32,000 nt of DNA, taken from Candidatus Saccharimonadota bacterium (lineage in GTDB: Bacteria; Patescibacteriota; Gracilibacteria; UBA4473). The stretch is from contig OZ245819.1 of the NCBI GenBank assembly GCA_965228485.1, positions 690,001 through 722,000 of the forward strand, in the 5' to 3' direction. Under the pieces are notes generated by a model. The model had not been told where the DNA came from and searched no databases. It worked only from the letters and a program-made list of their open reading frames with translations. Of the stretch, positions 1 to 32,000 are shown piece after piece. The position numbers were made by a program, and so were the translations under genes. The first letter of the stretch is position 1. Each line of letters begins with the position of its first letter.

Positions 1-370
1 GTTCACTTATTAAAAGATTTTTGAAAGGCTCTTTTCCTAGGGAAAAATACGAAGAATCATTGGTTGATCTCACAAGATCCAATAGATATTTTTTTTTATT
101 CTCTCCCTGCAAAACCTGCTTAGAAACTCCTTTTGAATTAAGGTATAAATTTAAATTATTAGCATTGGGTGGTAATGGCTGTCGAACAATTAATGTCTCA
201 TTATCTGAGAGGTGCTTCCAAGTCTCGACTACCTCTATGTTTGCACTGCCTCCCTGAATATCAATACGAATTGATTTTGACGATGGTCCTGACGCAAAAA
301 CACTTCCAAAACTGGTCATCAAAATTAGAGACAAGATAGTACGAAACCAAAAATGAGATGACATAGCCAT
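1..370 (-). CDS. Secreted hypothetical protein, N-terminal part only (ORF runs off the left edge)
   Basis: Absent from the supplied ORF track because no stop codon lies in the window. Reverse-complement reading from ATG at 370 (alternative ATG at 364) stays open for 123 codons down to position 1: MAMSSHFWFRTILSLILMTSFGSVFASGPSSKSIRIDIQGG... The N-terminus looks like a signal peptide. The ORF is co-directional with the PKD gene and starts 34 nt downstream of it. IRIDIQGGSANIEVVETW...QPLPPNA weakly resembles VIT-type domains; this is unverified. Confidence 0.5.
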   Translation of the reverse strand, partial: MAMSSHFWFRTILSLILMTSFGSVFASGPSSKSIRIDIQGGSANIEVVETWKHLSDNETLIVRQPLPPNANNLNLYLNSKGVSKQVLQGENKKKYLLDLVRSTNDSSYFSLGKEPFKNLLISE

Positions 371-404
371 CTCATTTTAGAGTAAATTTTGTGTTCGACA
401 AGTT

Positions 405-2849
405 TTAACGAACCGTAATTGTTTTAGATTGCTCTGAAATAATCCCGTTCTGATCAACCAATCTCATCTTTAGGATATATTCACCTGGATCAATATAAGT
501 ATGCCTTTGTGGATCCGGTCTGAAAACTCTATATGGTTCACTTCCATCTCCAAAATCCCAAACATATTCCCGAATAATTCCTTTAGGAATAAATGGAGTA
601 GCTTTAACTTCCAATGGTGCTGGCCCGGCACTCGGAACAACTTCAAAGTCAGCTTTAACTACTGGAGCACGGGCCGAAACAATAATCTCATCAGTGGAAG
701 TTTTTCCTTCTGAAGTAAGCACTGTCATACGAACCACATAATTTCCTACTTTTTCAAATAAGTAATCAATCTGTGCTCCATAATTAAGCGGTTCTTGTCC
801 TGGAAATTCCCAAATATAATTTACGATTTCGCCTTCATCAGCAGAAGAACCGGAACCATCAAATGTTATTGTAATTGGAGCCGGACCTGCTGGAGGATCC
901 GCTACGATTTTTGCAACCACCCCTGAACGATCAACCTGTATTGGAAACAGTTTTTCATGTTCTACATTATCTGAATCTACAATTACAAGCTTTACTTCAT
1001 AGTTACCTGGATCGCGAAAAATATGCTGAACCACTTCTCCATACTGATCCTCAATTCCATCTGATTGGAAGTCCCATCTCCATTCTAATGGATCTTTAAT
1101 TTTTGACTGACTAGAATCAAAAGTTACCTCGAATGGTACCACTCCCTTGAGTATTTTATCATTCTTCTTCAGTTCTGGAGTTGTCTTAATTACTACCTCA
1201 GCATTCAAATCTGCCTTCTCCACAACAATAGTCTTTTCCGTTCTTTGTCGTTCTCCTAAATCATTTTGGACCGTCAAAGTAACTTTATAGGCTCCTGCTT
1301 CTCGAAAAACTCTCTGCAACTTTCGTCCTAAAACAGGTTCTTCTTCTCCTTCTACAAACCACTCATAACGAGTGATAAGCCCTTCTTTAACAAAGGACTG
1401 AGAACCATCAAGTAAAACTTTTAATGGAGCAAATCCTTCTAAAGGATCTTTACTACTAATCACAGCCTTCAGATCACTTTCTGGCGTTTGAACCGTAATA
1501 ATTTGCTCCGCCACATTTGTATCATTATTTCTCCCTGTCACTCGTAATCTTATTTTATACTCACCGACCTTAGTAAAAGTCTCCAAAACTGTTGGTGTTT
1601 CCTGCCTAATTTCAAATTCACCATCACCATCCAAATCCCACTCATATAACACAATTTCACCATCTGGATCTTTGGATTCTGCGGCATTAAATTCGACTTC
1701 TAGAGGGAAGGCTCCAGACTCTGGAATAGCGGTTACTTTAGCTACTACAGCTTCATTATTAATAATTACTTCCTTCTGTGACTTAAATGAAATTTCTCGT
1801 CCTTCTACACTCGAAAAATAAAAAATCTCAGCCGTCACAGGATAACGTCCATTATTTTGTCCTCTATCTAAAAATCGATGAGAAACCTTATCTCCAGAAG
1901 CATCATATTGTCCATCTCCATCAAAATCCCAGTTAATCTGCCGAATAACTGAACGATTAATCTGTGGATAAAGTCTTTCTCCAATATCAAAGTTTACGGT
2001 AATTGGGGCACTAAGTCCAATCACACTTTCTGGGTCAGTCACAATTAAGGAATTATCAACCGCTCTACCTCGTGCTTCAGTTGCTTGGTCAATAATAAAA
2101 TAAAAGAAAAACCATGCCCCACAAGAAGTAAGGAATAGCATTAAATAAGCAAAAAATCGGAATAATAGACTTCTTTTATTTACATCTGTTTTCTTAGCAA
2201 TTCCCCACCTAAAAATGAAAACCAGTGTCGTCACTAAAAAGATTAATGCCACTATTCCAAAAATGGCATTGGTCATCATTAATAATAAATTTTTCAATCC
2301 AATAGCCTCGATCCCAAGCGTTTCAAATAAAGGATTAGAAGCATTTCCAGTCCATAAAGCCCAAAGCAAGGCTCCATAGAAAGCTAACACAGCAAATACC
2401 CCAATTCCTAAAAGTAAAAGTAAAAATATTTGAGGAGAAGAGGCTCCACGAGAAGGCTCTTCTGGTGGTTCTGTTTGAGGAGGCCTTGTTTTTGGCGGAG
2501 CTGGAGGTGCGGGAGCTGTAGCTGGCTCATTACTTTCCGCAGGTTTTGATGCTTCCACATCAGCCTCGGTACGTTTTGGATTATTAGGAAAACTTTTCAA
2601 CTCTGATTCAGAGCTTGTTTTCGGCGTATTAATATCAGTTACTGACTCGACTTTGATTTCTCCAACATTAGAAGCCTCTCCTTGTGACTCCACCGACACT
2701 GGTTGTGCAGGAGTCGAAGGATTTGATTCCAGATTAAATCCTTGAGGGTTATTTGCATCAGACAAAGATGGTAAACTTTCCGTATTCTGCGGAAGATTAT
2801 TCTCTGCAGAATTTTTAGAATTAGGATTCACGGCATCTTTTTCTGTCAT
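405..2849 (-). CDS. Membrane protein: ~135-aa Pro-rich disordered N-terminus, 3 predicted TM helices, about six PKD-like domains
   Basis: 814-aa ORF. The N-terminus is low complexity (PATAPAPPAPPKTRPPQTEPPEEP) with no signal peptide. Three hydrophobic helices follow (IFLLLLLGIGVFAVLAFYGALLWALW; LLLMMTNAIFGIVALIFLVTTLVFIF; FFAYLMLFLTSCGAWFFFYFII). Six PKD signatures come after them: INWDFDGDGQYD, YEWDLDGDGEFE, YEWFVEGEEE, WRWDFQSDGIED, YIWEFPGQEP, YVWDFGDGSEP. Confidence 0.8.
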   Translation of the reverse strand: MTEKDAVNPNSKNSAENNLPQNTESLPSLSDANNPQGFNLESNPSTPAQPVSVESQGEASNVGEIKVESVTDINTPKTSSESELKSFPNNPKRTEADVEASKPAESNEPATAPAPPAPPKTRPPQTEPPEEPSRGASSPQIFLLLLLGIGVFAVLAFYGALLWALWTGNASNPLFETLGIEAIGLKNLLLMMTNAIFGIVALIFLVTTLVFIFRWGIAKKTDVNKRSLLFRFFAYLMLFLTSCGAWFFFYFIIDQATEARGRAVDNSLIVTDPESVIGLSAPITVNFDIGERLYPQINRSVIRQINWDFDGDGQYDASGDKVSHRFLDRGQNNGRYPVTAEIFYFSSVEGREISFKSQKEVIINNEAVVAKVTAIPESGAFPLEVEFNAAESKDPDGEIVLYEWDLDGDGEFEIRQETPTVLETFTKVGEYKIRLRVTGRNNDTNVAEQIITVQTPESDLKAVISSKDPLEGFAPLKVLLDGSQSFVKEGLITRYEWFVEGEEEPVLGRKLQRVFREAGAYKVTLTVQNDLGERQRTEKTIVVEKADLNAEVVIKTTPELKKNDKILKGVVPFEVTFDSSQSKIKDPLEWRWDFQSDGIEDQYGEVVQHIFRDPGNYEVKLVIVDSDNVEHEKLFPIQVDRSGVVAKIVADPPAGPAPITITFDGSGSSADEGEIVNYIWEFPGQEPLNYGAQIDYLFEKVGNYVVRMTVLTSEGKTSTDEIIVSARAPVVKADFEVVPSAGPAPLEVKATPFIPKGIIREYVWDFGDGSEPYRVFRPDPQRHTYIDPGEYILKMRLVDQNGIISEQSKTITVR

Positions 2850-2873
2850 TTTATTTTTTATTTATATTATCTG

Positions 2874-5800
2874 TTATTCCTCTAGGACCCCATCAGTTGT
2901 CTCTTCTTCAACTTTTGGCATCACCTTAATTGTGAGAGAATCTTCACTTTCGGTCAACCCATCTGATATATTCAGCTTTACTCGATAGAAACCAGAATCG
3001 CGATAGGAGAAGTTAATATTCTGTCCAGTTAGCACTCGTCCATCATCCAAATCCCACTCAAAGAAAACCGCCTGACCGTGTTCTGTAACTGATTGCCCAT
3101 ACAAAAAAAGCTTTGTATTAGTTGAAATAACCATATCCGCAATCAAACCTTCAAAGTAATTTCTTTGCCCAAAACCAATCGCCTTAAGCGAATCCATATC
3201 CAAATTATCTAGTTCAGCTTGAAGTTTTGCACGCTCTTCTTCATCGGTTACATTTTCAAGCTCTGCCAAAAGTGAAGCTCTGTGAGATTCTAACTCCGCT
3301 TCAAATTCTGCTTTCATAATTTCTCTAAGAGAATTTTCTACTCGTTTGAGCAACACGGCATTGTAATCAACTTCTTCTAATTCATCTTGAAAGAATATCT
3401 TTTGATCATTTGTCGTTGAAGTTGCTAGCTTTTGAGTAAATTCATCTTTCTTCAGAACAAGATCGTTCTTCACATTCCCAATAGTTAAAGCTCTTGCATT
3501 TGGATCGTAAAATTTCTCCAACAACTGCTGTTGTCGAGTTACTGACTGAATCTGTCCCAGTAGTGCTTTTTTCGTTGCGTCTTCTTTTGAAGAAACATAG
3601 GTACGTGTCAAATTCAACCGTCGATTAACCAAAATTCTTTGAGCTTCTTCTAGAGTGTTATCTTCATTAATTCCAGAATCCTCCAGACCCGAAAGCGTTT
3701 GCAAACTATTGTCTAATACCAAAATCTTAGAACGCAAAGCCTCTAGTTTTACTACATCTTTTTCCGCTCGAAAATCATTAACAATTTCTGTTTTTTTAGT
3801 TTCCAACTGATCTCTAAGATCGTAAACCGTCATATCAGGAGACAGTCCTGATTTATCTAAATCTTGAAGCAATTTAACCTGAGTTTTTAAATCACTAGAT
3901 TTACTTAATAAAGAGGCCGCTTGATCAGATGAGCTTCCAGCAACCATTGAGTTTACTTCTTTTTGATACTGATTAATCTTCTGTTTTGCCGTTACTAAAG
4001 GCATATCATCTAAACTAATCTCATCCGTTGAGAGGTATCCTAACTGCTCTAAAAGAGCCTGAACCTCGGCTAAACGAGCTTTTAAAACTTCGGCTTGAAC
4101 TGTATCTGTTTCACTTCTCAGTTGTTGTTCCAGAGCATCTTTTTCTGCTAACAACTCTTTCATACGATCATCTAGATAAGCTTTAAATTCAGTCTCATCA
4201 TCTAACCCATACTCCGAAGTCATTTGAGTTCGGGCTAAATCTAGCTGAATCTGAGCTAAACGATCAAGATTTGATAACTGATCATCAATGGTTTGAATTT
4301 GCCCCTGAATAAGAACTTTTGTTTGATCATCTTCTGCTTCGGATAATCGAGTTTCTAATTCAGCTTTTCGCTCCAAAAGTCCATCTTTATATTCCTTTGC
4401 GAACTCTCCCAATAAATCTGTGCTTGCCAGATACCTCTGCATGGCCTGAATATCTAGACCAATTGCAAACTTCTTCTCTCTATCAGTTTCCTTGGCTTGA
4501 TCTTCTTTAAGTGAATTTATTTTTTCATTCAAATAAGTCTTTTGTTCTTCAATAATTTTCTGCCTAAGCATATTAAGCTCATTCTCCAAAAGATCTCTTT
4601 CTAGTTCGTTGATTTCTCCACTCGTGTCTTCTTCTGCGGATGCCTTGGCCAACATTTCTAAATCTTGTTCAGCTTTATCAATTTGTCTTTCCAATGCTAA
4701 TCGAGCTTTTTCTTCTTGAGTTGCTTGAAGCTGTTTTAATAGCTCTTCTCGTTGTTTTTGTACTCTTTCTTGCTCTTTGAGAGCGATCTCTCGAGAAGCT
4801 TTTTGTCTTTCTAAGGAAACTTGCTTCGCTTTTTCTGCCTGAGCACTAAGAGCTGATATTTTTTCTTCAATAGATTCTGTATCTGCTGGGGCCGCAATTT
4901 TAACCTTCTCTAAAGCTTCCGTTTTGGCTTTTAAGAGCTCTACTTCTTTTTGCAAAGCCTCTTCTTCAAGTGATGGCGGTTTTTCTTGATCGATTCTATC
5001 AACAATTACATCGGCAATCCCTGTAATCTCATTAATTCCATCACTTACTCGAACTTTTATTTTATATTTACCTGGTTTTTTATAACGATAGGCAGGATTC
5101 TGGATAAACATTTTTCCGCCATCTCCCATATCCCAGTTGTATTCTAATCTATCAGCTTCTGGATCTTCTGCTGTTAAATAAAATCTAAAAACGGTATTAA
5201 CATCTCCTCTTTGGCTTGGAAGTATTCCCTTTAGCTGAACTTTTGGTGGAAGATTTTCTTTTTGTACCACCTCTTTGGCTACAACGGAAACTACGATGGA
5301 TTCTTCAACCGTTGCAATCCCATCACTCACTCGAACCGAAACCGTCTGAGTTCCTGGCTCAGTAAAGCGATACTGAAATTGTGGAGCATAGAATTTTCTA
5401 CCATCTTGGAGATTCCATTCATAACGAAGATAATCCTTATCGACATCTGAAGCTTCCGCAAAAAAAGTAAACATCGTATCAACATCTCCCTGATTACCTG
5501 GCACAACACTAATTCGTGCTTCTGGTGAAGTGTTAAATGATTCTTTTTCAAAAGGAAAACTTTCAGCACTATCAAAAGTATAAGTTGCATAACGATCATC
5601 CGTTACTGTAACGCGAAAACTATATATATGACTTCCTGGATAACGGCTCAAGTCAAAGTAAGCTGTTGGCTCTCGAACTACTTGAGAAAGAAATAGCCGT
5701 CCCTGTTCTAGAATTTCAAATTTATAACTGATAATACTTCCATCTGGATCAGAAGCATCAGCTTTTACATTAATCTGCCCTGGCACTTTAGATGCTGAAG

Positions 5801-6404
5801 TAAAGGTTAAAGATTTTACCGTTGGTGGCTGATTTTCTATCACTACTTTCAAATTATCTTGATCACGCAAATGAGGTCTATCAGAATCTTGAATCGTTAG
5901 TGAGACTTGATAAGTTCCTACTCGATTAAATACTAGGGGTACTTGGGATTCGGCATAATCTCTTCCATTAACTCTCCAGTTTGCCACAAAGGCTCCTGAA
6001 TCTCCTCCTGCAACTCCAAATGGTCGTGATTTTAAATCAATTTTTTGACCTAGTTGTGCTCTAATAACGCCTCCTGGAATAGTAACCCCATCAACTCGGG
6101 CTTCAATAGAAGCTGTTGGTTTATCCATATTATGGACCATTACAGACTTCGTCAACTCATTGGTTTCTCCAGAAGCAGCAATAACTCTTAAGGTTACTTC
6201 TTGAGGTCCATCTTCACGAAAAGTATACTGAACAATCTCCCCGTTAATTTTCACGTTCCCTGGAAACACCCACTCAAAAGTTTCACCAGCACGGCTTGTC
6301 GCTCTGAATGTTGCTGGTCTTCCCTTTATAATCATAGAGGCGGCCTCTACTGTGCCGCCTACTATTGCTAGTATAATAAAACCTAATACCAGTAACCGTT
6401 TCAT
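2874..6404 (-). CDS. Secreted giant protein: signal peptide, ~5 PKD-like domains, ~590-aa interrupted coiled coil, C-terminal PKD-like domain
   Basis: 1176-aa ORF with signal peptide MKRLLVLGFIILAIVGGTVEAAS. PKD-like signatures: FEWVFPGN, YEWNLQDGRKF, YNWDMGDGGKMF, and C-terminal FFEWDLDDGRVL. The central region is E/K/L/Q-rich with heptad-like character (EEEALQKEVELLKAKTEALEKV ... RAKLQAELDNLDMD). Confidence 0.8.
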   Translation of the reverse strand: MKRLLVLGFIILAIVGGTVEAASMIIKGRPATFRATSRAGETFEWVFPGNVKINGEIVQYTFREDGPQEVTLRVIAASGETNELTKSVMVHNMDKPTASIEARVDGVTIPGGVIRAQLGQKIDLKSRPFGVAGGDSGAFVANWRVNGRDYAESQVPLVFNRVGTYQVSLTIQDSDRPHLRDQDNLKVVIENQPPTVKSLTFTSASKVPGQINVKADASDPDGSIISYKFEILEQGRLFLSQVVREPTAYFDLSRYPGSHIYSFRVTVTDDRYATYTFDSAESFPFEKESFNTSPEARISVVPGNQGDVDTMFTFFAEASDVDKDYLRYEWNLQDGRKFYAPQFQYRFTEPGTQTVSVRVSDGIATVEESIVVSVVAKEVVQKENLPPKVQLKGILPSQRGDVNTVFRFYLTAEDPEADRLEYNWDMGDGGKMFIQNPAYRYKKPGKYKIKVRVSDGINEITGIADVIVDRIDQEKPPSLEEEALQKEVELLKAKTEALEKVKIAAPADTESIEEKISALSAQAEKAKQVSLERQKASREIALKEQERVQKQREELLKQLQATQEEKARLALERQIDKAEQDLEMLAKASAEEDTSGEINELERDLLENELNMLRQKIIEEQKTYLNEKINSLKEDQAKETDREKKFAIGLDIQAMQRYLASTDLLGEFAKEYKDGLLERKAELETRLSEAEDDQTKVLIQGQIQTIDDQLSNLDRLAQIQLDLARTQMTSEYGLDDETEFKAYLDDRMKELLAEKDALEQQLRSETDTVQAEVLKARLAEVQALLEQLGYLSTDEISLDDMPLVTAKQKINQYQKEVNSMVAGSSSDQAASLLSKSSDLKTQVKLLQDLDKSGLSPDMTVYDLRDQLETKKTEIVNDFRAEKDVVKLEALRSKILVLDNSLQTLSGLEDSGINEDNTLEEAQRILVNRRLNLTRTYVSSKEDATKKALLGQIQSVTRQQQLLEKFYDPNARALTIGNVKNDLVLKKDEFTQKLATSTTNDQKIFFQDELEEVDYNAVLLKRVENSLREIMKAEFEAELESHRASLLAELENVTDEEERAKLQAELDNLDMDSLKAIGFGQRNYFEGLIADMVISTNTKLFLYGQSVTEHGQAVFFEWDLDDGRVLTGQNINFSYRDSGFYRVKLNISDGLTESEDSLTIKVMPKVEEETTDGVLEE
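3200..4970 (-). other. Coiled-coil stalk segment inside the 1176-aa protein (approximate bounds)
   Basis: Residues ~479-1070 are dominated by E, K, L and Q with helical repeat character. Several short breaks occur (for example GLDIQAMQRYLASTDLLGEF, GYLSTDEISLDDMPLV, FYDPNARALTIGNV). Bounds were read from the translation and not computed with a coiled-coil predictor. Confidence 0.6.
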
Positions 6405-6413
6405 CTATAATGA

Positions 6414-8123
6414 TTAATTAATTTCAAAATCAATCGGAATAGTAGTGGTAATTGGAACCGTCAAAGTATATGGTTCCGATCGTAAAAACGATCCGTTTCT
6501 TGATTCAACTACTACTAGTTCCACACTTTTATCTCCAACACTATCAAATTCGTAAGTCATTTCTGGCGAACTGGCTTGTTGGAAATCTCCATCAAAACTC
6601 CAGAAATATGTTAGCCCTTGATTTATCCCTGAGATATTTTTACTCAAATTCCCATTAAATCGAATTTCAGCAGGCTTGAGCGTATTACCCGTAGAATCAA
6701 AAGTAAATTCTGCTACTGGCTGATTTCCAAGAACTGTAAAGGTTTTCGTGAAAGTATCACTATCACCTACTACATTCTCAATTTCTAGAGTAATTTCATA
6801 TTCTCCTGACTCACTAAACGATACCTCAACATTTTTACCAAAAGCTTCTTCAAAACATCCTCCTCCAGCATTGGCTGCACAAGTCCATTTATAACTTTTA
6901 ATAGATCCTACCAATACCGTTGAAGAACCTCCATCAAGCGCTACTTTTTCGTCTACAAGTAGCTGAGATTTACTGGCTGAAAATTGAGCATCAGTTCCTC
7001 CTACTGTTAGTGTTTTTTGAGTCGTAAATTGTTGACCATCAGAAGTCTGAACAACTCCCCGAATATTATAACTTTTTTCTTCTCCAAACTGATGAGTAAT
7101 TGTTGCTGTTGGATCAATTGTCGTATCTAGAACGGATTGAGTACGATCTCCAAAATCAATTACTACTACCGCCTGAGTACTAAGACCAAAAGTAATTCCA
7201 TTACGCGCAGCATCAGGGCTCGCCATTACCGTCCCCCCAAAATCATTCACTCCTTCTCCAGATAACAGTAATACGCTTGCAAGGTTTTGGGTAACACTTC
7301 CCGTGCCACTATTATCTCCAACATTTACAACCGAAACAGTTCCATCTGGATTAACGACTGTTTGAAGATTCGAACCATTACCAGTAATAAGCCCTGTAAT
7401 GTCTCCATTAGAGTTATTCCCTATCAGATTCGTATTGTTTGAATTAGTGCCTCCATCATTACTAATATCATTTCTGTCGTCAGTTCCGACTCCCGCATTT
7501 TTAATAACCGTATTCACAATCGCAAATGATGCTAGTACTACTAAAATACCGATAACGGCATAAATAAGTATTTTTTTAGATTTTTCGATATTACTATCTT
7601 CTCCAGCTGAAGCTACATACAGATAACCAGCATAAATTACCATGGCTACAGCAATAAGCCCAAGGAATGTCAGCGTAAAATTCAAGACATTAAGAATATA
7701 TTGTCTTAAAGAAGTATTTTGGCCAATGGTGTTAAATTTTTCTGGATCTGGCAGTTCAAACCGTCCCGTTGGTGTTACTCCCGTACCAGTATTTACCTGA
7801 TCAAAAATAGAATCAAAATCCTGCATGATAACTACGCTGCTTCCAGAATTAAATCCTGTATTATTTACTGAATATCTGACACTACTTCCTCCGCCAGTAA
7901 TATCATTACCAATACCTCGAATATTACCACCGATTCCTCTAATATCGCCTGTAATTCCTCCAATAATTCCTCTTACTCCACTAACCACATTAGCCACCCC
8001 ACTAACGGCTTGACCAACCTGGTTTAAACCTCCCACAAAGTCTCCAAAACTGAAGGCATGAGCCGTTGGAGTAACGGTCCACAGCGAGAAAGAAAGAACG
8101 ACACCGGTAATAAATTTTTTCAT
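6414..8123 (-). CDS. Fusion protein: signal peptide, Gly-rich repeats, VirB2/TrbC-like two-helix pilin module, N/G-rich linker, ~3 PKD-like domains
   Basis: 569-aa ORF with signal peptide MKKFITGVVLSFSLWTVTPTAHA. Gly-rich repeats: GGITGDIRGIGGNIRGIGNDITGGG. The hydrophobic hairpin FTLTFLGLIAVAMVIYAGYLYVASAGEDSNIEKSKKILIYAVIGILVVLASFAIVNTVIKNAG (nt ~7495-7715) is paralogous to the C-terminus of the upstream gene. PKD-like signatures: VIDFGDRTQ, YKWTCAANAGGG, YFWSFDGDFQ. Confidence 0.75.
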   Translation of the reverse strand: MKKFITGVVLSFSLWTVTPTAHAFSFGDFVGGLNQVGQAVSGVANVVSGVRGIIGGITGDIRGIGGNIRGIGNDITGGGSSVRYSVNNTGFNSGSSVVIMQDFDSIFDQVNTGTGVTPTGRFELPDPEKFNTIGQNTSLRQYILNVLNFTLTFLGLIAVAMVIYAGYLYVASAGEDSNIEKSKKILIYAVIGILVVLASFAIVNTVIKNAGVGTDDRNDISNDGGTNSNNTNLIGNNSNGDITGLITGNGSNLQTVVNPDGTVSVVNVGDNSGTGSVTQNLASVLLLSGEGVNDFGGTVMASPDAARNGITFGLSTQAVVVIDFGDRTQSVLDTTIDPTATITHQFGEEKSYNIRGVVQTSDGQQFTTQKTLTVGGTDAQFSASKSQLLVDEKVALDGGSSTVLVGSIKSYKWTCAANAGGGCFEEAFGKNVEVSFSESGEYEITLEIENVVGDSDTFTKTFTVLGNQPVAEFTFDSTGNTLKPAEIRFNGNLSKNISGINQGLTYFWSFDGDFQQASSPEMTYEFDSVGDKSVELVVVESRNGSFLRSEPYTLTVPITTTIPIDFEIN

Positions 8124-8128
8124 ATTGA

Positions 8129-8674
8129 TTAAAAAGCAGCTTGCATAACAGTGTTAACAATGGCGTAAGAAGCGAGAATAACAAGAATCCCGATTATACA
8201 CCAGATAATAATTTTCTTGGCTGACTCCATACGACTGTCGTCTCCAAGTGACGTAATATAAACGATCCCTGCCCAGACTAGAGCCACAACGGCAATAACT
8301 GCTGTGACAGCCAAGAGGAAGTTTGTCCATCCAATAATAAGTTCTTTAATATCTCGTTCTTTAGAAACGCCATCATCTAAATACTGTTCTACAACATTAG
8401 CGCCTCCTTCTAGGCCTGGACCATTAAAAACTGGTCCCCCATAAGGAAGAGCAATATTTCCATTGTTAGAAGTCGTTCTGGTCGTCCCTGCCTGGTTCCC
8501 TCGTTGACGAAGTGTTTGGTTTATATAAGAGTCCAATTGACCACTCAGCTGTTGATTACTCGTACTACTACCAATATTTTGCTGAATAAAACTATCAAAA
8601 TCCGCAGCCTCTACTTTCCCAGAAAGCAAAACAGCTACGACTAAACTAAAACATAGAACTAAAGCTTTTTTCAT
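8129..8674 (-). CDS. VirB2/TrbC-like (T4SS-pilin-like) small secreted two-TM protein
   Basis: The track ORF starts at 8725, but the internal ATG at 8674 gives a clean signal peptide MKKALVLCFSLVVAVLLSGKVEA/ADF. The C-terminus is a two-helix hairpin with a short charged loop: FLLAVTAVIAVVALVWAGIVYITSLGDDSRMESAKKIIIWCIIGILVILASYAIVNTVMQAAF. Signal peptide plus terminal hairpin is the VirB2/TrbC pilin topology. The family assignment is from memory, without an HMM run. Confidence 0.6.
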   Translation of the reverse strand: MKKALVLCFSLVVAVLLSGKVEAADFDSFIQQNIGSSTSNQQLSGQLDSYINQTLRQRGNQAGTTRTTSNNGNIALPYGGPVFNGPGLEGGANVVEQYLDDGVSKERDIKELIIGWTNFLLAVTAVIAVVALVWAGIVYITSLGDDSRMESAKKIIIWCIIGILVILASYAIVNTVMQAAF

Positions 8675-8708
8675 TTGTGTTTTTGTTATTCTGCCTATTT
8701 TACCACAG

Positions 8709-8717
8709 ATTATAACA
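8709..8717 (-). promoter_or_regulatory. Extended -10 promoter element (TGTTATAAT) for the pilin/PKD operon
   Basis: The minus strand reads ...TTGAATTGTGTTATAATCTGTGG..., which contains a TGnTATAAT match. It lies ~35 nt upstream of the ATG at 8674 and just downstream of the purL-C stop at 8744. No convincing -35 element was found. Confidence 0.4.
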
Positions 8718-8743
8718 CAATTCAAAAGAAAAAAAATTTTGTC

Positions 8744-9766
8744 CTAGAAAATATCCCTTAAAGAATTTTTCCAAACTGAGGTCAGTTCAACAGTATCGGA
8801 TTCAAACACAACTTCATTTGCAGATTTAATCACAACCTCACCTTTCGTCACTCTCCCCAAACGCATAGCTCCAGTAATGTGAGATAAATTTTCTGATGAA
8901 GAAACTAAAACCCCAAGCCCCTCTCCAAATAGTGTCTCTGGTAAGTCCTCGTCAATATTCAATTCAAAACCCAAACTATTTTTTACAGCTGATTGAAGCG
9001 CTGTAGCCCAAACACCCCCTGGCACAATGGGCAAGATCGAATTTAATTGCTTATTTTTTAATGCTTCTCTTAGTTCATTACAAAATCCATCAAAAACTTT
9101 ATAATTTACTGCTGGAAGATTTGTATCAGAGGCTTCAACATATTCTAAAAATTCACTTCCAGACAGAGACAACGGCAATCCTAAAAACCAAATATTATTT
9201 CCCTCATCAGAAAATGATAAAGGAGATACTGCATCCACTTCATCTACTCGAGCAAAAACTGATACCAAAGCACTTGGCGGCACAGACCTCCCTGAAGACT
9301 CATTATATAGAGAGACATTTCCTGAAACGATTGGAATCTCCAATTTTTCACACGCCATTTTTACTCCCTCAATTCCCTGAACAAGCTCAGCCATTTGCTC
9401 CTTTTTTTCTGGATTCCCAAAATTCAAACAATCCGTAGCTCCTAACCAACTCCCTCCCACAGAAGCTGTTTTTAATGCTGCCTCACAAATAGCTAATTCA
9501 GCAGCAAGCTTAGGATCAATTAGGGCTCTGTAAGGATTACCCCCCGTTCCAACAACTACTCCTATTTCAGCCAGATCGTCATCTAATTCTGAAAAATCTC
9601 TAAAAGGCACTACGACACTGGCAGCAAAATCTCCACGCTCACAAGCCGTATTCCCCTGAACATTCTTATCGTACTTTTCATAAATTGGTAATCGACTAGC
9701 AACGTTAGGTCGAGAAAGGATATCTACTAAACACTGGCTAATTGAGATTTTTTTCATCACTCGCAT
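8744..9766 (-). CDS. purL: Phosphoribosylformylglycinamidine synthase II (PurL), C-terminal half only (second PurM-like repeat)
   Basis: 340 aa. The N-terminus LVDILSRPNVASRLPIYEKYDKNVQGNT matches the conserved LL..PNIASK..Y.QYD start of the second half of small PurL. It continues with GGNPYRALIDP, ATDCLNFGNPEKKEQM and IPIVSGNVSLYNES, which are AIR-synthase-type motifs. The start codon is its own ATG, facing a 50-nt divergent intergenic region. Confidence 0.75.
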   Translation of the reverse strand: MRVMKKISISQCLVDILSRPNVASRLPIYEKYDKNVQGNTACERGDFAASVVVPFRDFSELDDDLAEIGVVVGTGGNPYRALIDPKLAAELAICEAALKTASVGGSWLGATDCLNFGNPEKKEQMAELVQGIEGVKMACEKLEIPIVSGNVSLYNESSGRSVPPSALVSVFARVDEVDAVSPLSFSDEGNNIWFLGLPLSLSGSEFLEYVEASDTNLPAVNYKVFDGFCNELREALKNKQLNSILPIVPGGVWATALQSAVKNSLGFELNIDEDLPETLFGEGLGVLVSSSENLSHITGAMRLGRVTKGEVVIKSANEVVFESDTVELTSVWKNSLRDIF

Positions 9767-9816
9767 TGTGCTTATTTTGATGAAAAAAACAAAAATATAT
9801 ATTAAACTTTTCTCCG

Positions 9817-10179
9817 ATGCGAATAGATAAATGGATATGGGCTGTCAGAATGACAAAGACTCGAACCTTAGCCGCCAAACTCTGTGATCAGGGAAAAGTC
9901 TTACTCAATGATCAAAAAATAAAAGGATCCAAGAATATTAATCTGGGAGACATAATTACCGTCCATAAAGAAGTCACCCTAAAATATGAAGTTATTGGAT
10001 TTATAGAAAAACGAGTCGGAGCAGAAAAAGCACGAGAGTTTTATACTGATCATAGCCCTATTGAAACCATAGAAGGCAAAAACAGTGACTCCAGCCAATA
10101 TTGGGGGCAACGAGAAAAAGGCGAAGGTCGCCCAACAAAAAAAGACCGCAGAGCTATTGAGAAGATTAAAAATTGGTAG
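9817..10179 (+). CDS. hslR: S4-domain RNA-binding protein, Hsp15/HslR-like (ribosome-associated heat-shock protein)
   Basis: 120 aa. MRIDKWIWAVRMTKTRTLAAKLCDQGKVLLNDQK is the S4/Hsp15 alpha-L motif. The C-terminal GRPTKKDRRAIEKIK resembles the RRPDKKERRDLLRFK tail of E. coli Hsp15 (recalled from memory). Confidence 0.65.
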   Translation: MRIDKWIWAVRMTKTRTLAAKLCDQGKVLLNDQKIKGSKNINLGDIITVHKEVTLKYEVIGFIEKRVGAEKAREFYTDHSPIETIEGKNSDSSQYWGQREKGEGRPTKKDRRAIEKIKNW

Positions 10180-10185
10180 AAAAAA

Positions 10186-10210
10186 AACCTCAGAGCAGAG
10201 CCCTGAGGTT
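10186..10210. terminator. Bidirectional intrinsic terminator between convergent genes
   Basis: Stem AACCTCAG (10186-10193) pairs with CTGAGGTT (10203-10210) around a 9-nt loop. An A-run lies on the left and a T-run (TTTTTTATT) on the right. It sits between the hslR-like stop (10179) and the stop of the minus-strand gene (10235). Confidence 0.65.
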
Positions 10211-10234
10211 TTTTATTAATCAAATGAAGAAATA

Positions 10235-12964
10235 CTATTGTGCTTCACAACGCATAAACTCTTTTCTCTCTTCACAAACTTTTGAAAAGTCTTCACTGTC
10301 TTCGTAACACTCATTCCATTCCCTCCATAAAACTCGACACTGAGTATTTTCTCGGCATTCCATCTCGTCATAAATCTGATTACAAGCTTTTTTATCTAGC
10401 TTAAGTCTGTTTACTTCTTCTACATCACTCCATGTATGAGCTTCAATCACATTTGGAGAAATGGTGAAGAAATTATCTCCAATGTAGATAATTCTTTGAA
10501 TGTTGTATTCATGATTTCCCCATCTACGAGTATTTTTATCTGACCAATAATCATCACTATAGTGAGTGGCTTTTCCTTTCAGTTGAAAACCTTCTTCTAA
10601 GCTCACATCATAAACAAAAGCTCCGTTGTAGCTCTGGCGAGCAGGCTGATAACCATTTTGAGCCGCTCCATCTTTTGTCATAACAGTAATTGGTAAGGCC
10701 ATAATTCCCTCAGCTTTATCAAAAAGTAATGCCTTATGATTATTAAGCACTTCACTGTAACTTCCCGTATCTCCAATAACCTTTTTATGAATTTCTTTTG
10801 GATTATTCACGTTTGATACATCAAAAATAGCTAACTTCACTCCCAAAACTTCATCAGGACTCAATCGATCATCCTCTTCTGCTCCTTCTTTTACCTCTTT
10901 CCCAAGACCAATAAGATGATTCTCATCGTAAGGATGTAGATAATCAGACCATCCTGGAATTTTCAATTCTCCCAAGACTTTTGGATTAGTAGGATTTAGA
11001 TCAATCACAAATAAGGGATCTACATTTTTAAAGGTTACCATATAACCTTTATTCCCCATAAATCGAACCGATTTGATATTCTCTCCTGGAGCAACCCCAT
11101 CAACCTTTCCGGTTAATTTTAAATTTTTATCCAGAATGTTCATCATCGATCCCTCTTGATTCATTTGTGTGGCAATTCGGAAATAATCCCCCTGTTCGCT
11201 CATTGAAAACTGATTTAATACGGAACCATCTACTTCTCCCTTCGCCACAAAATCAATGTTATTTTCATCCAGAGCAAACTTATAGATTTCCGTCACAGGA
11301 TTCCACTGCCAACCATCCCAAGAACGCCCCGTTATAAATCGTTCTTTGTGTTTTGTTCTCGTCACATAGAGATTGTTTGTAGAAGCATAAATTTGATTCC
11401 CACTTCCGAGCATCATAATTCGACCAACTTTTTCACTCGTATCTTTGGTATTAATTGCCCCAATAATTAAGAAATTTGAATCTTCAAAATTTGGGAAATA
11501 ATGAATATCCTGGCACGGAGCAATCATTTTTTCTGATGCATTGGCAGAATCTTCCATTATTGGAAGGTCTGTGTTTCTTAACATTGGAACTGGTCTTCCC
11601 CAATACCAATTTTGGTATTTATTGGTAACCAAATAAACTACATCACCAATCTTCCGAGATTGAGTGTAATTCCCTTCTAAGCTCACTTTTCTAATCTCTG
11701 TTGGATTTGATCGATCTGAAATATCAAAAGAGATAAGTGTCGTTAGCTGCTTATTTGTCCCTCCTGGATATGGCATCCCTGGCATAACCATTAATGCCAC
11801 TTCTGCTCGGGACTCAATTAAACGAGCATCTTCAGCAGAATCATCAAGAAAAATATCCGCATCATCAAAAAACTCTGGATCTTCCCATTCAAGCTCTTCT
11901 TCCAAAGGCATTGACTCCTTAACAGCTGGATAAACATTATACGAATTAGTTTGTCCTACTATGGTTAGAATATCTCCATCTACATACATCTCTCGTGGCC
12001 AAAAACCCTTGTCAGCAACAGACAAATTCGCCACTTCTTTCATTTGATCTGATGGAAAAGCTTTTACGATTCGAACGGCATTTTCTTTGATCATATAAAT
12101 ATGAGAGCCATCATTTTTAATGATATCGGCTTCATCAACACCGAATTCTTGAATATTTGTAGTAGAAAATTTTTCGGACCCCCCGCCTCCAATAGAAGAC
12201 TGAGTAGTAACTCCTTCTGATCTAGCCATAGCAGGCATATCGGATTCCATCATCTCCATATCCATAGCATCATCCATAAATAAGGCATTTCGACCATACA
12301 TTCCCTGCCCTTGTCTTTTTTGAAATTTTTTCATCTGCACATTCAGTGCTTCACAAGATTCAATTTTTGGTAAAACCAAATCCGATTCCCCAACTTCATT
12401 TCCTGTATCGATACCCCAAATCATTTGAGCCATCTCTCCTCTGCTAATTTTCTTAGCAATATCAGAGACTGACCCTGGCACGATTCTTTCACGACCGAGC
12501 GCTTGAGTAAACGGCTTAAACCACTCTGCTGAATCTTCTTCTTCAACTTCAACCTCTTTAACCTTGGCAATAATTTTGCTGGCTTCAGCAAAATTTATTG
12601 TATCACCTGGCTTAAAACTTCCATCTGGATATCCTTGGACAATACCCTTTTTCGTTGCCTGACAGATAATATTGTAGAACCATTGACCAGGTCTTACATC
12701 ATCGTAATCCACAATTGAATCACAAGTAGTACTATCTTTCTCAGAAGACTCTAGAACGATTTTTAAAAACTCAGCTCGGTTAATATCCTGTTCTGGCTTA
12801 AAAGTTCCATCTTCATATCCCTCTACCACTCCTTGATCTACCAAATATTGAACTGCCTTTGAGGCATTTGTTCCTTTGGCGTCTAATAATTCTGGAGATA
12901 TCTGATTGGCTAACGCCAAAACAGGCACCACTAGAGCAAAGGCCGCTAAACTAAATTTTTTCAT
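10235..12964 (-). CDS. Secreted cell-wall protein: signal peptide, 3 SLH-like repeats, beta-propeller domain (COG4880/Beta_propel-like), Cys-rich C-terminus
   Basis: 909 aa with signal peptide MKKFSLAAFALVVPVLALA. SLH-like repeats: AVQYLVDQGVVEGYEDGTFKPEQDINRAEFLKIVL and KKGIVQGYPDGSFKPGDTINFAEASKIIAK. FSTTNIQEFGVDEADIIKNDGSHIYMI is typical of the secreted beta-propeller family (recalled). The last 50 aa contain 7 Cys. Confidence 0.7.
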   Translation of the reverse strand: MKKFSLAAFALVVPVLALANQISPELLDAKGTNASKAVQYLVDQGVVEGYEDGTFKPEQDINRAEFLKIVLESSEKDSTTCDSIVDYDDVRPGQWFYNIICQATKKGIVQGYPDGSFKPGDTINFAEASKIIAKVKEVEVEEEDSAEWFKPFTQALGRERIVPGSVSDIAKKISRGEMAQMIWGIDTGNEVGESDLVLPKIESCEALNVQMKKFQKRQGQGMYGRNALFMDDAMDMEMMESDMPAMARSEGVTTQSSIGGGGSEKFSTTNIQEFGVDEADIIKNDGSHIYMIKENAVRIVKAFPSDQMKEVANLSVADKGFWPREMYVDGDILTIVGQTNSYNVYPAVKESMPLEEELEWEDPEFFDDADIFLDDSAEDARLIESRAEVALMVMPGMPYPGGTNKQLTTLISFDISDRSNPTEIRKVSLEGNYTQSRKIGDVVYLVTNKYQNWYWGRPVPMLRNTDLPIMEDSANASEKMIAPCQDIHYFPNFEDSNFLIIGAINTKDTSEKVGRIMMLGSGNQIYASTNNLYVTRTKHKERFITGRSWDGWQWNPVTEIYKFALDENNIDFVAKGEVDGSVLNQFSMSEQGDYFRIATQMNQEGSMMNILDKNLKLTGKVDGVAPGENIKSVRFMGNKGYMVTFKNVDPLFVIDLNPTNPKVLGELKIPGWSDYLHPYDENHLIGLGKEVKEGAEEDDRLSPDEVLGVKLAIFDVSNVNNPKEIHKKVIGDTGSYSEVLNNHKALLFDKAEGIMALPITVMTKDGAAQNGYQPARQSYNGAFVYDVSLEEGFQLKGKATHYSDDYWSDKNTRRWGNHEYNIQRIIYIGDNFFTISPNVIEAHTWSDVEEVNRLKLDKKACNQIYDEMECRENTQCRVLWREWNECYEDSEDFSKVCEERKEFMRCEAQ

Positions 12965-13086
12965 TAAAATGAATTTTAAGAATTTATATCTGTTTTTATT
13001 AACTAAAAACTAGATCAATTTGTGACATAAGTAAAGAACCATATTTAATAAAAAGCTTTATTTTATGAGGGTTTGTGTTTTTTATT

Positions 13087-14775
13087 TTATCCCGCTACAC
13101 GATACACTTCTTCAAGGGTTGTCTCACCTAAAAGGACCTTTCTAAATCCATCCTCAAATAGCGTTAGATAATAAGGCTGTGTTTTAGCTACAAACTCTCT
13201 CAAATCAATTTCCGTAAGCCCCTCTGCCACACGAGCCCTCAGTTCATCAGAAAAATCAACCGTCTCACAAATCACCGTTTGATCTACAAATCCTGTGTGA
13301 GAACATTTTTCACACCCCTGTGGCTCATAAATGTGGATGTATTGAATATTCCCGTCTTCATCAACCTCAACTGAAAGCGAATCCAAAATATCTGGATAAA
13401 CTTCAATCACCCGAGAAAATGCTTCTTTTGCCTCTGGGTGTTTGTTGAGATCAAATTTAACTTTTTTACGACAGTGTGGACATATTTTTCGTACTAATCG
13501 CTGAGCGAAAATTGCATTAATAGCCGCCGCAATATTGAAGTATTCTAACCCTAAATTATTTAGACGAGTAATCGCTCCCAAAGCGGAATTTGTATGTAGA
13601 GAACTAAAAACTACATGACCAGTAAGAGAGGCCTCTGCGGCAAGTTTCGCTGTAGACAATTCTCGAATCTCACCAATAAGAATAACGTCTGGATCATGTC
13701 TCAACAAAGCCTTTAAGCCGTTTGAAAAATTATACTCAGAATTTTCATCGACTTGGGATTGAGTTACATTATCTAGATGATATTCAATCGGATCTTCTAA
13801 AGTTACTAATTTTTTCTCGGCTTCATTAAGCTCCGCAAGCATAGAGTATAATGTTGTTGTTTTCCCACTTCCTGTTGGACCGGTCACCAAAACCATCCCA
13901 TTTTTATGCCCGATCGCTTTTCGAATACTACTTTCAATATGAGGCTCAAATCCGAGGTCACTAAAAGTTTTGATTCCTTTCCGACTATCAAGTACCCGCA
14001 TAACAACCGATTCAAAAAATTCTGTTGGTAGGGTTGAAACCCTTAAGTCTACATCACGATTATTAGCTCTAAATGAGATATGACCATCTTGAGGAATGTG
14101 AAAAATATTCGATTTCATTCCTGCGATATACTTAATATGCGAGACTAGTTTTTCAGCTCTGTCTTTAGGTAATGGGCAAATATCATGAAGAATCCCATTA
14201 ATTCTAAATCGAAGTAATCCTTTCTCTTCATAAGGCTGTATATGAATATCAGAAGCCCTAACCTGCAGAGCGGTAATTTCAATCTCGTTAAGCGCTTCTT
14301 GTGCCTGAAGGTTTTTCAGTTTTGTTTCCAAATCTCCGAGCCCTATGAACTGTTCCTCAAAAGTCTTACCATCTTTCTCATCAAATTGTTCTTTCAACTC
14401 TACTTTTTTTCGGTTAATGAGCTTAGAGCCATAATGCTTTAAAATCTCGTTAAGTCCGTTCTCAGAACAGACATTCATCTCGATCTCAAAACGATCAACC
14501 TCAAGTCTGTTTACAATTTTTTGTACCACTCTATCTTCTGGATTAACGGCTGCTAAACGAAGCTTAAAACCACTTCTAAAGAACGGCACCAGTTCAGCAC
14601 TTCGAGCTTCAGACTCTGATACAAACTGTAAAACTTCTGGGTTTATCGGAAACTTAGAAAGATCTATGTAGTTAAGCTGAAGCTTAGTCGCTAAGTCTTG
14701 CGCTTCTCTTTCTTCAAATTCTCGATTGATGTCACCAACAGGATTTCCTGTTGTTAAGTTTTGAGATGAATCCAT
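13087..14775 (-). CDS. pilB: Type IV pilus assembly ATPase PilB (GspE family)
   Basis: 562 aa. N-terminal T2SSE_N-like region, Walker A VTGPTGSGKTTTLYS, Asp-box/Walker B DPDVILIGEIRE, His-box LTGHVVFSSLHTN, and a tetracysteine motif CPHCRKK...CEKCSHTG. Confidence 0.9.
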   Translation of the reverse strand: MDSSQNLTTGNPVGDINREFEEREAQDLATKLQLNYIDLSKFPINPEVLQFVSESEARSAELVPFFRSGFKLRLAAVNPEDRVVQKIVNRLEVDRFEIEMNVCSENGLNEILKHYGSKLINRKKVELKEQFDEKDGKTFEEQFIGLGDLETKLKNLQAQEALNEIEITALQVRASDIHIQPYEEKGLLRFRINGILHDICPLPKDRAEKLVSHIKYIAGMKSNIFHIPQDGHISFRANNRDVDLRVSTLPTEFFESVVMRVLDSRKGIKTFSDLGFEPHIESSIRKAIGHKNGMVLVTGPTGSGKTTTLYSMLAELNEAEKKLVTLEDPIEYHLDNVTQSQVDENSEYNFSNGLKALLRHDPDVILIGEIRELSTAKLAAEASLTGHVVFSSLHTNSALGAITRLNNLGLEYFNIAAAINAIFAQRLVRKICPHCRKKVKFDLNKHPEAKEAFSRVIEVYPDILDSLSVEVDEDGNIQYIHIYEPQGCEKCSHTGFVDQTVICETVDFSDELRARVAEGLTEIDLREFVAKTQPYYLTLFEDGFRKVLLGETTLEEVYRVAG

Positions 14776-14781
14776 CCCGCC

Positions 14782-14790
14782 ATTATACCA
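14782..14790 (-). promoter_or_regulatory. Extended -10 element (TGGTATAAT) immediately upstream of pilB
   Basis: The minus strand reads TTCTGGTATAATGGCGGGATG. Only 6 nt separate the -10 hexamer from the pilB ATG at 14775, which implies a leaderless or near-leaderless mRNA if this promoter is used. Confidence 0.4.
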
Positions 14791-14819
14791 GAAAACCCCT
14801 AAAAAATAAAGTGAGGATT

Positions 14820-15161
14820 CTATCTATTTTCAAGAGCCTCTAGGCGTGCTTCAAGTTCTTTGTTTTGGTGTTTCAAAGCTTCAATTTCAGCATCTTTTTC
14901 TGCTTTTAGATCCTGAATTGCCTTCGCTAAAATGGCATTAAATGACTGATATTTAACGGATTCCACTTCACCTTCATTTCCATAAATCGCTAAATCTGGC
15001 ACAAGGCCAGCCACTTCCTCAGCGATTAAACCATAATCATGTTCTTCATTATTCTTCCAATCAAATTTAACAGGGATTAGATTTTGCACTGTCTCTAAAC
15101 CAAGATCTAAATCAATAATATTCAGTAACAATAACGACGCCAGATCTCCCGCCTGCATCAC
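14820..15161 (-). CDS. Tail-fibre C-terminal intramolecular-chaperone-like (peptidase S74-like) domain plus coiled coil; different frame from the upstream fibre gene; start uncertain
   Basis: LETVQNLIPVKFDWKNNEEHDYGLIAEEVAGLVPDLAIYGNEGEVESVKYQSFNAILAKAIQDLKAEKDAEIEALK matches the remembered S74 chaperone-domain pattern (L.pV.F.wk....GfIAqEv..v.Pe.v........v.Y..l...li.a.qeL). The frame opens at 15176 and overlaps the 3' end of the 15112-16986 ORF by up to 50 nt in the +1 frame. The only starts are GTG 15161, ATG 15158, or an internal TTG. Confidence 0.55.
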   Translation of the reverse strand: MMQAGDLASLLLLNIIDLDLGLETVQNLIPVKFDWKNNEEHDYGLIAEEVAGLVPDLAIYGNEGEVESVKYQSFNAILAKAIQDLKAEKDAEIEALKHQNKELEARLEALENR

Positions 15162-16986
15162 CCGATCCGCCAGACCCTACAGTAACGGTCACCGTTGGAC
15201 CCAGCGAAGAAGCGGCAATCCTTTTTTTACAATATCCTCCACCACCTCCAGCAGTTCGGCCGCCATCGTTACCAAGTCCCCCTCGACCATATTGGCCTCC
15301 CATAGCCGAATGACCACCTGCAAAACTATTCGACCCTCGTTCACCTGTAAGATTAAGGTCACCACCACTAGCACCAGCACCGCCACCGCCAGATCTCCCA
15401 CCTGCACCGCCATTTGCAGTACAATGCGATCCAAACGATGAGGCCGCTCCATTATGACCCCAATGGTTACCGCCGCCACCGCCACCGACAGCTTCAACGA
15501 TCACAGCCGTCAACCCTGCTGGCTTAGTCCAAGTCGTCGAAGAAGTATACACACGATACTCCGGCGCACCACCACCGCCAACAACGCTATCAACATAAGC
15601 CTTATTCGCCGCATCATTCGCCGCCGTCGGCGTGGCCACATTCACAATCTTATTAGAATTCAAATCAATGACACCAGCCACATCCAACTTTGCATCTGGC
15701 GCCGTCGTCCCAATCCCAATATTCCCATTTCCTAGATTCAAGGTCATCATATCACCGCCACCACCAGTAGAAGAAAATCTAGCTGTATCCTGAGCTCCTG
15801 CATAAGTTTTTATTCTTAATGAGTCTGTAGCATTACTAATAATTAAGCCGTCATCACTAGCTCCACCATTAACTTTCATGTCTCCGACCACCTGAAGCGC
15901 ATGAGATGGATTTGTCGTCCCAATTCCAACCTTCCCACTAGCATTAACAGTCAGAACGGTAGTTCCTGGTCCGCTATTAAATTTTGCTAAGTCCCCTGTT
16001 TGAGAATTATTTCCTTCCACTACAAGAGGAGTGGAAGCTGGGTGTTCTGATTTTGCAAATACCCCGACTCCATTAGGGCTATAACTCTCTCCCCACACAC
16101 CAAATACATACCCGCTAGAAGCTTGCGCTGTCCCACGAACAGCGGTTCCAGTTGTACTGTAATTCATACCATAAATACTTGTAGAATATTCTGCAGACGC
16201 GTCAGCGTTACCATAAATCCCTATTCCATATTGTCCCATAGCATTCCCATAAACCCCTATTCCATTTTGACCACTCGAAACACCAGAAACTCCTTGTCCA
16301 TTTGTTACGGTGCTTACTGAAGATATGGCAGCGTCCGTACCGTTACTGACAGAGGCCTGGATTCTACCATTTACCTCTAATTCTGTCGTTGGACTTGAAA
16401 CTCCAATTCCTACTCTCCCATTCTCTTGTATTTTCATAAGTTCAGCCCAATTTCCTCCTGGTCCAGGAGCATTTTTTCCGATAATTAAAGCTCGATTGTC
16501 ATTATCGTTATTATTCCAGTCCATAGAGATGTAGACATTGTCTTCTCCGTTTAATTCCAGCGCCCCACTACTATCATATACGGTTCCCCCTCTTACGAGC
16601 AAAGTTCCATCTATCTGGAGATCACCGTCTTCATCAATATTGGCTTTATCTGCATCGGCTCCCGTTCCAATCTGGAAAAGTTTTTCATTGGCCGCAGGGG
16701 ACTCTTTATGTACAGAAAATTGCGCTGGAGGTACGGCTGTCCCAACTCCAACCTGTCCGTTAGTATAGTACATATCTCCACCACTAGAATTCCAGAGCTG
16801 GTTGCTCAGAATATCTATCGCTGATGATATGGTAATAAGATCTGAGCGTACTTTGTTCCAGTCAGAGGCTCGAATAAGCTCCCCACTGTTTACCGTCGGA
16901 GTCGTTATCGTTACTGCGGCGTTTACTTTTAAGCATGGCACAAATACTGTCAGGGCAAATATCGAACTTAGAAGAAATTTTTTCAT
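15112..16986 (-). CDS. Secreted phage-tail-fibre-like protein with C-terminal glycine-rich domain
   Basis: 624 aa with signal peptide MKKFLLSSIFALTVFVPCLKVNA. A motif recurs four times: GQVGVGTAVPPAQFSV, GRVGIGVSSPTTELEV, GKVGIGTTNPSHALQV, GNIGIGTTAPDAKLDV. KIVNVATPTAANDAANKAYVD is a motif recalled from phage tail-fibre proteins. The C-terminus reads TWTKPAGLTAVIVEAVGGGGGGNHWG...GGGGAGASGG...GGGGGYCKK...GVVIVTEYY, a polyglycine-rich domain. Confidence 0.7.
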   Translation of the reverse strand: MKKFLLSSIFALTVFVPCLKVNAAVTITTPTVNSGELIRASDWNKVRSDLITISSAIDILSNQLWNSSGGDMYYTNGQVGVGTAVPPAQFSVHKESPAANEKLFQIGTGADADKANIDEDGDLQIDGTLLVRGGTVYDSSGALELNGEDNVYISMDWNNNDNDNRALIIGKNAPGPGGNWAELMKIQENGRVGIGVSSPTTELEVNGRIQASVSNGTDAAISSVSTVTNGQGVSGVSSGQNGIGVYGNAMGQYGIGIYGNADASAEYSTSIYGMNYSTTGTAVRGTAQASSGYVFGVWGESYSPNGVGVFAKSEHPASTPLVVEGNNSQTGDLAKFNSGPGTTVLTVNASGKVGIGTTNPSHALQVVGDMKVNGGASDDGLIISNATDSLRIKTYAGAQDTARFSSTGGGGDMMTLNLGNGNIGIGTTAPDAKLDVAGVIDLNSNKIVNVATPTAANDAANKAYVDSVVGGGGAPEYRVYTSSTTWTKPAGLTAVIVEAVGGGGGGNHWGHNGAASSFGSHCTANGGAGGRSGGGGAGASGGDLNLTGERGSNSFAGGHSAMGGQYGRGGLGNDGGRTAGGGGGYCKKRIAASSLGPTVTVTVGSGGSGDAGGRSGVVIVTEYY

Positions 16987-17080
16987 TTATTTTTTTATTT
17001 CGCTCCCCCAGAGTAGTTATTTTTATAATTTTGGAAAACCATCTAATGATCCTAAGGCGACCTGAAAGTAAATCATTTTT

Positions 17081-17110
17081 TTGACGGTAACACATTAAAC
17101 CCCCTACAAT
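17081..17110 (+). promoter_or_regulatory. Sigma70-type promoter for the pilus operon (TTGACG - 18 nt - TACAAT)
   Basis: TTGACG at 17081-17086 and TACAAT at 17105-17110. The -10 element ends 27 nt upstream of the ATG at 17138. Confidence 0.5.
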
Positions 17111-17137
17111 AAGCTCTGACTGGTAAAAAAATAAAAA

Positions 17138-17647
17138 ATGAATTACGAAAAACCACAAAAGAAAAAGCGATCTGTGCTAAATATAATTTTGTGCTTCTTT
17201 ATTCTCTCTGCCTTTGCCTCTGCAGGGCTAGTTTCTTGGAAAAACATTGAAGCTGATAATCTGGAAAAAGAATACAAAAAGGCCATTGAAAACCAAGAAC
17301 GACAAATCAAAGAAATGATGGAAAATGATCAGATTGGAGCGAAAACAAAGGCTAAAAACATACTTACAAAAGCACAAGACTTTCGAATTGAGTGGTCAAA
17401 AATTTCTTATACCGTTCTCAGGGAACTTGAAAGTGAAGAAATCCAATTCGACCGGATTAGTGCTGGAAATAACAAATATTTTACCATTTCTGGCAGAGCC
17501 AAAGACCTACGATCAATTGCTCGACTTATTGCTAAAATTCGACAACACGAAAATTTTTCTGATCCATTTGTCTCAAATCTATCTAAAAATGGATCTTTAA
17601 ATCTACCAACAAATTTCAATCTAACCTTCTACTATATTGAATCATAA
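17138..17647 (+). CDS. PilN-like pilus assembly protein (bitopic, coiled coil)
   Basis: 169 aa. Short basic N-terminus, one TM helix (VLNIILCFFILSAFASAGLV), then a coiled-coil/periplasmic-type domain. It is the first gene of the pilus operon and is coupled to the next gene through a TAATG overlap. The assignment rests on architecture and context only. Confidence 0.4.
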   Translation: MNYEKPQKKKRSVLNIILCFFILSAFASAGLVSWKNIEADNLEKEYKKAIENQERQIKEMMENDQIGAKTKAKNILTKAQDFRIEWSKISYTVLRELESEEIQFDRISAGNNKYFTISGRAKDLRSIARLIAKIRQHENFSDPFVSNLSKNGSLNLPTNFNLTFYYIES

Positions 17648-18162
17648 TGAGAAATTCTATTATCTGGCTATCTTTAATTTCTGTAATTATTTACGGAGCC
17701 TGGACCTTCCCTCAATGGAACGAGTGGCAGGATAAACGTATTGAACTAAATAAACTTGAGAAAACCACAAAAGAAAAAACCGAGTCCATCAAAAAGTTAA
17801 AACAAACTCAGGCAAATTTAGAGTCTACAGAAGAAGATACACTTCTAGATCAAGTACCCTTAACCCTAAAACAAGAGCTCATCATGCTTGATCTACAAAG
17901 AATTGTTCAAGAAAGTGGTTTTATCTTTGATGGTCTAAGTTTTGCCAAAAAACAAAACAGTCAAGTTGAAGCTCCTGAGCTTATTATCACTTTCTCAGCT
18001 CAAGGTAAAAAAACTTCCATCCCAAGCTTTCTAAAACGAATTGAAGAAAACCAGCGCTTCATGGGTTTAAGAGATCTAAAATTTTCAGAAGGAGAACTTA
18101 ATGAAGTCCCTATTGCAACAATTTCAGCGAGTGTTTATAGCTTCGCTCAATCTGACAAATAA
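17647..18162 (+). CDS. PilO-like pilus assembly protein (bitopic, coiled coil)
   Basis: 171 aa. N-terminal TM helix (IIWLSLISVIIYGAW), then coiled coil (RIELNKLEKTTKEKTESIKKLKQTQANLES), then an alpha/beta-like C-terminus. TAATG overlaps occur on both sides. Confidence 0.4.
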   Translation: MRNSIIWLSLISVIIYGAWTFPQWNEWQDKRIELNKLEKTTKEKTESIKKLKQTQANLESTEEDTLLDQVPLTLKQELIMLDLQRIVQESGFIFDGLSFAKKQNSQVEAPELIITFSAQGKKTSIPSFLKRIEENQRFMGLRDLKFSEGELNEVPIATISASVYSFAQSDK

Positions 18163-19364
18163 TGGTTATGAAAAAAGCATCAAAAAATACTCAATCAAAT
18201 AAGAAAACTGCTTGGGAGCAGTTACAAAACCCTAAACTAAGATCTGTAATTTATGGAGTGACTAATAGGGACAATGATCCATGGTACATAAAATTAAATG
18301 ATTTTCTTTTAGATCATCAACCTTTATCACTTAAAGATAAAGCGCGTTTTTTTCACTCTTTAAAACTACTCGTAAATTCTGGAGTTCAATTCATTCGAGC
18401 CATTGAAATGCTCGCAGACCGAGCAAAACATGTAGGCTTTTCAAGAACACTGCATACGGTTGCTTATGACATGGAACACCGCGGACTTTCATTTTCAGAA
18501 AGTATTCAAAAATATCCCAATATATTCGCCCCATCTGAAGTAAAAATGATCTATTCGGGAGAACTTACAGGGAAAATTGATAAAACACTAGATTCGATCG
18601 CCAGCCAGTTACAAAAAAATATTGAGCTTGAAATGCGAATCAAATCAGCTTTGATGTATCCTATAACGGTTGTCATTGCGATCATTTTAGCCGGAATTGC
18701 CGTGATGATTTTTATTGTCCCAAAACTTACAGAACTGTTTTTGGAATTCGATAGCAAACTGCCTATCAGTACCAAAATTTTGATGGCTATATCGAACTTT
18801 ATGGTAAGTTTTTGGTGGCTAGTTTTAACTATCGCTATTGGTGTTTTCTTTTGGTTCAAAACCTGGAAAAGTTCAGAAGAAGGAAAACGAAAATATGATG
18901 AAATCATGCTTGAGCTTCCTGTTATAGGTCCAATGGTAAACCTCATTCAAACCGTAAGAATTAGTAGTAACTTTTCAACACTCATGGAGTCAGGAATTCC
19001 TTTAAATAAAGCATTAAGAGTACTTGGAGAAATTGTTCCAAACCGTATTGTCGGAGAATCAATTTTTGCCGTTGAAATGGAAGTAAGAAAAGGAGAATCG
19101 CTCCACCAATCATTTTTAAAACAAGAACGCCTAGATCCAGTACTTGGAGAAATTTTAGAAGTTGGAGAAAAGACTGGACACATTGCTGAGGTCTTAAAAA
19201 AACTAAGTGATCAGTATGAGTTGGAAGTTGAAGCTCAACTCAAAAATCTCTCAACGATTATTGAACCAATAATTATCCTTATCGTTGGAATAGCGGTTGT
19301 ATTTATGATGTTTGCCGTTCTTACTCCAATCTTCCAGATTCAAGAATTATTTGCTAACGCCTAA
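18162..19364 (+). CDS. pilC: Type IV pilus platform protein PilC (GspF family)
   Basis: 400 aa. Two GspF-type repeats and three hydrophobic segments (MYPITVVIAIILAGIAVMIFIVP; FWWLVLTIAIGVFFWF; IIEPIIILIVGIAVVFMMFAVLTPIF). Typical SG.pL..al and G...G.l...l motifs are present. Confidence 0.85.
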   Translation: MVMKKASKNTQSNKKTAWEQLQNPKLRSVIYGVTNRDNDPWYIKLNDFLLDHQPLSLKDKARFFHSLKLLVNSGVQFIRAIEMLADRAKHVGFSRTLHTVAYDMEHRGLSFSESIQKYPNIFAPSEVKMIYSGELTGKIDKTLDSIASQLQKNIELEMRIKSALMYPITVVIAIILAGIAVMIFIVPKLTELFLEFDSKLPISTKILMAISNFMVSFWWLVLTIAIGVFFWFKTWKSSEEGKRKYDEIMLELPVIGPMVNLIQTVRISSNFSTLMESGIPLNKALRVLGEIVPNRIVGESIFAVEMEVRKGESLHQSFLKQERLDPVLGEILEVGEKTGHIAEVLKKLSDQYELEVEAQLKNLSTIIEPIIILIVGIAVVFMMFAVLTPIFQIQELFANA

Positions 19365-19862
19365 ATGATATCGTTGAACCACCACAGTAAAAAACACAAA
19401 CTAGGCTTCACCCTAGTTGAGATTTTAGTTGTGGTAACCATTATTGGAATTATCGCTGCAATATTGGTACCAAACTATCTGGAGTTTTATAAAAAAAGTA
19501 ATCTTGAAAGCACCATAAAACTAACTCAGGCTACTCTCTCTGAAGGTTTCTCATATGCTCGTTCAAGATCAAATCATTTCCTCGTGGTTGGAACACAAGG
19601 ACAAACTTTTATAGAAGTTCAGTCTTGTGATGATCTTGCTTGTAGTAGTACAACAACACAGGAGAAGTTTGATTTTCTAGGGTCCAATAAACTTAAAAGT
19701 AACGACTTAAAAATTAAGTTTCTTGCCCCTCACGGAGATTTAGAATTCCCAGATGAAGCGTCTTCTGTTGAAGAAATTATTATAAAAATTGGCGATGATA
19801 CCCTCGAAAGAAGTATAAAAATTTATAAAAAATCAGGCCTTATAGAAACTGATCCTCAATAA
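19365..19862 (+). CDS. Minor pilin, GspH/FimU-like, with class III (prepilin) signal
   Basis: The leader MISLNHHSKKHKLG is followed by FTLVEILVVVTIIGIIAAILVPNY (G/F cleavage site, Glu5). FSYARSRSNHFLVVG and the terminal RSIKIYKKSGLIE resemble the GspH/FimT pattern (recalled). Confidence 0.65.
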   Translation: MISLNHHSKKHKLGFTLVEILVVVTIIGIIAAILVPNYLEFYKKSNLESTIKLTQATLSEGFSYARSRSNHFLVVGTQGQTFIEVQSCDDLACSSTTTQEKFDFLGSNKLKSNDLKIKFLAPHGDLEFPDEASSVEEIIIKIGDDTLERSIKIYKKSGLIETDPQ

Positions 19863-19864
19863 AA

Positions 19865-20407
19865 ATGATCATGAAGACAAAAGGATTCACATTAATCGAA
19901 GCCATTGCTACAATGGTAATCCTTGCGTTTGCAATGTCTGGTGCTTTATACCTTTTAAGTAGTATTATTTTTGCTACCGAAAAAAATGAGAAACGACTTA
20001 TGGGAACTTATCTCGCACAAGAATGTACTGAACTTGTAAGAAACGCTCGAGATACAGCCTGGAAAAAAAGACTTCCATGGGACAAGGCTTTCGAATCACC
20101 GACTCCGTTATCTGCAAAATTCATTATTGAGGCGGACCACAATAATATGGCACCACCAATCTCTGGCGAGTCCTTTGGATTACTAATTAAAGAAATTAGT
20201 AGCGATAGTGAAGCAAAACTATATCTTGATGGAAGCGCTTACACACATACTCCTTCTACCACTCCTACTGAGTATAGCCGGTTTTTTACGATAAAAAGTA
20301 AGGGCGCTAACGCTATTGCAATAGAGTGTGCTGTGGAGTGGAAATATCGAGGACAGGACGAAAAAGTCGCCATCAGTACAATCCTTACTAACTGGTACAA
20401 AAACTAG
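19865..20407 (+). CDS. Minor pilin, PilV/GspI-like, with prepilin signal
   Basis: MIMKTKG/FTLIEAIATMVILAFAMSGALYLL: G/F cleavage site, Glu5 and a hydrophobic helix. 180 aa. Confidence 0.65.
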   Translation: MIMKTKGFTLIEAIATMVILAFAMSGALYLLSSIIFATEKNEKRLMGTYLAQECTELVRNARDTAWKKRLPWDKAFESPTPLSAKFIIEADHNNMAPPISGESFGLLIKEISSDSEAKLYLDGSAYTHTPSTTPTEYSRFFTIKSKGANAIAIECAVEWKYRGQDEKVAISTILTNWYKN

Positions 20408-20408
20408 A

Positions 20409-20951
20409 ATGCCAATAAAGAAATTACCAAAGACTCAATACCAAAGATCAGGATTCACCCTGATAGAACTTTTGGTAGCGGTTGTTATCTCTGGAATAGT
20501 ACTGGTAAGTGTTATGAGCAGTTTTTGGCTTTTTATTCAGACGCATCAAAAAGCTGAAGCCAATCGAGAACTTCAAAGGGAAGTTCGTTTTGCTATGACG
20601 AGAATCGCCGATAAAACTCGAAACTATTCTATTAAGTACAGCGAATATCAGTCAGGAGGTAATTGTCCGCCTTCTATTAATCAAAATCATAAACTCTGCT
20701 TAGAGGATCACTCTTTTGAATTTAGGGACGGAAATCTTTGGCTTGAAGATCAACCAATATTTTCCGAAAATAAATTTAAAGTAAACGATGCTTTTTTTGG
20801 TTTTTCTCCGGACGAAGATCCTAAGATAAATCTTGGAGAACTAGACTTACAAATTCAGCCAAAAGTAACGGTCTACTTAGAAGTAGAATCAAAAAGAGAT
20901 AGTAATATTAATTTCGAAGTACAAACGAGTCTTTCATCCCGAAAATACTAA
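20409..20951 (+). CDS. Minor pilin, PilW/GspJ-like, with prepilin signal
   Basis: The track ORF begins at 20328 inside the previous gene. The ATG at 20409, 1 nt after the previous stop, gives MPIKKLPKTQYQRSG/FTLIELLVAVVISGIVLVSV with a canonical prepilin site. Confidence 0.65.
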   Translation: MPIKKLPKTQYQRSGFTLIELLVAVVISGIVLVSVMSSFWLFIQTHQKAEANRELQREVRFAMTRIADKTRNYSIKYSEYQSGGNCPPSINQNHKLCLEDHSFEFRDGNLWLEDQPIFSENKFKVNDAFFGFSPDEDPKINLGELDLQIQPKVTVYLEVESKRDSNINFEVQTSLSSRKY

Positions 20952-21824
20952 ATGAAATTTATATCAATATACCAATCAGTTAATAAAAAAAAGCGAGGTT
21001 CATCGCTTCTTATTGCTATATTTCTGTCTGGACTAATTTTAACCATTGGAATTACAGCCAGTCGGCTACTACTCAAGGATGTCAGTTTTGCCGCTGATTC
21101 TATTATGTCAGAAAAAGCTTACTATAGTGCTGAATCGGGTGTTGAATCTGCGCTTTGGGAACTGAGAAATGAGCCGGTTCAACATATGATGAACATTAAT
21201 GCTCCTGCGAGTATAAATGTTGAATATGATCTGAGTATTGTTAATAAAATTGAACCGAGTGCTGTTGCACCACTTAAAAATAAATTTTATTTCACACTTA
21301 ATAAACTAGCCAATCAACAATTTCGACTTCGCTATGATGCTAATAACAGTACTTCAACCAGTCTCCAAAGCCCAAGCAATTTTAGATTAAAGGCCACGCC
21401 TCAGGGAGTAGGAACGGTTGAGTACCAATGGAAATTTACCTGCCAAGATAATACCGCCACAAAAAATACCTTTGCGCTGGAAAAAAATCCGAGCCACTCA
21501 AGTCCGAGTAATGTAAACGATTTTCTAACCTCCCAAACAGGTTGTCATTCTGAAATTTTTTCTAGCTGCTCCAACGAAACCTTTAATACCTGGGCGGCAA
21601 CAAGAAATATTGATAAATCATCCTGTTTCTTAATGATTCAAAACTTAAGTGACACTCCAACAAAATTCACTTTCTCAAATACCACTATGGCCCCTCATCA
21701 AGCTAAAATTATCGCCATAGGAAAAAGTGCCGATCGAGAAAAACACATCGTTTTTGATTACGCTCAAAAAAACATTGGATCACTCTTTAACTTCACCTTC
21801 TTTCATACAGAAATTGGCCTCTAA
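20952..21824 (+). CDS. PilX/GspK-like minor pilin (non-canonical prepilin N-terminus without Glu5)
   Basis: 290 aa. MKFISIYQSVNKKKRGSSLLIAIFLSGLILTIGITASRLL fits the PilX_N pattern (RG-S-x-L-hydrophobic helix, no Phe1/Glu5). It starts immediately after the previous stop and is the last gene of the operon. Confidence 0.55.
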   Translation: MKFISIYQSVNKKKRGSSLLIAIFLSGLILTIGITASRLLLKDVSFAADSIMSEKAYYSAESGVESALWELRNEPVQHMMNINAPASINVEYDLSIVNKIEPSAVAPLKNKFYFTLNKLANQQFRLRYDANNSTSTSLQSPSNFRLKATPQGVGTVEYQWKFTCQDNTATKNTFALEKNPSHSSPSNVNDFLTSQTGCHSEIFSSCSNETFNTWAATRNIDKSSCFLMIQNLSDTPTKFTFSNTTMAPHQAKIIAIGKSADREKHIVFDYAQKNIGSLFNFTFFHTEIGL

Positions 21825-23122
21825 GCCACGCAAATATTTTTACCGTCAAAAGACACCTTCACCGTTGACTGCTTGGCTGATTTAGCTTTATATGGTCGAT
21901 CATAAATAATTCCTTCCGTTACGACTTTTGCAGGTGCATCTAGAAGTATTTCATCTTTAAATTTAACGACATACTGACCATCTCCACGAACTTTACCGAC
22001 TACGCTAGCCCCAGCATTTTTAGCTACTTTTCCAAGCTCCCAGACATTTTTAAAGTGATCAACAATTCGATTAGTTAAACTAGGGTGGCATGCAAAACAG
22101 AAACGTTCTTGAGTTTCTGAACACGCAATGACATGAGGAAGAAATCCATCTTTCGCAACATGAAGTTCCGAAAGATCTACCTCGGCTCCAAAACCACCAC
22201 CTTCGGCTAATTCGACCGTTGCACAAACTACTCCTCCCGCTCCAAGATCTTTAAAAGCAATTTTATCATACAAGTTATCCGCTTTTAATTTTTTTAATAA
22301 GTCTTGAATTGAAGCCAACAAATGTCGTTCTAAAAACGGATTTGGTTCTTGTACTGCGGCTTTTTTAGACTCTAAATCATCAGATTCCTCAAAACTATCT
22401 GAGGCAAAGCTCGCTCCTCCAAATCCAGAGTTATCTGTTGGTTTCCCAATAATAATAAACTCCCATTCTTCTTCAGCGGCTTGTTCTGGCACGTAAGAAT
22501 GAATTAAATCCGAAGCTCTCAGTGCTCCAATGGCCGTTACATTTACTAAGCAGTTATCATTAAACCCGTTATCAAAATATACATCTCCTCCGATATTTGG
22601 TACTCCTAGAGGATTACTATATCCAGCGATTCCATCAACCACTCCTGTGGCGATATTTTTTTGTAAAAGTTTCGTTGGATTTCCCAGACGAAGGTGATCA
22701 AGTGTTCCTACTGGTCGCGCTCCCATACACATAATATCACGAACAATTCCTCCAATTCCTGTTGCGGCTCCTTCGTAAGGCACGATTTGAGAGGGATGAT
22801 TGTGCGATTCATGTCCAACAGCGATACAATAAGTTTCACCGTTATTTTCAAAGACTTTCAATACCCCAGCATCCTCTGATGGACCAAGTAATACCGTTGG
22901 TCCAGAAGTAGGGAATCCACTTAAAAATGGTCGAGAACTTTTATAACTACAGTGCTCAGAAAGTTGAATTCCAAAAACCACAGCTTCACACAACGTCATT
23001 GGTCGTCCAATCTGTTCTTGTAGATTTTGTGCCTCTGAAAGTTTCAGAGCAATATTATGAGTTTTTAGTAACTCTTCGGCATTATCGGCAAAGAAATCGA
23101 GCTTAATAGTACTTTCTGACAT
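21821..23122 (-). CDS. purL: Phosphoribosylformylglycinamidine synthase II (PurL), N-terminal half only (first PurM-like repeat)
   Basis: 433 aa. SEHCSYKSSRPFLSGFPT, GPSEDAGVLKV, HESHNHPSQIVPYEGAATGIGGIVRDIMCMGARPVG and GKPTDNSGFGGASFAS are hallmark PurL N-half motifs. The ORF ends ...IIYDRPYKAKSAKQSTVKVSFDGKNICVA*, in the linker that precedes the second repeat. Its stop overlaps the convergent pilX-like gene by 4 nt. Confidence 0.8.
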   Translation of the reverse strand: MSESTIKLDFFADNAEELLKTHNIALKLSEAQNLQEQIGRPMTLCEAVVFGIQLSEHCSYKSSRPFLSGFPTSGPTVLLGPSEDAGVLKVFENNGETYCIAVGHESHNHPSQIVPYEGAATGIGGIVRDIMCMGARPVGTLDHLRLGNPTKLLQKNIATGVVDGIAGYSNPLGVPNIGGDVYFDNGFNDNCLVNVTAIGALRASDLIHSYVPEQAAEEEWEFIIIGKPTDNSGFGGASFASDSFEESDDLESKKAAVQEPNPFLERHLLASIQDLLKKLKADNLYDKIAFKDLGAGGVVCATVELAEGGGFGAEVDLSELHVAKDGFLPHVIACSETQERFCFACHPSLTNRIVDHFKNVWELGKVAKNAGASVVGKVRGDGQYVVKFKDEILLDAPAKVVTEGIIYDRPYKAKSAKQSTVKVSFDGKNICVA

Positions 23123-23145
23123 ATAAATAAGTGAGTTTCACCGCT

Positions 23146-23173
23146 AGTATATTTTTTGCTGCAACATTATCAA
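23146..23173 (-). promoter_or_regulatory. Sigma70-type promoter for the purL N-half (TTGATA - 16 nt - TATACT)
   Basis: The minus strand reads TTGATAATGTTGCAGCAAAAAATATACT. The -10 element (23146-23151) ends 23 nt upstream of the ATG at 23122. Confidence 0.5.
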
Positions 23174-23175
23174 AA

Positions 23176-24405
23176 CTACAGTAAAGAATTTTGAGCGCTT
23201 TTAATAGAGTCACTATTTATTAAAGGGTCTGTACTATTAACCATTTTTTTAACTTCTTCTATTTGTCCTTCTGGATTATTAACAAGTTTTTTTAAATCAG
23301 TTGTTTTGACTCCTTCTAAACGTCTTTTTTCTTTACCTTCATTAATACTATCTATCATCTCTTGATCCAATACTTGTTTAGCTTCTCCAGCCTTTACTCC
23401 CCTGGCCATCAGCAATACATTAACTGCATTTTGATAAGACAGCTCATAATCTAAATTAGCAATAACATTAATAATGTTCTCTCTTTCTCTTGGATCTATG
23501 CTCTCTATATTTTCGTAATAGGTTATTTTTTTAAAACAAGACAACAATGGTTCTAAGCTTTCTTCTGCTACTACATAAAAATGAATTCCTTGTTCTAAAA
23601 AATAAAACTGATTTAAATCTTTTAATGTCACCGAAGGGACGACTAGGTAAACGGTATTATAAATCTCTTCAAAGTTAGAACTCTTCTTAATTTTTTCAGC
23701 AGTACTCTTAGACTGTTCTTTAAGATATTTTTGCAAAGGATTTTTACTATCTGGATCATTAACTTTAGCGTCAAACACAATATATTGTCCTAAAAATTCT
23801 ACTAGAAAATCTGGTTTAAACTTACCGTCAAAGCTTTGTGGTAAATCATTATTATCGTAAGACGGAAAATCTATTCCTGGTTTTCGACATATTTCACGCA
23901 AAGAAGCTATAGTGTTTGTCTCATGATCATTCCAAATACGATTTCTTTCTTCTTTTTCTTTTTCTTTCTTTTCTTCCTCTTTTTCTATAATTCGATCTTT
24001 CTGCTCTTCAAAAACATCTTTCATCTTACTGGCCTCTTGAACAGCTCTTGTTTTTTCTGTCTCTCTCTGTTCTTCTCGCGCCTCTAGGTCTGACAGTTTT
24101 TTTCCAGCTCCTTTCAATCTTTCCAGATATTGATCATTTTCTGTTTTTAGTGAGACTATTTGCTTTTCTAAAGCAGATACTATTCCAGATTGCTTATCGT
24201 GTTGTTCTTTTATTCTTTCTAATTCCCCAATTTGACGGTTTTGCTGATCGATTTTTGCTTCTAATGAAGCATGATCCTCTAGCAATTTTAAACGAGAAGA
24301 ATCATCGCCTCCGCTCTTTTTTAATGAAAGAAAAATGTTAATACCAACAAGTCCAATTAACAATAAAAGCCCTCCTCCTAGTAACAATAACGTATTTAAA
24401 TCCAT
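23176..24405 (-). CDS. rmuC: RmuC-like DNA recombination/nuclease protein (N-terminal TM anchor, coiled coil, PD-(D/E)xK-like core)
   Basis: 409 aa. TM helix LLLLGGGLLLLIGLVGINIFL, followed by ~140 aa of coiled coil. KPDFLVEFLGQYIVFDAKV and VYLVVPSV parallel the remembered RmuC motifs RPDvvv.LP....vIDSKvsl and yVlmFiP.e. Confidence 0.5.
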   Translation of the reverse strand: MDLNTLLLLGGGLLLLIGLVGINIFLSLKKSGGDDSSRLKLLEDHASLEAKIDQQNRQIGELERIKEQHDKQSGIVSALEKQIVSLKTENDQYLERLKGAGKKLSDLEAREEQRETEKTRAVQEASKMKDVFEEQKDRIIEKEEEKKEKEKEERNRIWNDHETNTIASLREICRKPGIDFPSYDNNDLPQSFDGKFKPDFLVEFLGQYIVFDAKVNDPDSKNPLQKYLKEQSKSTAEKIKKSSNFEEIYNTVYLVVPSVTLKDLNQFYFLEQGIHFYVVAEESLEPLLSCFKKITYYENIESIDPRERENIINVIANLDYELSYQNAVNVLLMARGVKAGEAKQVLDQEMIDSINEGKEKRRLEGVKTTDLKKLVNNPEGQIEEVKKMVNSTDPLINSDSIKSAQNSLL

Positions 24406-24449
24406 GGTAGGGACATTCTAGTAAAATTATTCAAATCCCGAAAATAAAA

Positions 24450-24470
24450 AACCAGAGCAATGCTCTGGTT
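24450..24470 (-). terminator. Intrinsic terminator ending the ribosomal-protein/rpoA operon
   Basis: Stem AACCAGAGC (24450-24458) pairs with GCTCTGGTT (24462-24470) around a 3-nt loop. On the minus-strand transcript the hairpin is followed by UUUUUUAUUUU. It lies 27 nt downstream of the rpsI stop. Confidence 0.7.
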
Positions 24471-24496
24471 CTTTTTGTAATTCGTGTGTAAATTTC

Positions 24497-24898
24497 TTAA
24501 CGTTTTGACCATTGAGGTGAACGTCGCGCTCCTCGTAGACCTGGTTTCTTTCTCTCTTTTACTCTCGCATCCCGAGTTAGAAGACCATCTTGTTTCATTT
24601 GAGATCGAAGACTTGAATCTTTCTTCTCGAAGGCTCGAGCAATTCCAAGTCGAACTGCTTCAGCTTGAGCTTTTTTCCCTCCACCTCGAGTAATAATATC
24701 AAGATCAACTTCTTTCTTCTGTCCCAATAGGTCTAGTGGTTGTAGAACTGTGTGAACCATGTTTTCATCATCACACCACTCTCGTAGCTGCTGACCATTG
24801 ATGGTTAGATCACCATTCCCTTCTGGGTAAAGACGTACAGTTGCTACCGCTGTCTTTCGTTTTCCGTTTGCGTAAAAATATGCTCCTTTCTTTGCCAT
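24497..24898 (-). CDS. rpsI: 30S ribosomal protein S9
   Basis: 133 aa. GGGKKAQAEAVRLGIARAF and the C-terminal RDARVKERKKPGLRGARRSPQWSKR are canonical S9 sequences. Confidence 0.95.
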   Translation of the reverse strand: MAKKGAYFYANGKRKTAVATVRLYPEGNGDLTINGQQLREWCDDENMVHTVLQPLDLLGQKKEVDLDIITRGGGKKAQAEAVRLGIARAFEKKDSSLRSQMKQDGLLTRDARVKERKKPGLRGARRSPQWSKR

Positions 24899-24903
24899 TT
24901 TAA

Positions 24904-25341
24904 TTAATTTTGAGGAAGTGGTTGTGGTTGCTGAGCTGCATGAGGGTTTTCATCTCCAACAACTAAGTGCAATCTTCTCAGTTGAGGTTTTCTTAGTTTG
25001 TTTTTTGGTAACATCCCTCCAACAGCTTCTTCTAGAATCCGTTTTGGAGTTTTTTCTCGAACATCTTTCAGTGCTGTCACTTTTAGGTGCCCAAGGTATC
25101 CAGAATGACTGTAGTAAGCTTTGAAATCTTCTTTGCTACCCGTTACTGCTACTTTATCAGCATTCAATACAATAACATGATCTCCACCATCCACGTGAGG
25201 TGTATAATCTACTCGGTGTTTTCCTCGGAGAACATTAGCAATATCTACGGCTAGTTTACCCAGGATTTGACCTTCTGCATCGATGACAAACCATTGTCGA
25301 TCTTCTGCTATTACGTTCTGTCTAATAGTCGTTTTTTTCAT
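24904..25341 (-). CDS. rplM: 50S ribosomal protein L13
   Basis: 145 aa. RQWFVIDAEGQILGKLAVDIANVLRGKHRVDYTPHVDGGDHVIVLNADK is the canonical L13 N-terminus. Confidence 0.95.
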   Translation of the reverse strand: MKKTTIRQNVIAEDRQWFVIDAEGQILGKLAVDIANVLRGKHRVDYTPHVDGGDHVIVLNADKVAVTGSKEDFKAYYSHSGYLGHLKVTALKDVREKTPKRILEEAVGGMLPKNKLRKPQLRRLHLVVGDENPHAAQQPQPLPQN

Positions 25342-25343
25342 GA

Positions 25344-25697
25344 TTATTCTTGAATCAATTCTACTTGTGCCATAGTAGCGGCATCTCCAGCTCGTACTCC
25401 TACTTTATTTACTCTGGTAAAACCTGAAGTTTTAGAAGTTTTTCGAGCATATTCTAGTGCTTTTACTGAAGCTTCTTTTGTAAAGATAACTTGCTTAAGC
25501 GCTCGGATCGCAGACATATCGTCTTTTCCTTTAACTTTTGTAATAAGTTTTTCAGCTTCGCTAGAAACCGCTTTTGCTTTGGCTTCTGTTGTTTTAATTT
25601 TCCCATTGAGGAAAAGAGAAGTTAGCAGGTTTCGTACCAAAGCTTTTCTTTGGTCAGCTGGTCGGTTCAAAATCGCTTTCGTATTTCGATGTCTCAT
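25344..25697 (-). CDS. rplQ: 50S ribosomal protein L17
   Basis: 117 aa. MRHRNTKAILNRPADQRKALVRNLLTSLFLNGKIKTTEAKAK matches the L17 signature. Confidence 0.95.
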   Translation of the reverse strand: MRHRNTKAILNRPADQRKALVRNLLTSLFLNGKIKTTEAKAKAVSSEAEKLITKVKGKDDMSAIRALKQVIFTKEASVKALEYARKTSKTSGFTRVNKVGVRAGDAATMAQVELIQE

Positions 25698-25704
25698 GTT
25701 GTAA

Positions 25705-26727
25705 TTATTCTTCTGAAGTTGAGTTAGCAGGTGCAGCAGGCATTCCTGCTCCTGGTGTATATCCTCGTTCTCTTAGAACTTGTTCTAGTTCTGTTTTAGC
25801 TTTTTGACCAAATCCTCGTAATTGAGTCAGCTGACTCATTGGAGTTCGAAGAAGTTCTTCTACTGAAGTAATTCCTCCATTTACTAGAGCGTTTAGCGTT
25901 CTTTGAGAGAACCCAAGAATATCGATTGGAGTGAAAGACTCTTCTGCGGCAGCCGCATTAGCTTGTCGCTCTGCATCTTCTTTAGCTTTAATAGCTGAGA
26001 AGCTGGTAGTAAAGTCTTCGTCTGTATAAGCATCCTCTTCGTTGAAGAGTCCAAAATAGCTTTCTAAAATCTGTGCTGAAAGTTTGATAGCGTTATCAGC
26101 ATCAAGACTTCCATCAGTCGTTACATCTAGTTTTAGTTGATCTAGATTTGTTTGATCTCCAACACGGGCTGGAGTCACTTCGTATTTAACTTTTTTCACC
26201 GGAGAAAAATTTGCATCAACCAAAATGAATTCTGGATCTGGTTCAGCAGCATTATCTTCATTAGTGATAATCTTGTAACCAACGCCTTTTTCAACTCGTA
26301 GTTGAATTTTTGATTTACTATCTGCACCATCACAAGTGCAGATTACTTGGCTTGGATCAAGAATTTCAATATCACTTGAAACTTTAAGGTCTTTAGCCGT
26401 GATTTCTCCTGACTTTTTAAGATTAACTTCAATAACTTCCACGTCTTTTGAGTGTTTTTTAAGTCTCAACTCTCGAACGTTTAGAATTACGTCAAGCACT
26501 GATTCTTTTACCCCAGGAATAGCAGTGTATTCGTGAGCAACACCAGAAATTTTAACCGCTGTAACGGCTGTTCCTGGCAAACTAGAAAGCAGAACCCGTC
26601 GCAATGCATTCCCTAGGGTCATCCCAAAACCAGATGGAAGCGGATTAACCACCAAGCTGGCTTGGTGTTTACTCTCCGAATCAATTTTTAGCTTTGGAAC
26701 CCCGATTATTTCATGAAGAATATGCAT
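25705..26727 (-). CDS. rpoA: DNA-directed RNA polymerase subunit alpha
   Basis: 340 aa. PLPSGFGMTLGNALRRVLLSSLPGTAV (N-terminal domain) and LGFSQRTLNALVNGGITSVEELL (C-terminal-domain helix-hairpin-helix). It occupies the usual position between rpsD and rplQ. Confidence 0.95.
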   Translation of the reverse strand: MHILHEIIGVPKLKIDSESKHQASLVVNPLPSGFGMTLGNALRRVLLSSLPGTAVTAVKISGVAHEYTAIPGVKESVLDVILNVRELRLKKHSKDVEVIEVNLKKSGEITAKDLKVSSDIEILDPSQVICTCDGADSKSKIQLRVEKGVGYKIITNEDNAAEPDPEFILVDANFSPVKKVKYEVTPARVGDQTNLDQLKLDVTTDGSLDADNAIKLSAQILESYFGLFNEEDAYTDEDFTTSFSAIKAKEDAERQANAAAAEESFTPIDILGFSQRTLNALVNGGITSVEELLRTPMSQLTQLRGFGQKAKTELEQVLRERGYTPGAGMPAAPANSTSEE

Positions 26728-26761
26728 TTTTTTTTAATAAAGAACTCAAGAAAAAGGTTTA

Positions 26762-27376
26762 TTACCGAGAGTAGAACTCTACGATAGGCTGAGTATTAAT
26801 TAGTGGCTCAAAGTGTTTCGCCTCAGGAATAGAAACAACTTCAATTTTTAGAGCTTTAGTATCAACTTTTAACCAGTCTGGTACATCGTAATTAGATAAC
26901 TCTTCTTTGTTAGAAGTAAAAACTGGTGAATTTTTTCGAGCCGATCGAACTTCGATCACATCTCCAGGACGAAGTTCAATAGAAGGAATATCTACTCGTC
27001 GTCCATTTAATTCAAGTAACCCATGAGAAACAAACTGTCGTGCTTGCATTCTTGTCATAGCTAAACCGGCTCGATAAATAGCATTATCTAGTCGTCGTTC
27101 TAGTAGTTCAAGCAATTTATCCCCTGTAACAGTTTTTGATCGATCAGCTCGATCAAAATATTTTTGAAACTGCTTTTCAGACAGAGCGAAAATTCTTTTA
27201 GCTTTCTGCTTCTCTCTTAACTGCTTAGCGTACTCAGTCATTTTCCCTTGCCGCTTTCCTCCGTGCATCCCTGGGATGTTTGGATTACGAGCAAGAATTT
27301 TTTGGTACTTAGCAGAACCAAAGAGATTTACTCCCTCTCGTCTACATTGTCTGGCTTTTGCACCGGTATATCTCAT
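26762..27376 (-). CDS. rpsD: 30S ribosomal protein S4
   Basis: 204 aa. MRYTGAKARQCRREGVNLF, RLDNAIYRAGLAMTRMQARQFVSHGLLELNGRRVDIPS (S4 domain). Confidence 0.95.
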   Translation of the reverse strand: MRYTGAKARQCRREGVNLFGSAKYQKILARNPNIPGMHGGKRQGKMTEYAKQLREKQKAKRIFALSEKQFQKYFDRADRSKTVTGDKLLELLERRLDNAIYRAGLAMTRMQARQFVSHGLLELNGRRVDIPSIELRPGDVIEVRSARKNSPVFTSNKEELSNYDVPDWLKVDTKALKIEVVSIPEAKHFEPLINTQPIVEFYSR

Positions 27377-27420
27377 TGATAACTATTAATTAGTATTAGT
27401 AATAAATCTAAAATTAGAAT

Positions 27421-27795
27421 CTAAACTTTTCGTTGTCTTCGTGGTCGACATCCTCCATGAGGCAATCGAGTTCGGTCAACGATAGAAGTAATTTCCAATC
27501 CTCCGTTCATCAAACCTCGAATGGTCTGATCTCGTCCTGGACCAACTCCTTTTACAATCACATCCACAGATTGCATCCCAAAGGTTTGAGCTTTTTCAGC
27601 TACAACCTCTGCTGAAACTTGTCCAGCATAAGGCGTTGCTTGTCGAGCCCCCTTAAAACCATTTGCCCCAGGACTACTCCAAGCGAGAACATTTCCCTCT
27701 GGATCAGTCAGGGTGACAATCGTGTTATTATATTGAGCACGAACATAAACCTTTCCGGTCTCAAACTGTTTTCGAACTTTCTTTTTTACAGCCAT
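27421..27795 (-). CDS. rpsK: 30S ribosomal protein S11
   Basis: 124 aa. YVRAQYNNTIVTLTDPEGNVLAWSSPG...GFKGARQATPYA...ITSIVDRTRLPHGGCRPRRQRKV. Confidence 0.95.
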   Translation of the reverse strand: MAVKKKVRKQFETGKVYVRAQYNNTIVTLTDPEGNVLAWSSPGANGFKGARQATPYAGQVSAEVVAEKAQTFGMQSVDVIVKGVGPGRDQTIRGLMNGGLEITSIVDRTRLPHGGCRPRRQRKV

Positions 27796-27800
27796 CAGAA

Positions 27801-28178
27801 TTATTTAGTAACTTTTTTCTTATTAGCAATTGTTGTCTTCTTCCCTCTTTTTGTTCGAGAATTAGTTTTTGTTCTTTGCCCTCGAACAGGAAGACGTCTT
27901 CGATGTCTAAACCCTCGATAAGAACCCACATCTTGTAATCGTTTTACATTTTGTGAAATTTCTCTTCGAAGATCAGACTCCAAAACAAACCCCAAATCAG
28001 CCAAAACTTTTCTCAAAGTCTCTTCCTGATCTGTGGTTAAATCTTTAACTCGCACGCTGCCATCAATCTTAGCGGCTCGACAAATTTCGTCAGCCCGCTG
28101 AGGTCCAACACCGTAAATATATCGTAAACTGATAATCAATCTTTTTTCTGATGGGATAGATGTTCCTGCAATACGCAT
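27801..28178 (-). CDS. rpsM: 30S ribosomal protein S13
   Basis: 125 aa. MRIAGTSIPSEKRLIISLRYIYGVGPQRADEI...SYRGFRHRRRLPVRGQRTKTNSRTKRG. Confidence 0.95.
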   Translation of the reverse strand: MRIAGTSIPSEKRLIISLRYIYGVGPQRADEICRAAKIDGSVRVKDLTTDQEETLRKVLADLGFVLESDLRREISQNVKRLQDVGSYRGFRHRRRLPVRGQRTKTNSRTKRGKKTTIANKKKVTK

Positions 28179-28205
28179 AAGTATATAATTAAATTAAGGT
28201 AAAAA

Positions 28206-28352
28206 TTATTTTAATCTTTTCTTTCGCCCGCCTTGACGGGCTTTGTTTCGAGGATCCTTTTTATCAATTACATAATTCACCCCTTTTCTCCGAACCACCT
28301 GGCAGGTTCGACTTCTTTTTTTCGCAGACTTTAGTGAAGATAGAACTTTCAT
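28206..28352 (-). CDS. rpmJ: 50S ribosomal protein L36, zinc-free (C-minus, YkgO-like) form with a basic C-terminal extension
   Basis: Too short for the ORF track; translated by hand from ATG 28352 to TAA 28206-28208: [48 protein letters not shown] (48 aa). It sits between infA and rpsM, as expected for rpmJ. Only one Cys is present, so the CxxC...CxxxxH zinc ribbon is absent. Confidence 0.85.
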
Positions 28353-28354
28353 AT

Positions 28355-28585
28355 TTATCTAAGTCGATAAGTTATACGCCCAATTTCTAGGTTATAAGGA
28401 GAAATGGTTAATTGAACCTTATCCCCAGGAACGATCTTAATGTAATGCATTCTGATCTTTCCTGACATCATTGCTCTTACCTGGTGGCCTTCAAACCCCT
28501 CTGTAGTAAGGTCGACAAGAAATTCCCCTCCGGGAAGATTTTCTTTTACGACACCTTCTACTTCAATGTTTTCGTCTTTTGCCAT
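28355..28585 (-). CDS. infA: Translation initiation factor IF-1
   Basis: 76 aa. [26 protein letters not shown]...[44 protein letters not shown] is a canonical S1-fold IF-1. Confidence 0.95.
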
Positions 28586-28591
28586 CAGTGA

Positions 28592-28641
28592 CTCCCCCTA
28601 AAAAAGCCGCGCGATATTATCAACGACTTGACCCTTGTCAA
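28592..28641 (-). promoter_or_regulatory. Promoter (TTGACA - 16 nt - TAATAT) plus Shine-Dalgarno (GGGGGAG) of the infA-rpsI operon
   Basis: The minus strand reads TTGACAAGGGTCAAGTCGTTGATAATATCGCGCGGCTTTTTTAGGGGGAGTCACTGATG. The -35 element is at 28636-28641, the -10 at 28614-28619, and the SD at 28592-28598, 6 nt before the ATG at 28585. Confidence 0.65.
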
Positions 28642-28720
28642 TCTTTTTTTCTGGCATTTACCAAAAAAAGCATAAATAGGCTCGACCACTTCTTTTTTTT
28701 TCTTAGAATTTCTTGCACAC

Positions 28721-30928
28721 ATGACCGATATTCTTAAAGGACTAAATCCATCACAACACCAGGCTGTTGAACACTTTTCTGGGCCTTTACTCGTATTGGC
28801 TGGGGCTGGAAGTGGAAAAACTCGAGTCCTGACTCACCGAGTTGCCCATATTATGGCGAGTGGTGTTGATGGTCATAAAATTTTAGCCGTAACCTTTACC
28901 AATAAGGCTGCAAAAGAAATGCAGGCTCGAATAGAAAAACTCATTCAGGGAAACCCTACTCTGGGAGGTGGCATGCCTGCCATTGGAACTTTCCATTCTA
29001 TATGTGTCAGAATTCTACGAAAAGAAATCGAATTCTTAGATCAAGGGTTTAGTAAGAATTTTGTGATTTTTGATACGGATGATGCCAAAAGTCTTTTGAA
29101 GATCATTATGAAAGAACAACGCATTGATGAAAAAGAATTCAAGGTAAAGGCTATTCAAAGCCATATCAGCGCCATGAAGAATCTATTGGCCGAACCAGAA
29201 GACCATTTCGATAATCTTGGAATGCTTCACAATAGATTCGCAAAAGTTGTAATGCAAATATTCCCAATTTACCAGAAAAGGCTTATTGAGCATAACGCCC
29301 TAGACTTTGATGACTTATTGCAAAAAGTAGTACAGGTTTGGGAACATCGACCTGAGATTCTAGAGGAATATCAAAATAAATGGCAATATGTATTAGTAGA
29401 TGAGTATCAAGATACCAACTTTGTTCAGTATCGATTTATCCGACTTTTAACAGATATTCACAAAAATCTTTGTGTTGTAGGAGACGACCACCAATCTATC
29501 TACTCTTTTAGAGGGGCTGATTTCCGAAACATCCTTAATTTTGAAAGCGACTACCCTGAGGCAAAGGTTGTCAAACTCGAACAAAACTATCGATCTAGTG
29601 CCAACATTCTTAATAATGCCAACTCACTGATTTCTCATAATGAAACTGGAAGAGAGAAAAACCTCTGGACAGAATCCGATCCTGGTGACCCTATTACCGT
29701 ACAAGAAGTATTTGATGAAAAGTCTGAAGGAAAATTTATTGCTGATAAAATTCGAGATCTTCACCAAAAGGCACAAATTGCCCTATCAAACATTGCCATC
29801 CTCTACAGAATGAATGCTCAATCTCGAGCCCTAGAGGAAGCTCTCATGAGAAATCAAATTCCCTATCAAATTGTGGGAGGAGTTCGATTCTTTGATAGGA
29901 AAGAAATCAAAGATATCATTGCCTATCTTCGACTCATTTTTAATTCAAAAGATGATGTTTCCTTCTTAAGAGTCATTAATACCCCCTCTAGAAAAATTGG
30001 CCCCGCAACTCTAGAAGTCCTAAAAAACTATTCACAAGAATATCAACTGTCATTATTCGAAGTTCTTGGATACATCGATGACATTAACGAACTTTCTAAA
30101 AGCAAAAAACTCGCCCTTCGGAATTTTCGAGATCAAATAAAAGACCTCAAACAGGTGGCCCAGGAAAAACCTATTTCTTTTTTACTCGATGAACTGATCG
30201 AAAAAATTCAGTTTTTCAAATGGCTTGATGACGGAACTAATGAAGGAGAGGCACGGATTCAGAATGTGAGAGAATTATTCTCCGTTGCAGGAAGATACGA
30301 TATGGCCGAAGACAGTTTAGCCGCCTTTCTTGAAGGAGTAGCTCTCATCTCTGACGTGGATCAAATGCAAAACCAAGAAACCGTCACACTCATGACGGTC
30401 CATGCCTCAAAAGGACTGGAGTTTGAAAATGTATTCCTCCCTGGTTGGGAAGAAAACATTTTCCCTTCAAGTAGTAGTCAGTTTTCCAATGAACAACTTG
30501 AAGAAGAACGACGGCTCGCTTACGTAGCCATCACCAGAGCCGAGAAACGTTGCTTCATTAGCCACGCAAAACAGCGAATGCTTTTTGGGCAAAGAGACTT
30601 TACCGCTCCCTCTAAATTCTTATCAGAATTAGACAAGGAGTGCATTGAAAGAAATGAATCTATCGAACAAAACCTAGCCTTTGGCTCAACAAGAAGAACC
30701 GTCAATTTTGATCATCCACTGCTTCAAAGAGCTCCTAAGAATAAAAAGGAAGCCGTCTTTGGTGTTGCTGACAATGAAACCAAATACAAAACTGGAGATA
30801 AGATTAAACATGCAGAGTTTGGCGAAGGGACCATTCTCATGATTGCCGGTGATGTAATCTCTGCCGCCTTCAAAGGTCACGGTGTAAAAAAGATTGTCGC
30901 GTCTATTGCTCCCATTGAGAAGATTTAA
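28721..30928 (+). CDS. pcrA: ATP-dependent DNA helicase PcrA/UvrD (SF1A)
   Basis: 735 aa. LNPSQHQAV, motif I AGAGSGKTRVLTHR, AVTFTNKAAKEM, motif II VDEYQDTN, GDDHQSIYSFRGA, QNYRS, TVHASKGLEFENVFL, RRLAYVAITRAEKR, and a C-terminal Tudor-like GDKIKHAEFGEGTIL. Confidence 0.9.
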   Translation: MTDILKGLNPSQHQAVEHFSGPLLVLAGAGSGKTRVLTHRVAHIMASGVDGHKILAVTFTNKAAKEMQARIEKLIQGNPTLGGGMPAIGTFHSICVRILRKEIEFLDQGFSKNFVIFDTDDAKSLLKIIMKEQRIDEKEFKVKAIQSHISAMKNLLAEPEDHFDNLGMLHNRFAKVVMQIFPIYQKRLIEHNALDFDDLLQKVVQVWEHRPEILEEYQNKWQYVLVDEYQDTNFVQYRFIRLLTDIHKNLCVVGDDHQSIYSFRGADFRNILNFESDYPEAKVVKLEQNYRSSANILNNANSLISHNETGREKNLWTESDPGDPITVQEVFDEKSEGKFIADKIRDLHQKAQIALSNIAILYRMNAQSRALEEALMRNQIPYQIVGGVRFFDRKEIKDIIAYLRLIFNSKDDVSFLRVINTPSRKIGPATLEVLKNYSQEYQLSLFEVLGYIDDINELSKSKKLALRNFRDQIKDLKQVAQEKPISFLLDELIEKIQFFKWLDDGTNEGEARIQNVRELFSVAGRYDMAEDSLAAFLEGVALISDVDQMQNQETVTLMTVHASKGLEFENVFLPGWEENIFPSSSSQFSNEQLEEERRLAYVAITRAEKRCFISHAKQRMLFGQRDFTAPSKFLSELDKECIERNESIEQNLAFGSTRRTVNFDHPLLQRAPKNKKEAVFGVADNETKYKTGDKIKHAEFGEGTILMIAGDVISAAFKGHGVKKIVASIAPIEKI

Positions 30929-31935
30929 GCTTCTTTAAGTTCTCGAACGGTTACACCAAGCTCTTCCAAAACCGATTTAAGCGTTCCTCTCTTCATATCT
31001 TTATTTTTATGAATTGGAACTGGCACGTTCACCCCTACCTTTCGAGAGACGTATACATGGTGTGAGCCTTCAATACGAATGGGACTTCCTAAGATTCTAT
31101 TAAGCTTTCTTTTGAGAGTATTTCCCCCTATGGCTCCTAGGGAGCTCAAAGGGATATCTTTCGATTTTTCCAAATCCACAACAGGATCAACAGCCTCTCC
31201 CGTGTCTACTACAACTTGATTTTCTGGAGAAAGATCAAGATATTCTTCATCCTCAAGAGATTCTAGATGTTGGACAAGTGCGGTAAAAATAGCTTTCTCC
31301 AGGGCGTCTCTAAGGTCTGCTCCTTTTTCTGCATGGAAAGCCTCTCGAAGGTTGTATCGCCCCTTATTAAGAACCACCTTCCCATTACGATAAACATCAA
31401 ACATATAACGGCCTTCATCTCCAGGTAAAGCAACTTCTACAAAAGCCAGAAAAAAGGCTTCGGAAGCAGTTCTTCTATGATCTTCAAAAATATGAGCCCC
31501 CTCAACCTGAACCTCCACCCCTCCTACCTGAAACTTTGCGGCCTTCACCGTTCTCGTGTCCCCTAAATCAACGGCTCTTGACCTTAGCTCTGACAACGAT
31601 TTCCGAGAAGGTGAAGAGGTATTTAGCAAGGCCGACTGGAAATCGGCACTTCTTAAAAGTTTAATAAAATTTAGCTTCTCAGCAAAGTCACTCATGCCTC
31701 GGTTAACCAATGAAGTTGATTCCGCCCCTTGAGAATCTGCTTCGTTCTCTGTTGCAAAACTTAGTGCCATTATTTTTTCGCTAAAGACGCGTTCTTTACC
31801 ATTTCTTACGGCTGCATCCGCAAGCCTCTCTAGGAAATTTGCATTAAAGTAACGATAAGCATGGAGTATCAAAATAGTTCTGATCATTCCATCCTGGAGC
31901 TCAAAACTATTACTCAGGACCGCAAAGTCATTCAT
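30925..31935 (-). CDS. Hypothetical protein with an uncharacterised ~270-aa N-terminal region fused to a C-terminal HicA-like (YcfA) domain
   Basis: 336 aa. The C-terminal ~60 aa, LKRKLNRILGSPIRIEGSHHVYVSRKVGVNVPVPIHKNKDMKRGTLKSVLEELGVTVRELKEA, match the remembered HicA pattern (GSHh....vP.H..kdl..gtl..il.qlgl). No motif was recognised in the N-terminal part. Its stop overlaps the pcrA stop in a palindromic TTAA. By eye, parts of the gene are clearly more GC-rich than neighbouring genes. Confidence 0.55.
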   Translation of the reverse strand: MNDFAVLSNSFELQDGMIRTILILHAYRYFNANFLERLADAAVRNGKERVFSEKIMALSFATENEADSQGAESTSLVNRGMSDFAEKLNFIKLLRSADFQSALLNTSSPSRKSLSELRSRAVDLGDTRTVKAAKFQVGGVEVQVEGAHIFEDHRRTASEAFFLAFVEVALPGDEGRYMFDVYRNGKVVLNKGRYNLREAFHAEKGADLRDALEKAIFTALVQHLESLEDEEYLDLSPENQVVVDTGEAVDPVVDLEKSKDIPLSSLGAIGGNTLKRKLNRILGSPIRIEGSHHVYVSRKVGVNVPVPIHKNKDMKRGTLKSVLEELGVTVRELKEA

Positions 31936-32000
31936 TACCGAAAAAGAGAGTGAAGCTTTGTATGGGTTTGCTTCATCTTGAGAAAAATCCTCTGTGTCTA

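Follow-up and report, generated by a model that had tools for sequence, protein, structure and literature searches.

Described systems related to the locus

Arrays of 2–11 VirB2-like pilin genes have already been reported in Patescibacteria (PMC12102498, PMC10633639, PMC12857230), and the array of Ca. Southlakia is essential (PMC10633639). Of 3,035 Patescibacteria assemblies, 2,417 encode VirB4; for the class Gracilibacteria it is reported that the T4SS components lie apart from virB4 and that VirB6 escapes detection (PMC12102498). A Patescibacterial VirB2 pilus has not yet been seen, and a 2025 review credits these bacteria only with the 'potential to elaborate conjugative pili' (PMC12857230). 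Surface proteins rich in PKD domains are frequent in the CPR (PMC8080830).

The stretch of DNA analysed here, a 32-kb window, comes from an uncultured, ultra-small bacterium of the Patescibacteria/CPR. It contains five genes (A–E) that are tentatively interpreted as encoding an adhesion complex, rooted in the membrane and displayed at the cell surface, specific to a Patescibacterium lineage of the Gracilibacteria/Peribacteria type. The cassette is probably a cell-attachment structure related to the pilin gene arrays already known in Patescibacteria/CPR. Because of those arrays, the term "undescribed" used in the first-pass annotation is too strong. The arrays of Ca. Southlakia epibionticum (SEML1_0006–0019) and other Patescibacteria likewise involve the PF18895 and PF04956 families (Quinonero-Coronel et al. 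2025, PMC12102498). They also share with the present locus divergent pilin-module genes placed in tandem or one non-pilin gene apart, a monoderm CPR host and the lack of a relaxase context. The locus fits the published array definition (2–11 pilin genes, in tandem or one gene apart; PMC12102498), A and B being adjacent and D following after C, the one non-pilin gene between. In contrast to the known arrays, two of the three predicted pilin modules here carry fused Ig/PKD arrays of 300–550 aa, one comes with an additional TM helix and a tail in the cytoplasm, a PKD-rod-PKD protein is interleaved and a vWA/SLH protein follows, and the cassette does not adjoin virB4 or other T4SS genes. The novelty thus lies in pilin hairpins fused to Ig-like arrays, beside a repeat rod and a wall-anchored protein.

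The pilins TraA (F), VirB2 (Ti) and TrbC (RP4) resemble the cassette proteins: they too have a signal peptide, a pair of hydrophobic helices with a short, basic loop between them on the cytoplasmic side, and both termini outside the membrane; A in addition gives a borderline TrbC match. They differ in that the present proteins are much larger and have no sequence match to solved pilins, that VirB/Tra machinery is not adjacent, that the envelope is monoderm and that a polymer is only hypothetical here. Salmonella SiiE, Marinomonas MpIBP and Aureispira GhpA similarly use tandem arrays of Ig-like β-sandwich domains to hold a binding end off the cell. Each of those adhesins, however, is one giant polypeptide that leaves the cell through a T1SS or T9SS, whereas the present cassette would divide the reach among several small proteins with pilin-type hairpin roots and an α-helical rod spacer. 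Streptococcal M protein and trimeric autotransporter stalks, with rod-like spacers of variable repeat number, are functional analogs of C, and vWA-tipped Gram-positive sortase pili (e.g. RrgA) share with the cassette a vWA domain, a candidate for binding, in a protein attached to the wall. The likeness is one of function; the cassette has no LPxTG/sortase and no outer-membrane anchor, and C itself is not wall- or membrane-anchored.

Organization of the operon

Genes A–E are co-directional on the minus strand and separated by 5, 9, 24 and 34 nt, as the first-pass annotation had described. Its claim that every product is exported or membrane-embedded likewise holds, given the signal peptides and TM segments in A–E. 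The features of the operon are, in window coordinates:

8709–8717, minus strand: extended −10-like element TGTTATAAT
8129–8674, minus strand: gene A, 181 aa; signal peptide, ectodomain, C-terminal T4SS_pilin hairpin
8132–8359, minus strand: T4SS_pilin hairpin of A, residues ~106–180 (Pfam PF18895)
6414–8123, minus strand: gene B, 569 aa; signal peptide, Gly-rich region, T4SS_pilin hairpin, linker, Ig array
7497–7709, minus strand: T4SS_pilin hairpin of B, residues 139–209 (PF18895, 28.1 bits, cut-off 26.6)
6417–7271, minus strand: three Ig/PKD-like domains of B, residues 285–569 (AF2, pLDDT >90)
2874–6404, minus strand: gene C, 1176 aa; secreted, PKD domains, helical rod, PKD domain
4995–6335, minus strand: five Ig/PKD-type domains of C, residues ~24–470 (PKD_4, Big_9, K319L-like)
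3171–4976, minus strand: helical rod of C, about ten 58-aa repeats, residues ~477–1078 (autocorrelation)
2910–3152, minus strand: single C-terminal PKD domain of C, residues ~1085–1165
405–2849, minus strand: gene D, 814 aa; Pro/Ser-rich tail, three TM helices, six PKD domains
2085–2327, minus strand: candidate degenerate pilin-type hairpin of D (TM2-loop-TM3), residues ~175–255 (profile comparison, collinear homolog)
408–2057, minus strand: six PKD domains of D, residues 265–814 (PKD_4, E 3.8e-59, 197 bits)
1–370, minus strand: gene E, N-terminal 123 aa visible, cut by the window edge; signal peptide and start of a VIT-like domain

The true start of gene A is the ATG at 8674, since a database protein of 100% identity has 181 aa; an ORF with a TTG start, listed to 8725, was rejected as too long compared with this protein. 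A direct reading of the 69 nt that separate gene A from the purL C-half gene shows the extended −10 element proposed earlier, 35 nt upstream of the start of A, but motif counts alone are not significant, with 2 matches to TGNTATAAT observed in the 32-kb window and 1.28 expected; TGTTATAAT is thus plausible as a promoter element. A search for a terminator upstream of the operon found none, so that read-through from purL-C is possible.

The predicted hairpin proteins A, B and D

The signal peptide of A (residues 1–23) is followed by a variable Ser/Thr/Asn-rich ectodomain of ~80 aa, a conserved PYGGPVFxGPGLEGGA motif and the hairpin. The protein scores 45.0 bits against the Pfam T4SS_pilin family PF18895 (cut-off 26.6) and 27.7 bits against TrbC (PF04956), just below the cut-off of 27.9. 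A precomputed PF18895 annotation is attached to 43 homologs, most of which also carry PF04956. Hydrophobic-segment analysis and the AF2 model both give a signal peptide and two TM helices, modeled at residues 86–141 and 146–180 with pLDDT of ~88. A Foldseek search of the PDB with this model returned no match with E<1, and the archaeal conjugation pilin 8dfu ranked 36th (E 4.8, TM 0.66 on the target). A fold of just two helices gives such a search too little to tell a pilin hairpin from any other helical hairpin. The sequence-profile search of the PDB yielded nothing relevant and no match to any solved pilin.

In B, a disordered, Gly-rich region separates the signal peptide from the hairpin, whose AF2 helices span residues 139–171 and 176–209; a disordered linker (residues 210–281) leads to the Ig array, which matches PKD_4 with an E value of 5.6e-13 (49 bits). 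The top structural matches of this array are extender domains of the SiiE, GhpA and MpIBP adhesins. The whole architecture is common to 24 homologs. The hairpins of A and B are paralogous (hhalign 99.8%, E 3e-30), and in both proteins the signal peptide is followed by a pair of hydrophobic helices with a short charged loop between them. By HMM score the two hairpins belong to the T4SS_pilin family, contrary to the possibility that they are unrelated to VirB2/TrbC pilins. The descriptions given earlier of A, as a small signal-peptide protein ending in a VirB2/TrbC-like hairpin, and of B, as a paralogous hairpin with three PKD domains, agree with the Pfam, hhalign and AF2 results. These are not small proteins consisting of little beyond the hairpin, since A has its ~80-aa ectodomain and B and D carry large folded arrays.

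The Pro/Ser-rich N-terminal tail of D (residues 1–140) is predicted to be cytoplasmic and precedes TM1 (141–159 or 141–163), TM2 (195–213) and TM3 (235–253). The count of six PKD domains rests on W-D-F-type motifs identified by eye in the translation; Pfam delimits 5 stretches and a motif regex finds 4 of the motifs. The TM segments and the PKD_4 match accord with the earlier view of D as a 3-TM protein with a Pro-rich tail and six PKD domains, and PKD_4 matches above the cut-off in B, C and D (PKD families PF00801 and PF18911) bear out the PKD arrays claimed for the operon. The TM module is strongly conserved among 12 orthologs, as is the external loop GNxSNPLFETLGIE, to a degree exceeding what a passive anchor would need. 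PF18895 does not match D itself, sub-threshold matches recur in members of its family (best E 2.7e-4), and hhalign places the D segment in register with the B hairpin with an E value of 7e-4 and a probability of only 26%. The collinear homolog L009:10013-12133, however, scores 27.1 bits against PF18895, above the cut-off, over residues 80–144, which align to residues 185–253 of D. Through this homolog, TM2-TM3 of D becomes a candidate for a third, degenerate pilin-type hairpin, one that the first-pass annotation had overlooked. By these profile comparisons A, B and D share a predicted VirB2/T4SS_pilin-type two-helix membrane hairpin. Hydrophobic segments, loop charges and the AF2 models of A and B, read by the positive-inside rule, would place the D tail and the hairpin loops on the cytoplasmic side of the membrane and every Ig/PKD array on its outer side.

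Proteins C and E

The single hydrophobic segment of C is its signal peptide, leaving the protein with no anchor of its own. Its PKD_4 match covers 4 stretches (E 3e-42, 143 bits), with Big_9 and K319L-like matches in addition. The central rod is poor in Pro and Gly (5 and 14, respectively, in 602 aa). Similarity autocorrelation is dominated by a lag of 58 residues (z 4.9), followed by lags of 7 (z 3.0) and 11 (z 2.4), and the Fourier spectrum shows no overall enrichment at period 3.5. The heptad signal of this repetitive helical rod is thus only modest; the long stalk proposed earlier, a ~590-aa coiled coil, is borne out as a helical rod in which the 58-residue repeat dominates over the heptads. 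The same repeat is very strong in relatives L001 (z 18) and L002 (z 8.7). Across C orthologs the rod measures 0, ~80–300, ~600 or >1000 aa, and it is wholly missing in some close relatives that retain the remaining cassette. In four relatives (L005, L006, L008 and L010), B and C form a single polypeptide in the same reading frame.

The visible part of E, described earlier simply as a signal-peptide protein cut by the window edge, aligns with the N-terminal profile of seven downstream-gene orthologs (hhalign 97%, E 7.7e-11). These orthologs are 794–891 aa long and carry VWA_2/VWA and SLH domains, with a weak VIT match in one; SLH is present in the L081 ortholog. From this profile E is predicted to be the start of a VIT-like/vWA/SLH wall-anchored protein. 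The cassettes of L082 and L084, which are more distant, do not have it, and in L006 it is displaced; E may therefore be an add-on and not a core part.

Conservation of the cassette and the search for assembly machinery

About a dozen loci of Gracilibacteria/Peribacteria carry the A-B-C-D core. The order is kept in L004–L008, L010 and L081–L085, where the flanks consist of unrelated housekeeping genes, and it is strictly maintained despite protein identities of 35–50%. Hairpin proteins of L004, L006, L007 and L082 have very different ectodomains on either side of the hairpin and occur in forms of 300–640 aa. In relatives the operon ends after E, and Crp and SecY, or else ArgRS, come next; in the closest relatives no T4SS core genes stand where the left edge cuts the present window.

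VirB4, VirB6, secretin, sortase and usher genes were found neither in the operon, where the first-pass annotation had also noted their absence along with that of VirD4, nor in the 32-kb window or ~10 kb around about a dozen loci. The flank survey covered annotated or scanned genes up to 10 kb either side in L001–L010 and L081–L085. Neither there nor in the window was any of VirB4, VirB3, VirB6, VirB8 and VirD4 found, the sole exception being a VirD4-like coupling-protein gene (1044 aa) convergent with the E ortholog in L006. No assembly ATPase was found in the cassette or flanks. LPxTG motifs are absent from A–E by regex, as are sortase, usher and chaperone families from the window. The earlier statement that the operon does not match a conventional T4SS stands as far as the missing VirB4 and VirB6 are concerned, but T4SS genes are dispersed in Gracilibacteria (PMC12102498), and a VirB4-free operon therefore does not show an independent machine. 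In the window, as in L081, a protein with SLH and Beta_propel domains adjoins the cassette.

A complete type IV pilus cluster (PilB, PilC, PilN, PilO and pseudopilins), overlooked in the first-pass annotation, occupies 13087–20951, 4.4 kb upstream of the cassette. Its genuine N_methyl pseudopilins lie at 19365–20951; A–E gave no N_methyl match and were negative in the motif regex for prepilin N-methylation.

Interpretation of the cassette

An extruded VirB2-type (T4SS) pilus, its filament assembled by a VirB4-based T4SS encoded elsewhere in the genome, is possible though somewhat unlikely; A would be its major subunit, B a minor subunit with Ig domains on the shaft or tip, and D a membrane-retained base. 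The T4SS_pilin membership and borderline TrbC score fit such a pilus, and in solved F-type pili, in the work of Costa and colleagues from 2016, both pilin termini are said to face outward, which would let a C-terminal Ig array be displayed. The frequency of VirB4 among Patescibacteria assemblies, the dispersal of T4SS parts in Gracilibacteria (PMC12102498), the essential array of Southlakia (PMC10633639) and the VirD4-like gene of L006 are also consistent with it. These points are offset by the absence of VirB4, VirB3 and VirB6 within ~10 kb in about a dozen loci, by the extra TM helix and cytoplasmic tail of D, by our finding no published VirB2-type pilin with 300–550 aa of folded domains, and by the fact that such a pilus has yet to be seen in Patescibacteria (PMC12857230). 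The very different ectodomains of the relatives' hairpin proteins, the dispensability of E in some cassettes and the abundance of PKD-rich surface proteins in CPR (PMC8080830) would suit independent membrane- or wall-anchored adhesins merely co-transcribed, the hairpin being a two-helix anchor spread by duplication, with no joint structure. This is unlikely, because gene order is strictly kept at low protein identity and with changing flanks, the repeated fusion of B with C speaks for a physical connection, C lacks an anchor, and hairpin and loop residues of A, B and D are conserved beyond the needs of hydrophobic anchoring.

It is less likely still that the cassette is an envelope scaffold and not an adhesin, linking cytoplasmic membrane, wall and S-layer and setting their spacing, with the SLH-bearing E and the neighboring SLH/β-propeller protein as wall partners. 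Rods of 600 to >1000 residues are estimated to be far longer than the envelope is thick, and the rod is lost from close relatives, as is E from several cassettes; SLH domains in E orthologs, the adjoining SLH protein and the variable rod length favor the scaffold. An accessory role in the type IV pilus system, whose cluster has the same relative position in L081, is very improbable and largely refuted, because the adjacency is not conserved, being lost in L005, L008, L010, L082, L083 and L084. Moreover, A, B and D lack the N-methylation motif of prepilins, and the intervening genes (S4 protein, SLH propeller and purL C-half) are unrelated.

For the membrane-rooted adhesion complex, we infer from architecture, gene fusion and analogy that the hairpins of A, B and D would come together in the cytoplasmic membrane to form a hetero-oligomer or short VirB2-like polymer. 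D may form the base, because it cannot leave the membrane, and C may dock on the Ig array of B, because the two are a single polypeptide in four relatives. An extruded fiber is possible; the fiber formation and episymbiotic role put forward in the first-pass annotation are conjectural. The complex would probably serve to attach the cell to a surface or to another cell, whether host or partner. PKD domains are also known from proteases, from S-layer proteins and from glycan-binding proteins, and may thus serve in roles other than adhesion. If the adhesion reading is true, the repeat number of the C rod would set the reach of the distal PKD domain and make it tunable, and E could couple the assembly to the wall or add a MIDAS-type binding site.

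Organization of the cassette

Five genes, A to E, occupy the left end of the window and follow one another on the minus strand.

Genes of the cassette and the upstream element.
8717-8709, (-), perfect TGTTATAAT, 35 nt upstream of the A start
8129-8674, (-), gene A, 181 aa
6414-8123, (-), gene B, 569 aa
2874-6404, (-), gene C, 1176 aa
405-2849, (-), gene D, 814 aa
370 to past the window edge, (-), gene E, 123 aa visible

The first-pass annotation described a co-directional set of exported or membrane-embedded products with intergenic gaps of 5, 9, 24 and 34 nt. The gaps were borne out, and the description of the set was confirmed with the corrections detailed below. Gene A starts at the ATG at 8674, and a database protein with 100% identity is 181 aa long. 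Signal peptides are found in A, B, C and E; beyond the signal peptide, A and B each contain two transmembrane (TM) helices and C contains none. The extended -10 element proposed upstream of A is present as a perfect match but is statistically not compelling, as TGNTATAAT occurs twice in the window versus 1.28 expected, and a general promoter scan returned fewer sites than in shuffled sequences; the element is a plausible candidate promoter. No terminator was found between the purL C-half gene and this element. The GC content of the cassette is uniform with that of its surroundings, and tRNA, Rfam and tandem-repeat scans of the window were all empty. Long open reading frames stay intact under table 11, which suggests use of the standard genetic code, a better fit to Peribacteria-type lineages than to the UGA-recoding Gracilibacteria.

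Pilin-type hairpins and Ig-like arrays

Both A and B contain a two-helix membrane hairpin of the VirB2/T4SS_pilin type. Against Pfam family PF18895 (cut-off 26.6 bits) A scores 45 bits and B, which also has PKD domains, 28.1 bits, in line with the family assignment made earlier from sequence; against TrbC (PF04956), A scores 27.7 bits, just under the cut-off of 27.9. The two hairpins align with an hhalign value of 99.8%, E 3e-30, and 45% identity over 74 columns, and are clearly paralogs by sequence, as had been proposed. AlphaFold2 models computed from family alignments predict the A hairpin confidently (helices 86-141 and 146-180, pLDDT ~88). In the B model, a hairpin (139-209) and two disordered stretches are accompanied by three Ig-like domains, which span residues 285-569 with pLDDT >90. 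This Ig array finds its best PDB matches in extender modules of three giant adhesins, SiiE, GhpA (the grappling hook of Aureispira) and MpIBP. A fold search of the PDB with the A model returned only generic helical hairpins, and the sole PDB match of the A sequence profile was a spurious ligase.

Gene D encodes a 140-aa Pro/Ser-rich tail followed by three TM helices (TM1-TM3) and multiple Pfam PKD domains. The TM region is strongly conserved in 12 orthologs, including the external loop GNxSNPLFETLGIE and the motif LKxxLLxLTNxIFG. Four lines of evidence bear on TM2-loop-TM3. Its alignment with the B hairpin is in register (hhalign E 7e-4, probability 26%), and both share the pattern F-[NE]-x-[IL]-G...L-[KR]-x-x-[IL]-L...N. 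Weak PF18895 matches occur in 3 of 13 D orthologs. A word-indexed homolog search with the TM module yielded only three fragments, and an exhaustive profile search was used instead; among 1.84 billion proteins it found only 51 representatives (50%-identity clusters), several of which match PF18895 on exactly TM2-loop-TM3, with a best E of 2.7e-4. Finally, a distant, fully collinear D homolog (L009:10013-12133; 28% identity over 696 columns, E 1e-54) scores 27.1 bits against PF18895, above the gathering cut-off, at its residues 80-144, corresponding to D 185-253. The best reading of D is therefore an N-terminal tail, one TM helix and a degenerate pilin hairpin, followed by six PKD domains. Counting this hairpin, the operon holds three paralogous pilin-type modules, two of them with large Ig/PKD ectodomains. 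By the positive-inside rule, the loop charges would put the hairpin loops and the D tail on the cytoplasmic side of the membrane, with every Ig/PKD array on the outer side.

A sub-threshold DUF6264 match on D spans the Pro-rich tail and TM helices and was treated as compositional. A 600-aa protein downstream of C in L083 was ruled out as a D ortholog (13% identity, no Pfam match).

The helical rod of C

C carries multiple PKD domains, placed on both sides of a rod, and has no anchor. Residues ~477-1078 are rich in E, L, K, Q, A and D, with just 5 Pro and 14 Gly. A Fourier test for heptads was not convincing and did not separate the rod from β-rich regions, and it was replaced by similarity autocorrelation. 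The dominant signal in the rod is a 58-residue repeat (z 4.9), accompanied by minor signals at lag 7 (z 3.0) and lag 11 (z 2.4). The same repeat is very strong in the C orthologs of L001 (z 18.3, with a harmonic at 116) and L002 (z 8.7), and the length of the rod varies widely.

Helical, charged sequence in C of the window and of related loci.
B-C fusion forms of L005, L008 and L010: 0 aa
L082-L084 and L004: about 80-300 aa
Window and L081: about 540-600 aa
L001 and L002: over 1000 aa

The "long coiled-coil stalk" of the first-pass annotation is indeed a long helical rod, but its heptad signal is minor; given the 58-residue repeat and the variable ortholog length, it is better described as a repeat-built helical rod of tunable length.

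Gene E and the end of the operon

The visible 123 residues of E have no Pfam match. They align with a profile of the N-termini of the proteins encoded after D in seven relatives (hhalign 97%, E 7.7e-11). These orthologs, 794-891 aa long, carry VWA_2/VWA and C-terminal SLH domains, one with a weak VIT match, and E is thus a wall-binding vWA protein. Look-ups with the exact products of D and B and with a 100%-identical protein (P0001) gave no leftward extension of the contig, and the flank beyond E was deduced from relatives. Downstream of the E orthologs lie a Crp-family regulator and SecY (L081, L001) or ArgRS (L007), so that the operon of the closest relatives comprises exactly five genes. 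T4SS core genes do not follow there; their presence would have marked the cassette as a peripheral part of a known system. E accompanies the cassette in the closer relatives; L082 and L084 lack it, and in L006 it is shifted by five genes.

Conservation and gene context

Scanning of a genome collection and look-ups of exact products found the A-B-C-D order in L004-L008, L010 and L081-L085, from MAGs that carry the labels Gracilibacteria, Peribacteria or Patescibacteria. Their D and B proteins are 35-66% identical to those of the window. The order is thus kept in relatives while the flanking housekeeping genes vary. In four relatives (L005, L008, L010 and L006) B and C form a single polypeptide in the same reading frame. 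In Pfam searches covering the whole window and the flanks of the loci, none of VirB4, VirB3, VirB6, VirB8, secretin, sortase and usher was detected, which agrees with the initial reading of the operon, and no assembly ATPase lies nearby.

In the distant Gracilibacteria locus L009 (4873-15456), at least 10 T4SS_pilin genes surround an 8-PKD protein and a D-like pilin-PKD protein, and a 314-aa protein (L009:5297-6241) has three tandem T4SS_pilin domains; VirB4 was not found among the scanned flank genes. In L008, a diversity-generating retroelement (RVT_1 and bAvd, 16498-19174) lies 2 kb downstream of the E ortholog. Its 140-nt template-like repeat has copies, 89% and 67% identical, in small downstream ORFs and not in genes of the cassette.

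Relation to known pilin arrays and proposed function

Few gene sets have been shown to be essential to a cultivated Patescibacterium in its epibiotic life, and VirB2-like pilin arrays are one of them: in Ca. Southlakia, a series of predicted pilin genes lies within an essential T4SS cluster (Wang et al. 2023, PMC10633639). A survey with PF18895 and PF04956 identified VirB2-like pilins in 1,948 Patescibacteria assemblies and 441 pilin arrays of 2-11 genes each (Quinonero-Coronel et al. 2025, PMC12102498). With three pilin modules, the cassette is a Patescibacterial VirB2 array by the operational definition of that survey, and thus of an already known kind. The relatives' accessions are not in its supplementary tables. 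A 2025 review speaks only of the "potential to elaborate conjugative pili" (PMC12857230), and PKD-bearing giant surface proteins were noted in Vampirococcus (PMC8080830). In full-text literature searches, neither pilin-PKD fusions nor the A-E cassette turned up. The first-pass label of a candidate undescribed system goes too far for an array of this known kind; the cassette stands out by covalent pilin-Ig fusions, a membrane-tethered third module and a repeat-tunable rod.

In the reading that we tentatively favor, at somewhat below even confidence, the hairpins of A, B and D would assemble together in the membrane, D serving as a base that cannot be extracted, C would dock on B, the number of C repeats would set the reach, and the whole structure would mediate attachment. 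The adhesion fiber first proposed is borne out in part, namely in its pilin-type hairpins, PKD arrays, rod and export, but its attachment and assembly are conjectural. A true VirB2-type pilus, extruded with the help of a T4SS encoded elsewhere, is unlikely, though to be taken seriously. According to the survey, T4SS components of Gracilibacteria lie apart from virB4, and no VirB6 is detected (PMC12102498). The sole T4SS-type gene near any cassette encodes a 1044-aa VirD4-like coupling protein in L006 (17577-20711, (-); TrwB_AAD_bind 31.9 bits, T4SS-DNA_transf 25.6 bits), convergent with the E ortholog.

That A to E are independent adhesins merely sharing an anchor seems rather improbable; the conserved gene order and the B-C fusions speak against it. 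An envelope scaffold, for which the SLH domains of the E orthologs speak, appears quite improbable. A full type IV pilus (T4P) cluster lies 4.4 kb upstream of the cassette in the window and L081, not in the other relatives; because this adjacency is not conserved, a T4P accessory role was rejected as highly improbable.

A bolder proposal, to which we give little credence, is that the hairpins form the polymerising core of a bacterial surface fiber of a kind not seen before, in which VirB2-type subunits carry covalently fused Ig/PKD arrays, D as a membrane-tethered paralog is the base and the secreted rod protein, with its variable number of 58-residue repeats, extends the reach, with no dedicated T4SS ATPase needed in the locus and maybe independently of any T4SS. 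If true, the "VirB2-like pilins" of Patescibacteria, widespread and essential in Southlakia, would act as a general platform for displaying adhesins and not as secretion-conduit parts.

The cassette offers an architectural clue, tying the hairpin module to Ig-like arrays, a repeat-tunable spacer and a wall-anchored vWA protein apart from any T4SS ATPase gene, and suggests that one role of pilin-type modules may be surface display or attachment. Since the family is narrow (about 50 clusters), its importance is as a model for module function and not as a widespread system. Hairpin co-assembly of A, B and D, docking of B and C, and rod length versus host range become testable.

Neighboring genes

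Other features of the window.
8744-9766, (-), purL C-half, AIRS domain
10235-12964, (-), SLH and Beta_propel (PF09826, E 9e-156) wall-anchored protein, 909 aa, between the cassette and the T4P cluster
13087-20951, both strands, T4P cluster, PilB, then divergent PilN-like/PilO/PilC/pseudopilins
13087-14775, (-), PilB
17138-20951, (+), PilN-like, PilO, PilC and three N_methyl pseudopilins, divergent from PilB
21821-23122, (-), purL N-half, linker, AIRS and AIRS_C domains

The purL gene (FGAM synthase) is apparently split into two same-strand genes 12 kb apart, separated by the T4P cluster, the SLH/β-propeller gene and an S4-domain gene. The C-half is also immediately upstream of A in L005, L008 and L010, and the SLH/β-propeller neighbor also accompanies the cassette in L081. 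ORFs 20952-21824 (+), 290 aa, and 23176-24405 (-), 409 aa, flank the N-half and have no Pfam match. PilM and PilD were not seen in the window. The only other TGNTATAAT of the window, TGGTATAAT at 14782-14790 (-), ends 6 nt before the pilB ATG (14775), a position that suggests a leaderless or near-leaderless pilB transcript. Between pilB and pilN, 15112-16986 (-) encodes a 624-aa signal-peptide protein with no Pfam match, Gly-rich repeats (recurrent GIGTTxP...L.V.G motif) and a Gly-rich C-terminus, at a local GC of 0.49 versus a background of ~0.38. An unusually long HicA fusion, 336 aa, is encoded at 30925-31935 (-), with the HicA-toxin domain at the C-terminus only (286-328).

What the first reader, a model, noticed from the sequence alone, without database searches (positions are those of the whole stretch)
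6414..8674. Adjacent paralogous pilin-like hairpins, one a free 181-aa protein and one carrying a 330-aa PKD extension
The C-terminus of the 8129-8674 product and residues ~140-210 of the 6414-8123 product align closely. The first reads FLLAVTAVIAVVALVWAGIVYITSLGDDSRMESAKKIIIWCIIGILVILASYAIVNTVMQAAF. The second reads FTLTFLGLIAVAMVIYAGYLYVASAGEDSNIEKSKKILIYAVIGILVVLASFAIVNTVIKNAG. With a cleaved signal peptide and two TM passes, the C-terminal PKD domains of the larger protein would end up outside the cell. A plain subunit next to a subunit with a built-in adhesin resembles major-subunit plus tip or decorating-subunit arrangements. A VirB2-type hairpin directly fused to PKD domains is not an architecture I know to be described.
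Basis: seen in the sequence. Interest (0 to 1): 0.65.

Follow-up and report, generated by a model that had tools for sequence, protein, structure and literature searches.

The report
Pilin-like membrane hairpins fused to adhesins
Two neighbouring genes of an uncultured ultrasmall bacterium (Patescibacteria, Gracilibacteria group) encode the same secretion-system "pilin" membrane hairpin, one plain and one joined to three outward-facing adhesin-type domains. The pairing is a conserved but undescribed surface module, and it raises the question of whether these "pilins" build pili at all.

Summary
The 181-aa (8129-8674, -) and 569-aa (6414-8123, -) products share a real paralogous hairpin. It has 44% identity over 78 aa (E 1e-20) and scores z = 17-28 against shuffles. 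Both proteins pass the Pfam gathering score for T4SS_pilin (PF18895, VirB2-like).

The 569-aa protein has a signal peptide, a Gly-rich linker, the hairpin, an Asn/Gly linker and three confidently modelled Ig/PKD domains. Signal peptide plus two TM segments puts the PKD part outside the cell.

The two genes head a tight four-gene operon. It continues with a secreted PKD/coiled-coil protein (1176 aa) and a 3-TM PKD protein (814 aa). This module is conserved across Gracilibacteria/Peribacteria/Peregrinibacteria. In relatives the 569 and 1176 genes are one gene. In more distant relatives the hairpin heads 1500-2000-aa PKD giants, most of which also end in a C-terminal membrane anchor. These giants are preceded by proteins with three tandem hairpins.

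No T4SS ATPase lies near any of 80 related loci.

Best reading: conserved hairpins co-assemble at the membrane and root PKD adhesin fibres for host attachment. A true pilus with a built-in adhesin remains possible.

The literature describes VirB2-like pilin arrays in Patescibacteria but not these fusions. I rate this a new variant of a known kind.

The parts
8697..8725 (-). Promoter-like site upstream of the small hairpin gene (TTGAAT-17-TAAAAT with TG; a TGTTATAAT also lies in this stretch). It sits in the 69-bp gap after the purL C-half gene.
   Evidence: Consensus scan and direct reading. Matches to a consensus only; not evidence of function.
8129..8674 (-). Gene 1: 181-aa plain T4SS_pilin (VirB2-like) hairpin protein. 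Signal peptide residues 1-23 (VEA|AD), variable polar region to about residue 75, then a conserved C-terminal 105 aa that ends right after TM2.
   Evidence: Pfam PF18895 45.1 bits and TrbC 27.3 bits. 40 orthologues and their alignment. AF2 helices 104-141 and 146-180.
8132..8365 (-). Hairpin of gene 1 (residues 104-181): TM1, loop SLGDDSRMESAKK, TM2.
6414..8123 (-). Gene 2: 569-aa hairpin-PKD fusion. It starts 5 nt after the stop of gene 1.
   Evidence: Pfam PF18895 28.1 bits, PKD_4 49.2 bits, PKD 33 bits. 24 orthologues with the same domain set. AF2 model.
7497..7709 (-). Hairpin of gene 2 (residues 139-209). This is the most conserved part of the protein: 72% mean pairwise identity among 24 orthologues, against 43-48% for the Ig domains and about 33% for the linkers.
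6417..7271 (-). Three extracellular Ig-like/PKD beta-sandwich domains of gene 2 (residues about 285-375, 376-466 and 467-569).
   Evidence: AF2 pLDDT about 88-97. Foldseek matches to Ig-repeat adhesins GhpA, SiiE and the ice-binding adhesin, E about 1e-9 to 1e-7.
2874..6404 (-). Gene 3: 1176-aa secreted protein. Signal peptide, 4-5 PKD domains, a charged, apparently helical/coiled-coil region of about 600 aa (read from the translation, not tested), and a C-terminal PKD. No TM anchor. It starts 9 nt after gene 2, and it is fused to the gene 2 homologue in some relatives.
   Evidence: Rosetta-stone fusions in L012, L017 and L019.
405..2849 (-). Gene 4: 814-aa membrane PKD protein. It has a 134-aa disordered N-terminus with no signal peptide, exactly three TM segments and five PKD domains. 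It is the most widely conserved partner of the hairpin genes (44 of 80 loci).
2088..2447 (-). Three-TM region of gene 4. TM2-loop-TM3 aligns in register with the pilin hairpin (FETLGI...LKNLLL..TN..FG against FNTIG...LRQYIL..LNF..FLG), but only weakly.
   Evidence: hhalign probability 30%, E 5e-4 against both hairpin families. Inconclusive.

Best explanation
The locus is a conserved four-gene cell-surface module of a Gracilibacteria-class Patescibacterium. It comprises a plain VirB2-like (T4SS_pilin) hairpin protein, a paralogue whose hairpin is fused to three PKD/Ig domains, a secreted PKD/coiled-coil fibre protein, and a 3-TM PKD protein.

Proposed mechanism. All four are exported or inserted by Sec. 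The signal peptides of the first two are cleaved, leaving N-out / loop-in / C-out hairpins. The highly conserved hairpins of the plain and the PKD-bearing paralogues then pack together in the cytoplasmic membrane, possibly with the hairpin-like TM2-TM3 of the 814-aa protein. They form a hetero-oligomeric root or short stub, rather than a long detached pilus. From this root the PKD arrays of the 569-, 1176- and 814-aa proteins project through the wall/S-layer as adhesive fibres that bind a host or prey cell.

Shown: paralogy, family membership, domain content, operon structure and conservation. Also shown: gene fusion of the 569 and 1176 proteins in relatives, and lack of nearby T4SS ATPase genes.

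Inferred: topology, co-assembly, adhesion, and the membrane-rooted rather than pilus state.
For: Family and paralogy.

Topology: signal peptides plus two hydrophobic segments with KK before TM2. About 24 of 33 giant homologues end in a hydrophobic segment plus basic tail, so their long tails are extracellular and tethered at both ends.

Constraint on the hairpin: 72% mean pairwise identity, against 43-48% for the Ig domains. Invariant polar and aromatic residues are N148, Y164, Y169, K181, K183, N204 and T205. This is more constraint than a passive anchor needs, and it argues for specific helix packing.

Module conservation: the small hairpin gene lies directly upstream of the fusion in about 17 of the 18 distinct related loci found; in the remaining one (L008) the contig begins at the fusion gene. 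The 814-like gene lies downstream wherever the contig is long enough, and it occurs in 44 of 80 loci.

Rosetta-stone evidence: single ORFs of 1145-1228 aa in L012, L017 and L019 cover both the 569-aa protein and the N-terminal part of the 1176-aa protein.

The 814-aa partner has an uncleaved N-terminal TM and a cytoplasmic N-terminus, so it must stay in the membrane.

No VirB4/VirD4-like gene lies within +/-10 kb of any of the 80 loci. The flanks are housekeeping genes (nusG-rplK-rplA, murB, recG, clpB, mutS).

The Ig tail resembles fibre adhesins GhpA, SiiE and MpIBP.

Literature: T4SS pilins are among the most highly expressed genes of unknown function in cultured Patescibacteria (PMC10936435). 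No T4SS adhesin was found in a phylum-wide survey (PMC12102498).
Against: Nothing here shows physical co-assembly. Adhesion is inferred only from domain type.

The homologous family (VirB2/TraA) is known to leave the membrane and polymerise. In those pili both termini are solvent-exposed (10.1101/2024.03.04.583355), so a C-terminal PKD tail is compatible with a pilus.

The window's own 569- and 1176-aa proteins lack the C-terminal anchor seen in giant homologues.

In Gracilibacteria, T4SS genes are reported to be dispersed (PMC12102498), so absence of a neighbouring VirB4 does not exclude T4SS-dependent assembly. I could not search the rest of this genome.

The similarity between the 814-aa protein's TM2-TM3 and the hairpin is only 30% probability.
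Confidence: 0.45

Rival explanations
1. A true VirB2-type pilus in a monoderm. The 181-aa protein is the major subunit, extracted from the membrane and polymerised by the Patescibacterial T4SS (VirB4 and other parts encoded elsewhere). The 569-aa paralogue co-polymerises as a minor, tip or decorating subunit that carries its own PKD adhesin.
For: Both proteins are members of PF18895, and the small one nearly reaches the TrbC/VirB2 cutoff (27.3 against 27.9 bits). In solved conjugative pili the N- and C-termini are solvent-exposed and the loop faces the lumen, so a C-terminal fusion is sterically allowed. VirB2-like pilin arrays are essential in Southlakia and sit inside its T4SS cluster (PMC10633639; PMC12857230). 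T4SS parts are dispersed in Gracilibacteria. Strong hairpin conservation fits polymer contacts. The best TM-score among top Foldseek hits for the small protein is the Aeropyrum pernix conjugative pilin 8dfu (TMt 0.67).
Against: No T4SS ATPase lies near any of 80 loci. Most giant homologues have a second, C-terminal membrane anchor. The conserved partner is a fixed 3-TM protein. The Foldseek match is not significant (E = 2), and there is no sequence match to solved pilins. No pilus has yet been seen on any Patescibacterium according to the 2025 review.
Confidence: 0.3
2. The hairpin is just a reusable two-helix membrane anchor. The plain protein and the PKD fusion act independently, and the similarity reflects common descent only, not co-assembly.
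For: The hairpin is found in many contexts: alone (100-158 aa), in 2-8 tandem copies, and in front of tails from 150 to more than 2700 aa. No interaction was tested.
Against: Passive anchors usually evolve fast, yet here the hairpin is the slowest-evolving part (72% against 43-48%), with invariant polar residues. The plain and fused genes are adjacent in about 17 of 18 distinct related loci (the 18th contig begins at the fusion gene) and are separated by 5 nt in the window. A plain 181-aa hairpin with nothing to anchor would have no role.
Confidence: 0.15
3. The hairpin oligomer is itself the functional part. It would be a membrane channel or conduit (VirB2-like lumen, or holin-like) that exchanges molecules with the host, and the PKD domains only dock it to the target.
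For: The 2025 review speculates that the Patescibacterial pilin array could form a conduit for uptake from the host. Tandem multi-hairpin proteins with up to 8 repeats could build a ring.
Against: No evidence for a pore. The loop is net neutral. No transport or ATPase genes lie in the operon.
Confidence: 0.07
4. Chance resemblance of two hydrophobic hairpins, or mis-called ORFs.
For: None beyond the general compositional bias of TM segments.
Against: E = 1e-20 with composition correction. z = 16.8 even with segment-wise shuffles. Both proteins pass Pfam cutoffs. Both have dozens of orthologues in conserved synteny.
Confidence: 0.01

Closest known systems
VirB2-like pilin arrays of Patescibacteria (Southlakia epibionticum SEML1_0006-0019; survey by Quinonero-Coronel et al. 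2025, PMC12102498)
   Same: Same Pfam family (PF18895). Signal peptide plus hydrophobic hairpin. Tandem, sequence-divergent paralogues (441 arrays of 2-11 genes reported). Monoderm host-dependent bacteria.
   Different: The described arrays are small pilins, often inside a T4SS cluster next to virB4. Here one array member carries 360 extra extracellular residues with three PKD domains. The array continues into two large PKD proteins. No T4SS gene is nearby. The survey reports no adhesins and mentions no fusions.
Conjugative pilins VirB2 / TraA / TrbC (PF04956) of diderm T4SS
   Same: Leader peptide, helix-loop-helix hairpin, and termini on the outer side of the membrane or pilus. Sub-threshold to borderline profile match (27.3 and 17.0 bits).
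   Different: Below the PF04956 gathering score. No significant sequence or fold match to solved pilins. Not in a T4SS operon. Mature proteins are about 160 and 545 aa instead of about 70. The organism has no outer membrane.
Mbov_0395 / MMCAP2_0565 pilin-like conjugal transfer protein of Mycoplasma ICEs (NCBIfam NF045849)
   Same: The 80-position model aligns over the whole hairpin of both proteins (E 2.8e-6 and 1.6e-7). It is a monoderm protein from the MPF-FATA world from which the Patescibacterial T4SS is thought to derive.
   Different: Scores of 26.9 and 30.9 bits are below the curated cutoff of 40, so neither protein is a member. There is no ICE context here.
Modular (bimodular) type IV pilins such as Streptococcus sanguinis PilB/PilC, in which a pilin module is fused to an adhesive module (from my own knowledge, not checked here)
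   Same: Same design idea: a polymerisation or anchor module shared with a plain subunit, covalently joined to an adhesion domain, and encoded beside the plain subunit.
   Different: Unrelated pilin fold and machinery. Type IV pilins have a class III signal peptide and N-methylation motif. The hairpin proteins lack this, whereas the genuine T4P pilins at 19365-20951 have it.
Giant Ig-repeat fibre adhesins (Salmonella SiiE, Marinomonas ice-binding adhesin, Aureispira grappling-hook GhpA)
   Same: Tandem Ig-like beta-sandwich domains. These are the best Foldseek matches of the 569-aa tail (E 2e-9 to 1e-7). Extracellular fibres used for attachment, in GhpA for catching prey.
   Different: Those proteins are exported and retained by T1SS or T9SS in diderms. 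None has a VirB2-like hairpin. Sequence identity is only 12-16%.
PrgB-type surface adhesins of Gram-positive conjugative T4SS
   Same: Possible functional analogue: an adhesin working with a monoderm T4SS.
   Different: No sequence relationship. PrgB is LPXTG-anchored, and the proteins here have no LPXTG motif or sortase signal (read from the translations).

Membership tests
Pfam PF18895 T4SS_pilin (VirB2-like pilins, mostly Patescibacteria) | Profile score above the curated gathering score (26.6 bits) | tested here: met
   45.1 bits (181-aa protein, residues 107-175) and 28.1 bits (569-aa protein, residues 139-205).
Pfam PF18895 T4SS_pilin (VirB2-like pilins, mostly Patescibacteria) | N-terminal Sec signal peptide followed by two hydrophobic helices joined by a short charged loop | tested here: met
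   Hydropathy and sequence. AF2 helices 139-171/178-209 and 104-141/146-180. No dedicated signal-peptide or topology predictor was available.
Pfam PF18895 T4SS_pilin (VirB2-like pilins, mostly Patescibacteria) | Small single-domain protein (typical members 100-158 aa) | tested here: not met
   All 120 best profile hits are 80-158 aa. The window proteins are 181 and 569 aa. The 569-aa protein is a multidomain variant.
VirB2/TrbC/TraA conjugative pilin (PF04956; T4SS major pilin) | PF04956 score above the gathering score (27.9 bits) | tested here: not met
   27.3 bits (just below) and 17.0 bits.
VirB2/TrbC/TraA conjugative pilin (PF04956; T4SS major pilin) | Encoded within or next to a T4SS gene cluster (VirB4 and others) | tested here: not met
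   No such gene in the 32-kb window. None within +/-10 kb in 80 related loci. The rest of the genome could not be searched.
VirB2/TrbC/TraA conjugative pilin (PF04956; T4SS major pilin) | Fold or sequence similarity to solved conjugative pilins | tested here: inconclusive
   No PDB sequence hit. Foldseek gives no hit with E < 1. The A. pernix conjugative pilin 8dfu ranks 12th with TMt 0.67 and E = 2. A helical hairpin is too simple a fold to discriminate.
VirB2/TrbC/TraA conjugative pilin (PF04956; T4SS major pilin) | Polymerises with phospholipid into an extracellular pilus | not testable with these tools
   Needs microscopy or biochemistry, or at least multimer structure prediction, which was not available.
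VirB2/TrbC/TraA conjugative pilin (PF04956; T4SS major pilin) | N- and C-termini outside, loop on the cytoplasmic or lumen side | tested here: met
   Inferred from signal peptide plus two TM segments and KK before TM2. Corroborated by C-terminal TM plus basic tails in about 24 of 33 giant homologues. Known pilus topology.
PKD / Ig-like surface domains (PF18911, PF00801) | Profile match above cutoff and beta-sandwich fold | tested here: met
   PKD_4 49.2 bits and PKD 33 bits. Three beta-sandwich domains with pLDDT above 88. Foldseek matches to Ig-repeat adhesins.
Type IV pilins (T4P, class III signal peptide) | N-terminal methylation motif (PF07963) and prepilin-peptidase site | tested here: not met
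   Absent from both hairpin proteins. Present in the three true pilins at 19365-20951 of the same window.
Sortase-assembled Gram-positive pili (major subunit plus tip adhesin) | C-terminal LPXTG sorting signal | tested here: not met
   The 181-aa protein ends ...VMQAAF and the 569-aa protein ends ...IPIDFEIN. Neither has LPXTG or a C-terminal TM segment.

The most novel reading that the evidence does not exclude
The hairpins do polymerise into a VirB2-type filament on a single-membrane cell, and the PKD-bearing paralogue is a built-in adhesin subunit. The giant and multi-hairpin relatives would be elaborations of the same design. This would be the first conjugative-type pilin carrying its own adhesin. 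It would also supply the 'missing adhesin' of the essential Patescibacterial T4SS, and the lack of linked T4SS genes might mean assembly independent of the canonical machinery.
Probability: 0.25. Interest if true: 0.8.

Novelty: new variant of a known kind. Interest (0 to 1): 0.55.

Why it matters
VirB2-like 'pilins' are one of the most abundant and most expressed protein families of Patescibacteria. In Southlakia they are essential for epibiotic growth. Nobody yet knows whether they form a pilus, and a phylum-wide survey found no T4SS adhesin.

This locus shows that a whole class-level lineage has wired the same hairpin directly to adhesin arrays. These range from three PKD domains to giants of more than 2000 aa, and other relatives have up to eight hairpins in one chain. 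That gives concrete, testable handles:
- the hairpin's partners;
- a ready-made extracellular tag on a pilin;
- natural double-anchored variants that constrain where the hairpin can sit.

It also warns that counting PF18895 hits as 'pilins' hides very different proteins.

Tried and rejected
- Sequence search of the small-pilin profile against all PDB chains: only spurious hits (TFIIH Tfb1, E = 0.04), no pilin.
- Foldseek of the small-pilin model against PDB: nothing with E < 1. The fold is too simple to test VirB2 membership.
- Foldseek of the whole fusion model: dominated by Ig repeats, so it says nothing about the hairpin.
- Hairpin HMM and hhalign against the 3-TM region of the 814-aa family: consistent register but only E 0.007-10 per sequence and 30% probability. 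I left this as a lead and do not claim it.
- Screens for T4SS ATPases in 80 related loci using Walker-A motifs plus Pfam: found only ClpB, RecG, PilB, ABC transporters and GMP synthase, plus likely MutS and helicase ORFs judged by eye. One 977-aa ORF had no Pfam hit.
- A link to the nearby type IV pilus cluster (13087-21824) was considered and rejected. The hairpin proteins lack the class III signal, and the T4P neighbourhood is not conserved outside the closest relatives; distant loci sit by nusG-rplKA, murB or recG instead.
- My automatic choice of genetic code 25 for 41 loci was unreliable. I therefore counted only giant ORFs with no or almost no in-frame TGA.
- The last word-index search with a hairpin profile listed only short pilins, so it could not give the frequency of fusions. 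The exhaustive representative search did.
- Literature searches for VirB2 + PKD + Patescibacteria, for PF18895, and for Vampirococcus + PKD found no description of the fusion.
Full report
**1. What is in the sequence**

On the minus strand, four ORFs follow each other with gaps of 5, 9 and 24 nt:
- 8129-8674 (181 aa)
- 6414-8123 (569 aa)
- 2874-6404 (1176 aa)
- 405-2849 (814 aa)

A 69-bp gap containing promoter-like hexamers precedes the first gene.

The window comes from a chromosome. It also carries ribosomal protein genes, rpoA, a UvrD-family helicase gene and a type IV pilus cluster. GC content is about 38% and the sequence reads in the standard genetic code.

The nearest relatives are MAGs labelled Candidatus Altimarinota (the Gracilibacteria phylum), Gracilibacteria, Peribacteria and Peregrinibacteria. 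All belong to the Patescibacteria group. The closest relative, OZ246423.1, is 47% identical in the fusion protein.

**2.

BLASTP aligns residues 103-180 of the small protein with residues 133-210 of the large one. The alignment has 44% identity, no gaps and E = 1e-20.

Their alignment score is 28 SD above full shuffles. It is 17 SD above shuffles confined to TM1, loop and TM2, so hydrophobic composition does not explain it.

Both proteins pass the Pfam gathering score of PF18895 (T4SS_pilin). The small one nearly reaches that of TrbC/VirB2. The large one also matches PKD_4 and PKD. NCBIfam gives sub-threshold hits to the Mycoplasma ICE 'pilin-like conjugal transfer protein'.

**3. Anatomy and topology**

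Each hairpin protein begins with a classical Sec signal peptide: MKK..., a hydrophobic core, and VEA|AD or AHA|FS.

Two strongly hydrophobic segments follow. They are separated by SLGDDSRMESAKK in the small protein and SAGEDSNIEKSKK in the large one, with the lysines just before TM2.

With the signal peptide removed, the chain is N-out, loop-in, C-out, so the tail of the 569-aa protein is extracellular.

AlphaFold2 with 24 orthologues models helices 139-171 and 178-209. It also models three beta-sandwich domains between residues 285 and 569 at pLDDT of about 88-97. The Gly-rich N-terminal part and the Asn/Gly linker (210-284) are disordered. The tail matches Ig-repeat fibre adhesins: GhpA, SiiE and the ice-binding adhesin.

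The small protein ends immediately after TM2. Its conserved part starts about 30 residues before the hairpin, at the motif PVFxGPGLEGGA...LDDNVSKERDLKELI. Its model is a long hairpin, 104-141 and 146-180.

**4. It is a conserved module, not a one-off**

- The fusion has 24 database orthologues, all with PF18895 plus PKD.
- The small protein has 40 orthologues, many on the same contigs.
- In one scan of one genome per species, 197 stretches encode a relative of the hairpin.
- In about 17 of the 18 distinct related loci found, the small gene sits directly upstream of the fusion; in L008 the contig begins at the fusion gene. The 814-like gene lies downstream wherever the contig extends far enough.
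- The 814-like family is the commonest neighbour, present in 44 of 80 loci. It always has a disordered N-terminus without signal peptide, exactly three TM segments and a PKD array.
- In L012, L017 and L019, single ORFs of 1145-1228 aa cover both the 569-aa protein and the N-terminal part of the 1176-aa protein. The two window genes therefore correspond to one protein elsewhere.

**5. The more distant Peribacteria/Peregrinibacteria**

In these lineages the locus reads as follows:
- two proteins of about 340 aa, each with three tandem T4SS_pilin repeats;
- then a protein of about 1500-2000 aa with a signal peptide, one hairpin at residues about 75-160, a helical region and 7-9 PKD domains;
- then the 814-like gene.

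These giant ORFs contain no in-frame TGA. Of 33 giants, 15 end in a strongly hydrophobic segment followed by a basic tail. By eye, about 9 more end in a weaker version. Many carry a GFGI-like motif.

**6. How common is the fusion?**

An exhaustive phmmer search of 1.84 billion cluster representatives, using the hairpin of the 569-aa protein, finds 26,665 proteins at E <= 1e-3.

Among the 150 best hits:
- 96 have 2-8 tandem hairpins;
- 53 have a single hairpin.

Of the 53 single-hairpin proteins, 45 have a C-terminal tail of at least 150 aa, 39 of at least 300 aa and 17 of at least 700 aa.

I scanned 32 of the long-tailed, single-hairpin proteins against Pfam. Of these, 31 hit T4SS_pilin and 30 hit PKD_4.

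Ordinary members of the family found with a broader hairpin profile are 80-158 aa and are named 'pilin' by NCBI. The window's fusion therefore belongs to a sizeable subfamily in which a PKD tail is the rule.

**7. Context that bears on mechanism**

Neither the window nor any of the 80 loci (+/-10 kb each) contains a VirB4/VirD4-type ATPase. The large P-loop ORFs confirmed by Pfam are ClpB, an ABC transporter and GMP synthase. The others look like RecG, PilB, MutS and a helicase by sequence inspection and similarity to the window proteins. One 977-aa ORF had no Pfam hit.

The published survey notes that T4SS components are dispersed in Gracilibacteria and that VirB6 is undetectable there. Absence nearby is therefore not absence from the genome, and I could not search the genome.

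The hairpin is the most constrained part of the fusion. Mean pairwise identity is 72%, against 43-48% for the Ig domains and about 33% for the linkers. Polar and aromatic positions are invariant.

TM2-loop-TM3 of the 814-aa family aligns in register with the hairpin profiles, but at only 30% hhalign probability.

**8. Interpretation**

Shown here:
- The two proteins are paralogous VirB2-like hairpins.
- One is naturally fused to extracellular PKD domains.
- They head a conserved operon of PKD surface proteins.
- The fused design is widespread in this class.

Inferred: the hairpins co-assemble. I think the most likely state is a membrane-rooted hetero-oligomer or short stub that anchors PKD fibres for host attachment (confidence 0.45). 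My reasons are:
- most giant homologues are tethered at both ends;
- the universal partner is a fixed polytopic membrane protein;
- no T4SS genes are linked.

The main rival is a genuine pilus with a built-in adhesin subunit (0.30). It remains compatible with the family's known behaviour and with exposed termini in solved pili. A merely passive anchor (0.15) fits poorly with the hairpin's conservation and with the existence of a plain subunit.

**9. Comparison with what is known**

VirB2-like pilin arrays in Patescibacteria are established. In Southlakia they are essential and sit in the T4SS cluster. The survey counted 441 arrays.

None of the papers I could search mentions PKD or other large fusions, or intragenic tandem hairpins. 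The survey explicitly reports finding no adhesins.

The two proteins are members of PF18895. They do not meet the tested criteria for canonical VirB2/TrbC: score, operon context and fold match. They are not type IV pilins or sortase pilins (see membership table).

Functionally, the nearest design analogue is the modular type IV pilin, in which a pilin module is joined to an adhesin module. That comparison rests on my own knowledge and was not checked here.

**10. Verdict**

This is a real, conserved and previously undescribed variant of a known family. It is of moderate to good interest because it bears on whether Patescibacterial 'pilins' make pili and on how these cells attach to hosts.

Noticed in passing
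L061:9212-10234 and 10261-11292; L075:8724-9764; library proteins P0188-P0324: Single polypeptides with 2-8 tandem T4SS_pilin hairpins. Examples are 340-aa proteins with three Pfam stretches and an 820-aa protein with eight. They make up 96 of the 150 closest representatives. In Peribacteria/Peregrinibacteria they sit where the window has its single 181-aa hairpin gene. I found no paper describing them.
   Followed up: partly
C-termini of giant hairpin-PKD ORFs, e.g. L061:11354-16078, L077:11316-16286, L027:9148-13890: About 24 of 33 giants end in a hydrophobic segment plus basic tail, 11 of them with a GFGI motif (e.g. ...SMFGFGILTYRNKKRK). This looks like a tripartite C-terminal sorting or anchor signal, reminiscent of PGF-CTERM-type signals. 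The window's 569- and 1176-aa proteins lack it.
   Followed up: partly
window 21821-23122 (-) and 8744-9766 (-): purL appears split into two genes 12 kb apart on the same strand. The N-half is 433 aa (FGAR-AT linker, AIRS, AIRS_C) and the C-half is 340 aa (AIRS). A type IV pilus cluster and surface-protein genes lie between them. The C-half stands alone next to the hairpin genes in 9 relatives, so the split is old.
   Followed up: partly
window 15112-16986 (-): A 624-aa secreted, Gly-rich protein with no Pfam or NCBIfam hit and no homologue in the related loci. Its GGN codons explain the local GC rise to 0.49. The C-terminal 150 aa is almost pure Gly/Ser/Ala with a few conserved-looking blocks.
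   Followed up: partly
window 13087-21824: A type IV pilus cluster on both strands: PilB (562 aa), PilN-like, PilO-like, PilC, three N-methyl-motif pilins and a 290-aa ORF without family. It is syntenic in the closest relative (L001) but not in distant ones.
   Followed up: partly
window 10235-12964 (-): A 909-aa protein with two SLH domains and a Beta_propel domain (E 9e-156). An SLH protein also follows the module in relatives (L001:17812-20196). This suggests an S-layer or cell-wall-anchored envelope around the PKD fibres.
   Followed up: no
window 30925-31935 (-): A 336-aa ORF whose last 45 residues match the HicA toxin domain (E 4e-10). The preceding 280 residues have no family, which is far longer than usual HicA toxins.
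   Followed up: no
window 8129-8674 and 6414-8123: Both hairpins give sub-threshold matches (26.9 and 30.9 bits, cutoff 40) to NCBIfam NF045849, the 'pilin-like conjugal transfer protein' of Mycoplasma ICEs. This hints that VirB2-like hairpins exist in monoderm MPF-FATA systems, contrary to the usual statement that Gram-positive T4SS lack them.
   Followed up: no
window 23176-24405 (-): A 409-aa ORF with an N-terminal TM segment and a long coiled coil, but no Pfam or NCBIfam family. It lies between the purL N-half and rpsI.
   Followed up: no

Follow-up and report, generated by a model that had tools for sequence, protein, structure and literature searches.

The question raised by this locus is whether two minus-strand ORFs of the 32-kb window (the whole stretch of DNA analysed), arranged in N-to-C order and separated by 12 kb of unrelated genes, represent a broken purL gene or two parts of a working FGAM synthetase. 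The original prediction took them for the halves of a small PurL cut exactly at its internal pseudo-repeat boundary, and both were found where it had placed them (Table 1), together with all the motifs it had read from them (SEHCSYKS, HESHNHPS, GAATGIGGIVRD, and LVDILSRPNVAS...YEKYD). The two ORFs are complementary first and second halves of small PurL (hereafter N-half and C-half). Against the NCBIfam PurL model PRK01213, the N-half covers positions 1-372 of 723 (E 2.5e-114) and the C-half positions 383-722 (E 6e-58), so that coverage is complementary and essentially without gap, and the halves align to residues 8-366 and 394-666, respectively, of Thermus thermophilus PurL (3VIU). Both carry Pfam AIRS/AIRS_C, each PurL half corresponding to one PurM-like A+B unit, and the N-half is preceded by FGAR-AT_linker; the complete small-PurL domain set (linker, A1, B1, A2, B2) is hence present across the two ORFs, with none lost. 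Each half alone falls below the whole-family cut-off of both PRK01213 (383 bits for the N-half and 197 for the C-half; cut-off 648) and TIGR01736 (372 and 187 bits; cut-off 525.75), while the summed score lies above the cut-off for TIGR01736 (559 bits) and below it for PRK01213 (580 bits).

Table 1. Features of the purL locus, in window coordinates
Feature	Position	Strand	Description
purL C-half	8744..9766	-	340 aa from first ATG; A2 + B2, pseudo-symmetric half
Promoter-like site 5' of C-half	9794..9823	-	TTCGCA-18-TATATT; consensus match only
S4-domain protein gene	9817..10179	+	120 aa, divergent from C-half; Pfam S4
SLH + beta-propeller wall protein	10235..12964	-	909 aa; Pfam SLH and Beta_propel, E 9e-156
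PilB-type type IV pilus assembly ATPase	13087..14775	-	562 aa; Pfam T2SSE + MshEN
Window-specific insert	14820..16986	-	2.2 kb; Gly-rich fibre ORF + overlapping ORF
ORF overlapping fibre ORF in another frame	14820..15161	-	Endosialidase-chaperone domain, Pfam Peptidase_S74
Gly-rich fibre ORF	15112..16986	-	Sole gene with TGA stop
Type IV pilus block	17138..21824	+	Convergent on N-half; Pfam PilN, PilO, T2SSF, N_methyl
purL N-half	21821..23122	-	433 aa; N-terminal linker + A1 + B1, FGAM synthetase active-site motifs
Promoter-like site 5' of N-half	23146..23173	-	TTGATA-16-TATACT; 10/12 matches to consensus only

Alignment to intact PurLs from sister lineages places the break between the conserved YDRPY and the KI..L...L.S.N[IV][AS]S..PIYEKYD helix, in the variable inter-half linker, and every conserved block is retained, in agreement with the earlier claim that nothing was lost there. 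About 13 residues of the N-half tail and about 5 of the C-half head lie outside the PurL model at this point, the N-half ending in a short conserved tail (...VKVSFDGKNICVA) followed by TAG. The predicted total of 773 aa (433 + 340) compares with 757 aa in the nearest intact PurLs. The C-half does possess a start codon of its own, but its true start is probably the second ATG at 9757 (337 aa, MKKISI...) and not the first, as its homologues and the database protein begin at MKKI. Likewise, the promoter-like element proposed for the N-half is present, but such sites show no excess over shuffled sequence in the region; the one upstream of the C-half lies in the 50 bp that separate this ORF from the divergent S4-domain gene.

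The split had been read as an event in this one genome, whereas it turned out to be shared by a whole clade. Among the best 120 matches, about 63 N-half clusters (427-434 aa, 62-81% identity) and 93 C-half clusters (331-379 aa, 39-51% identity) were found, and an intact 757-aa PurL appeared among these matches only at 55% identity or less to the N-half, in sister lineages. The split clade, which consists of Gracilibacteria/Peribacteria-like MAGs of the small-genome candidate phyla radiation (CPR), is monophyletic in 30 of 30 bootstraps, and the break point and the lengths of the halves are fixed throughout it. An adjacent C-half is absent at all 18 split-clade loci, while in the sister lineages purL is contiguous, the C-part following the N-part directly at 21 of the 23 loci of 55% identity or less; the two exceptions are a split-clade locus (L036) and a locus that stops at a contig edge (L037). 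The fission of purL is thus ancient and clade-wide, and not peculiar to the source genome. In several clade members the halves are unlinked, on different contigs or far apart and each in an unrelated gene context (including those with locus tags KAI58 and K9L27), and the two halves co-occur in every genome where pairing was checkable (7/7). The layout seen in the window, with the halves 12 kb apart around the pilus cluster, belongs to one subclade. No intact or second purL of the source genome was found among the best 120 matches, leaving room for a distant second one, e.g., a large PurL. Biosynthetic operons, his among them, also occur in clade members.

Both halves are under purifying selection, with omega values of 0.03-0.07 for the N-half and about 0.2-0.3 for the C-half. 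All active-site motifs are located in the N-half, where SEHC.YK, ESHNHPS, GAATG.GG..RD, D.{4}GARP, D.GAGG, and SE.QER are present and clade-invariant, and the loss of essential active-site residues, which would have spoken against the original prediction, was not seen. Of the universally conserved PurL columns, defined as at least 90% conserved in 55 diverse intact PurLs, 87 of 116 are retained in the N-half and 39 of 51 in the C-half, and more than 100 and 30 columns, respectively, are invariant in the split-clade alignments. Of the second-half motifs, TDCLNFGNPE and PIVSGNVSLYNE are preserved in the C-half and invariant across the 93 clusters. The second-half nucleotide-site signatures GA.P and [HR]D..GG, pseudo-symmetric counterparts of half-1 motifs (a correspondence visible in the alignment of the N-half with 3VIU), are absent from the C-half in the window, which reads GGSW and LP..GG instead. 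The entire split clade is degenerate at these positions, whereas intact sister and outgroup PurLs carry both signatures in 18 of 20 cases and GA.P in all 20. With these signatures lost, the role of the C-half may have shifted. The C-half has also diverged more rapidly than its counterpart in intact PurLs (47% vs. 62% identity, at a matched N-part identity of 70-80%).

Searching the genome for purQ, as had been suggested, revealed a long PurQ (P0274, 416 aa) encoded on the 1,295,315-bp contig that also carries both purL halves. Its residues 1-240 constitute PurQ, and Thermotoga maritima PurQ (3D54_D) is the best structural match of the predicted model; of four relatives tested, two have a PurQ domain that scores above the TIGR01737 equivalog cut-off of 177.8 bits (179.2 and 186.8 bits), and two fall short of it (173.1 and 170.2 bits). 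The 155-aa C-terminal extension is composed of two homologous repeats and is modelled with a pLDDT of 92. Foldseek matches of the extension at a probability of at least 0.96 were to large PurL structures only, the matched part not being reported, and no significant match to PurS sequence profiles was obtained. Large PurL has homologues of PurS, PurQ, and smPurL in its NTD, GD, and FD, respectively, and its two active sites are bridged by the NTD (PMC7124931). The extension is apparently a fused tandem PurS-like module resembling the PurS-like N-domain of large PurL, and we infer that PurS occurs in the source genome only as this module fused to PurQ.

Conservation throughout the clade, purifying selection, the catalytic motifs still in place, and the presence of PurQ in the same genome favour a functional two-subunit enzyme, and because both halves are kept by selection, the locus looks like a natural reversal of an ancient gene fusion and not like a broken gene. 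We consider it likely that small PurL underwent an ancient fission, seen in the window and throughout the clade, and that its two products act as a multi-chain FGAM synthetase. In intact PurL the halves form a barrel, half 1 holding the active site and half 2 carrying an auxiliary ADP site and facing the glutaminase (PMC3815217). Judging from the fold family, the two products may associate non-covalently via the A1/A2 beta-barrel interface, the same one that joins PurM-family homodimers and the halves of intact PurL, into a heterodimeric PurL, in which half 1 would supply the ATP/FGAR active site and half 2 the barrel partner and the glutaminase-contacting surface. Ammonia would be delivered by the long PurQ with its fused tandem PurS-like module, and the enzyme would comprise PurQ-PurS-PurS, PurL-N, and PurL-C in place of PurS2, PurQ, and PurL. 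The break in purL probably stems from a rearrangement that put the type IV pilus cluster after the N-half, and the layout in the window, where both halves flank the cluster, may be the least-rearranged state. That the duplication-fusion of PurL was naturally reversed in all these respects, i.e., to a heterodimer of PurM-like chains with the signatures lost, PurS placed on PurQ, and the fission possibly caused by an inserted or rearranged type IV pilus locus that marks the break to this day, seems to us slightly more probable than the opposite.

PurM-family proteins are natural homodimers. PurM is related to smPurL (PMC3261824), and the N-half could conceivably work alone, e.g., as a PurM-like homodimer and ammonia-dependent FGAM synthetase, the C-half having become an adaptor or regulatory protein and not an obligate partner. 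Such a subfunctionalisation would suit the higher omega and faster divergence of the C-half, its missing nucleotide-site signatures, the unlinked halves in unrelated contexts, and the confinement of every active-site motif to the N-half. We nevertheless regard it as unlikely, as the halves were found together wherever this could be checked, the two C-half motifs are invariant across the clusters, and half 2 touches the glutaminase in known structures (PMC3815217), while PurQ is retained. Improbable, too, is that the halves serve another amidotransferase-type function in a genome otherwise devoid of the purine pathway. Most CPR bacteria do lack de novo nucleotide synthesis (PMC11452946), and HMMs for PurF, S, B, N, C, and M gave no match in the 32-kb window and the approximately 20-kb neighbourhoods of relatives, so that the loci examined yielded no further pur gene. 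However, the catalytic FGAR/ATP motifs are invariant, the PurQ domain attains its equivalog cut-off in half of the relatives tested, biosynthetic operons are carried by clade members, and nucleotide synthesis is essentially complete in a sister Peribacter lineage (PMC4736985).

The block between the halves, for which nine ORFs had been counted, holds about 12. The position of the S4-domain gene is kept in a syntenic relative (L004), the SLH/beta-propeller gene is syntenic in L001/L004, L002, L009, and L010, and the PilB-type ATPase gene is syntenic in relatives as well. The type IV pilus block, encoding PilN-like, PilO, and PilC proteins, three N-methyl pilins, and a 290-aa protein, also follows the N-half in L001-L004, L007-L010, L013, L015, and L016, and this linkage is near-universal in the split clade. 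Apart from the fibre insert, the pilus/wall cluster has a native composition, and its synteny extends to relatives at 68-76% identity. The 2.2-kb insert is the only window-specific portion and lies outside the conserved arrangement; it has a GC content of 0.44-0.49 compared with about 0.38 in its flanks, and no homologues were detected at any relative locus examined. No direct repeats were found at the junctions of the block, nor any integrase or recombinase among the intervening ORFs by Pfam. The original prediction had alternatively envisaged an island inserted into purL, and halves of the same orientation and order around unrelated genes, with a GC-rich insert among these, are what a recent insertion with decaying fragments might leave; this is very improbable in view of more than 60 divergent clusters sharing the split with uninterrupted frames and constant length, omega well below 1, the native and syntenic cluster without flanking repeats or integrase, and the halves being unlinked elsewhere. 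The collinear halves could also bring to mind a gene reconstituted by regulated excision of the skin/nifD type, trans-splicing, or a split intein, an idea to which we attach even less credence: start and stop codons are present in both halves, split-intein halves of about 100 and 35 aa could not be accommodated in the few extra residues at the break, and the unlinked arrangements in other clade members contradict it. An excisable element was rejected on the grounds that junction repeats and a recombinase are missing. The chimeric join that had been considered can practically be dismissed, since nothing spoke for it and assemblies made independently, with other samples and other pipelines, show the same layout (Logan ERR14790946 and SRR26541440/41, and NCBI MAGs).

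The split PurL shares its family and domain order with the small PurL of PurL-PurQ-PurS complexes (T. maritima 3D54/1VK3/2HS0, T. thermophilus 3VIU, and Bacillus subtilis), along with the N-half active-site motifs and a PurQ glutaminase gene elsewhere in the genome. It differs in being encoded by two genes cut between B1 and A2, which are 12 kb apart here and unlinked elsewhere, in the degenerate second-half GA.P and [HR]D signatures, and in PurS being apparently fused in tandem to PurQ, with no separate gene. A two-chain dimer is the ancestral quaternary form of the PurM family, which includes PurM (AIR synthetase) and homodimers of its superfamily (PMC3261824, PMC3815217); here, however, the chains are non-identical paralogues with the catalytic motifs on one only, which suggests an obligate heterodimer instead of a symmetric homodimer. 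Large PurL (S. Typhimurium 1T3T, human PFAS) contains the same modules, namely a PurS-like NTD, the synthetase halves, and the glutaminase, and it is the structural match of the PurQ extension, but all are fused in one chain, whereas the split clade has gone in the opposite direction, with a new partition over three chains (Q+S+S, L-N, L-C). Archaeal mdPurL is likewise a lineage-specific repartition of these modules (PMC3261824). There, a PurS-like domain is fused to an intact small PurL, while here PurS is apparently on PurQ and PurL is cut. In the reduced genome of Nanoarchaeum equitans, genes have been split at domain boundaries into unlinked halves that are conserved and functional, although this is another organism group and the genes are others.

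PurL is a textbook example of an enzyme that arose as a PurM-like unit was internally duplicated and fused, and no report of its being split into halves was found in the literature searched. What its catalytically silent second half does, and what the auxiliary ADP site there is for, is still described as unknown in the literature (PMC3815217). The split clade offers a natural experiment in which the halves were separated, both were kept, and the auxiliary-site signatures decayed, and from which one can learn if barrel formation, glutaminase docking, and ammonia channelling depend on a covalent link and on the auxiliary nucleotide. In databases the halves are named 'hypothetical' or 'AIR synthase related', and with such names and scores below the family cut-offs, metabolic reconstructions of the split-clade genomes will wrongly score FGAM synthetase as missing or pseudogenised.

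The two minus-strand ORFs read as purL halves in the original prediction were confirmed in their coordinates, strand, and N-to-C order, and the two pieces of small PurL (FGAM synthetase II) are complementary. The 433-aa N-half contains FGAR-AT_linker, AIRS, and AIRS_C domains and matches positions 1-372 of the 723 in NCBIfam PRK01213 (E 2.5e-114), and the 340-aa C-half matches positions 383-722 (E 6e-58); on the T. thermophilus PurL 3VIU they align to residues 8-366 and 394-666, respectively. Alignment to intact PurLs also bore out the proposal that the gene was split without loss, as all conserved blocks are present and both ends fall in a variable linker, bounded by a conserved YDRPY and the second-half opening helix KI..L...L.S.N[IV][AS]S..PIYEKYDK.VQG. 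Judging from the database entry and homologues, the true start of the C-half is most likely the second ATG (9757; MKKISI...). A promoter-like site lies upstream of each half, with the number of such sites not above that in shuffled sequence. The N-half tail (...VSFDGKNICVA) still resembles the intact linker '...ISFDFGKIN...', and the C-half head (MKKISISQCL...) resembles 'GKINFEEIL...' of intact PurL. A 'GK(I/N)' element is thus kept in both pieces, in a clade-wide pattern of tails like ..F..GE[IV]VF and heads of the form MKKI.L; it may be a short duplication that arose at the junction when purL was cut.

The PurL enzyme family and gene fission as a process are known already; a PurL cut between its halves appears to be new, as no description turned up in the literature searched. 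Both halves were searched against 5.8 billion proteins. Among the matches listed, N-half homologues form ~63 clusters (427-434 aa, 62-81% identity) and C-half homologues ~93 clusters (331-379 aa, most 335-350; 39-51% identity), while the intact ~757-aa PurLs of Peribacteraceae and Peregrinibacteria match the N-half only at 55% identity or less. Across 34 named genome loci and six contigs fetched directly, an adjacent C-half was absent beside every N-half of at least 68% identity, and the C-part was directly continuous in one gene at nearly every locus of at most 55%. Split sequences were monophyletic in 30/30 bootstraps of a neighbour-joining tree, and the split is therefore a character of a clade and not an accident of the source genome. 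Besides, one metagenome (JGI sample 3300033146) yielded a much more divergent pair, P0087 and P0226 (52% and 37% identity), cut at the same linker and encoded on separate contigs; its placement as the sister group of the split clade is weak (19/30 bootstraps). A single ancient fission, with the pair as a deep branch of the clade, is the simplest reading; less simply, the P0087/P0226 lineage may have undergone a second fission of its own at this permissive site. A metagenome scan with the C-half alignment, keyed on universal PurL motifs, recovered only intact PurLs at ~30% identity and no C-half context. Gracilibacteria, the group under which relatives are named, include lineages that read UGA as glycine, yet a genetic-code artefact was rejected as the cause of the split, because TAG terminates the N-half, 12 kb separate it from the C-half, and TGA serves as a stop codon in relatives. 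TGA terminates 1/28 listed genes and 1/21 long non-overlapping ORFs of the window compared with an average of 18% of stops in the clade, a shortfall that is not statistically significant, and no in-frame TGA interrupts any window gene. A split intein was likewise rejected, as the unmatched tails of the halves are far too short.

Both halves bear the marks of selection. A set of 55 diverse intact PurLs served to define positions of at least 90% conservation; of these, the window's N-half keeps 87/116 and its C-half 39/51. The N-half retains SEHC.YK, ESHNHPS, GAATG.GG..RD, D.{4}GARP, D.GAGG, and SE.QER, and the C-half retains TDCLNFGNPE and PIVSGNVSLYNE. Within the clade, more than 100 columns are invariant in the N-half alignment and 30 in that of the C-half, despite a mean identity of 46% in the latter. 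Rough pairwise dN/dS within the clade was 0.03-0.07 in the N-half and 0.2-0.3 in the C-half, with dS of 1-2.7, near saturation. In addition, the halves persist after separation: the C-half of GCA_964343715.1 adjoins a his operon that looks complete (hisG, C, D, H, A/F, IE) and is accompanied by an extra class I amidotransferase, and the N-half of that genome sits beside nrdD; in the KAI58 and K9L27 MAGs the halves lie on different contigs, and locus L122 presents still another context. The alternative that these are decaying purL fragments is hard to square with such persistence and with sequence conservation showing both halves to be maintained by selection.

The second half has nevertheless changed. 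In intact PurLs, those of the sister clade included, the second half nearly always bears 'GA.P' and '[HR]D..GG', which the 3VIU alignment identifies as pseudo-symmetric counterparts of the active-site D.{4}GARP and D.GAGG. The split clade instead carries GG.W, GG.P, or GA.G, plus a proline replacing the aspartate. An auxiliary ADP site, whose function is unknown, lies in the second half of PurL (PMC3815217), and the substitutions suggest that it has decayed in split-clade members. Divergence is also somewhat faster, as the C-half shows 47% identity versus 62% for the C-part of intact PurLs at a matched N-part identity of 70-80%.

No pur genes flank intact purL in the sister clade, so these neighbourhoods carry no pathway information. 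The amidotransferase adjoining the C-half at the his locus (L006) was considered as PurQ and rejected as a generic class I enzyme. HMMs built in-house from verified PurQ, S, F, M, N, C, and B at intact-PurL loci of the metagenome scan revealed, in four clade members, a PurQ-domain gene of ~410-425 aa placed two genes upstream of the N-half. PurQ accounts for residues 1-240, and the other 170-185 aa match no family. Long PurQ of this type (~410-440 aa) occurs throughout the split clade and also in other CPR lineages (Peregrinibacteria, Magasanikbacteria), and hence predates the PurL fission. The copy of the source genome, P0274 (416 aa), shares a 1,295,315-bp contig with both halves, so the genome has its own glutaminase; a confident model of P0274 (pLDDT 91) has T. 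maritima PurQ 3D54_D as its top structural match. Two homologous repeats make up the extension (hhalign probability 85%), which, modelled alone (pLDDT 92), forms two beta-alpha-beta-alpha-beta units. In the PDB, 15 large-PurL structures alone match the extension with high probability (0.96-1.0, TM 0.52-0.64, ~150 columns; matched region unreported), all others reaching at most 0.16, and comparison with PurS sequence profiles gave no significant match. Since large PurL has in its N-terminal domain a structural counterpart of the PurS dimer (PMC3815217, PMC7124931), we infer from the fold match that the extension is a putative fused tandem PurS. The fusions recorded in a review of the archaeal pathway are PurS-PurL only (PMC3261824), whereas in the split clade PurS apparently resides on PurQ; our literature search found a PurQ-PurS fusion undescribed.

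PurM homodimers and intact PurL are held together by an A1/A2-type barrel, formed in PurL by domains of halves 1 and 2. We propose that the two PurL products would associate via the same barrel, the N-half supplying catalysis and the C-half the barrel partner and glutaminase-facing surface, with ammonia delivered by PurQ-PurS-PurS. Split-clade members, one of which carries the his operon, have more biosynthetic capacity than CPR bacteria typically do. Their purine pathway may be complete; for a sister Peribacter lineage, essentially complete nucleotide synthesis was reported (PMC4736985). A two-piece PurL is of moderate interest for enzyme evolution, and it affects CPR genome annotation, as the halves score below family cut-offs.

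Coordinates of the purL halves and associated features (window positions unless a relative's locus is named)
Feature	Location	Strand	Remarks
N-half	21821-23122	minus	433 aa
N-half tail	21821-21865	
C-half	8744-9766	minus	340 aa
C-half head	9740-9766	
Lost second-half signatures	C-half residues ~104-107 and 245-246 (8744-9766)	minus	clade alignment
Conserved block downstream of C-half	405-8725	minus	counterpart L121:11287-20124
TrbC/T4SS-pilin-like membrane protein	8129-8725	minus	in that block
Genes between the halves			S4-domain gene; SLH + beta-propeller wall protein; PilB; PilN-like/PilO/PilC/pilin block
GC-rich insert	14820-16986	minus	GC 0.44-0.49; 2.2 kb; between pilB and pilN/O/C block
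Prepilin-like ORF	20328-20951	plus	listed GTG start
Long PurQ	L016:7374-8651	minus	
Long PurQ	L014:1186-2457	minus	
Long PurQ	L015:7492-8907	minus	
Long PurQ	L017:6826-8229	minus	
C-half with his operon	L006:11023-19211		GCA_964343715.1
P0087 (N-half type)	L124:4443-5735		430 aa
P0226 (C-half type)	L123:8001-9083		360 aa

As to how purL was broken, the original prediction also considered an inserted island. Neither direct repeats at the junctions nor a recombinase in the intervening DNA was found, and the composition of this DNA is native except for the GC-rich insert. The PilN-like/PilO/PilC/pilin block is convergent on the N-half. Linkage to the pilus locus looks ancestral to the split clade, since most split-clade loci, and all major subclades, have a pilin-PilC-PilO block after the N-half and a type IV pilus cluster lies 4 kb from it in the deepest branch; this linkage is possibly a trace of the rearrangement by which purL was cut. 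The whole order from N-half through pilus, SLH, and S4 genes to C-half was seen in the window and in one independent contig of 14.5 kb, with a gap of 10.2 kb. The block downstream of the C-half, which also holds a related protein of 569 aa and giant surface proteins with PKD repeats or coiled coils (1176 and 814 aa), stays linked to it even where the N-half sits elsewhere (L121), the TrbC-like pilin and PKD-protein genes being kept in a genome with separated halves. At six sister-clade loci (L021, L023, L025, L030, L032, L035), a divergent SLH-domain gene lies ~160-400 bp upstream of intact purL. Its match to the SLH/beta-propeller protein of the window is confined to the common SLH domain (~30% identity), so the resemblance may be coincidence.

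The GC-rich insert is absent from all relatives' loci compared. It encodes a 624-aa Gly-rich fibre ORF, the sole window gene with a TGA stop, overlapped in a different frame by a 113-aa ORF with a Peptidase_S74 (endosialidase chaperone) domain. A domain of this kind usually forms the C-terminus of the fibre protein itself, and the arrangement points to a phage-tail-fibre-like gene that is frameshifted or depends on a frameshift. Finally, the prepilin-like ORF, from its listed start, overlaps the preceding pilin gene by 80 nt; translation probably begins at an ATG farther inside, which precedes the typical prepilin leader MPIKKLPKTQYQRSGFTLIELLVAV.

Follow-up and report, generated by a model that had tools for sequence, protein, structure and literature searches.

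Mosaic tail fibre-like genes in two Altimarinota genomes and a probable scar of tip exchange next to pilB

Results

A complete fibre gene is followed by a truncated S74 domain

The stretch of DNA analysed here (32,000 nucleotides, which we refer to as the window) carries a 624-aa gene resembling a phage tail fibre and, overlapping its stop codon in another frame, a small open-reading frame encoding part of an S74 intramolecular-chaperone domain. The 624-aa gene is a complete fibre which ends naturally with its own tip domain, and the small S74 open-reading frame is probably the recombination scar of a tip-domain swap, the remnant of a displaced C-terminus. An earlier note on this DNA, made from the sequence alone, had read the S74 piece as the normal end of the window fibre, now supplied as a separate chaperone. 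That reading is not supported: the glycine-rich homologues of the fibre all stop at the same residue, related glycine-rich fibres lack S74 altogether, the S74 domain is truncated at its 5′ end, its start is the least gene-like among 26 window open-reading frames, and its 3′ flank is collinear with that of an S74-ended fibre (P0003) in a sister genome. Taken together, these observations make the small open-reading frame look like the scar of a module replacement. The features of the locus are:

13087..14775 (−): pilB-type assembly ATPase (PF00437, T2SSE, E 3e-109)
14776..14819 (−): intergenic flank between pilB and the small open-reading frame, with TGgTATAAT (14790-14782) 6 nt before the pilB ATG; near-identical to 10863-10901 of locus L001
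14820..15161 (−): small open-reading frame, a 5′-truncated S74 domain with coiled-coil tail; 113 aa from GTG, or 112 aa from ATG at 15158
14991..15122 (−): core of the S74 match (NIIDLDLGLETV...GLIAEEVAGLVPDL), from PF13884 and the alignment to P0003
15112..16986 (−): fibre gene (P0001), 624 aa, complete in the list of open-reading frames, TGA stop at 15112-15114
16921..16986 (−): signal-peptide-like N-terminus, aa 1-22, MKKFLLSSIFALTVFVPCLKVNA|A, read from the translation
15697..16920 (−): conserved N-terminal domain and shaft with four VGIGT-type motifs, aa 23-430, from the 408-aa exact block shared with P0002
15568..15696 (−): collar segment, aa 431-473, including NKIVNVATPTAANDAANKAYVD, from the alignment to P0002 and HMMER matches
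15115..15567 (−): glycine-rich C-terminal tip domain of Gly_rich_2 type, aa ~474-624, last strand VVIVTEY, from phmmer, PF21722, AlphaFold and Foldseek
17138..19364 (+): pilN-pilO-pilC, divergent from the fibre gene and followed by pilin genes to ~20951 (Pfam PilN, PilO, T2SSF, N_methyl)

Much of what the earlier note had described stands. The list of open-reading frames gives the 624-aa frame at 15112..16986 (−) as claimed, its translation contains the four G-x-VGIGT-x-x-P-x-x-x-L-x-V motifs, the NVATPTAANDAANKAYVD motif and the poly-Gly C-terminus ending VVIVTEYY*, and PHROG tail-fibre matches agree with its description as a fibre-like protein. Pfam places pilB at 13087-14775 (−) on one side and pilN, pilO and pilC from 17138 (+) on the other, and no phage genes occur in the 32-kb window, the rest of which encodes PKD surface proteins, T4SS-type pilins, an SLH/beta-propeller protein, pilins, ribosomal proteins, rpoA, purL-like genes and uvrD. 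At the fibre loci L001 and L004-L006, too, only housekeeping and surface-protein genes occur, with no prophage.

The fibre begins with a signal peptide recognised by eye (MKK, a hydrophobic core and VNA|A), by which the protein is presumably Sec-exported. The paralogues have an unrelated signal peptide, and the identity to the paralogue P0002 starts exactly at aa 23, the predicted mature N-terminus, which favours the predicted boundary. The N-terminal domain that follows (TPTVNSGELIRASDWNKV ... IDEDGD ... GEDN.Y...DWNN.D) is invariant at ~70 columns in an alignment of 11 members of the family, distant relatives retain ~50% identity over the N-terminal ~180 aa, and AlphaFold gave a poor model of the first 200 aa (mean pLDDT 53.5). 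In the collar, a helix is predicted at aa 455-469, and the motif NKIVNVATPTAANDAANKAYVD is the stretch hit by most of the strongest HMMER matches, recurring up to 28 times in large proteins. The gene belongs with the chromosomal ‘tail fiber domain-containing proteins’ of Patescibacteria and other bacteria, with which it shares a signal peptide, the N-terminal domain (~50% identity to P0004-P0011), the VGIGT shaft and a variable tip; unlike these relatives, the window copy joins the N-terminal part of the family to a glycine-rich tip and an S74 remnant.

The tip domain ends where its homologues end

The last ~150 aa of the fibre are homologous to the Gly_rich_2 proteins (PF21722) of phages and giant viruses, such as the Pam3 fibre (PDB 7ypx) and the Bxb1 tail-tip proteins (PDB 9d93), and are similar to them in predicted fold; as in its relatives, the domain is C-terminal. 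In phmmer searches the tip matched short Gly_rich_2 proteins with E values of 3.8e-21 to 1e-7; these, its nearest relatives, are small bacterial proteins that look like lipoproteins, and do not come from phages. PF21722 is matched by 7 of the 13 members of the tip-domain alignment (best E 1.7e-12), the window fibre itself matches no Pfam family at E<=1, PF21722 included, and its poly-Gly compositional bias probably suppresses the score. An AlphaFold model had a pLDDT of 85.7 overall and >90 over the tip domain, with VVIVTEY as an integral strand, and in Foldseek this model matched the cyanophage Pam3 fibre 7ypx_A (E 3.7e-4, probability 0.92) and many BFVD entries named ‘Glycine-rich domain-containing protein’ (probability 1.00, E down to 1.7e-10), with modest TM-scores in both cases.

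The position of the fibre's stop codon is that of the family. In all 12 aligned glycine-rich homologues the protein ends 0-1 residue past the motif ...G(I/V)V(I/V)V(T/Y)EY(Y/S), in three of them with VIVTEYY or FITEYY as the terminus, and in an exhaustive HMMER search 14 of 16 single-stretch matches to the glycine-rich domain stopped <=3 residues from the C-terminus of the target. The combination of VGIGT shaft, NKIxNVxxPTAAxDAAxKAYVD collar and glycine-rich tip without S74 also recurs in P0275 and P0322, and no S74 open-reading frame lies downstream of either gene. No donor of the glycine-rich module was found in the window genome or the sister genome, and a tblastn search of 50,697 phage genomes gave no match with the low-complexity filter on, which probably masks the query.

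Fibre genes of the two genomes are mosaics

The sister genome (OZ246423.1, “Candidatus Altimarinota”) and the window genome (1.295 Mb) are both ~1.3 Mb in size, and their fibre genes are mosaics: exactly identical blocks recur both inside a single genome and from one genome to the other. The window fibre is identical at the protein level to P0002 of the same genome over 408 aa (aa 23-430 of P0001, aa 21-428 of P0002) and departs from it directly past GIGTTAP. Within this stretch, aa 359-427 are identical to aa 194-262 of P0003 in the sister genome, and the sub-block at 15707-15931 shares 97.8% DNA identity with the P0003 gene, against only ~75% DNA identity between the N-terminal domains of the two genomes. 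Two further exact protein blocks join P0002 to P0005 (aa 428-635 and 418-625) and P0003 to P0005 (aa 22-193 in both). Blocks of exact identity thus alternate with diverged blocks, the breakpoints falling at short conserved motifs. A repeat search of the window found no silent cassettes or further copies of the fibre modules.

The S74 domain is fused in frame and has an intact SDxRLK motif in P0002 of the window genome and in P0003 and P0005 of the sister genome, which are ordinary S74-ended fibres, unlike the window fibre; the glycine-rich-tipped P0275 and P0322 have no S74 partner. Tail-fibre genes of phages evolve as mosaics by exchange of their distal modules. The genes described here resemble them in their alternating blocks of identity and in the leftover fragment of a displaced module, and differ in that they belong to cells: two Altimarinota genomes of ~1.3 Mb carry them, without phage genes around.

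The small open-reading frame is a 5′-truncated S74 domain

The assignment of the small open-reading frame to S74, one of the claims of the earlier note, has support from a profile: PF13884 matches residues 14-57 with 28.9 bits (E 1.4e-6), above its curated gathering cut-off of 22 bits. The match covers positions 8-56 of the 58 in the profile, and the first seven, which are absent, are the site of the Ser-Lys cleavage dyad. The dyad is missing altogether, as had been noted, with S[DE]xx[LIVM]K absent from every frame of 15100-15330 and L-A-S-L-L-L aligned to S-D-x-x-x-K. Against the S74 end of P0003 the open-reading frame shows 42% identity, from LKTN/LLLN onward, starting at the residue before N14. 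In PHROG it matched 20 tail-fibre and tail families, at their C-termini. S74 is an intramolecular-chaperone domain that needs the Ser-Lys dyad for release, and its G-x-IA-x-EV region is linked to trimerisation (PMC3742440). The small open-reading frame has GLIAEEV in place of the trimerisation-linked G-[FVL]-IAQ-EV, a Q to E variant shared by other S74 proteins. With the S74 ends of phage endosialidases, tail spikes and fibres, and of the eukaryotic MYRF ICD, it has in common the PF13884 match, the G-x-IA-x-EV region and the trailing coiled coil; unlike the usual S74 domain it has no dyad, is not fused in frame and lies behind a stop codon.

As first described, the small open-reading frame lies in the +1 frame relative to the fibre, overlaps its stop (TAT TAT TGA) and opens only after a TAG at 15179-15177. 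The first codons of the S74 core, AAT ATT ATT GAT, overlap the GAA TAT TAT TGA that ends the fibre, and this overlap marks the 3′ recombination junction. On the other side, the final 32 nt of the small open-reading frame, together with the stop codon and the next ~40 nt, match the 3′ end of P0003 and the sequence behind it almost exactly. In the sister genome this flank leads on to a decayed version of the pilB promoter, followed by ~80 nt from the start of pilB; such decayed copies of the first ~80 nt of pilB adjoin the fibre genes of the sister genome. In the window this flank occurs once, and its TGgTATAAT, an extended −10 element spotted by eye, is probably the pilB promoter. The collinearity with P0003 and its pilB stub points to an ancestral state in which a fibre with an in-frame S74 end would have stood directly upstream of pilB. 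The adjacency of fibre and pilB thus appears to be old, because the sister genome carries the pilB stub. The placement between pilB and pilN is not common to more distant members of the family. Metagenome scans with PilB and with the conserved flank found no orthologous pilB loci, a scan of the genome collection gave a single result, the sister genome's tandem fibre locus, and a promoter/terminator scan found no terminator between fibre and pilB.

We propose the following course of events. The fibre family is chromosomal in Altimarinota/Patescibacteria-type bacteria, with an N-terminal domain that presumably docks on the envelope, a GxVGIGTxxP shaft and an exchangeable distal tip. Recombination at the GIGTTAP motif would have replaced an old distal part, ending in an in-frame, self-cleaving S74 domain, by a new one consisting of the collar and the Gly_rich_2 tip, which would have brought its own stop codon. 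The 3′ crossover would have fallen inside the old S74 domain, just past the Ser-Lys cleavage motif and out of frame, so that ~100 codons of S74 and coiled coil could survive as an open orphan frame between the new stop and the pilB promoter, most likely untranslated and with no chaperone role. Against the scar stands the condition of the orphan, which is still open for 113 codons in a genome of ~37% GC, keeps GLIAEEV and scores above the Pfam threshold. It would therefore be either very young or kept by selection, and the data do not separate the two.

Other explanations of the split arrangement

One rival account has the small open-reading frame expressed separately, its product working in trans: it would help the fibre, or the S74-ended paralogue, to trimerise or assemble without any cleavage, or join either of them as a small coiled-coil partner. 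The frame of 112-113 codons with its ATG or GTG start, the intact S74 core and coiled coil, and the prediction of the frame by a gene caller all fit such a role, which we nonetheless regard as unlikely. The start lies inside the fibre gene in a GC-rich context unlike that of every other gene in the window, at 36% AT over 25 nt the lowest of 26 window open-reading frames (range 48-92%); leaders in this genome are AT-rich, without a Shine-Dalgarno sequence. The overlap of ~47 nt with the upstream gene is not of the coupling type, and the equivalent glycine-rich fibres elsewhere have no such partner. A homologue search with the small open-reading frame yielded seven weak, short matches to unrelated fragments and no conserved stand-alone family. 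One of the matched sequences, P0209, comes from a locus (L003) of many small unannotated open-reading frames. A role in trans also sits badly with the description of S74 as an intramolecular chaperone that uses its own dyad for release (PMC3742440).

Separately encoded tail-fibre chaperones do exist: T4 gp38/gp57A and lambda Tfa come from dedicated families whose members have translation signals of their own and keep their synteny. Like the small open-reading frame, such a gene is small and lies directly behind a fibre gene. The small open-reading frame differs in being a truncated part of a domain that acts in cis; it is out of frame, overlaps the fibre gene and is not conserved as a stand-alone family. 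Schwarzer et al. reportedly found in 2007 that the S74 domain works only in cis.

A programmed +1 frameshift, or a 1-nt sequencing error, that fuses the glycine-rich and S74 domains is very improbable. The frames do overlap, the S74 frame already being open 62 nt before the fibre's stop, but the glycine-rich domain stops where all its homologues stop, so that the zero-frame product is already a complete domain, and the SDxxxK part of S74 is present in no frame, for which reason no single indel rebuilds a normal domain. By reading, the overlap at 15112-15176 contains no prfB-like or other slippery +1 motif. Fusion by reading TGA as Gly (genetic code 25) would add 16 residues only before a TAA in the same frame, and the lineage uses TGA as a stop. 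Code 25 came into question because the sister genome is labelled Candidatus Altimarinota and because, among the 27 window open-reading frames, the fibre gene alone uses TGA as its stop. It was rejected: no window open-reading frame needs an in-frame TGA, and TGA is the stop in 2 of 11 sister-genome genes and internal in none.

Equally improbable is an assembly chimera formed through the 1.2-kb region identical between the two paralogous fibre genes; its exact 408-aa block offers an assembler a potential point of collapse or switching, but the junction of glycine-rich and truncated S74 sequence lies ~580 nt outside this block in unique sequence, a switch within the repeat would swap whole downstream halves and not make a truncated, out-of-frame S74, and the source is a single 1.295-Mb contig.

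Discussion

With the small open-reading frame read as a recombination scar, the apparent oddity of an S74 chaperone encoded in trans is explained, and the locus is an ordinary mosaic fibre gene that gives a modest lead on the shuffling of surface adhesins in these bacteria. It also carries a caution for annotation, as an open, Pfam-positive frame behind a fibre gene can be a displaced C-terminal fragment. A literature search for S74-type fibres in Patescibacteria found nothing; the ‘hypervariable gene’ of a published Gracilibacteria genome was considered and is an unrelated PTD-repeat protein.

The wider observation is that in small-genome, Patescibacteria-type bacteria the chromosome encodes surface proteins resembling phage fibres, and that these proteins exchange their tips in modular fashion; the exact-identity blocks within one genome and between two document this. 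A bolder interpretation, which we hold to be speculative and rather doubtful, is that the family, cell-encoded and phage-like and placed beside the type IV pilus genes, forms an active tip-switching system of Altimarinota. In it, homologous recombination at the GIGT motifs and the conserved S74/3′ flank would exchange receptor-binding tips inside a genome and among genomes that occur together, possibly fed by pilus-mediated DNA uptake, with the S74 remnant and flank serving as the 3′ homology arm for re-switching. If so, swaps would alter which host or prey cell the bacterium attaches to.

Bacteria of this kind are believed to attach to host cells by their type IV pili, and the position of the fibre gene between pilB and pilN suggests that its product may be a type IV pilus-associated adhesin. 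If the fibres do mediate host attachment, the exchange of modules would be a simple route to new partner specificity.

The fibre gene and the frame behind its stop

Translation confirmed the pair of open-reading frames which the earlier note had described at 14820-16986, a protein with a signal peptide and VGIGT motifs followed by an S74-like sequence in a shifted frame. The relevant features are:

16986-15112, minus strand: large ORF, the fibre protein, 624 aa (from the ORF list)
15161-14820, minus strand: small ORF, 113 aa from the GTG at 15161 or 112 aa from the ATG at 15158
13087-14775, minus strand: pilB-type ATPase, downstream of the fibre gene

The large ORF opens with MKKFLLSSIFALTVFVPCLKVNA followed directly by AVTITT, which by eye is Sec signal peptide-like, carries four GxVGIGTxxPxxxLxV motifs and a NVATPTAANDAANKAYVD motif in translation, and closes with VVIVTEYY at the end of a poly-glycine C-terminal part. 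The small ORF is read in the +1 frame relative to it, the last codons GAA TAT TAT TGA doubling as AAT ATT ATT GAT, and this frame is open solely downstream of a TAG at 15179-15177.

Genes for pilN, pilO, pilC and three pilins lie upstream of the fibre gene and divergent to it. Further genes of the window are for PKD-domain surface proteins, T4SS-type pilins, an SLH/beta-propeller protein, ribosomal proteins and uvrD, along with rpoA and purL-like genes. We found no phage genes in the window; the earlier note had seen none nearby. On the minus strand at 14776-14790, an extended -10 (TGgTATAAT) ends 6 nt short of the pilB ATG, a position which suggests that the pilB mRNA is leaderless or nearly so; lacking a -35 match, the element was missed by a consensus promoter scan. 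Elsewhere, two large multi-PKD proteins (405-6404) adjoin two neighbouring minus-strand genes with a T4SS pilin (TrbC/VirB2-like) domain (6414-8123 and 8129-8725), one of them fused to PKD domains. A 336-aa minus-strand protein (30925-31935), unusually long for a HicA toxin, has its HicA-toxin domain confined to the C-terminus (residues 286-328), and a 409-aa minus-strand ORF with no Pfam match (23176-24405) lies where the GC content of the window is lowest (~31% vs ~38%). Two plus-strand ORFs (19865-20407 and 20328-20951) overlap by 80 nt; the second has its pilin N-methylation motif at residues 40-62, its true start therefore probably lying further downstream than the listed GTG.

The glycine-rich tip completes the fibre

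An S74 domain (Peptidase_S74, PF13884, an intramolecular chaperone) had been proposed as the normal end of such fibres, a view that comparison with homologues did not support for this protein; they stop where its glycine-rich end does. Using the last 200 aa as a separate homology query, we recovered proteins of 160-350 aa, many with PF21722 (Gly_rich_2), which was matched by 7 of 13 aligned sequences (best E 1.7e-12); the window protein had no Pfam match of its own, probably owing to composition. All 12 of 12 aligned homologues stop 0-1 residue past ...G(I/V)V(I/V)V(T/Y)EY(Y/S), and VIVTEYY or FITEYY is the terminus of three, as in the window protein. HMMER was also run exhaustively against 1.84 billion representatives; among the matches listed, 16 cover the glycine-rich domain as one stretch, 14 of them ending ≤3 residues from the target C-terminus. 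AlphaFold modelled the domain at pLDDT >90 with VVIVTEY as the last strand, and Foldseek matched it to the cyanophage Pam3 fibre (7ypx_A, E 3.7e-4), to Bxb1 tail-tip proteins and, at E values as low as 1.7e-10, to many 'glycine-rich domain-containing proteins' of viruses. Judged by homology and predicted fold, the tip is a Gly_rich_2 relative, and it resembles phage fibre tips. Two fibres from elsewhere, P0275 and P0322, share its build of VGIGT motifs, an NKIxNVxxPTAAxDAAxKAYVD-type collar and a C-terminal glycine-rich domain without S74, and no S74-like sequence lies downstream at either locus. Nothing is missing from the large ORF; with a natural C-terminal end and such S74-less relatives, the fibre therefore needs neither an S74 domain nor a frameshift.

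The small ORF is a truncated S74 domain

The S74-like assignment itself stood, the small ORF matching PF13884 at 28.9 bits (cut-off 22), limited to profile positions 8-56 of 58 and with N14 as first residue. This stretch is also matched by 20 PHROG tail-fibre and tail families, in each case at the extreme C-terminus. Cleavage of S74 depends on a Ser-Lys dyad and its G-V-IAQ region is tied to trimerisation (PMC3742440). The small ORF retains a trimerisation-type region (GLIAEEV) without the dyad, whose expected segment is occupied by L-A-S-L-L-L; in agreement with the missing dyad noted earlier, the motif S[DE]xx[LIVM]K is absent from all three frames of 15100-15330. By sequence, the small ORF is a genuine S74 domain in truncated form, and it lacks two defining features of a working one, the dyad and in-frame fusion.

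A functional small protein is an unlikely reading: the frame is intact, the domain core is without visible degradation and a gene caller predicts it, but the 25 nt upstream of its ATG, at 36% A+T, rank last among 26 window ORFs (range 48-92%), its ~47-nt overlap with the fibre gene is not of the coupling type, and a homologue search found no conserved stand-alone family. The start context is also unlike the leaders of this genome, which are AT-rich and without Shine-Dalgarno motifs. Upstream of the window ORF starts we saw A/T-rich sequence (e.g. ataaaaaaataaATG) and no Shine-Dalgarno-like motifs; translation therefore seems to initiate by way of AT-rich leaders free of structure. A frameshift or sequencing error joining the two frames is very improbable, since with the dyad motif absent from every frame no single-base indel can restore a normal S74 end in fusion, and an assembly chimera is just as improbable.

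The fibre gene is alone among the 27 window ORFs in stopping at TGA; the other 26 close with TAA or TAG and contain no in-frame TGA. Candidatus Altimarinota is a group known for reading UGA as glycine. At the sister-genome locus L001, 2 of the 11 genes likewise stop at TGA, so the lineage appears to keep to the standard code while avoiding TGA.

Module exchange between fibre genes

The best match to the large ORF is a 635-aa paralogue (P0002) on the same 1,295,315-bp contig, with exact identity over aa 23-430 of the window protein and a different signal peptide; after GIGTTAP its distal part differs and ends in an intact, in-frame S74 (SSDKRLKKDI...). A sister genome (OZ246423.1, 'Candidatus Altimarinota bacterium', 1.326 Mb) carries the relatives P0003 and P0005 in tandem, each with an intact, in-frame S74 end, beside housekeeping genes and a C1q-domain protein of 1908 aa. 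Exact blocks link P0001 (the window protein) 359-427 with P0003 194-262, P0003 22-193 with P0005 22-193, and, across genomes and including the S74 end, P0002 428-635 with P0005 418-625. N-terminal domains share only ~75% DNA identity between the two genomes. Those of the proteins P0002 and P0005 are only ~73% identical; set against this, the exact 208-aa block of this pair, which takes in the whole S74 end, suggests recent DNA exchange between the two lineages. More distant members (P0004-P0011) share the N-terminal ~180 aa common to the family at ~50% identity, carry yet another kind of tip with a Cys-rich ...GTCTNAPNASGVCSCS end, and are encoded among giant surface proteins beside gyrA. The fibre family is thus cellular, conserved at its proximal end and open to exchange at the distal one.

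The small ORF's final 32 nt, its TAG and the next ~40 nt (AATCCTCACTTTATTTTTTAGGGGTTTTCTGGTATAATG) align with the P0003 3' end and downstream flank, almost identically in the flank portion, and neither the window nor the sister locus has a second copy of the AATCCTCACTTTATTTTTTAGGGGTTTTCTGGTATAATG flank motif. In the window the flank passes directly into pilB; in the sister genome it passes into a decayed pilB start region with the first ~80 nt of pilB, and a second decayed stub lies upstream of P0003, which suggests that a segment spanning a fibre-pilB junction was duplicated there. The decayed copies of the pilB promoter and first ~80 nt (L001 7860-7945 and 10863-10975) flank the tandem fibre genes, each followed by the same ~70-nt leader and signal peptide.

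Most probably, the small ORF is the scar of a replaced S74 end. In the simplest reading, the ancestor would have been a fibre gene with an in-frame S74 end directly upstream of pilB, copies of which would have carried a piece of pilB along. In the window genome the gene would have kept its place at pilB and lost its distal part to a glycine-rich module, with a 5' crossover at GIGTTAP (about 15697) and a 3' crossover at about 15115-15125, where GAATATTATTGA encodes both ...EYY-stop and ...NIID; we infer that this shared string may have served as microhomology. Since the neighbouring 408-aa block has not diverged from the paralogue, recombination in the fibre gene is recent, and an intact remnant is therefore expected even without selection.

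The fibre would be exported by Sec and anchored to a conserved envelope structure by its conserved N-terminal domain, the shaft displaying the variable tip; given the likeness to phage fibre tips, binding of the glycine-rich tip to another cell's surface is plausible. The position between pilB and pilN is old, though some family members lie elsewhere, and the pilus association hinted at in the earlier note is speculative. Taken as a whole, the gene adds a new mosaic member to a known, little-studied family of chromosomal fibre proteins, and nothing in the fibre/small-ORF pair is categorically new; its modest value is as clear evidence for module exchange in the surface fibres of a small-genome bacterium.
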